Part shown: in pieces, positions 1-64,000 of the stretch
Layout of the letters: every line of letters begins with the position of its first letter
Position numbering within the stretch: position 1 is the stretch's first letter
NCBI RefSeq assembly: GCF_001194135.2
Contig: NC_068986.1
Span: 64,030,354 to 64,094,353 of the forward strand
Length of the DNA stretch: 64,000 nt
Source of the DNA: Octopus bimaculoides
Taxonomy: Eukaryota
Direction: 5' to 3'
The notes under the pieces: generated by a model
What the model saw: only the letters and a program-made list of their open reading frames with translations
Database searches by the model: none
Told to the model about the DNA's origin: nothing
Translations under genes and position numbers: made by a program

Positions 1-346
1 ATTGGATGCTGAAAGATGAGGAAGAAGAAACTTTTGAATGGCTGATAAGATGAACAACTGTCGGTCATGCACTGGTTGGTAGGTCTGTTCTCTCACATCT
101 AACACATCATGCTGTAATAAATAAAATAATTTTAGATTCAAAATGTGATTTTATAGAGAAGTGTGTGTGTGTGTGTGAATATATATATGTGTGTATCTAC
201 ATGTGTGTTTGCAAGTCTGAGTATTTATATTATATAAATANNNNNNNNNNNNNNNNNNNNNNNNNNNNNNATATATATATATATATATATAAAGTAGGGG
301 TAAAATAAAAGTGGAGAAATTTTAAAGACTCTTTCTTTTAGCTCTT

Positions 347-1069
347 TCAGTTCAATGAAGTATGTGAAAATGCCTGAGATTTTCGTCGAGAGAACAGACA
401 CCACCGATCCCGATAGCTCTGCTCTATAATTAGACTACTTATTAAGGCTTTAGCATCATAGCCTGATGAAGAAGATAGTTGAGAGTCCACCATTTCCCAG
501 CCACAATTTTTTAGATATTCTCCAAGACGCAGGCGGATATTGCTCCCATTAAGCTCAATCTCAGCAAATTCCAATCCATTTTTAGTCTGTAATTTCTCCA
601 AGGCTTCCTTGCCAATGAGATTTGATGGCAAGGAGATAATCATATCTTTACGCCCAGACAAAATAGTTTTGACCCGAGAATTATTTGTGGGCATAGTTGC
701 TGTAGATCCAGTTCGTACTTCAATTATTTCAAGAAAGACGCCACCACTTTTGTCAGCAAGGTCATCTCGTAATTTACACAAGTCTTGAATTAAAGGTTTG
801 ATTTGATAGAAATCTGCCTCAGTCAGCAGCAAGTCATACTCCTTGAAGTCCATTGGAAGGGAAAGCTTCTTAGACCGAAGAAAATTCAAGATATAACGGA
901 ACATGAATCCATCCCTATCAATGAAATAAAATCCACTTTTGTCAATTGTTGTTGGGTATGACCCGCTGAACATTGTCCCAAGCATGGAATCGGCATATTG
1001 ACAAAGCGTCGAGCGCGTTGTGGAGTAATGTGTGCCACCAACATTCAAGTTGACAATATCCTCGGCCAT
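347..1069 (-). CDS. BTB/POZ domain KCTD-family protein (KCTD6/KCTD21-like), 240 aa, single coding exon
   Basis: Intact ORF starting MAEDIVNLNVGGTHYSTTRSTL...FIDRDGFMFRYILNFLR...EADFYQIKPL, the T1-type BTB signature of KCTD proteins; polypyrimidine acceptor (ttattctcttatag) ends at 1108, 38 nt upstream of the ATG. Exact paralogue cannot be assigned by eye. Confidence 0.9.
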   Translation of the reverse strand: MAEDIVNLNVGGTHYSTTRSTLCQYADSMLGTMFSGSYPTTIDKSGFYFIDRDGFMFRYILNFLRSKKLSLPMDFKEYDLLLTEADFYQIKPLIQDLCKLRDDLADKSGGVFLEIIEVRTGSTATMPTNNSRVKTILSGRKDMIISLPSNLIGKEALEKLQTKNGLEFAEIELNGSNIRLRLGEYLKNCGWEMVDSQLSSSSGYDAKALISSLIIEQSYRDRWCLFSRRKSQAFSHTSLN

Positions 1070-1530
1070 ACCAACTACATCTGCAGCTACTCACACCAGG
1101 CCGGGCACTATAAGAGAATAAGCAGATTAAATGACATTTTAGATAAAATGTAACAAATCAATGGATGACATAGCATATCATACAAAAAATTCAACAAATA
1201 TAAATATCAAAAGGTTAATATAGTCATTCAAATAAATAACAGAACTTGCACCATATAATTATCTTCTTTAGGGGAAATGCTTTCATCAATGTGAGAAAGA
1301 GATAGCAACTTCAATAGCTGTCTATTAATGAAATGAATATAAAACTGGCCAAATTTTATACAATGCTTCCAAACTGTGCTGTCAGACTAAAAAAAAACAA
1401 ACCCTTTCTAGCTGCTCAGCATAAAAAAAATACAATTAAAATCTCTAAATTAAAAAAAATTAATATGCCACTAATTTTAGTGCTACTTATTCCATCAATA
1501 TTTGAAGTCAGAATTATCAAATAGCACAGA

Positions 1531-1576
<46 letters not shown>

Positions 1577-2092
1577 ATATAAGAGTATTTTTTACATGTG
1601 ATATAAAACTCAATACATTGGACAAAGCGGATAGACATAGACTGTCAACTTTTGAGATATCATCATCATTTAACATCCATTGTCCATGCTGGCATGGGTT
1701 GGATGGTTTAATAAGGGCTGGTAGGCTGAGTGGCTGCACCAGATTCCAGTCTGATTTGGCACAATTTCTATGGCTGGATGTTCTTCCTAATGCCTAACCA
1801 CTACGAGAGTGTAACAGGTGCTTTTACATTCCACAAGTACGGGTGCTAGATGCATGACATCAATATCTGCCATGACTATGATTTCACTTGGCTTGATGGA
1901 TCTTCCCTCTCATGCACGGCATATTGCCAAAGGTCTCCATTATTTGTCATTGCCTCCATGAGGCCCAGCACTTGAAAATGTTTTTATGTGCCACTGGGAC
2001 GGTTGCTGGTCTGCAACACCAGCAACAGCCACATTACCTGCAAGGCCCAACACTTGAAAGATGTTTTTTACGTGCCATTGGCATATATGTAT

Positions 2093-2306
2093 AGTTTCTA
2101 TTCCTCCATCAACCCAATAGTAGTTAATACGGCACTCTGGCTAGCTCATAACAAAGCTGGTCTTACCGGGGAAGAGATTAATGTCGTGTTGGCTGCCAGA
2201 AAAATCTATCATAAAATTTGACAAGCTGTGGGTCCGTAAGGGCACACTTGATGGTTTTGATGTTACGATGGGAAGTTCTGATTCAGCACAAATAACTGAT
2301 TTGGTT

Positions 2307-2347
<41 letters not shown>

Positions 2348-4140
2348 NNNNNNNNNNNNNNNNNNNNNNNNNNNNNNNNNNNNNNNNNNNNNNNNNNNNN
2401 NNNNNNNNNNNNNNNNNNNNNNNNNNNNNNNNNNNNNNNNNNNNNNNNNNNNNNNNNNNNNNNNNNNNNNNNNNNNNNNNNNNNNNNNNNNNNNNNNNNN
2501 NNNNNNNNNNNNNNNNNNNNNNNNNNNNNNNNNNNNNNNNNNNNNNNNNNNNNNNNNNNNNNNNNNNNNNNNNNNNNNNNNNNNNNNNNNNNNNNNNNNN
2601 NNNNNNNNNNNNNNNNNNNNNNNNNNNNNNNNNNNNNNNNNNNNNNNNNNNNNNNNNNNNNNNNNNNNNNNNNNNNNNNNNNNNNNNNNNNNNNNNNNNN
2701 NNNNNNNNNNNNNNNNNNNNNNNNNNNNNNNNNNNNNNNNNNNNNNNNNNNNNNNNNNNNNNNNNNNNNNNNNNNNNNNNNNNNNNNNNNNNNNNNNNNN
2801 NNNNNNNNNNNNNNNNNNNNNNNNNNNNNNNNNNNNNNNNNNNNNNNNNNNNNNNNNNNNNNNNNNNNNNNNNNNNNNNNNNNNNNNNNNNNNNNNNNNN
2901 NNNNNNNNNNNNNNNNNNNNNNNNNNNNNNNNNNNNNNNNNNNNNNNNNNNNNNNNNNNNNNNNNNNNNNNNNNNNNNNNNNNNNNNNNNNNTTAAAGAT
3001 AGTTACACTAAAAATGAGGCAACTAATAGCAAAACTATTTGGTTGATTATTCCTCATGGGAGGCAAACTAAATCTAATCTTCCTTTCCAGTTTCGGGAAG
3101 CTATTATTAAGAATTTTCCAACTCGCACATGGTTGGGATTGCTTTTCCAACACAAAAAAATCTCTCACAAAATATTAGTCTGTTAAATAAGAATCCAATT
3201 ACTAATACTAACATTAATTTAGCTGATACCAACCATCTCACTAGAAATATTAATAACAAGGTTATTGTCTCTGAAGTCAATTCCAACAGAATTAAGTTTA
3301 TGTCTAGTAATTCTAAGATATTAAAAACTCTATATACCAGTGTAAAATTACTTCAGGTACCGATGTCTTTTTTTTATATAGGTAGTTCTTCTCAGTTAAC
3401 TAAAAGAATTTCTAATCATTACTCTACATTTAGGGATAGTAATAAACACAACAGTACAGGGCTAAGTAAATTAATTTGGTATCTATAAGACCATAATAAA
3501 CAATTTAATTTAGATTGGTTGATTCTCTCCATTTCCTTCCCATATGATAAAGGCAAAGAATTCTGCCAACTCTGTAATACTGAACTATTTTCTATTCTTT
3601 TTTCTAAGAATCCCCTTGTAAACACGGTTATAGAGTGTGCTTATCAATGTAAACATTGGCAGAAACATACCTTTAATTCATATAAGTGATATCTACCATT
3701 ATATATAATTTGAACATTAATTTTCTTACATTTCACTTCCACTAGATATATCTTTTTCCAAGCCATTAAGCTTTTATTTTAATTCACGTATCGCTCTATA
3801 TTTCTCCTTTATTAGTTTTCTGCTTATTTCTTTCCTTTACCCCTTCTCTTTCTACAGGCTACCTTTGATGTTATATCCTCTAACAGTTTTTTAAAAAAAT
3901 TCTGTTAAAATGTCTTATTGATGAGTTTGGTTTATGTCTTTCTTTCCCTGATGAGAAGATTACGCCATTTTATTCCTTTGGAATAATACCAATGTTGTCT
4001 TCGAAACATGTGTCGGACGTAAAAGAATTTGAATAACACCTACGTTTAACTCCATTTATTGATTTATATATATTATACTAAATATTTCACATCAACCCGG
4101 AGTTTCTACCTTTAAAAACAAGGTGTTATGTCCTTATTAC
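2093..4140 (+). mobile_element. Decayed Penelope-like retroelement (RT fragment, gap, GIY-YIG endonuclease remnant, terminal repeat with hammerhead)
   Basis: 2093-2310 encodes FYSSI...FDVTMGSSDSAQITDLVG (Penelope RT motif like FDVTMGSYDGAEVCELVG); 3340-3660 encodes YIGSSSQLTKRISNHYSTF...STGLSKLIWYL and CQLCNTE...CKH, typical of PLE GIY-YIG C-termini; frameshifted. Confidence 0.75.
3940..4027 (+). ncRNA. Type I hammerhead ribozyme motif (HHR-A)
   Basis: CTGATGA 3948-3954; helix II GAAGAT/GTCTTC with internal TTATTCC-TTT-GGAATAA hairpin; GAAA 4003-4006; helix III ACA-TG-TGT; GUC triplet ending 4014; helix I TCC/GGA plus TTCTT/AAGAA. Confidence 0.75.
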
Positions 4141-4454
4141 TTGTGTGATTTTTTGCTACCCTGGTAACTGTTCATCTATTTTTTCCGAGTTAATTGTAAA
4201 GAAGGAAAAAATACGCATACATTTATATGTGCATATATAGGTATATATATATATATAGGTATATATATATATATATATNNNNNNNNNNNNNNNNNNNNNN
4301 NNNNNNNNNNNNNNNNNNNNNNNNNNNNNNNNNNNNNNNNNNNNNNNNNNNNNNNNNNNNNNNNNNNNNNNNNNNNNNTATATATATATATATATATATA
4401 TATACTTAAGACTTAGTTGTGGGTTGGGAGTTTTATCGGCAGACGTCATTATTG

Positions 4455-4607
4455 TTATTATTATTTTAAATTTTTCCCCCAAGGGCGGCTTCAGGCAGGT
4501 GGAGAATAGTCGATTATATCGACCCCTGTGTCCAACTGGTATTTATTTTTTAGACCCCGAAAGGATGAAAGGCAAAGTCGACTTCGGCGGAATTTGAACT
4601 CAGAACG
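4455..4607 (-). mobile_element. tRNA-type SINE (family with ...ttgcctttcatcctttcggggtcga...), interrupted by MITE at 4608
   Basis: Same sequence recurs at about 23345-23564 (-), 42115-42320 (+), 60267-60480 (+), 61430-61646 (-) and in other degraded copies. Confidence 0.75.
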
Positions 4608-5056
4608 TAGAGATGGGTACAAACCTCCCGTCACTACACTGATTCTGCAGAACAGGGTTGAGTGTGAAAACTAACTTTAAAATGTGATAACAACAGAAAA
4701 AAAATAGTCACACAACTTTTTCAAATACGATCGACAAACATTTATTCCCTACAAACTGTAAGTTTTTTGGAAAATCTTTTCGTAAATCTTGAGATTAACA
4801 CCCACACGATTACCTACCTAACCCTAAAACTCCAACTCTAACACTTAAGTGAAAATCTTGTGGGTGTTAATCTGAAAAATTACCCAGATTTGTAATGAAG
4901 TTCACTGATTTGCAATGTGTTGTCCATAAGCTCCGTAGTTTGTATAAATGAGTGTGTATTCAAAAACATCTTTATTTACACTTTAAAGTTGGTTTTCACA
5001 CTCAACCCTGTTCTGCAGAATCAGTGTAGCGACGGGAGGTTTGTACCCATCTCTAC
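4608..5056. mobile_element. MITE with about 79-bp terminal inverted repeats (TAGAGATGGGTACAAACC...)
   Basis: 4607-4685 is the reverse complement of 4978-5056 with 3 mismatches; no coding capacity; right end abuts a gap so the TSD is not checkable. Confidence 0.65.
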
Positions 5057-5464
5057 NNNNNNNNNNNNNNNNNNNNNNNNNNNNNNNNNNNNNNNNNNNN
5101 NNNNNNNNNNNNNNNNNNNNNNNNNNNNNNNNNNNNNNNNNNNNNNNNNNNNNNNNNNNNNNNNNNNNNNNNNNNNNNNNNNNNNNNNNNNNNNNNNNNN
5201 NNNNNNNNNNNNNNNNNNNNNNNNNNNNNNNNNNNNNNNNNNNNNNNNNNNNNNNNNNNNNNNNNNNNNNNNNNNNNNNNNNNNNNNNNNNNNNNNNNNN
5301 NNNNNNNNNNNNNNNNNNNNNNNNNNNNNNNNNNNNNNNNNNNNNNNNNGTGAAAACCAACTTTAAAGTGTAAATAAAGATGTTTTTGAATACACACTCA
5401 TTTATACAAACTACGGAGCTTATGGACAACACATTGCAAATCAGTGAACTTCATTACAAATCTG

Positions 5465-5660
5465 GGTAATTTTTCAGATTAACACCCGCACGATTTTCAC
5501 TAGGGTGTTAGGATTACGGTTTTTGGGTCAGGGTTAGGGTTTTAGGGTTAGGGTTAGGGTTACGATGAGGTTTAGTGTTGTGGTTACGGTTTTAGGGTCA
5601 GGGTTAGGGTCTAAGGATTACGGTTACATAATTGTGCGGGCGTTAATCTGAAAAATTACC
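5465..5660. repeat. Degenerate (TTAGGG)n-like array enclosed by 31-bp inverted repeats; part of a second, inverted MITE copy
   Basis: GGTAATTTTTCAGATTAACACCCGCACGATT (5465-5495) vs AATTGTGCGGGCGTTAATCTGAAAAATTACC (5630-5660), 2 mismatches; interior rich in TTAGGG/TCAGGG/TTACGG. Confidence 0.7.
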
Positions 5661-5696
5661 AAAATGTGAAAACTACCGACCCTGCCAACTGTTATA

Positions 5697-6194
5697 TCTT
5701 TTGTTGTTCTCTTTAATATGTACATAGATTATGCCTCCAAACAAGACAACTTGCTAGGGAAAGAAAGCAACCGGTTTAAAAAGACAGCAACAGACTGCAT
5801 CAATTCAACACATTCCAGAAGCTACTTTGAACATAATGCAAAATGGTGCATCAACATCTACTGCCCAATCTGATACAATTCTGGCAGAACTGTGTAGCAA
5901 CAGATCACCAGCAATTGCTTCATCAGAAATTGCCGTCCTACCTCCTGCAAAAAGGAATTACCCTGCTATGTATAATCAGGGCAGCACAAAAAGTTGTTTT
6001 GCACAAGCATTTAGACGGATGAAATTTACATGCGCTTAATAATGTTACTCAAAACAGCCTTCAGACTTTCCCTATTGATTTCATCGTCTTTTGAATTATG
6101 AACATATTTACACCATAAGGGTTTTTTCGTTGATTTTCACCTAGCAAGATGGCGTAATAAGTCACACCCGGACAACGTCGGGTTATACTGCTAG
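5697..6194 (+). mobile_element. Non-autonomous Helitron-like element (about 500 bp)
   Basis: A|TC at 5696/5697; GC hairpin CCCGGACAACGTCGGG followed 8 nt later by CTAG|T at 6191-6195; related hairpin+CTAGT ends at 54527-54556 and 63270-63299. 5' end is tentative. Confidence 0.55.
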
Positions 6195-7129
6195 TTATAT
6201 ATATAGATGAAATCTGAATGAAGCCCATCATGTATATATATTTTATCATCATTTAACAGCTATGTCCCTTACTGCACAGGTTGAACAATATGTGAGTGTG
6301 TGTTGTTCATCAAGCATGAACAAGAGGACGTTGAAGTGATGATACACAAACACACACACACATTATCTGCTAAACTTTCTCAAAATTTCCATTTACCCAA
6401 CTTCTCTCACTGGCTGTGGTAGAAGACATTTGTCAAGGTGCTGCACAATGAAATCAAACACAGAAACTCATAAACTCTCACACAAATACAAACATAGGCA
6501 CATAGAAATACATGTACATACACATAGAAATGCATATATAAAACCACTATGCCTAAACCTTCCTTCCCAAAATATCAGCCTTCTGGAATTTCCTCTCTGT
6601 TGTTCATATGACAAGTGTAGCAGCATCATAGTCAACTGTTATAAGGTTAACTTCTCTCTACTTTAGAGAGGAGTAGTTAGAGGTATCAAACAGCAGGATC
6701 AGATCATGAAAGTCACTGAGAGGATCATAGCTCAATTAATTATGAAGAAAGTCAAATTAGATGAAATGCAATTTGGATTCATGCCAAGAAGAATTATTAC
6801 TGATGCAACTGCAGTGGGGATGGGTAACAGTACCTCATTTTTGTTGAGATGGATGGGTCACAGCATATTACCATTCAACTTGGTTCTTTGTCTCCTCCTT
6901 CATGAGGCTTAACATTTTGAAGTCAATCTTCACTACTTCATCCCACATCCTCCTAGGTTTCCCTCTGCCATGGGCTTTATGCACAGTAAGCAATTGGTAC
7001 TTCTTTATACAGCTTTCCTCATCCATCTGCATCACATGACCAGACTAGCACAGACTTCTTTCTCTCTTGCACGTCATATCTGATGCCTCTTATGCTCAAT
7101 TTTACACAATGATGATGATGATGATTATT

Positions 7130-7990
7130 CTCGTTCAGGTACTCTTCGCCAGTTGCTATTCTATGATTGTGCAGGCTTCTCTCTCGACGATGGATTGATG
7201 TTTTCTGTTTTTGAAAGGGACTTTGAATAGAAGGCCACTGGCCTTCCTTGTTGTGATAGCATCCCGCCCAAGGCTAGGTCAGAAGCATCTGTTTCAATGG
7301 TAAGTGGTATTCAAGGTTGTGGAACTGCAAGTATGACATTTACCAATGCAGTCTTAAGAGATGCAATTGCTGTTTTTGCTTCTTCTGGAAGTCCTGCTTT
7401 GTTGATATTCTTTCTGGCCTCTGGCTCTTAAGTGGAATGGTGAGTCTGGAGCACTTAGGTATCCACTTTGCATAATATGCAAAAATGCCTATTATTTGAT
7501 TTAGTTCTCTCAATGTTCTTGGTTCTGGCAAAAATAGTAGAGCTTGATACTTCTTAGGGTCAAGTTTTATTGTTGAATTTCCAATATGTCCAAGGAAGTG
7601 GATCTGCTTCTCAGAGAATTGACTCTTGCTTTTATTGGTCATGCCAGATGTTTTGGTTGCCTGGATAAATCTCCTGAGGTTATCGTCATGTTCATGATGA
7701 TCTTTGCTGGCTCTGATGATGTCATCTAGATAGGCAAAGTTTTTTTCAAGATTGTTTCTTTTTATGAATTCATCAACAACACGCTGGAAAAATGCTGCAG
7801 AGTTGGTACAACCAAATGGGAGGCGTTTAAACCAGGACAATCTCCCCACTGCTTCGAACACTGTCAGTTTATAGTCTTTGGGTTCCACCTGCTGATATGC
7901 AGCTGTCGTATCTATGTTGCTGAAAATCTTCTTTGCTGCTACTTCATTTAGATCATCAACAGTGGGAACCATTCTACCTGAATTCCTCTA
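7130..7990 (-). mobile_element. Gypsy-type LTR retrotransposon RT/RNase H fragment
   Basis: ORF 7340-7972: RLPFGCTNSAAFFQRVVD...AYLDDII...IHFLGHI...IGIFAYYAKWIP; continuation with TIETDASDLALGG-like RNase H start. Confidence 0.85.
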
Positions 7991-8213
7991 GAATCCCGGA
8001 AGCACAATACTGCATCATCAACATTTCAGAAATAAGGGGGATCCACTTGTAGAATCATAACATATGTATACAAACCATATCAAACTGCTATTAAATAATA
8101 CATGTATCTCCTACTAAATATATTGAGTACCCTTTTCTTTCGTTTGTTCACTCACTTGTGTATGAGTGTATGTACACACACACACACAAAGTAAATATGC
8201 CATCCAAACTTAC

Positions 8214-8284
8214 CTGGACTGTAGATACATTCAATTTTTTGACTTATAGTCCTGAGAGAAAGGTAGCCTTTCTAAAGTAGTAAG
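8214..8284 (-). other. Putative non-coding 5' UTR exon of the KCTD gene (71 nt)
   Basis: Minus strand: strong acceptor (ttcttcttttattatttcag|) at 8285 and consensus donor CAG|GTAAGT at 8213; no transcript evidence available. Confidence 0.5.
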
Positions 8285-9479
8285 CTGAAATAATAAAAGA
8301 AGAATCACATATTAAATGTTCTGAAAAGGATGTCTTGACCTCGACATACTTTTGTTCTCTAAACCAAAAAAGGCACACATACATACAAAGAAACATTCAT
8401 ACTGGTTATTCTTCATTTAAACTGTATACATTTCTTACCAAACTAATGTAATGATGAAAAGCCTACATCTCACAGCTGTTTCCGAAACAAAAATAAAATG
8501 AACATGAATGTAGATATATTTATTGCAATGTGTCAATGTTCCGACTGAAATAGCAACAAGATTTTCTCAGGGATGATGCAATAGAATGGTAACAGAAATG
8601 GCTGAGTTGTTTGTATACAGGACTACTAGTTTAAACATAAGCAGTTTTTTGGAGAGTGATCCCTTTTACAGACAACATAACACCTATAAACCTCCGTAGG
8701 TGAACATCATTCAGCAACAACCTATTACAAAATAATCAGCCAGCAGCCAATTATATAAATCCCAGAAGGATGAAAGGCAATATTGACTTTAAGATTTGAA
8801 ATCACAACATAAAGGCTTGTAACTAAATCATCATCATCATCATCATCATCATCGTTTAACGTCCGCTTTCCATGCTAACATGGGTTGGACGATTTGACTG
8901 AGGACTGGTGAAACCGGATGGCAACACCAGGCTCCAGTCTGATTTGGCAGAGTTTCTACAGCTGGATGCCCTTCCTAACGCAAGGTATTTTGTTCGACAC
9001 TCTACAAACTCACCACCTTTATACCTTAGCCACTGGTGTTGTGCTGTGTTCCCAAGGTACTAAGTTTTCAACAGCCATGGATCCTAATTAAGTCAAAACT
9101 AGATCAACCTTTAAAAGTAAGAGTATGCAATGGAACAGTTCCTTATTTTATTTTCAGGTAGGCATGAATTCTAGGAATGTTCCTAAGCAACAAGATGATG
9201 GCACAGTGTTCTACTCAAACAACAAAACACAGTGGATTTGAACTTACAATGTATGTGTACTGCTATTCAAATATTTTATCTTTCCAGTTTTACTTCTACT
9301 GTAAAACTTGTATGAAATATACCATTTGTAGAGGTAAAAACAATGGCAATGATGATATATAGAAAGTCAGAACTCTGGCTATAGATACACAAGACATGGC
9401 TGAATTTTGATCATATCCATATTCTTTAGAAGGGTTCACTCTTGATTTGTATTAGTCTGAATAACATAATTAGAAGGGG

Positions 9480-9860
9480 CCTCGACACAGTTAGCTTCCC
9501 ATCTCAATTGGAACCAGTAGGTCTTGACCATGGGGTTGGTAGGTATCCCAACAGAATAACCCTCTTCTCATTTGAGTGAGGCAGATCCTTAGCCCAGGAT
9601 GCAACATGCAGCAACACATTCTCCGGCTCCAACCTTGCCATATCAGCTGCAAACCCAGATGTTACTGCTTGTAACACAAAAGAGAGAAAATTCAATAAAT
9701 ACAGGGATCTGACCAGCTGCTATGAGTTTGTGTAGGTAGCCATTGAGACCTCAGGTGTTCTTGGACTCTGCAAATGAGCCTGCAAAGTGGAATGGCTGCT
9801 GCAGTTAAGTGTCACTGGCCATTCTCTATGGCAATACCATTGCGGTCATGACTGCAAAAC
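9480..9860 (-). mobile_element. Probable 3' fragment of a Tx1/L1-like LINE
   Basis: Degraded C-terminal ETLxxxFHFC-like motif read across frameshifts; similar in character to 28900-29700. Confidence 0.35.
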
Positions 9861-10893
9861 CCACTTTTTGTTACAGTTTAAAAAGTGATCAGTTGGTTTA
9901 ATAAATAATATCAAACTGTACATAGAAATAATTTTTATTAACTTCTATTTTGTTCAGTTGCTTTTTTGACTTGTTAGACAATCTTTTCCATAAACACCAC
10001 AATATCTCATCTATCTCATTGAACAGAGAGAGATGAGAAATCCTCTATATAGTCATTCGATCTACTAGAAATAGCAGCCAAATGTCCTTCAAAGCACACA
10101 TTGACTAATGTGGTCTTGGATGAGCCCGACCATAAGTAAGCAAAATATTCTACAAGGTAATGCTAATATAAAGGAAGAGAATTAAACAACTTTCAAGCAG
10201 TTTTTTTTTAACAATTGGACAGTGTAATAAAATGCTATAATAATTGAGTTTTGACCAAGAACAAAGGATGATTTTGTAGCAAACAATTCACTAAAATAAA
10301 CAAAGATTACTGGTATTTTACCAACTCTGGCAAGACAACAAAGTTTATCTCAAGAGAATGTGAATTCCGAATATTTAAACACTGAATTAGGTACCTTAAT
10401 GCCTCTAGATCAGTTCTCCACCTACTGTACACTTCAATAATAATGTTGAATTCACAATTTAGTTGCAACTCTCTAATTATTAAGAAATGTACATCTCAAA
10501 ATGTTATTGCTTATAAATCAGAAGTCATTTCGTTTGTAAGAAGTCAACAATAGCAAATATTCTGTATATGTATTACTTATGAATGACCATGCGTAAATGG
10601 GCTCTGCCCAAATAAGCACAATGATATACAATACATATAATAAACATTGCAAGTCATTTTTAGCTCCCGGTGATTTTAAAAAAACCTGCCTGTAAAATCG
10701 GTCCTGGTGACAAAACTATGATCAAAGGCATTTCAGCTGTAACCACCTCATTTTTATTTCGGATGTGTATCTAAGACTAGATTATCCAATGTGTCCTGAT
10801 GGGATTTAAGGGTGATTTGGCTGCTATTACAAGCAGGCTGAAAGACAATGTTCAGTTCACTTTGGAATGTATATCTACAACTATTTTTCTTAC

Positions 10894-10985
10894 CTATCGA
10901 AACGTTTGAACAGTTTGCAGTCCTGCCACAAGCCGTAGGATACTTTGTAGTGGAGAAGAATAGTCCTGACATGCAATAGGTCGAC
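10894..10985 (-). other. Putative 5' UTR exon of the KCTD gene (92 nt), contains an upstream ATG at 10972
   Basis: Minus strand acceptor (ttttattaatttacag|) at 10986 and donor AG|GTAAGA at 10893, in unique non-repeat sequence. Confidence 0.45.
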
Positions 10986-13207
10986 CTGTAAATTAATAAA
11001 ATATTTATCGTAATAAAGTTAATCTAGATACATCCACTCTTTGTAAAAACAGATACACCCTTTGGGGAAAGAGAGAAAAAATACATATAACAGAGCCGCG
11101 GAAAATTATGAAAATAAATAATCTTTCGTAAATGTTATGGATTTTAGCAAGTAATGTTAATTATATGAACACTAACTGAGCCATCTTGCTAATTGAAGAA
11201 GGATAAGCCAGACAGGTTTGTTACTACATCAATTGTGTGTATATCAGCAAAAGAGGGGCAAGACCCAACCATCACGCAGATAGATCAGATATGACAAAGA
11301 ATGTTTATCTTTTTTCTAAATTTCTAGTTTGCTTTGCTAAGCTACGGCATGAAATTCTTAAAATCAAGCGTTAAATTAAGGCTAGCAAAACGGTGAAAAG
11401 ATCAAGAGCAAATAGTTTCTTTTATGTTATTTAATGCTAAACAGATCTGTGTCTCTTTTTCTGAAAACAATGGTAATGCTATATGGGGAAGGGGGATCAT
11501 TTGTGATAAAAAGACAAATCTGTCTCCTTAAAAATAATAAGCGGAGATCCAGTATATTTTAGTAAACAAATTAAGCGATTACTGTCTTGGAAGCTAAACC
11601 GGGAGCTACCGTTGCGAGGAAAAAAAAAAAAAGATTCTGCGATATAATCCTCTTTAAATAAATCACCTTTCTACTGGTTGCCCGACAGCTGAATGCTTCG
11701 ATAAGCACTATGGAAATCAGGAGGTTAAAATGTAGTTAATTAGTGTATCAGATCAATTAAACAGACAACACACCAGACTGTAAATAAATAATTAGAAATA
11801 CTATAACCTATTGTAATTTAAAAGACATACAATAACGTTGTTTATCGTCAGTGAACTAACAACAGCAAAAACCATGAGGTGGTGGAATTAACAATCTGGC
11901 TAAAAGTGGGAAAGATATGGGTAAATGTACTTAAAAGGGTCGTTACCTTATAAAAGTTGAACAGGAATAAATAAAATGAAAGAGGCAGCAAATTGAACAA
12001 GTTGTTAAAACGTTAAATTGTAGTTAAAAGATTGTAGTAGAAAACATCAATAAACATATACATGCACCTAGAATAAGTCTTCTTCACCAGGCGGTATTAA
12101 CAATCTATGAGTTCACATTTTCAAAGGCATGAACAGCTAGTGGTTTTTGTGATTTTTCTGTTAGCCTTTTACTTTTTTCTTTTTCAAAATAAGCAGAGTT
12201 AAAGCGAGCAATTTCAGAAATACTAATAAATTCCATCTTGGAACCAACAAGGTAATATTGTATTGCAAAATATAACTCCACTGATTTAACGATCATGAAT
12301 GCATTAATTTTGAATTTATAAAAATAAATCTTATCAAGACCGACCAAGTGCTTGTAATACTTCTAGTGATAGATGAACATAACATGTAACCCTTTAGAAT
12401 ATTAGTGCTGAGTTTACAAAAAGAAATGATTGTTAGATCTTATTACAGAGAAGATATGTCAGCCAAGAAACAAACTATGAAAAATTATATATATATATGT
12501 GTCAATGGTAACTTACCAGTCATTCTTGTTTAAAAGAAATATCTAGCAACAGTAGTTTTGAATAAATAAAATTTGAAATGTTGTTTGAGTTCGAGTATTG
12601 GAAATTGGAGATAAGCCAGGTTTAATTTTGATAGGTCCGAATTGTAGAGTTTATAGATGGGAAAGAAAAAATACGGAGTTACTGGTAGACATAAGATACA
12701 TATTAATGTGGAATTTAAAGAATACTGGTTGGGAAGAGTGAGAAAGGTTGAATGCCGAGATAAATACAGCTGAGAGAGAACGAGAAGGACAGAGAAGTGG
12801 AGATATAGCAGCCGTCAGTGATGTTAAGCATTTTACACAATCAAGTATCAAACTGGATTGTTTACGTGGAAGGGAAGGAGAGAAAAACGAAAACATGTTT
12901 GCAAATCAGGAAAGAGGCTATTTTTCTAATGTGAAGAGTATGACTATTTATATATATATATATATATACATGTCTTTAAATATCCAAAATGACTGACTAC
13001 AGCTAAGGCAGCCGTGCCTTTCTTGAGAGATCTTGATATCGCACGGCTGCCATGAAAAGATAGGGGTAACGCATGCGCAACATAACACCACCAAACTCTC
13101 TCTCTCTCTCTCTCTCTTTCTTTCTCTCGCTCAATTCCAGACTCTCTTTTAGCTGGCATTCGTTAATACAACATCTGTTGCTTTTTAATTATTCCTAAAT
13201 TACTTAC

Positions 13208-13330
13208 CTGACATTGGAAAAGTTAAATTTATTGACCTGTCAGAACTTCCAACAATAAAAACGTTTAATTCAAAGTCACATCACTTTGTCTACAACTCTA
13301 ATGCCATCGGGGTGCGATGAGCATCACATT
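13208..13330 (-). promoter_or_regulatory. Candidate first exon/promoter region of the KCTD gene (start approximate)
   Basis: Consensus donor CAG|GTAAGTA at 13207 on the minus strand within a locally CpG-richer unique region (about 12990-13470); a second possible donor at 12516. Confidence 0.35.
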
Positions 13331-13984
13331 TCCCTTCCCTTTTCTCATTATATAAATATATTTTTCCCGTTACGACAATCAAATGTCATTTGACCTTTTC
13401 AGTGCACTGTTTTCTGGAAGGGTTCGATATTTATAGATTGCGATGCTGTTGATATTGTCGGGACTTGGCTTATTTTATTTTATTTTATTTTATTTTTAGT
13501 TGATAATACGATTACATAGAATTTAAAATGCTTGAGGGAAATTCATTAAAAATAAAAAAAAGCCCATAAAATCGAAATACAACTTGTATTTTTTTTGTTT
13601 CTGGGGAATTAAAATGAAATGAAAATAGAACTATAAATAAATTTCAGTGACTAAATTCGTGGAAAATAACAATTGTGTTGATCCTGCCATCAAAAAATAT
13701 CGAATTGAGTCCTCGTTTTGTTGGAATTGCCGTGGTGATATGGTCAGCATCATCAGTTTCCTTCTTCCTATGTTTTTCCTGTCAATACTTATTTCTTTAG
13801 TAATTTCTGACATTGACCCAAGGTAACATTTGCCCAAGGATGTATGGAGATGACTATTTGTAGAAAATAAGGATGTGCAAAGATGATGAAGGTGTATTAG
13901 TTTTCCTCTATTTCTCACATACCACCAGTAGACTTCGGAAAGACTTCCTCCCGCACCACTTTTCTCCCAAATTTGTTTATTTAA

Positions 13985-14415
13985 AAATTTTTTTCCCCCG
14001 TTTTAGGATACGGAGGTTCCGGAAATTTGCCAACAATCGGCATTGTTAAATTTCCCTCACCCTCACCCCAAATTCTTCAATTTTGACTTTTTCCCCAACA
14101 CTAACCCTAACCCTAAAATCTTAACCGTAACTACAGAAATGTTTTGAAATTTTTGTCTGAATCATAATGTCCGTGTTTTTCTGCATATTTAGAAGAAAAA
14201 AATTCTTAAAAAACAATTTTTGGTAATTTTTTTCAGAATCATAATCTCCATATTTTCCCGTATATTTTGGAGAAAAAAATTCTGAAAGAAGTAAAAAATG
14301 GGGGAAATGGGAGTGGGGATAATTTTAATATGCCGATTTTTGCCAATTTTTTTCAGATTCGTATTCCCTGTAGCCGAAAAGGTGGGGTTTGTGTCGGAAA
14401 AAAAAATTTTTTTTA
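13985..14415. mobile_element. Degenerate MITE with internal CTAACCCTAACCCTAA motif
   Basis: Diverged inverted arms (about 14020-14070 vs 14298-14355) and telomere-like repeat at 14101-14116. Confidence 0.4.
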
Positions 14416-14848
14416 GGGTGGTTGGTGGGGGGGGGCAGAAATCTTGCCTAGCCTTCTTCCTATCTAAGCAGCATTTGTTCTTATAAATGTAGTAAAATAC
14501 ATGTGTAAACATAAATTTTGGGATTCAACCACCTGCATATGCCCAAAGTTGGGTGTTGGCAAGGCTGGCTTAGGAGGTATGGGGCCCAATTGGGAACAGT
14601 TTTGGTGGGCTCCAGGTTCCCAGTCAACTTGCACCTCGGAAATTCCCTCTGCCCCACCTTGGAGTTATTTTTTTTCTCGTTCTGCTTTCAGGTGCTATCA
14701 ACTAATTTCGCTTCCTAATATACTGCAGAGGACTTTTTTCTCCTTTGCGGCATATTAGGTGATCAGAATAGTGGCTGTTTTGTATGTTTAATAACTGCTG
14801 TTTCTAGTATACTAAACAGCCACGTTAAGGACGGGCTGCCTTTTAGTT

Positions 14849-17800
14849 TGTAGCGTGGCACAAGTAGCCAGCACCATTTTGTATGAGATCTCGCTGGCAG
14901 CCATTATCTTGTCAGAGACAAGAACAAGATTTCGTGTACAACTGTTTGCCATGCACGGCGCCACAATGAGGCTCTCCTCGACAACGACTACTTAAACAGG
15001 TGCAAAAGATGTTCAAACTTTCTTAGTCTTCTCCAGCTTGCTTACGCTGAGAGACATTACGAAGCAGGCAGTTACAGTGGACGCTAACCTGCTCTAACCA
15101 CATCTGTTATTCTCCTCATGTGAATGGAGATATCCCAAGCCATGCGCTGCCATGAAGATGGACACCGGGAATGGGACACAAGCCCACCGCTGCATCCATC
15201 TCTGTTCGTTCAAGTTGTCAGGAAACTAGTTACGGAAGATTCAGGCCCATCAGATTCTTCCCGCAAATTTTCATCTCATCGTGCATTCTATGTTAAGGAT
15301 CGTGTGTCTAACAAATCGTTCATGGTTAATCATGTGTCTAACAAATCATTCCAGCTGTTCTATTTGGCCTTTGCGTCTTACTTCAGACAAGCTGAAGCAA
15401 TCTGCCATTAACCTGCACACAGTGAATCTATCCCCGATAAAAACTTACGGCCAAATCTTATTACGCCTAGATCTCAACCTTCGAAAGGATTTTAGGTGGG
15501 TTTTTGTTATAGCAGATCTACCATATCCCATTTTGGGGCGCGGACTTCTTAAACCACTTTCACTTATTAGTAGATGTCAGGCGACAGAAGCTCATGAATG
15601 ATTCTATGTCTTTGTTTACGCCTACTCGGGTTACTACTAATGCTGTTTTCAGCCCATCATTTTTTGTCGCCACTGTTGGTGACCAGTTCCACTCCCTTTT
15701 GGCTTCTTTTCCAGAGCTGGTGGATCCGACTTTCAAATCAGTCAAAGTCACACACTTGACTCGCCATTATATCACTACTTCTGGACCACCCGTTTTTTCA
15801 CGTCCACAGCAACTCGCCCCTGACTGGCTCAAGAAGGCTCAATCTGAGTTTGAGCATATGCTTCAACTCAGCCTTATTTGCCCCTCCACCAGCCCTTGGA
15901 CATCTCCTCTACATTTGGCATGGAAAGGGATTCAGATTTTTGCCTGGTGGGGGATTACAGACATTTGAATGTGATCACTGTTCCTGATCGCTATCCTATA
16001 AGGAATCTCCAAGATTTTTCTCCAAACTTGCATGGTTGTACTATTTTTTCCGAGCTTATCATCAAATTCCAATGAACCCTGATGACATTCCCAAAATTGC
16101 TGTTACCACCCCCTTTGGAAGTTTATGAGCTTTGGTTTGTAGAATGCAATGAGCACATTCCAGAGGTTTATTGACAAAGTTGTCTGTGGACTTGACTTTG
16201 TGTTCACTTACATTGATGATTTGTTCACAACTAGCGACATGCATGAAAATCACCTCCAACAGTTATCTCAACTTTTTCAGCGTCTTCACACCTACAATGT
16301 GCAAATCAGCCCTGATAAGTGTGTTTTCGGACAGACCTGTCTGGAATTTCTAGGTCATTATATCAACTCTAATAGTATCCCACCTCTCTCCTCCAAAGTC
16401 AATGCAATTCAATGCATCTCACCTCCCACTTCTCTATGCGAATTGCGTCACTTCTTGGGAATCGCCAACTTTTACAGGAGATTCATACATAAATGTGCAG
16501 ACAAGTTACTCCCCTAACTCAACTACTGAAAGCAAATACAAAAAAAATGCTCCTATTACTCTATCTGCCGAGGCATTATCTTCTTTTGAGTCAATCAAGA
16601 AGGAAATAGCTTCTGTTCCTTTGCTTGCACATCCGGTTCCTGATGCTTGTCTCTCTTTAACAGTTGATGCATCAGATTCTGCGGTTGGTGCTGTTTTGCA
16701 ACATACCGTCGACAATCAAACTCGACCTTTGATATTTTTTCTCATCAATTACAGCCAGCTGAACCTCATTACAGCACATTTGATCCAGTTTCCAATGGGA
16801 TGGTTGAACGATTTCACAGGCAACTGAAGGCCGCTCTATGTGCCACTCCTGATCCACAGTCTTGGACAGAATTCCTACCTATCGTTCTTCTTGGTTATCG
16901 CACTGCTGTTAAAGCAGACTTAGGTTTCTCCTCTGCTGAACTCCTTTATGGTACCATTCTGGCACTCCCTGGTATAATGTTGGCGCCAGACAATTCATCG
17001 CGTCCTGATCCAACGTCATATGTCACCAGACTTCGCTTGTATTTCTCAAGTCCTCCACCCATGCATCTGCATGACCAGTCTATTCCTTCTCTCGTCCCAC
17101 TGGACATTGACAAATGGACTCATGTTTTTGTTCAGGATGATTCTGTCAGAGGACCTCTCATTTCTCCTTATAAAGGACCATTTCATGTGCTATTGCGCAC
17201 ACCCAAAACTTTTAGTTTCAACATCAATGGTCGGGTAGAGACTATGTCGGTCAACAGACTTAAAAGGGCACATTTTGAGGTGTCCACACCCTTTGATGAC
17301 ACCCCAACCACGCCCACTTTTGATCCTTTACAAACACCTACACACCCACCTGCACACCATCACCTGCACATGCACCTTTGATCACACCATCACCTATACC
17401 TCCAACTTCATCACCACAACCTAACATGAACAAACTCTAAGTCACCAGGACAGGCTGCACTGTGAATTGGCCCAAAAAACTCACCAGAACTATTTACATC
17501 TAAGTGGTTTTTTTCTCTGTGACAGACAATTGTTTTCTCATGTGCTGAACAATTCTAATGCCTTCCCATTGAACTTTGTCAAAAAGTTTTGTGCATGCCC
17601 CTTTTATATTGCTTATAATTATTTTTCTCAAACTTATCACATTTTTATTATATTTTGTACCACATCTTGTTGTTTGCGATTGGTAGCCATCTTTGTTTTC
17701 TTGTGCCTGCTCCAGTCATTCTAATTTTGCACTAGCATTCTCAGGGAGAAGCCCTTGTAGCATGGCACAAGTAGCCAGCGTCATTTTGTACGAGATCTCA

Positions 17801-18101
17801 CTGGTAGCCAATATCTTGTCCGAGACAAGAACGAGATCTTGTGTACAACTGTTTGCCATGCACGGCACCACAATGAGGCTCTCTTCGACAACGACTACTT
17901 AAGCAGGTGCAAAAGATGTTCAAACTCTCTTAGTCTTCTCCAGCTTGCTTACACTGAGAGACACTACGAAGCAGGCAGCTACAGCAGACTCTAACCTGGT
18001 CTAACCACATCTGTTATTCTCCAGAGATGATGTACCTCACGTGAATGGAGATATCACAAGCCATGCGCTGCCATGAAGATGGACACTGGGAATGGGACAC
18101 A
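14849..18101 (+). mobile_element. Internally deleted Gypsy LTR retrotransposon with both LTRs
   Basis: Direct repeats 14849-15180 and 17756-18101 (TGTAGC...GACACA, about 92% identical by manual count plus a 14-nt indel); purine-rich tract before the 3' LTR; protease, RT (FTYIDDL), RNase H (LTVDASDSAVGAVLQ) and integrase C-half (MVERFHRQLK...GPYKGPF) remnants with frameshifts; gag missing. Confidence 0.9.
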
Positions 18102-18303
18102 AGATCAGGAATCACAATAAACAATTATTGAATTGCATCCGCTTGTGAGGTTCTTCTTTTGCATTTCAGATCCTTAAGAAAGAAAATAATTACAATGGGA
18201 GAAGGTGATACTCTACTGGTATCATGAGCCTTTCTTTCCCTTATAAGTTTATTTAAAACAGACTATAATGTGTGTGTGTGTGTATATATGTATGAATGTG
18301 TAT

Positions 18304-18350
<47 letters not shown>

Positions 18351-18379
18351 GGAGAAATATGTATGGCACTGTGTTGGTG

Positions 18380-18700
18380 TCACGTAAAAGCATCCAATCC
18401 ACACTGTAAAGTGGTGACGTTAGGAAGGGTATCCAGCCATTGAAACAATGCTTCTGTTTGGTGCCATGTAAAAGCATTCAGTCCATGCTGTAAAGTTGTG
18501 ACATTAGGAAGGGCATCTAGCTGTTGAAACTATGCTACTGTGCGGTCCTACACAAAAGCGCTCAGTCCACGCTGCAAAGTGGTGGCGTTAGGAAGGACAT
18601 CCAGCCATTAAAATCATGTTCCCATGCAATACCATGTAAAAACACTGAATCCATGCTGTAAAGTGGTGGCGTTAGGAAGGGCATCCAGCCACAAAAGCCA
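18380..18700 (+). repeat. Four tandem 84-bp units inside an RTE-tail/(GAT)n SINE-like repeat
   Basis: TTAGGAAGG anchor at 18420, 18504, 18588, 18672 (exact 84-bp period); the (CAT)n-tailed family also occurs at about 1662-2080, 8829-8995, 38526-39260, 51670-52210. Confidence 0.8.
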
Positions 18701-18845
18701 TGCCAAACCAGACGGGTGCCAGATGTAGCGCCCGGCTTGTTGGCCCCTGTCAAACCATCTAGCCCATACCAGCATGGAAAACATGTTAAATCTTGATGAT
18801 GATGATATGCATATATAGATACACATATGTATATATTTATATGGG

Positions 18846-18907
<62 letters not shown>

Positions 18908-19718
18908 CATATATATGTGTGTGTGTGTGTGTGGTAACTTTCTGAAGCATGGATAATTTGTTAATAAAATTTTCTACACATATGTCTCAGATGGTGTGGA
19001 TTACGATTATATTGGAATTTGTTGTGTAAAGCATTTCCCCCCACTCTTTTAAATAAACTTAAAGGTAGACCTTCCTCAACATGGTTGTTTAGTATGCTAG
19101 AAATAGCAGTTACTAAGCATAAAAACAGCCACTAATCTGATCTCCTAATTTGCCACAAAGAGGGAAAAAAGTCTTTTGCCGTATACTTGGAGCCAAGATT
19201 AGTTGGTAGCGCATGAAAAAAGAAAACGAGGAAAAATATAACTCCAGGGTGAGAGGGGGATTCCAAGGGCCCACCCTACTCCGATTTTGGTGGGAAAAAG
19301 TCTTTGCGGTATATTAAGAGATGAGATTAGTTGATGGCACAAAAAAGAAAAAAACGAGGAAACACATTATTTCTCACCAAAATTGAGTTGGGTGTTGTTA
19401 AACTATAAATTTTAACTACATCTAAGCTACGCTTTTTAAAAATATTCTGCCAAAACACAGAAAGAAATTTAACAAGATCCCAAATAAACTTTTATTTACT
19501 GCATGTTATTATGCTAAAAGAGATCTACATAAAATGCAGATTAATAATAATCATTAATTAGAATTTTTCAGAAGCTGGTTATATGCTTATTGATTATTTT
19601 TTGTGCATAAGCTCTATTGTAAGACACTGTCTTGTCTGTGTGGCAGGAACTTTGTTCCTTAACTATGTTTCTGGATTTAGCACCAGTGTGTGATACCAAA
19701 TGTCTCTTACTATAGCCC

Positions 19719-19756
<38 letters not shown>

Positions 19757-20599
19757 TGTGTCCATGTGTGTGTGTGGGAGTGTGTGGCTGTGTGTTTGTG
19801 CTTGTCCAAAACCTGAATGAATGCCATTGCAAAGAGATTTTCTCTTTTGAACAAGCGACAAGAAATTTTATCTCACCTACTGCATCTTTCTCTCTCTCAC
19901 TATACACACATACACATGCACACGTGTGTGTATATATGCAATTCCCAACAAAATAAAAATACATATACATACAATAATACACATAAATACGACCTCAACC
20001 AAAACCATTATCAAAAATAATTGAACTTTTAACCTTTAACCATTGTAGCCAAAATACTGAGAACTGAATTCTTTTACACATACACATCCATTTATCCTTT
20101 TGCTTTTATCATTTTCTATTTATTTATTTATTTGATATATTTTGCTTTCTTTAATACATACATACATACATACATCATCGTTTAACGTCTGCTTTCCATG
20201 CTAGCATGGGTTGGACTACATATATACATAAATATATATGAGTTCAGCAAAAATTTAGATTCAGATGAATATGGTACTTAAGTTGAAGCACCAGAATTTA
20301 GTACGGTATTATCCATACAATTTCAAAATAAGGTGATTAGAATCAAAATAAGCAACAAGGATATCCAGAGGTAATGCAACACGATTGTTTCACGCAGCTC
20401 CATTTAATTGAACAATGCAACCATTACATCAGTTTAAATGCAGAGCAATCCTCAGCTGTACAAAGACATAGAACTTAATCAAATTAAAACAGATGGACAC
20501 ATTAGTATAATTTTGCCTAAAATCTCCAAGAAGTTAAGGGGATAGACAAAGAACATTGTTGCCCTTCCTTACACTTAGAAGCAACATAAATATATGTAT

Positions 20600-20630
<31 letters not shown>

Positions 20631-20644
20631 CACGCACACACACG

Positions 20645-20708
<64 letters not shown>

Positions 20709-21030
20709 TACATATATATATAAATATACATATATACCTATATATATATATATATATAAAACTAATTTAGAGACGAACCACCACTCTACAACTCAGTCAC
20801 TCAGAACCCGTCCAAATCCATGCTGTGAGGCATATACCATCTTAATATATCTAAGATTTTAATCTAAAAATTTAAATTAAATAATATATTACATAAATAA
20901 AGCATATAAATAAATCATAGAAATATTAATTTAAAAAATTTAAAGTCAAATTTATAAATTGGACAGTAAAAATTAATACAATGATATACAGTATGGAAGT
21001 ATAAATGTAAAAAGTTAGTGCTAGTACATA

Positions 21031-21144
21031 GACTACGCACGTTTCATGGCTGAAATAGGACTATATAAAATCATAAGCAAATTCTATCCGAGTCATTAGA
21101 ACAGGGAAATGATTTTACTCCCAAAATCAGTCACTCTTCAGGTC
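21031..21144 (-). ncRNA. Type I hammerhead ribozyme motif (HHR-B) with long helix II insert
   Basis: Minus strand: GAC-CTGAAGA (21144-21135); helix II GTGACTGA/TCAGCCAT (7 of 8 pairs, 89-nt insert); GAAA 21045-21042; helix III ACG-TG-CGT; GUA triplet ending 21034; helix I GAC/GTC (3 bp only). Confidence 0.6.
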
Positions 21145-21212
21145 AAATCCCTAAGAAAATACCATGTTTATATTTATTCCTTGAATGATATTAGGTATTT
21201 TCTTAAGGATTT

Positions 21213-21279
21213 GACCTGAAGAGTGACTGATTTTGGGAGTAAAATCATTTCCCTGTTCTAATGACTCGGATAGAATTTG
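21213..21279 (+). ncRNA. 5' half of mirror-image hammerhead (HHR-B'), truncated by assembly gap
   Basis: GAC-CTGAAGA-GTGACTGA at 21213-21230, identical to HHR-B; the GAAA half would lie in the N gap at 21280-21289. Confidence 0.4.
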
Positions 21280-23647
21280 NNNNNNNNNNCCAATTTATAA
21301 ATTTGACTTTTAAATTTTTTAAATATTTCTATGATTTATTTCTATGATTTATATGATTTATTTATGTAATATATTATTTAATTTAAATTTTTAGATTAAA
21401 ATCTTAGATATATTAAGATGGTATATACCTCACAGCATGGATTTGGATGGGTTCTGAGTTGTAGAGTGGTGGTTCGTCTCTAAATTAGTTATATACATAT
21501 ATATCATATATTAGGAAACCCGGTATAATATTATACCGATTTTTGCCTGTAAGGTTGGAATAAATTTTTTATTCCCTAATATTATCACTATATATATAGT
21601 GTCAATCACTCACACATTCACTCACTACAAAAAGTGGATAAAAAATTTCAGTTATCTCTCTCTCTTTCTTTCTCTCTCTCTATTTCTTTCTCTCTCTCTC
21701 TTTCTCTCTCTCTCTCTTTCTCTCTCTCTCTTTCTCTCTCTCTCTTTCGTTCTCTCTCTCTCTTTCTTTCTCTCTCTCTTTCTTTCTCTCTCTCTCACAT
21801 ACACACATACCAGCAACATTACTCTCTCTGTCTCTTGACACACTAACAAAAGCAATACGCATACACACCACACATTCTGTCTTGCACACCCCATCAAACA
21901 CACACAAACAAGCACAAACACACACGCGCGCGCGCGCACGCACACGCTCATACAATCACGATCTCCCTGCCTCTTTCGCTTTCACGCCGACTTCAAAAGA
22001 TCCAAACATTAAAAAAATAAAATTTTTTTATGGAAACCGTCGATCATCTTAAAAAATCTAAATAAACACATGTGGTTTACAAGTGGTTTGTAAGTGACAG
22101 TCGTGTGTTCCCATATCGAAAGATCGCCCAATGTTTTAATGATTAGACAGAGGTCCAATAGAATAGCTCTCAGAAACAGACTACGTACAAATTCGTTCTT
22201 CACAACTCCTGAAGCTGTTTTCTTATAAGAGGGTGGGAGTCAGGAAATTTTCATACAGCTGGAGGCTCCAATCGAAACAGGGGACCTGAAACAATAAGGT
22301 TGAGAAACGCTGTTATATATTATGCCTAACCGAAAACGATCACAGCCACATCATCCAAACAGAGTGGGTGAAACCGGGCTTAGCTGCCAGTCTATAATAT
22401 AAATGGGACATGGGCAATCATTGTATTCTTTCTTGTCTTGGGGTTCACAGCCAAACGGCTGGGTGGATTCGCATGAAAAATGGCACACATGTGGAGATGG
22501 GTGCATAGATTGGAATGCGGTTTGTATTTTTTCCCATACTTACTGAGAAAATTGATTAAAACTTTTCTAATAGCATTCCCCTGTTTGTTCCACCATTAAA
22601 ACAACCAGTTGCTCACACAGCCGGCATATACCATTTCACTAGCAACAAGGGGAGTACAGGATGGCAGTCAGCCAAAACTTTCGCTATGTTTTCTCTCTTC
22701 TTTCACCTCTTTGTGGGGTTAATAATCTTAATCTTTAGTTACAGTTTCTCATTCAAACTACATAATAGGCAGAATTGTCAGATTAAGACAGTAGGGTGTT
22801 TTGAGGGAGATTTGGCTGCTATTAGCTACGATGTAGAGGTCTGAACTTAATTTTCACACACATATTTGCATTTCAAAAATCTTCCATAAATCAACTATCG
22901 TAAACTTATACATACACGCAAGCACGCCCATATGCACGTGCACACACACGCACGTCCATTTCATATATCTTTCATTTTCTGCTCTCTGCAAATAAAATTT
23001 TTACAGATACAACTGCTTACAAAAATTGGGATTAATGTATAATTTCTTTCTATGTTCATAATTGAATAAATGTTTTAATGATTAGACAGACGTCCAATAG
23101 AATAGCTCTCAGAAACAGACTACGTACAAATTCTTTCTTCACAACTCCTGAAGCCGTTTTCTGACAGGAGGGGGTGAAACCTTCATACAGCTGGAGGCTC
23201 CAATCGAAACGGGAGTAAGTTTATTAGCATAGTAAACTGTGTGTCTGTGTGTGCGTGCATGCGGCAATATAAATAATAACACAATACATATGACAGGCCT
23301 TCATGTACAAGAGTATGTATACATAAATATGTGTTATTTCTTTACTACCCACAAGGGGCTACACACAGAGGGGAAAACAACGACAGACAAATGGATTAAG
23401 TCGATAATACCGATCCCAGTGCGTAACTGGTACTTATTTAATCGACCCCGAAAGGATGAAAGGCAAAGTCGACCTCGGCAGAATTTGAACTCAGAATGTA
23501 GCGGCAGACAAAATACCGCTAAGCATTTCGCCTGGCGTGCTGACGTTTCTGCCAGCTCGCCGCCTTCAGTAAATATGTGTATGCATAAATATACATAAAT
23601 ATGTGTATGCGTGTGAATGAGAAATACAGAGCATGGAAATGAGAGTC

Positions 23648-24328
23648 TGTAACATAGATGATAAGCATCGGAACACAAAGATTGGAAATCACCAGTTCAT
23701 AGTTGAGTTACACAGTAGATAGAATGTCTGTACATAAGAGGTTGTGGCTTCTAGGTAGAGTTAAGTCACGTATCGGGAAGATGAGGCTGCTATGCTGAGC
23801 CGGTTACTTGAATACAGGAGATTCTTGCAGGTTGTTCTGGCTGTTACTTCATGGTGGAAACAATCCACACAAACAGTGTTGAGATGGAACCACGGTTGCT
23901 ATTGGTAGTGTGTACACTGGTGGCGTCGTGTTGACGTTGGCGACAAGGCTGTAGTAAACAGTAGAATGGTGGTGTTGACGTTGTCACTGAAAACTGGCCG
24001 GAGCTGTGTTCCGTGTGGTGGTCAACGACCAGACCTCAAAGAGATCTAAAATAGCAAACAACTGGCGTGGATAAAGCAGGCTTATTTATAGGTAAAAAGG
24101 GGCTCCAGAAATCTCAGAAAAACACTCTCTCACGTGACCTTATTAATTAGAAGACCACGATTGGTCGGTATGCACCCTGGCACGAAACAGAACTGGAAAC
24201 AAATGCCACGCGAATAAGAGCCAATCAGGGTGATAGACACAGCAGGGTCCAAGGCGGGTCCAAGGCTACGTGTTACCCACTACGTTTGCATTTAAGAATA
24301 TATAACCGAGAGAGAAGCTTCCGCTACA
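23648..24328 (-). mobile_element. Isolated 3' LTR with polypurine tract (left boundary approximate)
   Basis: Minus strand AGGGGAAAGCAG immediately followed by TGTAGCGG at 24328; TATA-like CCTATAAATA near 24090; opposite end TGTAAC at 23648. Confidence 0.45.
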
Positions 24329-24399
24329 CTGCTTTCCCCTGTGGTCTCCCCACACTAAACAAAACATGACAAGAATTGAGTCACTTCAGTGAGCATTCA

Positions 24400-24900
24400 C
24401 TAAAAAAATTAAGGGCATGATTAATCTTGATTGTTGGGATCACTTTAAAACATTGAATCTTTATTCTCTCCAGCACCACTGTGAGCATCACGTCATTTGC
24501 ACAGTGTGGAGAATGTACCACCAGCATTGTTCAAGCGACCTTAACATTAGATTCAGAATTCATCCAAGACTTGGGCCATGTGCCATGTGTAATTCAGGCT
24601 TATAACACATAAATTCACTGCAACACAATTTCTTTTCCTCAATAGGCCCTGCTCTATTTAACATTATACCAAAACAAATCAAAGAAAAGGATCCTATCAC
24701 CTTCAAACAAAACTCAGACAAATCCTTTCAAGGGATATCAGACAAGCCACCTATACCTGGATACATCTCAGTCAACAACAACCATGATACCACAAAACTT
24801 TAAAAAATGACTTAATAGATCCTAATCAGGTGGTTAGACATGGCCTGAGCCAATCTTTGGCCAAAACATCTCTAAGTTATCTAAGATATTGATCAGCCAC
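24400..24900 (+). mobile_element. 3' fragment of a CR1/L2-group LINE
   Basis: WDHFKTLNLYSLQHHCEHHVICTVWRMY resembles the LxxLNLYSLQRRRERY C-terminal motif; followed by HNFFSSIGPALFNIIP. Confidence 0.55.
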
Positions 24901-26429
24901 CCTGTTAATCATTGAAGTGTTCTTTGATCTGTCTTATAGTTATTGCTGAAGCAGATATATTCAATACAAGGATGACTGGTCAAACTTTTGGAAACAGTCC
25001 AATTGTTCTACACCCCAAATACAATAAATTTCAACTATTCTGGCAGCCATTACTTGTATTATGCATGATACACTATCATACAGTGTTTGATTATGTTGTT
25101 AAGTATAGAATGGAAGTATTGCAACTTATTACCCAATACTCTTTTGCTTTTGGCAGTGCTACAGTGAAGATACATCATTGTTATTGCTTGTCATTGCTTA
25201 GCTCCAAGTTTATTTTAATACAGCAGACCTGTGATGAAAAACATTCTAGCCATAATCGTCTCATTTTTTTGTTTTGTATATCAAGACCACATTTTCCAAT
25301 GTGATCTTTCTTTCTCAGATAGTCTAAGATGGTCCTGTGTGATTTGAGAAGTCCTTGGCTACTATTTTTAGTAGAGTGAACAATTATGTGGAATCTTCCT
25401 CAAGGACTCATAAGCAGGGTAGATTCATTTGGCATGGAGAAGTTTTGAATTTTCTTTGAATTCACTGGTTGAGTCTCACTCCACTTGACTAATTGTGCTT
25501 ATTTTACCATGAATTATGTAAAAAAAAAAAGTCTTCAGTAAACTAAGGATCCTCATACACCCTTCTCATTCAATTTATATATCTAAACCAAATTAGCTTC
25601 AAGCCCTCTGCATACTTCTTTTACTACATATTATAGTCTCAAGTTCATTTCATATAATTTTAAATGTTTTACATTATAAAGTGGTAATTCTAAAACGTTT
25701 TCCATTCAGTGTACTTGGTTCTATAACCAGAAAAGTAGGTCACACAAGACTATAGAAAGTAATAAAACCACATGGTATTTCAAAAGAAGGATAATACGAT
25801 TAAATTATCCCAATACTTGACTGGTACTTTATTTTATCACCTCTAGATAAATGAAAGGCAAAGATAGTCTTTGGAGGATTAGCTCAATATATGAGTGAAT
25901 ACCTTCACTCATAATGTCTCTGGAAATAATCCCAACATCCCTTAGATGTTTAGATTATTTCCAGTGTGGAGAGGCAGTAGCAGAGCTCACTTTAAGCTAT
26001 CAAGTCACAGTTACACCAAAATGTTTCTTTATTTATGTTCTTATGTTGTCTACTGCTAAGTAAACAACTTGGGTATTATTGAGATGACTCCATGGCCTTA
26101 ACTTAGGCACAACACTGTGTTACCAACAGAATAGGATTGTATCACACTATTGTAAAGAATTGACAGTATATTTACTCAGTCATTGCAATACCCCAGTTTG
26201 TATCATGAAAAGTTTAACACTGCTTTAAACATTTTATTGTATTAGTTTGTCAGATACATTTAATCATTTTTTAAACATTTATTTTAATCCTATTTTTCAC
26301 CAAAATCATTCAATTTTGGTTGCTCATTCTAGCATATTGAGAGACCATACAGATATTCCCCTAATCAGTTTCTACCAAAGAAAACAACTTTTTTTAAGAA
26401 ATGATGTATCTAATGATGATGATGATGAT

Positions 26430-28430
26430 GATTTTATGATATTCACAGACCACAAATCCCTTACCTTTACTCTCTTTACCAAGTTTATACAAGTATTTGC
26501 TGTGAGAGACCTGATATCTTGATTACATATTGAAGTTTTCAGCATATTCGGCATATCTCTGGTTCTAGCAATATTGCTGATGCCTTATCTCACTTGCCTG
26601 TCTGTTCATCGTTGTCTGCTTCTACAATAGACTTGATTGCTTTGTCAGATAACCAATCACTGCTATCGTCCTTGGATGTTTCCTCTGAACAATTCGCGTC
26701 TTGCCGATTCGAGTATTTGCCATTAACAACTTCTGATGGAGATATAATGTGTGATACTTCTACTGGCTTACCTCATCCACTCATACTAGGGTCTCATCAT
26801 CATACTGTCTTCAATGCCCTGCATACCTCATCACATCCTGGCATAGCAACTTCAATAAAGCTTATTACAGCTCGTTTTTTCTGGCCAAATATGTGATGGA
26901 ATATTACAGCATGGTTGCGTTCTTGTTTGCAATGCTAGCACTCAAAAGTACACAGACATGTTTGAGTACCTCTTGGCACCTTTGAAAATCTGAACGCATG
27001 TTTTCAACACATCCTTATTGACTTGGTTGGTCTTTGGCCGGTTAGTCACAGATTCACTTTCATGTATTGACTGCTTTTCACGTTTGCCTGAAGCCATCCT
27101 TCTGGTTGATATCAGCACAGAATCAGTAGCACAAGCCTTCATATCAGGTTTGATTTCACGTTTTGGTGTTCCATTACAGATTACTACTGATTGCAGGAGG
27201 CAATTTGAATCCCAGCTTTTCCAACAACTTTCAAGCATCTTAGGAGTTTGCCACATCCAGATGACTAGTTATCATCCAGCATCAAATGGCATGGTGAAAT
27301 GGTTCCACTGTCAATTAAAGGCGTTGTTACGTGCCTATCCAGATTCTAATCAATTGTGTGAATTTCTGTCTGTTGTTCTTTTGGGTTGTCGCTCATCAGT
27401 GAAAGAGGATCTTGGATACTCTCCTGCTGAACTTCTCTACGGTTCACCATTATCCCTACCAGGCCAGATGTTGGCACTTGTGGACTTATTGACTCAAGAT
27501 CCTTCATCTTATGTACATAGACTACAGACTTATTTTTCAGATCTTCCACCAATGTCTTTTAGACATCAGACTGTGCTTGCTGCTCTTCCAGGGGACGATT
27601 CTGTGAGAGGCCCACTTATTCAATCCTATAAGGGGCCTTATCATGTCCTGGGGAAAATGTCAAAAGCATTTTCCATAGACATTAATGGATCTAAACAGAC
27701 TGTTTCATTCGATGGGGGTAAAGCAAGCTTTTTCTGAAGCTCTCATTCCAGAACCAAATATCTCTATCCACTTTCCATCTCTGGCATCTACAGACATTGC
27801 ACTCATGCAAACAAGCATGCATCTCCTGCTCCACTACCACATGTCACAATTACTTGTACTGGGCATCATGTACACTGGCCTAAGAAATTATGTAAGACTG
27901 TATATATTGTGCCCTGACTTTTTCCAAGCACTTTCTTTGCATGCTTTTGACATTTTTTTCTTATGTTGCATATGCCATTTCTTCAAACATTTGGAACTAT
28001 TGCGTTAATTTTAGTATGTTTTATTTTCTCTTTGCACTGTTGTTTTTTGTCTCCTTTTTCTTCCTTACCTTGCATGCCTTTTCCTGATCTTTTCACTTCC
28101 TCTGCTTTGTTCCCTAGGTTGGCCTTTTGCTACAACATACCTCTTTTTTGACTTACAGTCGCAGGGGGAGTAGTATAGCAAGGGCCATAAAGGCTAAAGG
28201 GAACAGGACAGAGTTATGTTCTCTCATTCTATTGTTGGTAGGTGGTGCTTCAATGGCACTTCCACTAGGGAGGTATAAAACCCTAGTTGGACATCCAGTC
28301 TCTCTTTTTCTGTTTCCCCTTCTGGCCAGGCAGCTTGTCAACTGCCCACACAGCTAGGACTCCTAACTTTCTTATACTCCTGGCCATGACAACTACCATG
28401 CTATGTAACTAGAGCAATGCTCGCTCTCTA
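26430..28430 (+). mobile_element. Decayed Gypsy 3' half (RNase H end, integrase, PPT, 3' LTR start)
   Basis: IFTDHKSLT; HPGIATSIKLITARFFWPNM; ITTDCRRQFESQLF...YHPASNGMVKWFHCQLK; PPT AGGGGGAGTAG at 28163-28173 followed by LTR-like sequence. Confidence 0.85.
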
Positions 28431-28899
28431 TTCTTTGAGCATGAACCTTTAACCCTCAATGACTACTGGCTTAATTATTAGCCACACCAACTAACTAAGT
28501 TCACTAATGAGAAAACAAACAGTTTGTACACCTTCTATATTATTTCGCACACACCTTTATAAAACATGATGATATGAAATTTGTTATACATAACCTTGTC
28601 TGAACATTGTTTGTCACATACACATACACACAACACAACACTAAACAAATGAACCAGACTAATGCTTGACTCTATCCTAAAAGACTCTTCTCTACACACA
28701 AGGAAGCTATAACATACAAAACAGAAACAGAATACACTGAAACAATTAATTCAGATAACATACAAAAAAACAGAACTTTACATTCCTCCAATCCACACAA
28801 AAATAGGAATAGGAAGACATACTCAGGAACATGGAGCTGTACCAGGTGGTGCAGTAGAAACTTGCATGATGCTTCCAAAGAAAACCATTTCATACTAAT

Positions 28900-31240
28900 A
28901 AAAATAAAAATAGTAATTATAATAATTAATTTATTTGTCACTAGTAATTATAATAACATATTTGTCACTATAGAAGAGGCTGATAATTACAGAAATATAA
29001 ACTTAAATAGAAAAAATTGAAAGAGAGAAAAATATGAAATACAAGTTTACATGGTATACAAATAATAAGAGCTGATGCAGTCCTCCTGGAACAGGACCCA
29101 CCCCCACCCCATTTTAGGCCAATGATGGAGCCACAAAGAACCAAAATTACCTTGAACACCAAAGGCAAGTGCTCTCTCCCTCTAACTGTCATTCTCCAAC
29201 TTATAAGTTTATATTTCGAGCAGTTCCATCCACTCTTACCGTTTTTACCACTCTCATCCATTTTTCAATAAATCTGGAGATAGCACATCCCTCTCCAACC
29301 TCATCTTCTTGTCCAAGTGAAACTTGAAAAAGTAGACGAGACCCCTACCAAATGAGAAAGTCTCTATACTCATATTTTTCAAACTTGTCCACTACACAAT
29401 TTATTTTGCTATAACCACTAAACAGAAGAAAACTGCTTTCTCTGCCCACTTAAGGGAATGTGGCAGGGTAATAATTACAAGGGACTTGGTTGATAGCCAA
29501 ATCTCTCCTGCGAGTAACAGCAGCTGTTTCACATATCCCCTATAAATCAGCATTGAACAAGTGAATGCAAAACAGTTTTGTCACTCTCTATACATTTTGT
29601 GGGACAGGTCAATTTAATGGCACTTCTGTGCTAGTACAGTTTATCTTGAACTGATACAACTCCTTGGTAAGCACTGTCTGGTTAAAGACTTTTGGAGATT
29701 ACCTATGGTGGTCTCTGATTTGAAGCTTCTCTGGAACAGCCTCACCAGTTAGCTTACACCAATATCCAGAGTTTCCCTGAGAATGTTGTCACATTTCCCT
29801 GCTACTAATCCACTGTAAATTGCTTGAGTGTTAACATTCACCAAATCCATTGCCTGAGTGATGGAGGGTGGTGGGCATTTAACAACATTTTAGATTCCAG
29901 GTAGCCAGTCTCAGTTTTTGCTTCACTGAAGACTGCAGCTCTATGAAGATGTATCTCATGAACGGTGACTACATGTTTAGCAGCCTGCTTTAAAGAGGTG
30001 GGCTGGCAGCAGATAGACTGCCTGATCAGTAGAACATGTCCTTCCACAAGAAGCTGAGTAATAGTCACCCCAGTCTAATTTAGTAGTAACTGAGGCAAAG
30101 CACAATGGTCAGGTGATAAACAATAATGGGAACAAGGCTGATATTCACCACCTGTGCTTCACCTTTTAGGATCAGCTTCCTCTGGCCTATTACTGAGTAA
30201 GCCTGGCTACCCTGCTTGTTACCTTGTCTTAGTTCAATTCCATCTGGAGATTGGGACTGAAGTAGACCCCAAGCAATTTAACCAGTCTGTTAGTCCAGCA
30301 TCCCATGATGCTACTTGACAGCATGGGCTTTAATTGCTGAGTTGCAAGACCACCAACTTGGCTGGGTTGATCTTAACTTTTGCTACTACCATATCCATTT
30401 AGAATGGTGCCAACCACTTGCACTTCAGTGGCATCTGATACAATGATAATGATGTCTTCTGCTGTTGCCATAACCCTCCTTGATCTTTGTTGAAAGCGAT
30501 GTCCTTCAAATGTTTCATCTTCTGTAGTAGTGGCCCAAATGCCAGTATGTACAGAAAAAGTGAGAGGGGAAAGCTGTTGGACTGAGTGTGTGATATGAAT
30601 AATCCCAGTGGGTGGCCATTTACTTTGACAATTAAACTGTGGGTATCTTTCACTATCCTTATTCACTGGCCAAACAACACTCTAGATACAATCTGGATAA
30701 CCCACTGATGTTGCTCCATGTCCAAACTGGCACACCAGGAAATCTAATCAGTATCTGTCAGCCAGCTGGAAACTTCTGAGCAGATTTTTGAGGCTTTTGC
30801 ACCCCATCCTACTATATGCTTGACCCATAAGTCCTGTTGTATATCTGAAATGCAGTTCCAGTCCTTCATTAGCAGTTGAGATCAGAACATCTTCATAAAA
30901 GCTCCTTGATTTATGGGGAAATTGGGCTGTCTTTTCCTGTGTGAGTATAAATGGCCACTAGTCTGAAGATATCACCTTTGCTGCAGTTCATGTCCATGGC
31001 CACCGTCTTGCTATCCAGATTCAGAAAGACAACCTGTTGTCCCACCACCTGATCTTAACAGATTAAGCGATGAAAGTATCTCATAGTCATCAAAAATGGG
31101 CGTGAGTGCTTGTGCTCCAGAGTTCCTGGTTTTACTGATGGTCACCATATCTATGTCTAGCAACCTCACATCATGGAGCAAATGACTTTGCTTTAAAGCC
31201 GACCTAAGACTACGTACATTTAGACTCCCTGCCCAGAACA
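28900..31240 (-). mobile_element. Degraded Tx1/L1-clade non-LTR retrotransposon ORF2
   Basis: AP endonuclease start (GSLNVRSL...DIDMVTISKTR) near 31200; RT region (VKVNGH...PLSLFLYILAFGPLLQK...ATAEDIIIIVSD) 30373-30666; C-terminal CPTKC...VLHSLVQC near 29560-29620; many stops and frameshifts. Confidence 0.7.
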
Positions 31241-31999
31241 GCTATATTTTTTTGGAGGAAGAAAATGGAAAGTTTATTCACCACAGCCATAATAATCCTT
31301 TCTACTATGCACAAGGCCTGAAATTTTGGGGGAGGGGGCTGGTTGATTACATTGACCCTAGTGCGTAACTGGTAATTATTTCATTGATCTTGAAAAGATG
31401 AAAGGCAAGGTTGACCTCAGTGGAATTTTAGTTTAAAATGCAAGGATGGACAAAATGCTGCATAGCATTTTGCCTGGTGTGCCAGCTTGCTGGCTCCACC
31501 ATGGTCATAACAATACAAATAATTCTTCCTAATTTTGGCATAAGGCCAGCAATTTTGAGAGGGAGTGGCTAAGTCAGTTACATTAACCACAATACTTGAA
31601 TGATACTTTTTTATCAACTCCCAAAGGATGAAAGCCAAAGAGAACATTAGTAGAATTTGAACGCAGAGAAAACACTGCAAAAAATTATAACAATTCAGCC
31701 AGCTCATTGTTATAATAATAATAATAATCGTTTTTATCTGCCCCAAGGGCGCTGGATGAAAGGACATTACAAGGACAAACTGGAAAAATGGTGTGGAAGT
31801 TTATATTAAACGACTATGAAGAAACAAGCTTGAAAAAGTACATTATAAATGATAATAGTTTCTAACAGTCACAAAAGTTTGTGGGAAAATTATAGTAAAT
31901 TTCATTGCTTTCAGTACTTGGCTGGTATTTGGTTTGTCAACCGCCTAAGGATGAAAGGCAAAGTCAACCTCGGCAGGATATTAACGTAAAGGGAGGTAA

Positions 32000-32114
32000 T
32001 ATATCGCAAGAATAGCATTCAATCTGGAAATTCTATAACGGCACACAGTTTATTATTTACACCGTTAGTACAAATGACTTTCGCTTGTCTTTGAGGGCAG
32101 ATGTAATCTAGCAG
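32000..32114 (+). promoter_or_regulatory. Possible non-coding first exon of MRPL2
   Basis: Unique, locally CpG-containing segment ending in CAG|GTAAAC; MRPL2 coding exon 1 begins with an acceptor at 37403, so an upstream exon is expected. Assignment is a guess. Confidence 0.25.
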
Positions 32115-33229
32115 GTAAACTTTATATTTATTTATTTACCATTTTAAATGATTCTGTATGTTTTTAATTCAATAATAGAAATATATAGTACATTGATTCA
32201 TATATAAATATTTATAAAACTTTTATGTGTCATTATACGAATTTATACTGCTTTTTGGTGCACATTCTCTTTTTAAATGAACTAAGGGAACTTCTATTTG
32301 GTCGTTTAACCTGCTAGAAACAGCAATCAAATCTTCCTCAAGCCAACACCCTATCTTAAAGTAGGAAACGTAAGATAGTGTAGTTTCAAATTCACATTTC
32401 TTGAAAAACGAAACAAAAACATGGTCATGACTGGAACGTCTTTTGCCATGAGTCTTATGAAACTGACTGATTTGGGGTTAAACAACAGTGTTTTGGAGTG
32501 TAAGTTGAGTGCATCCTGATGTATTAAGCCCGTCTGTCTGATTTAACAACTTGACTTAATACATTTGGATCCGAAAAAAAAGTATAGTCATGACTTGTAA
32601 GATTTTCATCATAGATCTGTGCAACCAGTGCTAACCTAGGGCTATACAACAACGTATTGAGATAGAAATGATCCAAAGAATGTTAGCATCATATTCCTTA
32701 ATACAGCTTCACACAAAATAATAGCAAATCTAAATGAGACCCTTTGTAAATGTTAATAGCAGAGTGAAAAGTTTTGAGGCGTGACTGTGGTTAAGAAGCT
32801 CGTTTTGCAACCACGTGTTTTCGGGTTCAATCTCACTGCATGGTACCTTAGTGTTATGCGAATAGTGCTATGATTTCAGTGATTTCACTTGACATAAAGG
32901 ACATGCGCATTTGATGATCAGAGAGAGAGAGAGAGAAAATTACTTTCTTTCAGCTAGGGATTACAGCTGATTCATAACAACCAAAGAAACTAATTTCCAA
33001 ATCTTGAAGAAGTTGTTGAATAATGTAAAGAGAATAAAATTAATGAAAAGACGAGTACAAATTGGGAAGAATACCAGATATGGAAAGATACTTGAAATCG
33101 GACAGATTGACTACCAAATGCTGACAAGACTTTTAATCATTGGTTTAGAACTTTCACTAACTTTATAGACTCACTACCAAGGCAGGAAGGTAGTATTATC
33201 AATAAACTCATCTTTTGATTAATTATGTG

Positions 33230-33640
33230 GAACCGAATGTATATAAATTCATCAGTGAAGTTAAGAACTATGAACAAACTGTAAATACACAAAAGAGTGT
33301 GTATATTAAACCAAGAGCATCATAATGGCATGCCAGCTTTTGGCCACAAGAAGACAAAAACTGGGAGAATCTCTAGATCAGTTCTTAAATGAACTCAAAA
33401 TATTAGCAAAAGACTGTGACGTTGTTGCAGTGAGTACTGAGCAGTACTGGTGTTAAATGATTTGTGATGCGTTTATAAATGGACTAATTTCAAATCAGAT
33501 AAGACAAAGACTATTAGAAAACAAAATTGTTGACTTCAGTACTGTTTATGATCAAACATGTTTGCTAGATATGGTGCAGCAGTGTTCCAGTGTCTTTTCA
33601 AACTTTGAGTGTGCCAACTTCAGTCCCTGGACTATGATTG
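33230..33640 (+). mobile_element. Gypsy gag fragment
   Basis: ATRRQKLGESLDQFLNELKILAKDC...ICDAFINGLISNQIRQRLLEN, typical gag of Gypsy elements. Confidence 0.65.
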
Positions 33641-33739
33641 AAAATTAGTTTCTTTGAGCCAGGAATTACTGATCATTCATAAAACTTAGGCAAGAGCCTT
33701 GTGAGCAAACTAGGAAGACAAAAACTGTATGGAAGGCCA

Positions 33740-33765
<26 letters not shown>

Positions 33766-33770
<5 letters not shown>

Positions 33771-36045
33771 GTAAGAAGCTTGTTTCCCAACCACATAGCT
33801 CAGCTCCAGGTTCAGTTCCATTGTGTGGCACCTTGGGCAAGTGTGTCTTCTACTATAGTCTTGGACCAACCAAAGCTTTGTGAGTGGATGAAAACTGAAA
33901 GAAGCTCATCGTGCATATGTGTGTCTGTATACAGTAACCTCCTGGTTAAGTACTCATCCCAGAAAAAGTATGTGCAAAATCTTCAAGAAACCCCAGTTCA
34001 AGTTTATCAATGATTTATTCTATGGCAACATTGAAATAGGTAATAAATGGCTCAAGGTATGTGATATCTTCTTGTGAAGTTTATTGTTTAAATATATCAT
34101 GCAAAGACAATTGACTCAGATTTTATATTTATTTGCACTTCTCTGCCAATTTTAATTGCCTTAGCTTCTTCTGAAACCAATTGAAGTAGTTTTTTAGGTC
34201 ATTGTAACCATCCCATGCTGCATCTTGTACATCTGCACATAGTAACTGATCTTCAATGTTGAGCACAGTATTGTACGGTTTATCGAAGCTGTTGAAATTG
34301 ACATTCTTGATTGGCGCAATAGCATTGCCATAGTCACTCTCATCATCAGCGTCCTCAACATCCTCCAAATTGCTTGTGTATACTCCTCACTGTTTTCATC
34401 ATTGACATGCACATATTCTTTTAATTTGTCCTTGTTCACTGCAATATTCAAAGAGTCGAAGCTAAGCAAAATTTCGGGTATCCAGTCAATTTCTTCATTC
34501 GCACTACCTTCCAACTTTAATAATTCAGCCTTTTTTAATGTGTTCTTGATTGATGCAGCTGATATTGCATCCCATGCATAATTTACATAGTGAGTGACAT
34601 TGAGCAGATGAGTAGGATTACCATACGCTACACCCGCCGCCCCTCTGCATGGCCTTTTTGCTTGCTCTTTCTTGTGGATCTTTGAGTCCTCGTCAAGCTC
34701 GGAAAATTCAAGAACATCTTTGAGATACAAATATTTGTACTTTTTTAGAGCTGCAATGATCCCCATATCACATGGCTGTTTCCAGCTGGGTGCAATTAGG
34801 TGGGTAAAATACAACCTTGCCGTTATCCTGTTCAAAAGCTTCAAAATGGCCTAGAACGATGTCCATCAATAAGAGAATGTGGTGTCCCATTCTCTTTTTC
34901 ACTTAAGGACAAAATACTTTGTTGAACCATTTACAACGTTTCAGCATCCATCCATACTTTTTCTCTGATTAAAGTACTTCAGAGGCCATTCCTGATTCTT
35001 GGTACAGGCCGCTCTTTGTATTTTCCTATTAATGTGCAAGGAACTTTGTGTGTTCCTGTGACATTTGCACAAGCAATGAGTGATATATGTTCTTTAACTT
35101 TTTTCTTTCCTTGGGTCGTGCTGACATCTTTGTATGGCATAAGCAGGGCATATTTGGGCAGCAACTGAAAAAAATAACCTATTTTCATCCCCATTACAAA
35201 CATTTTCAGCATCATACTGTTCAATGCAGCATATAAATCATTCAATGCAGCCAATAGCTCTGGATCTTCTTTGTTCACTTCTGCTCCTTCACCATGGAGC
35301 AGAACCTTCTGTAACCTGTGACGTACTCTGAATTGGCTTAACTCCTGTCATGATTCATGATGCTTTAAAGTCATCTTCCGATACTGATAATTCCACAGCT
35401 ATCTGCTTTGCTTTTACAATAACCAATGATGGTGGAACAGGTATGTTTGCACAATGCATGCAATCAATCAACAAGTAAAGCATGTCTTCAAGCTCTGAAA
35501 ACTGACCTACAGATGCCTGAAATATTTGCATTTTGGATTACTTCTTGGTTCTCCCAAATCTTTTGGATGGCACCTTCACTCATTCCATACTCTTGTGCAA
35601 GAGCTCGCTTGCTCAACTTAGCAGTGATATCTGATCTCTGGAAGTCATTCAAATGCTTCCTCTCTCCTTTGCTTGACATCATGGAGAAAACTGACAGGAA
35701 AGATGACAAATATGATTGAAAACCCTGTGCATACGTGAGCCTTGCTATGATTGGCTGCACACATACATTCACGCAACTGATTTGCTAATGTTGTTGCTAT
35801 GTATGCAGCTACCATCTAAGTACACACAAACAGTTAAGTTCTAGAGGGAGATTGCTGTATGTGTTTGTCCCCCACCACTACTTGACAATCAGTGTTGGTG
35901 TATGTATGTACCTACTGTCAAAAGAGACCGACAAAATAAGTACCAGGCTTAAAAAAAAAGTACTGGGTTCAATTCATTTGTCTAAAAATTATTCATGATG
36001 GTACCCAGCATTGCTGAAGTTCACTGACTGAAACAAGTAGAAAAT
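33766..36045 (+). mobile_element. SINE (GTGGTAAG...CTTGGGCAAGTGTCTTCTACTATAG family) split by the Tigger insertion: 33766-33931 and 35858-36045
   Basis: The two halves join into the same order seen in copies at 54568-54730 and 55046-56110. Confidence 0.75.
33932..35857 (-). mobile_element. pogo/Tigger-like DNA transposon, 1926 bp, pseudogenised transposase
   Basis: TA duplication at 33930-33931 and 35858-35859; imperfect TIRs CAGTAACCTCC / CAGCAATCTCC; HTH (LAQEYGMSEGAIQKIW), DDE_1 pieces (KEHISLIACANVTGTHK; QPCDMGIIAALK). Confidence 0.85.
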
Positions 36046-37410
36046 TAAAAACAATAGAATTTCAGTTTCATTACCTAGAGCTCAGTTCCTCTAAATTCAA
36101 GAGAACCCACTAGACATTTTGAAGTACGAGTTAGAAGGCAAATCTTCATTATCTAGGGAACTGGGTTATACATTTCAATGTTGTTGAGAACTGGAAATAC
36201 TATAACAATAACGAAGGAATATTCTTTACAAATTTTTGCTGGGAATAGTATTTGTTGTCTACATTTCCCACCATATCAAAGACCATCACAAGCTGGAGAA
36301 AATGGCACAACCACAGGTTGTCCATTCTTAACATAAAACATTTTGTCTTTTACTAATGTTTGCAGTAATTTCAAAGACATTTTTCTTAGATAATAATTCT
36401 TACTGGGGAACAGAAAGTTTTAATGTTTATACCATCCCTAAGGTAATTTTCTACCCAAGTGAAATTCTTTATGAGTATTTAACTCCAGATTTATACAAGA
36501 ACTTGAAGTTAATTTGTGCTTACAAAGCACTCATTGCACAGTACACTATCCATTAGCATAGCTTAGAGGAGTGAGGGTATGGTCTGCCCAGGGCTACACT
36601 TTATATATGTATTATGTGTTTTTCAGTGAGTGGGTGTACTTGCTGAGAAACTGTACCATTTGTTACAACTTTAACTATGCCATTGGCTTTATCTCCCTAC
36701 AGCTGAGAGCTGTACCAATCTTTTACAACTTCATTAGAGCAAGCCAATTGAGAGCCTCCATCTTGGGAAGTGAAAAGATATCTTGGCAATCTAATCCTAA
36801 TTACCCCTTAAAAGACGAATAGTCATGTTATGAATACCTTTGGTCATAGGTTTGCTCAATTAGGGTTAACCTGGGATAAACAACAACAATATCTTGATTA
36901 TAACGAACCAGTGTAAATCCTCTATATAGGTTCTCAACCTGCTTCAAAACAGCAAGATCCTATTTTCTTTAAAAAAGGCACATTAGAAAATGTAGTCTGC
37001 AGACTGCTTGAAAATATGTTGATGTGGTCATAACTAGAATGCCTTTGATCATATGAAAGATTAATCAGGGCTGACCAAAAACTAAACAACAGCCTAATTA
37101 TAGTTAAGTGAGTGAAGCCAACAAAGGATGTTGTTTACAGTGCACCATGTTGGGATATGAACTGTCAACTGGTTAGCTAGCAGTCTGACAAATATTACCT
37201 GGGTTAGATAGTTTTATAAAGATGTACTGATAATCTGGCTTTATAGTGTTGGCTTTGCAACTAGTTGTCCTGTGTAAGATCAACCAAACAGTGTGCATTT
37301 CTTTTCTTTTTATTCTTTGATATCTATCTAGACCTAGAAATTTACTGTTTTTAAACAAGTTTTTGTAATACTCTTTTGGTTTTGTTTTATTTTCTGTTTT
37401 CAGTTTGAAA

Positions 37411-37502
37411 ATGGTTGTTTCAGCTCTGCTTCGCCAGTCCTTACATTTTGAAAGACCATTGTTGAATCTTGTAAAATCTGCTCAGTGTTTTCTCTTTCAA
37501 AA
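37411..37502 (+). CDS. MRPL2: Mitochondrial ribosomal protein uL2m, coding exon 1 (presequence-like MVVSALLRQSLHFERPLLNLVKSAQ...)
   Basis: Acceptor TTTCAG| at 37403, ATG 37411, donor AA|GTAAGT; phase 2 joins exon 2 in frame. Confidence 0.75.
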
Positions 37503-39639
37503 GTAAGTTGCAGAAAACTTGATTTCATTTAAACTTGCAAATCTCATGCAAGTATAGAAAACTGAGTTAGGCTTTAAATGTCAGTTTTTTTCTGCTTGAT
37601 TTCATTTAGTTAACAGTACATCATCATCATTTTATGTGTCTGCTCTTTCATTGTGCACATAGGTTTGATGAGACTGCTTGAGGCATTATTCTACATCAGT
37701 CAGTCATTGTTTGTTTTCATCTAAAGTGCTTTATTTCAATGGCTTCCATACATTGAACCCCTGAAGAAGATTGTTTCTTTAGTGGGGGCATAAAAATGAA
37801 TAACACCGCTCGAAGTGCTGGTGTGTTGAAAATGCAGTGAGACAAGCACATATGAGCACATGTTCACACCCACCCACACATACATGTACATATAAGTACA
37901 CTCACACATACATATACATACATGTTTATGTTGCAAAGTGAACTTCTTAACCACACAGCTATGCCTGTGCATATATATTTAGTTCAACCCATATCAGCAT
38001 GGAGGAGGGACGTTAAAGTGAAGATGAAACCTAACCGTAACAATCTAACTAGAGTACCACTATACTAGTCATGAGCAAACTCTTGCTTTCTGAATGCTAC
38101 ACCTAACAAAATATTGCTTTGATTCTTTTTGATAGTGCAGTCTATCTGCTGATGAGTCTTGTCTTATGTGGTCTACCCATACCTGCTCTATACTGTTACT
38201 CTACTTGCTAGAAATAGCAACCACATTCCCTCAGATCATACTGTTTTTGTTTTTTAAAGGAAAGATATATTGAATAATATAATCCTGAATTTTTAAAAGG
38301 AGAGGATGTCATGACTGGAAAATCTTTCAACTTGAGTCTATTGAATCAGGTTTGATTTGGGGTTAAACAGCAACACCAACCCTAACCTTAACCCTTATAA
38401 CTTTAGAGTCAATGAAGTTATTTTACTTATTGAGGAATGTAGCAAATTTGTAATGTTCATACCTTTTTCAAGGATACTATTTAAATATAATGAAACAGTT
38501 CTAATTAGGAATTGAGACCGAGTTCATCATCATCATCATCATTTAACGTCTGTCTTCCATGTTAGCATGGGTGAAACGGTACTGCAAGAGCTGGCCAGGC
38601 CGAAGCCTGCAGCAAACTTCTGTGACTGTTTTGGCTGGATTTTTACAGCTGGATGCCCTTCTTAACACCAACCACTCAGCAGAGTGGACTTAGTGCTTTT
38701 TATGTGGCACAAGCACAGGCGAGGTCAGTTTTGGCAAGATTTTTACAGCTGGACACCTGAACACCAACCACTTTACAGTGTAGACTGGGTGCTTTTAAGT
38801 GGCACCTGCACTGACAGGATCACCAAGTACTTGCAAGACATTAAAAAAAATTTTTTAAGTGGGAAGGAGGCATTGGAGGAGGTGATGATGAAAAGGTTAT
38901 AGTGAGACAGATACAGGTGTCTTGCTGTAGAAGAAGTACAAGGTTACCTGGCCAGAGAGAGAAAGATCAGGAATGAAGACAGAAACAGGTGCTCTACTGC
39001 AAAGGAAATACACGGTTGCCCAACCTGAGGGAAGTGCAGGAGAAGGAGTGGGAGACAGCAGGATAGAGATGGTGGCAAAATGCCGGGCATACTCACAAGG
39101 AACGGGGATCAGAATACAAAGGAGATGATTGAGTAAAGGAAGAGAGAGATATAAATGGTGGCAAGTGTCAGGGCATATTGCGAAGGGAGTGTGATTAAAG
39201 AGTGGGCAAAAGACCTGGGTATATATAGAGTTGGAGGGGCTTCCACATAGCAATGATACAGAGGAACTGGGGTGTCAGGACAGGATTAGGGAGTGAGAGC
39301 TAGGCATGGTGTATGAAGGAAAGAAATGTGAGAAAGAGATGTAGATTGGTTTGTTGGGGTAGGGTGAGGGAAAAGTTTTCTTGTTATGTGTAGGTGGAAT
39401 ACTCAGGTTGGGGGCTAGCAGATAACAATAGAGTGAGATGGCATGTGGGTAGAATGCACAGGTCGGGAGCAAGTGGAGAGCAATGATACAGTGGTACAGG
39501 GCCAAGAGGACAGGATTGGGGAGTGGGAGGTAATCATAGTACATGAAACAGAAATGTGAGGAAGAGAAGAGATCTAGAGACGTAGTTTAGTTTGTTGTGG
39601 TAGAGTCTGTGAGAAGTTTGTTAAGTGTGGGGCACAGTG

Positions 39640-40560
39640 CTTCTAGAACTCAATTCTGCTGATATGGGCAGGTCTTCTCAAGAACTTCATATCGCCAGAT
39701 ATCTCGGTCCATTGTCATTTTCTTCGTGAGATTGGTCCTTACCACTTCATCCCATGTCTTCCTGGGTCTCCCTTTTCCACAAGTACCATCCACTTTCAGT
39801 GATCGGCACTTCTTTATGCAGCTGTCCTCATTCATTTACATCACATGTCCAAATCAACGTAGTCTTCTCTCTTACATGCTACATTTAATTCCTCTTGTGC
39901 CCAACTTTTCTCTCGATACATTTGCATTTTGTCATACATATGCACTGATGTTGCACATCCAATGAAGCATACTACCTTCGTTTCTCTCCAGTCTACGCAT
40001 GTCTTCTGCATTCAGAGCCCATGTTTCACTACCATAGAGTATAGCCATTTGTACACAAGCACCATATAGTCTACCTTTCATTTTGAGAGAGAGTCCTTTT
40101 GTTGCCAACAGAGGTAATAGCTTTCTGAACTTCCTCCACCCAATTCTTATTCTAAAAACAATACTTTCAGAGCATCCTCCACCATTGGTAATTTGGTCAC
40201 CTAGGTAACAAAAACTCTCTACAACCTCAAGAGAGCCTCCTAGGCATTTGAGAGAATCTGATCCCTGTGTGTCCTTAGTGCTTATTGTTCCTGCACATCT
40301 ACCACATACAAAGACTACTTTATCTGTTAATCTACCTGTGATACCACTGCACCTGTTATGTGTCCATAGTTTACACTGGGTGCAGCAAATGGAATGACTT
40401 CTGATTCTTTTCCTACATATGGAGCAGGGCTATTTACCTGATGGAAAGAAAGTTTTATCTTCTTTCTTACTAACAACCACTTTTGTCTTAGCTAGGTTCT
40501 TGAGTTAAACTAATTGAAAACTCAAAAGTTAGATCCATGTTTTGATAACTTTTTTTCAAG
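39640..40560 (-). mobile_element. RTE-clade LINE 3' fragment in MRPL2 intron 1
   Basis: GHVIYMNEDSCIKKCRSLKVDGTCGKGRPRKTWDEVV; related fragments at about 6690-7090 (5' part +), 45630-46080 (+), 61690-62230 (+). Confidence 0.75.
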
Positions 40561-41350
40561 AAATAATTTCTACATCTTTTTGGCTTTCATACATTTTTCT
40601 TTAAACTCATCTCATTACTAAATGTCTAGCTAAAATACATAGGCATTACTGAAGAAGTATCTTTGTCTATATACTCTTTAAAATTAGTTTATTTTGTCTG
40701 TAATGTTTTCTTGGCTCTGCATTATACTGACACAATTATTATTTTAAAATATACTTAGGAAAAAAATTACTGAAATAGAATTATAGGAAATACAGTCAGT
40801 CTACTATGATTCGTGTGGTTGTTGATGTGTCTTTTTTTTTGTTCTTTGATAAAGTTGGTTGAAATGTCCAGAATGATGATGGACTTGTGGGTCACTTTGG
40901 CTCAATCACTTAGCAATTTTCTCAGTGTAGGTCTTTTTCAAGCAGTGCCGAATTAGTTTAACCAATAATATTGGTTTTAAATTTTGGCACAAGGCCAGTA
41001 ATTTCAGAACAGAAGTTGAGTAAATTACATTAACCCCAGTACTCAACTGGTACTTGTATTATTGATTTCAAAAGGATGAAAGGCAAAATTGACCTTGGTG
41101 GCATTTGAACTCAGAATGTAAAGATGAACGAAATGTCACTAAGCATCTTGCCCAACGTACTAATGATTCTGCCAGCTTGTCGGCTTAGTTTAACCAATAA
41201 TATTAATAAGAAAAGCAACCACACTAATTATCTTTTACATTGCTGTGTAGGGAAATATATGCAATTTAGCCATCCAACATATTGAACCAAGGTCATTAAA
41301 CTGAAATTTTGGTTTTAACTTTTTTTTTCTTCTCATTTTTGTCTTTGTAG

Positions 41351-41475
41351 AAATGAATTCCATAGTAATCAGACTGCTTTTGGTGTCCAGAAATTCATTA
41401 ATGCTGGCATTGACGTCACCAAATATACCATGAAACCAATTCCACTCTCCAAGTCTGGTGGTAGAGGACATGATG
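41351..41475 (+). CDS. MRPL2: MRPL2 coding exon 2
   Basis: AG|...TKYTMKPIPLSKSGGRGHDG|GT, matches the conserved KSGGRDHTG region of uL2m; phases 2 and 1 consistent. Confidence 0.9.
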
Positions 41476-42369
41476 GTAACTATTTCTGATCATCATTACT
41501 CTCATTATCACATTTGTTTTGTTTTTTTCTTGCTGACATGGTTTGCACAGATCTGTAGTTTACAGATCCATACATCATGATCATAATGTCATTTCTTAAG
41601 TCTACTTGTATCAAGACTACTCTCCATCATTATCTCACAAGCATATTTCACTCAGAACATATCTCCATTTGAATTATATGCTCATACCAGTATTGTTTCA
41701 CAGGCATACATTAATCACTCTCTTTGCTTTCCATTTGCTTTCATAGTTCATTTTAGCTCAACCCTTCTCATATATTAATATTGTGCATTCAACAGATCAT
41801 ATTCATTTTATTCCTCTACATTCTATGTTCAAATCTCACTTGAATTGCCTTTGTGTTTCATCATATCAGAACCAATTTTGTTATTATTATTATTGTGGAA
41901 GATTGACAGAATTATTAGAACAGTTAGGAAAAAAATGTTTTGCAGTATTGGTGTTTTATGTTCTGAGTTCAAATCCTGCCAAGGTCAATTTTGTCTTTCA
42001 TCCTTTCAGAGTTGATAAATTGCTGAGGCTGATTTAATCAACTAACGTCTCCCTTCCAGATTGCTGGCCTTGTATCTAAATTAGAAAAAAAATGTTGTTA
42101 CTATTATTATTATTGTGGTAAGCTGGCAGAATTGTTAGGACACTGGGCAAGATGCTTAGCAGCATTTTGTCCATCTTTGTTTTAAGTTCAAATTCCACTG
42201 AGGTCAACTTTGCCTTTCATCCTTTCGGGGTTGATAAAATAAGTACCAGTTGAGTACTGAGGTCAATGCAATCGACTTATTCCCTGCTCCAAAATTGCTG
42301 GCCTTGTGCCAAAATTTGAAACCGTTATTATTATTATTGATGCACACATGAATGAATATCTAATTTTAG

Positions 42370-42618
42370 GTCGCATTCAGACTCATGGTATTGGTGGTGG
42401 ACACAGAAAGAACTACAGGATGGTTGACTTCAAAAAAGATGGACCAAGGGAAGGTCCACCTCTAGTTGAAGTAGTCAAGTGTGTACGCTATGATCCATGT
42501 CGCACTGCTGACATAGCAGTGGTAGCCACCGGTGTAAATAAGCGCTACATCTTAGCTAGTCAAAACATGAAAGCAGGAGATCTGATTAAAACATCGAGGC
42601 ATATCCCTCGCATGGCAG
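42370..42618 (+). CDS. MRPL2: MRPL2 coding exon 3
   Basis: [20 protein letters not shown]...[13 protein letters not shown]...[10 protein letters not shown]; AG/GT boundaries, phase 1. Confidence 0.95.
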
Positions 42619-42800
42619 GTAAGGCTGTTTATTAAGTTATTTCTTTTTTAATATTATTACCTGATAATAATTTTTTTTGAATTCATTTATTTTGTCCATT
42701 GCATGCTTTAGACTGTTAATTGAAAGGACCAATGAAACAAATCCATTTTTAAAGGTGTATCCTTTAACTAGTTTTGATTATATCGTTATTTGTTCCATTT

Positions 42801-42849
42801 TAACAAAACTGTCTGACGAACGTGAAACTCTGAGTAACAGCTTTTGTTA
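42801..42849 (+). ncRNA. Minimal type I hammerhead ribozyme motif (HHR-C), sense strand of MRPL2 intron 3
   Basis: Helix I 12 bp with one bulge (TAACAAAACTGT / ACAG-C-TTTTGTTA); CTGACGA 42813-42819; helix II only ACGT; GAAA 42824-42827; helix III ACTC-T-GAGT; GUA triplet ending 42836. Confidence 0.7.
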
Positions 42850-42988
42850 TATTTCTGCTGCTTTTAAATAAAGCATATTACTCTACCTCTGGTATTTGAT
42901 TACTATTTTTTACACCTTGTTTCACATTTATGTGCTTACTCTGGTATACACACACACACATATATATATATAAATATAAATAAATATA

Positions 42989-44106
42989 TAGGGTCATCCC
43001 TTATTAATGCGTTTTTTTATACTTCTTTTATTTTTCAAAATTAAGATAAACAAAGTTCTTTTTTAATCTAAAATATATTCTCCTTCATTTGATACAATGC
43101 TCTTCCATCTATCTGGTAGACTTGCAAGACCCCTCTTTCAAAATTCACATGTCCGTGACAAAAAATACTCCTCTAGTACTGTTCTGACCTTGTCTAAAGA
43201 ATTCATAATTTTTCTGTCCAAATGAATTTGTAGACTGTGGAATAAATGATAATCAGATGGGGCAATGCCTGGCAAATATGGTGGGTGAGGCATCATTTCC
43301 CATTCAAACTGCTCCAGCCTTTGGAATGTCAGCCACACAGTATGTAGCTGAGCATGATCCTGATGGAAGAACACCTTTCATCTTGAAACCAAAGATAGTC
43401 GTTTTTCTTATAGCGCTGACTTGTTATCATTTGGTTTGGGTTTAAAAAAGTTCAATGTGGACTAAACCTTTCATATCCTACTAAACAAATAACAACTTCT
43501 GTAGCCTGTGGTGTTGGTGTTTCTCCTTTCCCTACCCACTGTCTTTGACATTTTTATAGAGAACCCATTTCTTGTCACTAGTCAGTCCCCAAAAAGTTCA
43601 TTCGTGAGACATGACTGCAAAGAAGAGCATTCATTCACTCTCTGTACGCGATTAGACTGAGAAAGTTTGTGAAGAACCCATTGACCCAATTTGATGACAT
43701 GCAAGTGTCATTGAATGGTTGAATGACCAAATCCAAGCTTCTCTGCTAGTTCCTCAACAGTTACGGTGAGATTTTGTTCCACAAGGGTTTGCAGGATGTC
43801 CTCAAGCTCTACAGATCTTCCAGGACGAAGCTCATTTAGGCTGTAGTTTCTAGCTCAGAACTTCTGGAACCATTGTTGACATTGGCTTACGCTTATTGTC
43901 CGATTCCCGTATACTGCATTAATATTCTTCGCACTTTCCGTTGCATTGTTGCCTTTATTGAAATTATAAAGCAAAATATCCCGAATATGCTCTTTGTCAC
44001 TTCCATTATAGCTTTGAAAGAAGTTGATGCAGGTAGTTTATCCGTCCCCCTCCAACTTTTAGTTCATGCAATTGAAAAAAACTACATTATTTATGGGATG
44101 ACCCAA
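42989..44106 (-). mobile_element. mariner (DD34D) element, defective, in MRPL2 intron 3
   Basis: About 30-bp TIRs (TAGGGTCATCCCTTATTAATGCG / TTGGGTCATCCCATAAATAATGTAG) flanked by TA; HQDHA...PHPPYLPGIAPSDYHLF gives 34 residues between the last two Asp. Confidence 0.9.
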
Positions 44107-44910
44107 TATATATATATATCAGTAGCAATGAAGTTTTACTAGCGTGTGCTGATAGTGGATACCAGCAGATGATGATGATGCACAAACACACAGAACACTA
44201 GACATTTAATTTTGTCCACTGCTGATTGATTGGTGTTTTCTTTCAGCACTATGATCTATACAAGAGGCTTTTTCAAGACAAATACTGCAGTATTATGGTA
44301 CTATCACATTAAGTAGAATATAAAGATTGATATATCTAAGACTACTTTATCCAGTGTATCCTTATTATTAAAATGGCTGCTATTTCTAGTAAATCGAGTA
44401 ACTGTATAGAGGATCTTCCATTAATCAACTTGAATAGTGGTCAGCTGTTCTGGATGCAAAAATATGCAGTAGCAATGTAGTTTTTAGGTTTGATCTAACA
44501 ACTTCTGAAATCTTTATTTCGACTAGTAACAGCATTTTCCACTTCTGGTATGTATTGTTCTTGTTTTCTCAGCAATACCTATGAACCTCATTTATTTGGT
44601 CAAAAGTCAGGAATGAAATTAACAAGGTTTATTTGACAGTTTTGTTGGCGTTAACAAATCCCCCAAATTCTGTCTCCATTGACATCACAGTGCTAGTCAT
44701 TCTTTCACTTACATTTTGCCTCATCCCACCTTCACTATAAAGGAAGTGGTCGCCACTGCATTTGTAAATTTGCGTTATCTAAAATTCGAACAGCAGAAGA
44801 AATAGTGAAAATGAACTAGTTAAATCTATAAATACATCTTTCCTAGTTTAAGTTTGATAATTTTTTTCTCTCCGTTGAATCCATAATAATTTCATATTTT
44901 CCTGTTTCAG

Positions 44911-45323
44911 TGAAAGCAAATGAAGGTGATTCCTATCCTCTTGGGGCTCTACCCATTGGTACTTTGGTCCACAATGTTGAAATTTACACTGATAACTATG
45001 GTAAAATGGCACGAGCTGCAGGAACTTGTGCTCAACTGGTTCGTAAAGTTGGAAATCAGTGTGTTGTTCGACTTCCATCAAAACGAGAAATCTGTGTATC
45101 TAAACATTGTATGGCTACAGTTGGACGAGTTTCTAATGTTGAACACAACAAGGAGCACATAGGTTCAGCACAAAGATCACGTTGGCTGGGAATTCGACCA
45201 CAGAGTGGACTTTGGCATCGTAAGACTGGTTATAATGGTCGGAAAATTAGACCAGTTCCTCCTTTAAAAACCTACTCAAAGTCCAAACCAGCGAAACCAG
45301 CTATGCACGTGTTTTCTTTTTAA
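44911..45323 (+). CDS. MRPL2: MRPL2 coding exon 4 (stop TAA); spliced CDS 879 nt = 292 aa
   Basis: GDSYPLGALPIGTLVHNVE...RAAGT...RLPSKRE...ATVGRVSN...WLGIRPQSGLWHRKTG, the uL2 C-terminal domain. Confidence 0.95.
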
Positions 45324-45329
45324 AACAGC

Positions 45330-45335
45330 AATAAA
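45330..45335 (+). terminator. Candidate poly(A) signal of MRPL2
   Basis: AATAAA 6 nt after the stop codon, followed by T/GT-rich sequence. Confidence 0.45.
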
Positions 45336-46256
45336 TTTTTCTAATGGTTATTGAATGTAGTTATGTTCATAGATTTTTCATCATTAATTTTATATAAATT
45401 TATATAAACTTTGCTCAGAATACAACATTGCCTTTAAGTTTCAAGTTTCTATTTCTGATTAAAGTTATATCACTCTATGTGTTAATTATTTTGGCAATGG
45501 CATAGACATGACTGTGTTTGTAAGAAGTTTATTTCAAAACCATATGGTTAGAAGTTCAATCCCTCTACATGGCACCTTGGACAATATGCCCAGACTGTTA
45601 CACAAGCCATACAATTTAATGACAATACAGTCCATTCATTAAAGATGAAAGGAAGGGTCTTTAAGAGCTGCAATGCTGTATGGGAGTGAGACATGGGGTC
45701 TGAGGGAGAGAGATGATAATTTTGAGAAGGACAGAGAGCAATGGTGAGAGAAATCTGTGGGGTGAAGCCGTTTGATAAGAGGAGGACTGAGGATTTGATG
45801 GGAATACTGGGGTTGGAGGAATCGGTGGAATGGTTGGCAAGGGTGGATGGAGTGAGGTGGTATGGACATATGTTGAGGAGAGATGAAGAGCTTTTTCTGA
45901 GGAGGGTGATTGCATTTAAGGTAAATGGAGCGTGAAAGCGAGGTAGATCGAGGAAAAGGTGGAGGAGGAGATTGGGAGGGTTGGTTTAAAAAAGGAGGAT
46001 GCCCATAATCAGGCAAGATGGTGTGAGGGCAGTTGCTATGGCATTGAGGTAGATCCAGCCACTCTCATTAACAGGGACAAAACCCAAATCTAAGACACTG
46101 GTGGATGATGATGATGAAACTAGTGTCCCCAACCAGTTGCATGAGGGTTATAATAAATTTGTTACAATAACTTCAAATTGTATTTGTTTACATGTTTAGT
46201 ATAAAGGAAAATTTACGAGAAAACAAATTTTGCAAACAAATTTTTTAAAAATGTAG

Positions 46257-46262
46257 TTTATT
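46257..46262 (-). terminator. Candidate poly(A) signal of RTCB
   Basis: AATAAA on the minus strand about 120 nt downstream of the stop. Confidence 0.4.
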
Positions 46263-46381
46263 GCTGAAAAGGATTGAATGTAATATAACAGAAACGAGGA
46301 TGGCAATTAACAGTTGTTCATATTAAATAGATTAATCCTTTTTAGGCAGTCACTAATCAGTTATTTTCTTTCTTTTCTTCT

Positions 46382-46446
46382 TTATCCTTTAATGACTCCA
46401 ATAGGACGCAGTTTGATAGCCTTTTTACTAATTCCAGCCTCATGAC
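46382..46446 (-). CDS. RTCB: RTCB last coding exon (CHEAGISKKAIKLRPIGVIKG*)
   Basis: Matches the conserved RtcB C-terminus; acceptor TTTTAG|, phase 1. Confidence 0.95.
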
Positions 46447-47085
46447 CTAAAATAAATATCAATATTGAATATAAAACAAACTGAAGAACCAATTACAAAA
46501 CTGATTAATGTTTAAGGCTGTGATTCCCAACATGGGGCATGGTAATATTTTGGTGAGGCATGCGTAGGGTTACTACCTGTTGTACACAATATTTAGTATA
46601 CCAATAGAGAAAGGGGGCAATTTGAGAATGAGTTATTAAAAGAAAAAATTCTTTACATCCCTTCTGTGGACAATTTTATCAGATTTTGGATACTTTAGAG
46701 ACAACAGTTTGTTTTCATCATATTCATAAGATCTGATGTGGTATATGAAAACATGTAGGTAATTACAAACGCGCATGTTTGTGTGTGCATGCGTGTATGT
46801 AGTAAAGAACTGGTCAGTACTAAAAGCAATGCCATCTTAATTCCCTATGGAGAAATAAACTAGAGACAGACTTATATGTGTCTAAAAGTACTGACTCCTA
46901 TCTCTGGCGACAAAATCTAGGTACACAAGAAAAATGTGCTGCTGCAAAGTGGGGCAATAAATGGTGTTGGGGGTGAGGGATGAAAGAATTGAATGGGTTG
47001 AAATGGAGTGGAAGTAAAGGGTAGCGTCAGTGAAGGAAGAGAAAGACAGACATAGATAGAGATTTATGGTACTGGTAACACACAC

Positions 47086-47126
<41 letters not shown>

Positions 47127-47888
47127 CAGAGATGAAAATTAACAGGTCATTTTATTCTCACCAGTCAGTTTGTGAATTCAAACAAAAAGGTAAGAAAAAA
47201 CTTCCATCATTGATACAAAGGTTTTGCAGCTGAGAAGATTCATGGAATACTTTTTGATTCTTTTTGAGCATATTTTCTGAAAGTTTATACTGAAATCTTT
47301 TTGAAGAAATTGTTGAAAAAATTTGCTTGAACTAAAATCTCTTCGTGTTTGATTCAAAAATACATAAAATGAGTAGTGCAAGTAAAAAGAAGTTTGTCAA
47401 TATTCAGAGAAATATTTAAAATTTGGATTTATACCTGCTATCCACAATAAACTGTCACCAAGTAATGGCGAAAAACTCAGATTTTGTGAATTTTCCAAAG
47501 TCCTCTCCCCACTTCCCCAGAAAAGATTTTCCTACAGATTTCTTTATGATTGTAATCTATGCTGGTTGAAAGGTATTTATATAAAATTTCATTTAAGAAA
47601 AAAAAAAACATTTTCCTAAAAATTATGAGGGAAAAATTCGGATGTCCTCTTCACCCCCGTTGCTTTCCGCACATTTCTTTTCATATTCGTTTCCTACACA
47701 TTTTTTTAAACATCTGTTGCACTGTTTTTTTAAAATTTCGTTTCCGGGTAATATTGTGAACATTAACCAAATTTTGAATAACAAAAATTAAATATCACAA
47801 GGGGGCCTCAGGATTTTAGAAATAATTCGATGGGCATGGTCAAAAATCAGTTGGGAACCACTGGTTTAAAAGATAGAAATATACTCAC

Positions 47889-47931
47889 AAGTGTTTACAA
47901 CATCTGTGACATTTTTGTACGATTTTGGTGC
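47889..47931 (-). CDS. RTCB: RTCB exon (APKSYKNVTDVVNT), 43 nt
   Basis: TTTCAG| acceptor, |GTGAGT donor; matches the APESYKNVTDVVNTC motif. Confidence 0.9.
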
Positions 47932-50572
47932 CTGAAACGAGTTAATAATTGACACTGTTATAACAATACAACATTAATAACAAAATAATTAATTAAAAAA
48001 GCTTCTTAACTATTACTTTAAAGATGTTAAATTACAAAATTTCTTTGTCACTTGACATATTAGGTTGGAGGAGGAGAATGATGATAATGTCTATCATCAT
48101 CATCATCTAACATCCGTCTTCCATGATGGCATGGGTTGAAGGGGTCAATAGGATCTGAATGTCTTCTTTGGTATAATTTCTATGACTGGACGCCCTTCCT
48201 GATACCAACTATTTTACAGAGAGTACTGGGTGTTTTTTTTTTCTTGGGATGGTGCTAGTGAGGTCACCAAGTAACTTGCAAGAAAATTCCTCTTGATTAA
48301 GTTGGGGAGTAGTAAGAGGGCGTTGGCTTTATGCTGAGTGTCTATAGGTTAAAGTATGAAATGGAGACAAGAATAGGTGATTTACTGTAGAGGATAGGTG
48401 TGAGTAGCTGGAGAGACAGATGGCAATAAGGTATCAGGGCATACTCTCAAGGTACAAGAAGGCAAAGAGAAGAGTGGATGGATAAATATGCAAGAGTGTG
48501 AGAGAAGATGGATAGAGATAGAGGGGAGTGCAGTTAAGGGTGGACAAAAGGTCAATGGTAAATATCAATTTGGGAGAGAAAGATGAAATAGTAAGTGGCA
48601 ATACAGAAAGGGTGGAGAACAACAGCATAATAAACCTGTAGATAAATGGGGCGATAGAAGAGTGTGTGTGTGTGGGGGGATACATATGGAAGTCAGTAGT
48701 GGGTAGGGATGGATATAGTAAATAGTTAACAAAAGGGAGCGGTGTCAATGGTAGATAAAGGCTTGTCTGTCTGATTGACAGCAAAGACATTGTCTACAAT
48801 CAGTTTAGTATATTACCAAGTCAATATTGAGGTAATAAATAAGGAGAAACAATTCATACATAGCTTGCTGATATTACAGAGAACTGAACAGAAAAGTTTT
48901 GTGGATATGCTATATTTACTTGTAATGAAGCAGACTGAAGGTATGGGCATATTATGAGTGGATAATGCAAGCAAAGTGAAGAGGTGTCATGAAATAGATT
49001 ATGTTTACATTCATAATTTAATGTCCTGTTTTCCATGCTGGCATGGATTGGATGGTTTGACAGGAGCTAGCAAGCCGGAGAACTTCATCAGGGTCCAGTT
49101 GTCTGTTTTGGCATGGTTTCTAGGGCTGGATGCCCTTCCTAGTCTCACTCACTTTACAGAATGTACTGGGTACTTTCTACGTGACACCACACCAGTGGGG
49201 TTGCCAAATAACTTGCAAAATAAAAACCTCTGAGTTGAGAGGTTAGTGTATGATAGAGGGACAGAGATACTTGTCTTACTATAGGGGAGATATTTGGTTA
49301 TCCCAGAAAGTGAGAGAGTTAGAAAGATAGAGAGAAATTGATAATTTGGAGATGTATTGGGGTTTATCTACAGGAAACTGGAGCAGGGAGCATAAGTAGT
49401 ATGGAAGGGGATGCTCCATAAAAGTGTGAGTGGTTATGTTTAGAGACATGACAAGTGATGGTGAGGGAAATTGGAGTGGCTGGAATGGGTGGGGGATAAG
49501 GAAGATATGTGAGGGCATGGAGAGTGTGTGGTTAGGTACATGAATGGAGGGGCCTGCAGTAAATGTTGGGAAGATGGAGTTTTGACAGAGGTTTATAGAT
49601 TTGAGGGAGGGGGCATGGTCGAAAAGGGCATATATGTATAGGTGGCCACAATTTCACTTAACTTGATGCGTCTTCTCATCACTTTGTCCCACATTTTCTT
49701 GGGTCTACCCCATCTACAGATTTCCTCCACAATCAGAGATCAGCACTTCAACTTTTACTATTAACACCAAAGGACAAGGAGGGAGATTAAGGGTAAGTAT
49801 TTTGTAATAACCTATAACCTAGGTAGTAAAAATAACATCCCCAGATGATCTGGTACTGAGTTCTGATAGCCTTGTGAATTGAAGTAAATTAAGTATATTT
49901 TTGAATGTGCTCATTTTTCATGCCTACACATTTTCATTATTGTACATCTACTTAGTGACTCACATTACTACATCAGCAAGTATGGTTAAGTTATATACAT
50001 CACTGAAGTAGGATATTAAGACCAAAACACGCCCAGATCCCCNNNNNNNNNNATATTTACCAAACTGATTCAAATAATATCATTCATACATACATACACT
50101 GTTAAATTAAAAGCAGGAGCGAGGAAGTGAGACAGAAAGAGAGAGAGAGTGAGTGAGTGGTGACTGAAAGGAAGGTGGCGTTCGTTTTGTGTTTTTAAAT
50201 GTTTATCAGTATTTTCAGAGTAGACTGATACATACATCTAACGAAAAGTACATACACAGATACATTGTTAAATAACACCAGCAAATATTGGCTGTCACTT
50301 TTACTTTTCATTACCACATCAGGATAAAACAAATGGCTGAGTATTCCACAGACATGCACACCATTAACGTAGTTCTTGGGGAGATTCAGCCTCACACAGA
50401 ATGTGACAAGGCTGGCTCTTTGGATTACAGCTACAACTGATTTTGGCCAGCTGAGTGGACTGGAGCAAGATAAACCTTCAAGTGGTTGGAAGAAAATGCA
50501 TACACACACACACATATATATATACACCTATGTATATACATATATACATATGTATGTAAACATATATATGTG

Positions 50573-50612
<40 letters not shown>

Positions 50613-51452
50613 AATATAATGTATGTGTATATATGTATATAAATGTATTTATATATATGCATGTATATACGTATATACATGTATACATGTTTGTGTTTGT
50701 CTCTGTTTGTTCCCCCACCACCATTACTTCACATCCTATGCAGGTTTTTTTTGCGTCCCCGTAACCTAGTGGTTTAGCAGAGGCTGACAGAATAAGCACC
50801 AGGCTCACAAGGAATAAGTCCAGGGTTCGATTTCTTTGACGAAAAGGTGGTGCTCCAGCATGGCCACCCTCAAATGACTAAAACGAGTAAAAGAATACCA
50901 GAAGAATTTTTTGTACCTCCAAATGAAGAAGTTTCTTTGAATATGTACAATGTATTTTAAGGATAATAGTAACTCTGTGGGCGCTTAACAGAGATATTTT
51001 AGTTGGATTATGTAGTTATCAGTTTTACACTTCTTTCTATATTTTGTAAGTGTCACAATATAGAAACATTTCCCACTGTTCCAGCACACGATTTACAGAT
51101 GCTTACATTTTGTATGTTGTCCGTGAAGTTTCCACAGGACCAGCTAGTGAATAACGATAATAATATTATACATACATGTATAAACATGCACACTGATGCA
51201 CATACATGTGCAGAAACAAACAAACAAAAAGAACTCCACTCTGATAACAGACAGTCAACGACTAATGAAGAGGTTGCAAGAAGTAATGAAAATTTTAGGA
51301 AAGAAAAAATAATAAATAAATAAATGAGTGGAAATTGAACCTGTGAATGTGTTAATTAACAAGGCATTAAAACAGAATGACTCTCCTCAGACACAACAAA
51401 ATAAGAATATTGCTGCAGGTAAAAGAAAAGGAAAAAAAAAAAATCAACTTAC

Positions 51453-51572
51453 TTCTTCCATAACAAGTTTAGGGGAAGCTACTCGTATACTGATTCCTTG
51501 AGCATTTAAGGCCTCTAATACGTCCATGTAATCAAGATTACGACGAGATTTGGCACGGGAAAGTGCTCGGCC
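51453..51572 (-). CDS. RTCB: RTCB exon ([15 protein letters not shown]...[12 protein letters not shown]), 120 nt
   Basis: Near-identical to metazoan RTCB; AG/GT boundaries, phase 0. Confidence 0.95.
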
Positions 51573-52212
51573 CTAATTTAAACAAGAGAAGTTTTATACA
51601 TTTACTAACAGGAAAAACAAAACAAACAAAAAAATAATTTTACATTGAACAATACTTTTCATAAATATCATCATTTAACGTCCGCTTTCCATGCTAGCAT
51701 GGGTTCGGGACTGGCGATGCGGATGGCTACACCAGACTCCAATCTGATCTGGCAGAGTTTCTACAACTGGATGCCCTTCCTAATGCCAACCACTCCAAGA
51801 GTGTAGTGGGTGCTTTTTACGTGCCACCGGCACGAGGGCCAGTCCGGCGGTACTGGCAACGGCCACACTCAAATGGTGTTTTTTATGTGCCACCTGCACA
51901 GGAGTCAGCCAATGTTTTGTTCACATGTCACCAGCACAAGTGCCAGTAAGGCGTAGTTGGAAACGATCGCATTCAAATGGTGCTTTTTACGTGTCACCGG
52001 CATGAGACCACTGCTCTGGCAGTGATTCCACTTGGATGATGTTGTTAGCGCTCCACTGGCACGGGTGCCAGTCATCGAATTTGGTTCAGTTTCGATCTCA
52101 TTTGCCCCAACAGGTCTTCACAAGCTGAACTTAGTGTCTAATGAGTGAAGGTTGGCCTGAGTGCCAGTCATCAAATTTAGTTCAATTTCAATTTCACTTG
52201 CCTCAACAGGTC

Positions 52213-53431
52213 TGGGGTGCGTAAGATATTTGAGGACAGATTTATGTTTATAAAAAACAGCTATATAATAACAGATAGTAACTTTATCAAAAAATGCTAT
52301 GAGGATGAAAATAAACCTTATTTATAATGTTATTCAATAAAGCCACCATCAGCTTCAACAACTGCTTCTATATGAGATCTAAATCATGTACATGCTCAAA
52401 TCAAGTAGTCCTGGTTCATTTTGGACATTACTCTTACTGTGGTACCTTTCAAAGAATCTTTGGTGTTATGGGTGTGTTCATTGACTGTTCTCTCAACAAT
52501 GATCCACATGCAATAGTCCAATGGATTGAGATCTGTGGAATTAGGGGGCCAAATGTTAGGGGTTATGCGATCATGAAAATTTTCAGCCATCCATTCCTGT
52601 GTTACCAAAGCCATGTGTGATAATGCAGAGTCTTACTGAAACACATATGGCCTTCCATTGCATACACTATCTATCCAGGGCTTAACAATTATTTCCAGGA
52701 CCTCAATGTAGGTGGCAGAGTTAACTCTAAGGCCTTGTGGAAAGAAGGAGGCATCACATCTTCATTGCTGGCAATCCCTAAAACCATGAGAGTTGCAGGA
52801 AATTTTGTATGCAAAACACTTGGAACTTCAGAAGGGTCTTTACATAGCCATTTGTCATTTCTTCTGTTAACTTTTTGATCATGGTCGAAGTTTTTCACGT
52901 TTGAGAAAAACCAAATCAAATCTTCTTCTGCTGGATTTTTCAGTTTGTTTAAGAGCCTTTTAGATCTGATGTACTGATTTTCTTTTACTTTTCCTGACAA
53001 ATTGACCTTTCCTCATTATATAAGACTTATATCTGTCTTTGTAGACAACAACTTTCACTGTTCCTTCAGACACATGGAGATCTTTTGCAATTGACGTCAT
53101 ATTGAACTTGCTGGATAAACCCAGGTGTTCTGATGACTTTAGAGTGTTTAGAATGCTCTTTATGCTTTGATACTGGTGATACGTCACCATCTTCAGTCTC
53201 TAGCTCCTTACAAACTTTGTAGACGAAAGATCTAGGAACTTTCAAAATTCAAGATATTTCTGAATTGCTATGCTCAGCCTTTACAGCCACAATGGTAACA
53301 TGCCTCTTCATTTCTTGAGTAAGCTGAGGGTCTGTCATTATTATTTTCTGAAACAAAGATTATACAGAGTTAGCAAAAAATGCAGCAATGACCCAGAAAA
53401 GCTATGTCCTCAAATACCTTACGCACATCTA
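52213..53431 (-). mobile_element. maT-family (DD37D) Tc1/mariner element, defective, in RTCB intron
   Basis: 22-bp TIR core GTGCGTAAGATATTTGAGGACA (52217-52238 vs 53405-53426, 1 mismatch); FQ*DSA...WPPNSTDLNPLDY has 37 residues between the Asp residues. Confidence 0.85.
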
Positions 53432-55874
53432 TAGAAATAAAAATGAGAATGTGTGTCAAAAGTGAAACAAAAACACTCATGTCAAATACTTTCACTTTAA
53501 AAATGAAACTATTCTACTAACTGAAACAATCACATTTCGATACTGTAATGACAGATACTTTCAGAAAGAGAGAAAGAGAGAGAGAGATGTATATGTATAC
53601 ATATAGATGTATATGTACACATTATTCCACTAACTGAAACAATCACATTTCTATACTGTAATGACAGATACTTTCAGAAAGAGAGAGAAAGAGATGTATA
53701 TGTATACATATACATGTATATGTACACGTATATNNNNNNNNNNNNNNNNNNNNNNNNNNNNNNNNNNNNNNNNNNNNNNNNNNNNNNNNNNNNNNNNNNN
53801 NNNNNNNNNNNNNNNNNNNNNNNNNNNNNNNNNNNNNNNNNNNNNNNNNNNNNNNNNNNNNNNNNNNNNNNNNNNNNNNNNNNNNNNNNNNNNNNNNNNN
53901 NNNNNNNNNNNNNNNNNNNNNNNNNNNNNNNNNNNNNNNNNNNNNNNNNNNNNNNNNNNNNNNNNNNNNNNNNNNNNNNNNNNNNNNNNNNNNNNNNNNN
54001 NNNNNNNNNNNNNNNNNNNNNNNNNNNNNNNNNNNNNNNNNNNNNNNNNNNNNNNNNNNNNNNNNNNNNNNNNNNNNNNNNNNNNNNNNNNNNNNNNNNN
54101 NNNNNNNNNNNNNNNNNNNNNNNNNNNNNNNNNNNNNNNNNNNNNNNNNNNNNNNNNNNNNNNNNNNNNNNNNNNNNNNNNNNNNAGATATACTTTCATT
54201 GTGATTTCTGCAATGTGGTACATAAATTGTCAAGTAAATGAGACGCATCTTTGCCTCCACTGATTCACTTGCAAAGTGTTGAGTAAAATTATTTCGTTGC
54301 AGACCTCCTTTGGGTCTTTTTATTATCACTACGACACACATAGTCCCCAGTTGGTAACATTGATTTCAAGGCCCTCCTAGATGAGAGACTGGCATTCCAC
54401 TTAATGTCTATGTTCCATGCTGGCATGGATTGGAGAGTTATTAATGTAGAAATATGGTATCGTAGCTACTAACAGTTGAGGGTTGTGTAGTCTAGATGGC
54501 GTTTTTAGATTTCATTATTCTCTTTAACCCGGGCAAAGCCGGGTATTTCTGCTAGTTGTATATATAGACAAAGGAGTGGCTGTGTTATAAGTATCTTGCT
54601 TCCCAACCACACGGTTCTTGGGTTCAGTCCCACTGTGTGGCACCTTGGGCAAGTGTCTTCTACTATAGCCTCAGGCCAATCAAAGCCTTGTGAGTGGATT
54701 TGGTAGATGGAAACTGAAAGAAGCCCATCATATATCATCATCCAGTGTTTTAAATCCGGGTTTTGTCCCCGTTAACGAGGGTGGCCTGATATACCTCAAT
54801 ACCATAGCAACTGAGGTAGGCAGGTGCAGCCCACCCCAACCTTTGGGCTGGCTGGTGCCCATTGGATTTTTTATGGGGAGTATGCCCTTGCTTACCCCCC
54901 AACCTCAGTGGTCTCCAGACCAAGGCCTCTACCATGATTTTTAAGAAATGCAGTAGAAAACTAGATCAGGAAGGCAGAGATGCTACTCCCTGAGACCCCT
55001 TTTGGAGCCCCACTACCCTATATACATATATATATATAATGTGCAGGAGTGGCTGTGTGGTAAGTAGCTTGCTTAACAACCACATGGTTCCGGGTTCAGT
55101 TCTACTGCGTGGCACCTTGGGCAAGTGTCTTCTACTATAGCCTTGGGCCGACCAAAGCCTTGTGAGTGGATTTGGTAGATGGAAACTGAAAGAAGCCCGT
55201 CGTATATATATTTGTGTGTCTGTATTTGTCTCTCCACCATTGCGTGACGACCGATGCNNNNNNNNNNNNNNNNNNNNNNNNNNNNNNNNNNNNNNNNNNN
55301 NNNNNNNNNNNNNNNNNNNNNNNNNNNNNNNNNNNNNNNNNNNNNNNNNNNNNNNNNNNNNNNNNNNNNNNNNNNNNNNNNNNNNNNNNNNNNNNNNNNN
55401 NNNNNNNNNNNNNNNNNNNNNNNNNNNNNNNNNNNNNNNNNNNNNNNNNNNNNNNNNNNNNNNNNNNNNNNNNNNNNNNNNNNNNNNNNNNNNNNNNNNN
55501 NNNNNNNNNNNNNNNNNNNNNNNNNNNNNNNNNNNNNNNNNNNNNNNNNNNNNNNNNNNNNNNNNNNNNNNNNNNNNNNNNNNNNNNNNNNNNNNNNNNN
55601 NNNNNNNNNNNNNNNNNNNNNNNNNNNNNNNNNNNNNNNNNNNNNNNNNNNNNNNNNNNNNNNNNNNNNNNNNNNNNNNNNNNNNNNNNNNNNNNNNNNN
55701 NNNNNNNNNNNNNNNNNNNNNNNNNNNNNNNNNNNNNNNNNNNNNNNNNNNNNNNNNNNNNNNNNNNNNNNNNNNNNNNNNNNNNNNNNNNNNNNNNNNN
55801 NNNNNNNNNNNNNNNNNNNNNNNNNNNNNNNNNNNNNNNNNNNNNNNNNNNNNNNNNNNNNNNNNNNNNNNNNN

Positions 55875-55905
<31 letters not shown>

Positions 55906-56203
55906 GTGTGTATATGCTTGTCCCCGCAACATCGCTTGACAACTGATGCTGGTGTTTACATCCCCGTAACTTAGTGGTTCGGCAAAAGACACTGATAGAA
56001 TAAGTACTAGGCTTACAAAGAATAAGTCCTGGGGTCGATTTGCTTGACTAAAGGCAGTGCTCCAGCATGGTCGCAGTCAAATGACTAAAACAAGTGAAAG
56101 AATAAAAGAAAGAATACATAAACTTCCTATATAATTACCCCCAATCTCCGACCATAAACAAAATGTAATATCAATTTTTATGTCAAAAAAATAGGACACT
56201 CAC

Positions 56204-56314
56204 AGCTCCATGACATGTTGTTCCAAATGTATCTTCCATTCCCTGATCAGTACCAGTCAGTACATAACTACAAGTTCCCATTGTTCCACCAATCAAAACA
56301 GGTTGACCAGTTAA
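56204..56314 (-). CDS. RTCB: RTCB exon ([21 protein letters not shown]...FGTTCHGA), 111 nt
   Basis: Contains the conserved PVLIGGTMG motif and the CHGA catalytic His motif; AG/GT, phase 0. Confidence 0.95.
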
Positions 56315-56699
56315 CTGTATTAAAGAAAAGATAAAAATACACAGGTCATCTTTGTTCTTAAAGACAAGCAAGATTAAATAACCAGATAAGTATTCATTAC
56401 ATGTTCTGCTGCAATAGTTAGTGACAAGAACATGTGAGTATAAAAAAAATCCCGAAGTATGACATTATGAAAAACAGTTTGAGCAATCTAGATATGCAGA
56501 AGAATTGTATCCTAGACCCGCCTAGCCAATATATTCTTGGTAAAAATGATTATAACATCCGTAACACTGTTGTTACTGTTTTCTGTTTTAACCTATCCAT
56601 TTTGGATACTGAAGCTAAAGCACTATACTTTCCCAGATTTATATCTAACATTCCAGTCAGTGATTTCTTCTTAAGATTTGAAGTGACTGAACACTTTGT

Positions 56700-58082
56700 C
56701 ATGTATTCTGGTAGTGGGTGGATCCAGCACATTGAGATTGTAGGGCATGACATGTTCAATACTGTGTATGCCCTCCCTGGGTGTTCAGAATGGCCATACA
56801 CCGTTGGTACATGGAATGAATGAGGCAGTTCACAAAAGCCATTGCCAACTGTGCCCACACCCTGAGGAAAGCTGCTTCCAGTTCCACATGAGTTGTTGGC
56901 TTTGGGACCACCTGGTTCAGCAGTGTCTGGATTTCATTCCACAGGTGTTCAATTGGGTTCAAATCTGGGCTGAGTGCCGGCCATGGCATGGTTTGGCTGT
57001 TGCGCTGACACAGGAAGTTCGTGGTGACCATGGCTGTGTGGGAGGGAGCATTGTCTTGCTAGAACACATGGCTATGGTGATGCATGAAGAAAGACATGAT
57101 GTGAGGTCTTAGGCTCTGGTCAATGTAGCGCTGCACTGTGATACCATTCCCTCTGCTGGCACCAACATTTTGGAACACATGGGGCCCAATTCTCTGATTC
57201 AGGCCTATAGCGCCCCAAACTATGATGCTTTGGCCACCCCACACGTTTCTCTCCATGATACATGCATCTCTGTAGCATTCACCCCCTCCTACACCACACC
57301 TCACTCTGCCATCCGAGGTGGAAACGCAGCACTGGCTCAGAGAAGACTACTGATCTCCATTGTTGATGCCGTCAGTGTCGGTGCTGTGTAGCCCACTGTA
57401 GTCATGCCTGATGATGGTGAGCAGTGAAGACAGGCCCTCAAGCTGGACAATGGCAATGCAGGTTGTTGGCGGCCAGTCGACATCATACTGTGTCATCGCT
57501 GATGGGTCATTATCCAGTGTCTTGTGAGCTGTCACACTGGATGGTCTGAAGCGATCATGGAGGTGTTGCAGATGGATGAAGTAGTCCTGCCTGGAGGAGT
57601 GGTCACCTGGGGGCGCCCTCTGCGGGCATGGTCTGCAGTGCTATTGGTGTTGTATCGCTGCTGCAGGGGAGAGATGGTGTTGACATGGACATTGTAAACT
57701 TTTGCAACAACTAGGGCACACTGCCCTGCTTGCAATTAGCTGATAGCTTGTTCTCTCTGTGCTGCTGACAACAGTTCATACCTGATGTGTCCAAATTACA
57801 AATGTCAGGAACACAGTTCAAGTTGATTTTTATACTCATGATCTCCACAAGATGCACGTGCATTTCACTTTTCATGACAATTGTTTACAACTGTCACCCA
57901 TGGCATTCAATGCAGCTGTGTTTTGGCGTTTCAGGCAAGTTGAAAAGTTACCTGCAATTTGGGTCTCAGCCATGAACCAGTATGTCTTGGAATATTTACA
58001 CTTACATCCCCAAAATAAATTTTCAGAATTTACCATATAAAAATGACATTTGAAAAAGTCGCATTTCTTTTGCAGTTCAGTG
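56700..58082 (-). mobile_element. Tc1 (DD34E) element, defective, one TIR visible, in RTCB intron
   Basis: TA-CACTGAACTGCAAAAGAAATGC terminus at 58082; F*QDNAPSH...WPALSPDLNPIEHLW (34-residue spacing); RRGRPQVTT HTH linker. Left boundary approximate. Confidence 0.85.
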
Positions 58083-58941
58083 TATGTGGAAACAATATGC
58101 GCGCACACACACACACAATCACCATCATTTAATATTGTTTTTTTTTTTTTAACTATTTTGGTGGTACACTACTACACGAGTCAGTTCTTATTTGGAGTTA
58201 TTGGCCTCCTAGATGGTTTAGAAACTATGCTTCACACATGCATTCCATTTCCCGCATAGTTTCTATGGTTGGAAGTCCTTAACACCACCATTGTACAGAG
58301 GGTACATGGATGCTTTTATTGTGGCACCAAACACACACACACACATAAAAAATCAATCCTATTTTCATTAAAAAAAAAAAAATGAAAATGCTCAATTTTC
58401 CATTGCCATATTAAGTCCACAACTTGAAAAAAAAACTTGATCAACCCAGGTGGTGGTGGTTGTTTAGTTCCTGATCACCCTACATAAGATATTAATAAAT
58501 ATATATTTGAAATAATATCCATATGTATTTAATCTTAAAATATAAACAATGACACAGGTTGAAAGCTTCACTTTAATTAGTAATGCACCATTGTATTAGG
58601 TACTAGTTTGTCATATTTAAAATGACAGGCTAAACTTGAACTCAACACTGCTAGTTAATGATACACTTATCAATTTAGCATTACTGCTTATAGCACCAAG
58701 TTGTTTCTACTCTGCAAAAAGTAGAAATAAGCCATTTCAAAGTTAGGTGTCTTGGTCACAAACTCAATACAGTATCCCTGACAGGATGTGAACTGTCAAT
58801 CTCTTGGATGGTTGCTATCACCTATGCAGATTCTTAGAAACATATAAGAAGGTCTAAAATTGAACCAGAATGAGAACATTAAAAATTCGTCTAGCTTGAA
58901 AAAACAATATTATTGATAAAATCCTCAAAAGCAAAACATAC

Positions 58942-59130
58942 CTGGTAGTCTACAGGAATGAGAGGATGATGCGGAGGAAATGCTCGTGTCGACCCCTTTC
59001 GATGTACCAATAGGCTTGTCTGCTTGCCGTCAATAAAGTGTTCTTCTACTTTAGCAATGTTGTGTGAGACATCGTAAATCACATGCATATCCAGGTCATC
59101 AGGAGTGCTGTTGAAGATTTTGGCGAAAGC
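58942..59130 (-). CDS. RTCB: RTCB exon ([27 protein letters not shown]...[21 protein letters not shown]), 189 nt
   Basis: DVSHN and HRKG metal/substrate motifs of RtcB; AG/GT, phase 0. Confidence 0.97.
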
Positions 59131-60592
59131 CTGACCAAAAATTTAAAAGGTTTTAATATTATATTCAAATAAAATAGACAACATAAAAAATAGTAGTATG
59201 CACACACACAGATGTAAGTTATATATAAACACACATTTTTTTAACCTTTTAGTCAAAGGAAAGCCAGTGCAAATGATGTTTTTCAGAGCTTTTCAGATAA
59301 GTGAAAAGGGAGGAAGGAAGGTATCCTCAAACCAGAGACTTGGCCTGAATGTTTGCAACAGAATTGACTCTGCTAAAGTGTTAAATTGGGTGATGGACTA
59401 TGTCTATCATCAAAGAAGGTCTTGCTGAGATTTGAACTTAGAACATGGAACGAATATCATGACACACCCAACCCAACATTCTTACAGTTTGCTTAATCCA
59501 CAGCACTAGACTGGTTTTTTTGTTTTTCAGCTCTGAAAAGATAATAGACAAAGCTGATCTCAGTCAGATTTGAACTTAGAGCACAGAAAGTCAGAGGAAA
59601 TACCCAAAGATATTCTATCCAATGTTCTAATTCTCATCACTGAACATCCATTTTGCCAGGTTTGCATGAGTTGGCCAGAATTTATTGAGGCAGATTTTCT
59701 ACAGCAGGATACTCTTTCTGTGGCCAACACTTGTTTCCAGGCAAGGTAATATTTCCCCATGGTCAAACATTTTTGCAGAATGTTGGAAATGAATGATATT
59801 TACAACAATTACACAATATCAAAACAAAAGAAGACATAAGCACACACACACATATATGAAGGGCTTCTTTCAGTTTCTGTTTACCAAAAAATTCACTCAC
59901 ACTGCTTTGGTTAGAAAACACTTGCCCAAGGTGCCACAAAGTGAGATGAACTTGAAACCATGTTGTTGGGAAGTAAACTTCTTAACCACATAGCCACACC
60001 TGACTGCCAATTTGCTGTCTGTATGCATATATACAGACTTTCTCTGATACACATAAGTCTTCTAGTATGTAAATAGAGGTCCTAAAAATTGATATTTGTA
60101 CAAATGAATGGCTCTTCAGTATTAGTTTATTTTTATTAACAGAGCAGTATCCACTTATCTATGGTTAGATATTTGTTTACAATTAAAATAATGTGCTTTG
60201 TTTGTAACTATTTTAATAGGAATCTATAAATGAGAAAGGCCTCATCTTTAAGGTGTTAACATTTATGGTGGCAAGCCGGCAGAATTGTCAACACAACGGG
60301 CAAAATGCTTTGCGGCATTTCACCTGTCTTTATGTTCTGAGTTCAAATTCTGCCGAGATTGACTTTGCCTTTCATCCTTTCAGATTCGATGAAATAAGTA
60401 CCAGTTGAGCACTGGAGTCGATGTAATCGACTTATCCTCTCCATCGAACTTGCCAGCCTTGTGATAGAATTTGAAACTAATATTTATGGCTGCTGATTAT
60501 TTCTGACGATCTACTGTGAAGAGTTTTTCATTTCATATGTTGTATTTTTAATAACAGCATTAAAGTAATAGGATGGTACAGAAAGAATCTAC

Positions 60593-60768
60593 CTGTCTGG
60601 AAAGGAATGTCATGCTAGTCCGGTTGACCCAAGCATAGTTTGCAGCTGCAGCCATGCTTTTAAGGTAATCTTGACCTTCTTGAGAGTTGATTTGCGCACA
60701 GGCAAGTTGACGGTCATTCACTTCAATTTTGTCCCGCTTCATTGCTTTCTCCATGGCAACTAAAGCAT
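60593..60768 (-). CDS. RTCB: RTCB exon ([25 protein letters not shown]...[19 protein letters not shown]), 176 nt; upstream exons lie outside the window or in a gap
   Basis: Matches the RTCB DRQLAC and [10 protein letters not shown] motifs; acceptor TTTGTAG|, donor CAG|GTAGAT. Confidence 0.95.
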
Positions 60769-62342
60769 CTACAAATTTACAAAGAACAAAAGAGAAAAAA
60801 GTGAATATGTAAATAATTACATGAACAATAATCTGCTTACACGGTTCATAAAATCTGGTCTTCTTAACTTTAGAAGACAAAAGACAATGTAATTGCTCCC
60901 TAATGAACTTTAATGAAAATGATACTAGTTGGATTAATCTTCTCTTCTAGCTACTGAAACTCCTGGGGTTTATTTAAACCTTTCTTTTACTTTTGGACCC
61001 CTTTGATTTTTATTTTACTTGGATGGACCCTTATAGATATTTGATGTTTAAAAATACTATTATATTTTTTATAATTAAATATTATTAGGAACTGTATGAA
61101 AAAACCAGTGACTATATCTAGTGAACTGTAGAAGTATAATTGATTTATTACCAACAAAATCCTATATGGAACCCACCAAGGGCCATATGGACCCTGGTTG
61201 AGAACTGCTGATCTAAAGGATATATTTTCACAGAGACTAAAAATACATTTATTAAAAATATTTCACTTCCATACAGTTATTTACAACCATGCTGTATTTA
61301 TATTGCTATTATTATTAAATCGTAGTGCAAGAGATACAGTGAAATCACACAGGCAGTATGACAGAAAAGAAGGACTTTATAGTTAGCAAATACTCAAGTG
61401 GTTTGGTAGTTGTTGATAGCTTCTTATTTTTCCCACAAGGGGCTAAACATAGAGGGGACAAACAAGGACAGACAAAGGTATTAAGTCGATTACATCGACC
61501 CCAGTGCATAACTGTTACTTAATTTATTGACCCCAAAAGGATGAAAGGCAAAGCCGACCTCAGCAGAATTTGAACTCAGAACGTAATGGCAGACAAAATA
61601 CCGCTAAGCATTTCACCCAGCGTGCTAATGTTTCTGTCAGCTCGCAGTCTTCTGTTGTTGATAGCTTCTATTACCTAAGTGACATAATTAGCTGTGGAGG
61701 TGTGTATTCTGAAAGAATAGAATCCAGAGTAAGGATAAGGTGGAGAAAATGCATAGAGCTATTGCTTCTGTTGGTAATATAATGTAATTCTTTCTCCAAT
61801 GGAAGAGCAGAGTATATGATGTTTGGGTATGAAGAGCCATATAGACTGCAAGTGAAGGGAGAGGATGTGTGAATGCTGATTAGAAATAAGGCCAACATGC
61901 TCCAATAAGTGTATAATGTTAGCATGCATAAATGATGGAGAGTTTTTTTAACCTAGGGTAAATTTGAATACAAGAGGAATCGGCTAACGTGTACTTGTCT
62001 CTCCTCATCTTGACATTATGTGATAGCTGTAAATGAGAATCACTGTCATACAAGTGATGCCATTTGCTTTGAATCTTCCATGAAAGCATGTCTGGTCATG
62101 GTGACACATTACTTTGCAAGGAAATAGATAAGGGTTGGCAACAGGAAGGACATCCAATCAGACTATTCACATCAAAGAATGCCAACTAGCTCATGCATGC
62201 ATGGAAAAGTGGACGTCACAATGAGGATGAATCCCAATGTTATACTATGGCAAAGCTATATGTTTTAAGTATATAAACGTTTTAAACATAATATACTTTC
62301 ACATACTGAAGTGAATTAGTTTCTTGCTATAAGTGCCCCCTA

Positions 62343-62383
<41 letters not shown>

Positions 62384-63297
62384 NNNNNNNNNNNNNNNNN
62401 NNNNNNNNNNNNNNNNNNNNNNNNNNNNNNNNNNNNNNNNNNNNNNNNNNNNNNNNNNNNNNNNNNNNNNNNNNNNNNNNNNNNNNNNNNNNNNNNNNNN
62501 NNNNNNNNNNNNNNNNNNNNNNNNNNNNNNNNNNNNNNNNNNNNNNNNNNNNNNNNNNNNNNNNNNNNNNNNNNNNNNNNNNNNNNNNNNNNNNNNNNNN
62601 NNNNNNNNNNNNNNNNNNNNNNNNNNNNNNNNNNNNNNNNNNNNNNNNNNNNNNNNNNNNNNNNNNNNNNNNNNNNNNNNNNNNNNNNNNNNNNNNNNNN
62701 NNNNNNNNNNNNNNNNNNNNNNNNNNNNNNNNNNNNNNNNNNNNNNNNNNNNNNNNNNNNNNNNNNNNNNNNNNNNNNNNNNNNNNNNNNNNNNNNNNNN
62801 NNNNNNNNNNNNNNNNNNNNNNNNNNNNNNNNNNNNNNNNNNNNNNNNNNNNNNNNNNNNNNNNNNNNNNNNNNNNNNNNNNNNNNNNNNNNNNNNNNNN
62901 NNNNNNNNNNNNNNNNNNNNNNNNNNNNNNNNNNNNNNNNNNNNNNNNNNNNNNNNNNNNNNNNNNNNNNNNNNNNNNNNNNNNNNNNNNNNNNNNNNNN
63001 NNNNNNNNNNNNNNNNNNNNNNNNNNNNNNNNNNNNNNNNNNNNNNNNNNNNNNNNNNNNNNNNNNNNNNNNNNAATCGCATAACCCCCACCCCTAATTT
63101 TCCATGACTGGTTAGGGCCTGAAATACTCTAAACAGATACATAGTATGTTGCTTAGTCAAATTAGCCCATCATTTACTCCACAAATGCTTTGTTGTCAAT
63201 GCTGCACTTTCCCATATCACCTGTTTCAACATAACTGTAATATATTATATACAAACTATGTAATTTTAATCCTGAGCAATGCCGGGTATCTCTGCTA

Positions 63298-63346
<49 letters not shown>

Positions 63347-63854
63347 AGGACTTGCTACCTATACCCAAGAAATGGACCATGCACAGAGGTATGTATAGAT
63401 TATTTTCAAAACACAATTTCTGTAATTCATTGTGGTAGCATACGTTTCTCTTTGAGAGTGGACCTGTTTGTACCCAAGAAATGGACTTGCTGTTTGCACC
63501 CAAGAAATGGGCAACACACAGGTTATAATTTATTTCTATAACATAACAATTTAAAGGAATGTTAAAGAGAATTTATTTTAATAACATGAACTGTCTGTAT
63601 AGAGAATCAAATAAAAAAAAAATGAAAAACTGAAAGTTTTGTAAATAGGGGTAGGGTAAGGTTGAATATTTAAGAGAATTTGTAGCATGTAAGAGGTTTG
63701 TAAGCAATTCCAGAACAACAAAATCCGTTACTTTCACTGCAAAATTTAAATTTCGTTTGTGTCTAAATATTTTCGTTCTTTGAAACCATATATATATATC
63801 GATTTAAATGAGAGCTCGAAACTGATCCATTGAAAATACTTTATTGTAGTAATG

Positions 63855-63943
63855 ATAATGACCTATGATCATTTCAATGCAATATCCAGATTGATTCATG
63901 CATATTATAAAATATGGGATACTGCATCTCCTCAGGGCCTTAT
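63855..63943 (-). ncRNA. Type I hammerhead ribozyme motif (HHR-D), sense strand of an RTCB intron
   Basis: Minus strand: helix I ATAA-GGCC / GGTC-A-TTAT; CTGAGGA 63935-63929; 12-bp helix II GATGCAGTATCC/GGATATTGCATT (2 G-U); GAAA 63875-63872; helix III is the perfect palindrome ATGATCAT; AUA triplet ending 63864. Confidence 0.75.
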
Positions 63944-64000
63944 TAGTAGGCAGACAATAAAAATAGATAACATTCGTAGTTGACCATCTATTCTTATTGT

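What the first reader, a model, noticed from the sequence alone, without database searches (positions are those of the whole stretch)
63855..63943. Intact hammerhead ribozyme in the sense strand of an RTCB intron: a self-cleaving RNA inside the pre-mRNA of the ligase that repairs such cuts
Seen: complete core (CUGAGGA, GAAA, AUA), 12-bp helix II, 8-bp helix I with one bulge, and a perfect 8-nt palindrome (AUGAUCAU) as helix III, all on the minus strand upstream of the RTCB exon ending at 60768. The missing N-terminal half of RTCB cannot fit in the 692-N gap, so this position is almost certainly intronic. Established: hammerheads leave 2',3'-cyclic phosphate and 5'-OH ends, which RtcB ligates; palindromic helix III marks dimer-acting hammerheads of Penelope-like elements; intronic hammerheads occur in amniote genes such as RECK. 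Inference: RTCB pre-mRNA might cut itself and be repaired or circularised by RtcB, giving feedback control. The simpler alternative is a recent repeat insertion with no function, and intron cleavage need not block splicing.
Basis: partly seen in the sequence, partly recalled or inferred. Interest (0 to 1): 0.8.

Follow-up and report, generated by a model that had tools for sequence, protein, structure and literature searches.

The report
Retrotransposon hammerhead ribozyme in RTCB intron
The hammerhead ribozyme motif is real and structurally intact, but it is the kind carried at the tail of Penelope-like jumping genes in octopus genomes, so it is most likely an ordinary transposon insertion in an RTCB intron, not a control device for RTCB.

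Summary
It has the full hammerhead core, a 12-bp helix II, a 4+4-bp helix I with one bulge and an 8-nt palindromic helix III. It lies upstream of, and in the same sense as, the RTCB exon at 60768-60593. It is not chance: a descriptor scan finds only this hit, against 0.095 expected per shuffled window.

The motif belongs to a transposon-borne family. The same window holds a second hammerhead (3942-4020, + strand) 256 nt downstream of a decayed GIY-YIG endonuclease ORF. The long relatives of that ORF carry the published hallmarks of Hydra-clade Penelope-like elements.

More hammerheads sit 90-320 nt downstream of related ORFs in Octopus sinensis and in Logan run contigs. A covariance model built only from four of those outside copies finds both window motifs. 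The finding scores 31.9 bits (E about 7e-6); the next hit scores 16.6. The six copies share one architecture, with 15 of 20 pairs covarying.

The RTCB self-cleavage and repair loop has no support. Activity, the element body beyond base 64000 and the orthologous intron could not be tested.

The parts
63936..63943 (-). Hammerhead helix I, 5' strand (AUAAGGCC)
   Evidence: It pairs with 63863-63855. The four core-proximal pairs have a pairing probability of about 0.85.
63929..63935 (-). Core C3-A9 (CUGAGGA)
   Evidence: Aligned to the CUGANGA columns of models R1 and R3.
63876..63928 (-). Helix II domain: a 12-bp stem (63928-63917 with 63887-63876; G10.1.U11.1 at its base) and a 29-nt loop (63916-63888) with an inner CAUAUU/AAUAUG hairpin and a GAAU element
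   Evidence: pairing probability about 1. The stem and loop lengths match those of the Octopus sinensis copies.
63873..63875 (-). Core G12 A13 A14
63865..63872 (-). Helix III, the 8-nt palindrome AUGAUCAU (A15.1 to U16.1). It gives 2 bp plus a GAUC loop as a monomer and 8 bp as a dimer.
   Evidence: Monomer pairing probability is about 0. All six family members have an 8-nt helix III here: palindromic in five (perfect in L131, L132 and this copy; with G.U wobbles in the HHR#2 pair), decayed in L128.
63863..63864 (-). Predicted cleavage site: after A17 (63864), before G1.1 (63863)
   Evidence: Follows from the hammerhead numbering applied. Not tested experimentally.
63855..63863 (-). Helix I, 3' strand (GGUC A UUAU; A63859 bulged)
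63800..63854 (-). Tail between the hammerhead and the TA run, inferred to be the 3' end of the element. It contains AATAAA at 63845-63840 and ends ...GCTCTCATTTAAATCGA.
   Evidence: It resembles the CTCCATT..(TA)n ends of the other copies by eye only; a tail profile did not reach it.
63788..63799 (.). (TA)6 microsatellite directly after the tail, the presumed insertion target
   Evidence: Hydra-clade elements insert into (TA)n (PMC8557442). This is weak evidence on its own, because the window holds 21 such runs.
63954..64000 (-). An 18-bp hairpin (G.U pairs allowed) 10 nt upstream of helix I, cut by the window end
   Evidence: Whether it belongs to the element is unknown.
60593..60768 (-). RTCB exon (DALVAMEK...FLSRQ), nearest downstream exon to the motif
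   Evidence: Acceptor AG at 60770-60769, donor GT at 60592-60591.
46385..60768 (-). C-terminal half of RTCB (human residues 271-505) in six exons
   Evidence: tblastn, 71-90% identity per exon; Pfam PF01139 relatives.
3942..4020 (+). Second hammerhead of the same family (HHR#2): CUGAUGA, G-C at 10.1/11.1, an imperfect 12-position helix II, GAAACAUGUGUC
   Evidence: R3, a model built without any window sequence, scores it 61.6 bits.
2995..3686 (+). Decayed ORF of a Hydra-clade Penelope-like element (linker plus GIY-YIG-like endonuclease, with an in-frame stop), 256 nt upstream of HHR#2
   Evidence: (Pfam GIY-YIG, E 0.0036, below the cut-off).
4021..4075 (+). Tail of the HHR#2 element, ending ...ACTCCATTTATTGATT plus a short TA run
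   Evidence: tail profile from outside copies, E 0.0016.

Best explanation
The motif is the 3'-terminal hammerhead of a Penelope-like retroelement (PLE) of the Hydra-clade type. It may equally be a 5'-truncated copy of such an element.

The element inserted, in the sense orientation, into a (TA)n microsatellite inside an RTCB intron. Its RT-endonuclease body, if present, lies beyond the window end at 64000.

Shown:
- The RNA has a complete type I hammerhead core.
- It has the family's fixed architecture: a 5-6-bp helix I, a 12-bp helix II closing a loop of about 30 nt with a GAAU element, and an 8-nt palindromic helix III.
- Relatives of this architecture sit 90-320 nt behind PLE endonuclease ORFs and end at TA runs.

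Inferred:
- If it cleaves, it cuts after A63864 and leaves 2',3'-cyclic phosphate and 5'-OH ends.
- As described for PLE hammerheads, cleavage would work poorly as a monomer and better when two copies pair through the palindromic helix III.
- Its role belongs to the retroelement's own RNA (processing of tandem or read-through transcripts), not to RTCB.
- In the RTCB pre-mRNA it is most likely a near-neutral passenger.
For: 1. The motif and its significance are established.

2. The same window holds HHR#2 at 3942-4020 (+), 256 nt downstream of an ORF remnant with a YIG...R..H / CxxC..E..N..CxH endonuclease-like domain. Its homologues include an Octopus sinensis protein. The O. sinensis locus keeps the hammerhead core exactly, while the flanks are 70-74% identical. 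There is a compensatory C-G to U-A change in helix I, and both copies end at a TA run.

3. The ORF family has 2864 representatives at E<=1e-3. Its long members carry DKT, a CxCx5C linker, YIG and CxxC..E..CxH. These are the diagnostic traits of the Hydra clade, which is also said to carry hammerheads and to insert into (TA)n (PMC8557442).

4. Further hammerheads lie downstream of related ORFs at L131 3407-3492, L132, L128 and L126. L131 is fully intact and, like the finding, has G10.1.U11.1 and A17.

5. Independent detection:
- Model R1, built only from the HHR#2 pair, ranks the finding as the best non-self hit (23.8 bits, E about 3e-4, full length with one 1-nt gap).
- Model R3, built from four non-window copies, gives it 31.9 bits (E about 7e-6). 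The next hit scores 16.6 bits and lacks the core.
- A control of 655 kb of unrelated DNA holding the linear core gave a best score of 14.1 bits.

6. In the six-sequence alignment, 86.7% of cells are paired and 15 of 20 pairs change on both sides. None of 500 shuffles reached this, and slid registers gave 32-45% paired.

7. A (TA)6 run lies 64 nt after the cleavage site. RTCB introns hold several other transposon remnants.
Against: - No PLE ORF can be seen next to this copy, because only 57 nt lie upstream before the window ends.
- Primary-sequence profiles do not link it to the other copies, either for the hammerhead (nhmmer) or for the tail. The link rests on core plus structure.
- The alignments used for covariation were fitted to the model and hold only six sequences, some of them decayed.
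- The RT identity of the long homologues rests on motifs read by eye against a published description. Pfam finds no RT, and GIY-YIG only below its cut-off.
- This copy is unusually perfect, which a young insertion explains but selection would also explain.
- The (TA)n argument is weak alone, with 21 such runs in 64 kb.
Confidence: 0.8

Rival explanations
1. Domesticated intronic ribozyme. The hammerhead cleaves RTCB pre-mRNA in cis, and RtcB religates or circularises the products, giving autoregulation.
For: - The motif is in the sense orientation in an RTCB intron.
- Core and helices are fully intact, whereas most sister copies are decayed.
- RtcB circularises hammerhead-cleaved retrozyme RNAs in vitro (PMC7229834).
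- Conserved intronic hammerheads exist in amniotes (PMC6155905).
Against: - The motif is a member of a transposon-borne family, with a TA target next to it.
- No evidence of conservation could be obtained.
- Predicted folding disfavours an active monomer, and there is no second copy within 780 nt downstream.
- PLE hammerheads cleave poorly in vitro (PMC4209133).
- From general knowledge (the exon-tethering experiments), cutting an intron need not affect splicing.
- With many transposon remnants in these introns, the RTCB coincidence is unremarkable.
Confidence: 0.03
2. The hammerhead belongs to a small non-autonomous element (a retrozyme-like or SINE-like repeat, or a solo pLTR) that merely shares the PLE-type ribozyme. 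No RT-endonuclease ORF lies upstream.
For: - No ORF is visible in the 57 nt upstream.
- A strong hairpin lies immediately upstream, reminiscent of highly structured retrozyme RNAs.
- Primary sequence is unrelated to the ORF-linked copies.
- Most type I hammerheads in invertebrates are in non-autonomous repeats (PMC7229834).
Against: - There is no tandem repeat and no second copy in the visible 900 nt.
- The architecture matches the ORF-linked copies to within 1 nt.
- The layout of hammerhead, tail of about 50-65 nt, then TA run is the same as in the ORF-linked copies.
Confidence: 0.13
3. Chance resemblance: an ordinary 12-bp genomic hairpin that happens to be flanked by CUGANGA and GAAA.
For: - Rfam reports no hammerhead here.
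- The folding z-score is unremarkable (-1.3).
- About 60-70 distinct non-microsatellite hairpins of >=12 bp occur per strand of this window.
Against: - Shuffles give 0.0025 per window already at helix II >=8.
- None of 118 real sequences with the same linear core had the helices.
- Models trained on outside hammerheads score it 24-32 bits, against 14-17 bits for the best background.
- My own estimate combines the hairpin density with the flank probabilities, assuming independent positions and a genome of about 2.7 Gb. It gives well under 0.05 such sites per genome.
Confidence: 0.02

Closest known systems
Hammerheads of Penelope-like elements, in particular the Hydra clade of C-terminal-endonuclease PLEs (Cervera & de la Pena 2014, PMC4209133; Craig et al. 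2021, PMC8557442)
   Same: - Type I topology.
- Larger than usual helix II and a short helix I.
- Palindromic helix III, implying action as a dimer.
- Position 3' of an RT-endonuclease ORF (shown for the sister copies).
- A (TA)n insertion target.
- High sequence variability with covariation within a genome.
   Different: - Helix II is longer still: 12 bp closing a loop of about 30 nt, against the 7-8 bp reported.
- There is no unpaired nucleotide between A9 and 10.1.
- G10.1.U11.1 replaces the reported conserved G-C in half of the copies.
- The adjoining ORF is not visible for this particular copy.
Rfam Hammerhead_1 (RF00163, type I hammerhead)
   Same: Same core and helix order. The Octopus sinensis sister copy L120 7530-7614 gets a full-length sub-threshold match (17.9 bits, E 0.072).
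   Different: The finding itself, and the intact sister copy L131, get no match even at E<=10. The long helix II insertion and the G.U closing pair are the likely reasons.
Metazoan non-LTR retrozymes with type I hammerheads (Cervera & de la Pena 2020, PMC7229834)
   Same: Type I hammerhead with a 2-bp helix III capped by a palindromic tetraloop. Cleavage products are substrates of RtcB in vitro.
   Different: Retrozymes are short tandem repeats with one hammerhead per unit and are expressed as circular RNAs. No tandem unit is seen here.
Conserved intronic hammerheads of amniotes (HH9 in RECK, HH10; de la Pena & Garcia-Robles 2010, cited in PMC6155905)
   Same: Sense-strand type I hammerhead inside an intron of a protein-coding gene, thought to derive from retroelement hammerheads.
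   Different: Those are defined by deep conservation at orthologous positions and match their own Rfam models. Neither is shown here.

Membership tests
Hammerhead ribozyme, type I | Conserved core: C3 U4 G5 A6 N7 G8 A9, G12 A13 A14, A15.1-U16.1, H17 | tested here: met
   CUGAGGA at 63935-63929, GAA at 63875-63873, A63872-U63865, A63864.
Hammerhead ribozyme, type I | Three helices around the core, with helix I open-ended | tested here: met
   Helix I has 4+4 bp, helix II 12 bp, and helix III 2 bp as a monomer or 8 bp as a dimer. It is the only such site in the window.
Hammerhead ribozyme, type I | G10.1-C11.1 closing pair of helix II | tested here: not met
   The pair is G63928.U63876, a wobble. 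The same wobble occurs in 3 of 6 family copies, including the intact Octopus sinensis copy.
Hammerhead ribozyme, type I | Helices supported by covariation among homologues | tested here: met
   In alignment A8 (6 sequences), 15 of 20 pairs change on both sides and 86.7% of cells are paired; 0 of 500 shuffles reached this; slid registers gave 32-45%. Caveat: the alignment is fitted to the model and the set is small.
Hammerhead ribozyme, type I | Match to the curated covariance model (Rfam RF00163 and related) at gathering score | tested here: not met
   No hit at gathering score or at E<=10. The sister copy L120 scores 17.9 bits against a cut-off of 34.
Hammerhead ribozyme, type I | Loop-loop or loop-bulge tertiary contact between helices I and II | tested here: inconclusive
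   Helix I has a bulged A, and loop 2 has a GAAU element shared by the family. With a 12-bp helix II the canonical geometry is not evident. No 3D test was possible.
Hammerhead ribozyme, type I | Site-specific self-cleavage | not testable with these tools
   Needs in vitro transcription. Folding predicts a helix III probability of about 0 as a monomer and a competing hairpin.
Penelope-like element (Hydra clade) 3' hammerhead | Hammerhead lies in the pLTR or 3' region next to an RT-GIY-YIG ORF | not testable with these tools
   The window ends 57 nt upstream of the motif. For sister copies the feature is met: the hammerhead is 256 nt (window HHR#2), about 90 nt (L131) and about 320 nt (L126) behind the ORF.
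Penelope-like element (Hydra clade) 3' hammerhead | Recognised by a structure model trained only on ORF-linked copies | tested here: met
   R1 gives 23.8 bits (E about 3e-4). R3 gives 31.9 bits (E about 7e-6). Background is at most 16.7 bits in the window and 14.1 bits in 655 kb of control DNA.
Penelope-like element (Hydra clade) 3' hammerhead | Palindromic 15.2-16.2 and loop 3 (dimer-type helix III) | tested here: met
   AUGAUCAU is a perfect palindrome. The other copies have ACAUAUGU or ACAUGUGU. The trait is listed in PMC4209133.
Penelope-like element (Hydra clade) 3' hammerhead | Unpaired nucleotide between A9 and 10.1 (a trait of the min-HHR variants) | tested here: not met
   Helix II starts directly after A9 in all six copies.
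Penelope-like element (Hydra clade) 3' hammerhead | Insertion into (TA)n | tested here: met
   A (TA)6 run at 63799-63788 follows the tail. TA runs also follow HHR#2 and L120. This is weak alone: the window has 21 TA runs.
Penelope-like element (Hydra clade) 3' hammerhead | ORF hallmarks of the clade: DKT, CxCx5C linker, GIY-YIG without CCHH, CxxC and CxH around E and N | tested here: met
   This was tested for the element next to HHR#2, not for the finding's copy. Among the 150 best homologues, 129 have Y[IV]G, 134 have CxxC..E, 100 also have CxH, 57 have the CxC linker, and both proteins of about 690 aa have DKT. Pfam support is only sub-threshold.
Metazoan non-LTR retrozyme | Head-to-tail repeats of about 170-400 bp, each with a hammerhead | tested here: not met
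   There is no second copy and no tandem unit in 63075-64000 or elsewhere in the window. The upstream side is cut by the window end.
Amniote-type conserved intronic hammerhead (HH9/HH10) | Conservation at the orthologous intron position across species | not testable with these tools
   No cephalopod RTCB locus could be retrieved. There is also no match to the Rfam HH9 or HH10 models.

The most novel reading that the evidence does not exclude
The exceptionally well-preserved copy in the RTCB intron has been co-opted. It is retained at the orthologous position in other octopods, and it cleaves the RTCB pre-mRNA (alone, or with a second upstream copy). The amount of spliceable transcript or of an intron-derived circular RNA then depends on RtcB activity, which would give a ribozyme/ligase feedback loop.
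Probability: 0.03. Interest if true: 0.75.

Novelty: new member of a known kind. Interest (0 to 1): 0.22.

Why it matters
As it stands, this is an annotation result. It identifies a hammerhead subclass in octopus genomes with a 12-bp helix II, a loop of about 30 nt and an 8-nt palindromic helix III. The subclass is tied to Hydra-clade Penelope-like elements, and Rfam's models miss it or score it below threshold. A dedicated covariance model would let these elements and their 3' ends be mapped in cephalopod genomes.

The RTCB location would matter only if the copy proved conserved and active. It would then be a rare case of a self-cleaving RNA sitting in the gene for the enzyme that seals its cleavage products. 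Nothing found here points that way.

Tried and rejected
- **Rfam.** A whole-window scan at gathering score and local scans at E<=10 gave no hammerhead at the finding or at HHR#2 in the window. Only the sister copy L120 gets a sub-threshold Hammerhead_1 hit.
- **Copies within the window.** Self-BLAST of 63600-64000 found only TA-microsatellite matches. The repeat finder gave nothing relevant.
- **Orthologous RTCB intron.** A protein search with the RTCB C-terminal half returned only fragments at <=88% identity and no cephalopod gene model, so no orthologous locus was retrieved.
- **Peptide and ORF look-ups.** The peptide across the motif has no homologues. Exact ORF look-ups near the motif are not on record.
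- **Metagenome scans.** The exact 26-mer gave 0 hits. The gapped core pattern gave 118 hits, all without the helices, and these were used as a control.
- **Literature string search** for the sequence: none.
- **Sequence-only profiles.** nhmmer from the HHR#2 pair and from the tails does not reach the finding, so I do not claim primary-sequence homology. The apparent tail similarity (score within the shuffle range) is kept only as a visual resemblance.
- **Possible truncated copy** at 20783-20742: no significant alignment.
- **Protein domain evidence.** Pfam finds no RT in the long ORF homologues, and PDB sequence searches find nothing. The Octopus sinensis ORF copy has no Pfam hit.
- **Hairpin at 21145-21212.** The models score it 16-19 bits, but it lacks the catalytic core and was rejected as a hammerhead.

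Full report
**1. The observation**

The minus strand from 63943 to 63855 reads as follows:

AUAAGGCC / CUGAGGA / GAUGCAGUAUCC - 29-nt loop - GGAUAUUGCAUU / GAAA / UGAUCAU / A / GGUCAUUAU

- The full hammerhead core is there (C3-A9, G12-A14, A15.1-U16.1, H17 = A63864).
- Helix II has 12 bp, with two G.U pairs. One of them is the closing 10.1/11.1 pair.
- Helix I has 4 bp, a bulged A63859, then 4 more bp.
- Helix III is the perfect palindrome AUGAUCAU.
- The predicted cut is 63864|63863.

RTCB is on the same strand. Residues matching human 271-505 are encoded by six exons from 60768 down to 46385. The acceptor AG is at 60770-60769 and the donor GT at 60592-60591. Nothing matching residues 1-270 is in the window. 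Those 810 coding bases cannot fit in the 691-N gap. The motif is therefore upstream of the known exons and in sense. It is intronic unless the scaffold is misjoined.

**2. Is it more than chance?**

A descriptor scan of both strands used CUGANGA, helix II, GAAA, helix III, U-H and helix I. It finds this site alone at helix I >=4 and helix II >=4. The results from 400 dinucleotide-preserving shuffles of the window were:

| Threshold | Expected hits per window |
|---|---|
| helix I >=4, helix II >=4 | 0.095 |
| helix II >=8 | 0.0025 |
| helix II >=12 | none seen |

As a control with real sequence, 118 metagenomic stretches holding the same linear string (CTGANGA-N20-50-GAAATGATCATA) were examined. 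None has both helices.

Two results argued for caution. Rfam reports no hammerhead here, neither at gathering score nor at E<=10 in a 401-nt scan. The folding energy is also unremarkable (z = -1.3).

**3. What it is**

The laxest version of the scan turned up a second hammerhead-like motif on the + strand at 3948-4014. Immediately upstream of it (2995-3686) lies a broken ORF with a YIG...R..H...CxxC..E motif. Pfam GIY-YIG matches it at E 0.0036, below the cut-off.

Its closest relatives are an uncharacterised Octopus sinensis protein and a Logan-assembly protein. In the O. sinensis locus the ORF aligns at 70% and the hammerhead region at 74%. The core strings CUGAUGA and GAAACAUGUGUC are identical between the two. 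Helix I shows a compensatory C-G to U-A change, and both copies end about 50 nt later in ...CTCCATT..TT.ATT followed by a TA run.

A profile search of 1.84 billion representative proteins found 2864 relatives. The long ones carry DKT, a CxCx5C linker, YIG, and CxxC / CxH around conserved E and N. This is the trait list Craig et al. 2021 give for the Hydra clade of C-terminal-endonuclease Penelope-like elements. They also report that these elements are short, carry hammerheads, occur in molluscs and almost always insert into (TA)n (PMC8557442, section 11).

I read the RT-like motifs (YRDDG, SNHP) by eye. Pfam does not confirm an RT.

**4. Linking the finding to that family**

A covariance model built only from the HHR#2 pair (R1) was run over the whole window without filters. 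It ranked the finding as its best non-self hit: 23.8 bits, E about 3e-4, aligned end to end with a single 1-nt gap.

Four more hammerheads were then found downstream of related ORFs in O. sinensis and in Logan contigs. One of them, L131 3407-3492, is fully intact. Like the finding, it has G10.1.U11.1 and A17.

A model built from four copies, none from the window (R3), finds both window motifs:

| Hit | Bits | E-value |
|---|---|---|
| HHR#2 (3942-4020) | 61.6 | 1.2e-13 |
| The finding (63941-63858) | 31.9 | about 7e-6 |
| Next hit (plain hairpin, no core) | 16.6 | 0.069 |

In 655 kb of unrelated control DNA the best R1 score was 14.1 bits.

In the six-sequence alignment:
- 86.7% of pair cells are standard pairs.
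- 15 of 20 pairs change on both sides.
- No shuffle of 500 reaches these values, and slid registers give 32-45% paired.

These alignments are fitted to the model and the set is small, so I treat this as good but not final support.

All six copies share the same layout: a helix I of about 5 bp, a 12-position helix II, a loop of about 30 nt with a GGAAU-like element, and an 8-nt helix III (decayed in L128). Rfam's Hammerhead_1 gives a full-length but sub-threshold hit (17.9 bits) on the O. sinensis copy of HHR#2. It gives none on L131. Its silence on the finding therefore reflects the unusual helix II domain, not a defect peculiar to this copy.

**5. Context of the finding's copy**

A tail of about 64 nt follows the hammerhead. 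It contains AATAAA (63845-63840) and is followed by (TA)6 at 63799-63788. This is the same order seen in the ORF-linked copies.

TA runs are common in this window (21 in all), so this is only mildly supportive. A tail profile from outside copies does not reach this tail, and a sequence-only profile of the hammerhead does not reach it either. The copy therefore belongs to a different, diverged lineage of the family.

The expected ORF would lie beyond base 64000, so the window cannot show it. RTCB's other introns in the window hold Tc1/mariner and pogo-type transposase remnants. A retroelement end here is not unusual.

**6. How it most likely works**

By analogy with published PLE hammerheads, single motifs were inactive in vitro and dimers cleaved weakly (PMC4209133). 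From the folding here:
- Helix II has a pairing probability of about 1.
- The proximal pairs of helix I have a probability of about 0.85.
- Helix III as a monomer has a probability of about 0.
- A local hairpin, AAUGAUC/GGUCAUU, competes for A13, A14 and the cleavage site.

I therefore expect little or no cleavage of a lone copy in the pre-mRNA. Cleavage would need a second copy in cis, pairing through the palindrome. No second copy exists in the 780 nt downstream, and the upstream side is unknown. The ribozyme's role, if any, is in processing the retroelement's own transcripts.

**7.

The chemistry cited is right. Hammerhead products are RtcB substrates, and RtcB circularises retrozyme RNA in vitro (PMC7229834). 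But nothing ties this copy to RTCB regulation.

**8. Verdict**

The motif is a new member of a known kind: a PLE-type hammerhead, in an octopus lineage, with a longer helix II domain than described. Interest is low to moderate. The small remaining chance of domestication can be settled by the orthologous-intron comparison and a cleavage assay.

Noticed in passing
window 2995-4075, + strand: A decayed Hydra-clade Penelope-like element. It comprises a linker/GIY-YIG-like ORF remnant (2995-3686, with an in-frame stop at 3486-3488), a second hammerhead (3942-4020) and a tail ending in a short TA run. A 645-N gap and a (TA)n run lie just upstream.
   Followed up: yes
L131 3407-3492 (Octopus sinensis CM016860.1): A fully intact sister hammerhead: CUGAAGA, a perfect 12-bp helix II with G.U at its base, the ACAUAUGU palindrome, A17 and a 6-bp helix I. 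It lies about 90 nt behind a related ORF. Rfam does not detect it.
   Followed up: partly
window 63954-64000, - strand: An 18-bp hairpin (G.U pairs allowed) with an 11-nt loop, 10 nt upstream of the hammerhead and cut by the window end. It could be part of the same element's 3' UTR.
   Followed up: no
window 21145-21212, + strand: A hairpin that the hammerhead models score at 16-19 bits. Its loop (UUUAUUCCUU..GAAU) resembles loop 2 of HHR#2, but the catalytic core is absent. It may be a decayed relic or just a hairpin.
   Followed up: partly
window 63348-63521: Three copies of a 21-39-nt motif (CCATTTCTTGGGTRCAAACAG on the minus strand) spaced 26 and 109 nt apart, next to a (TA)n run. Origin unknown.
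   Followed up: no
window 56759-57058, 52399-52632, 34197-35347, 39935-40429 (all - strand): Transposon remnants inside RTCB introns: two DDE_3 (Tc1/mariner-type) fragments, DDE_1 (pogo-type) fragments, and an ORF with a PHD-finger match followed by sequence that looks like a LINE ORF2 C-terminus.
   Followed up: partly
whole window: Nine runs of N (10 to 691 bases) and 21 (TA)>=6 microsatellites in 64 kb. Several N gaps start or end in TA runs, so assembly breaks coincide with the microsatellites that PLEs target.
   Followed up: no
protein search: The search with the RTCB C-terminal half returned only fragments (<=411 aa, <=88% identity). It returned no full-length metazoan RtcB, although Octopus sinensis proteins are in the collection. 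The candidate pre-filter seems to disfavour long targets.
   Followed up: no
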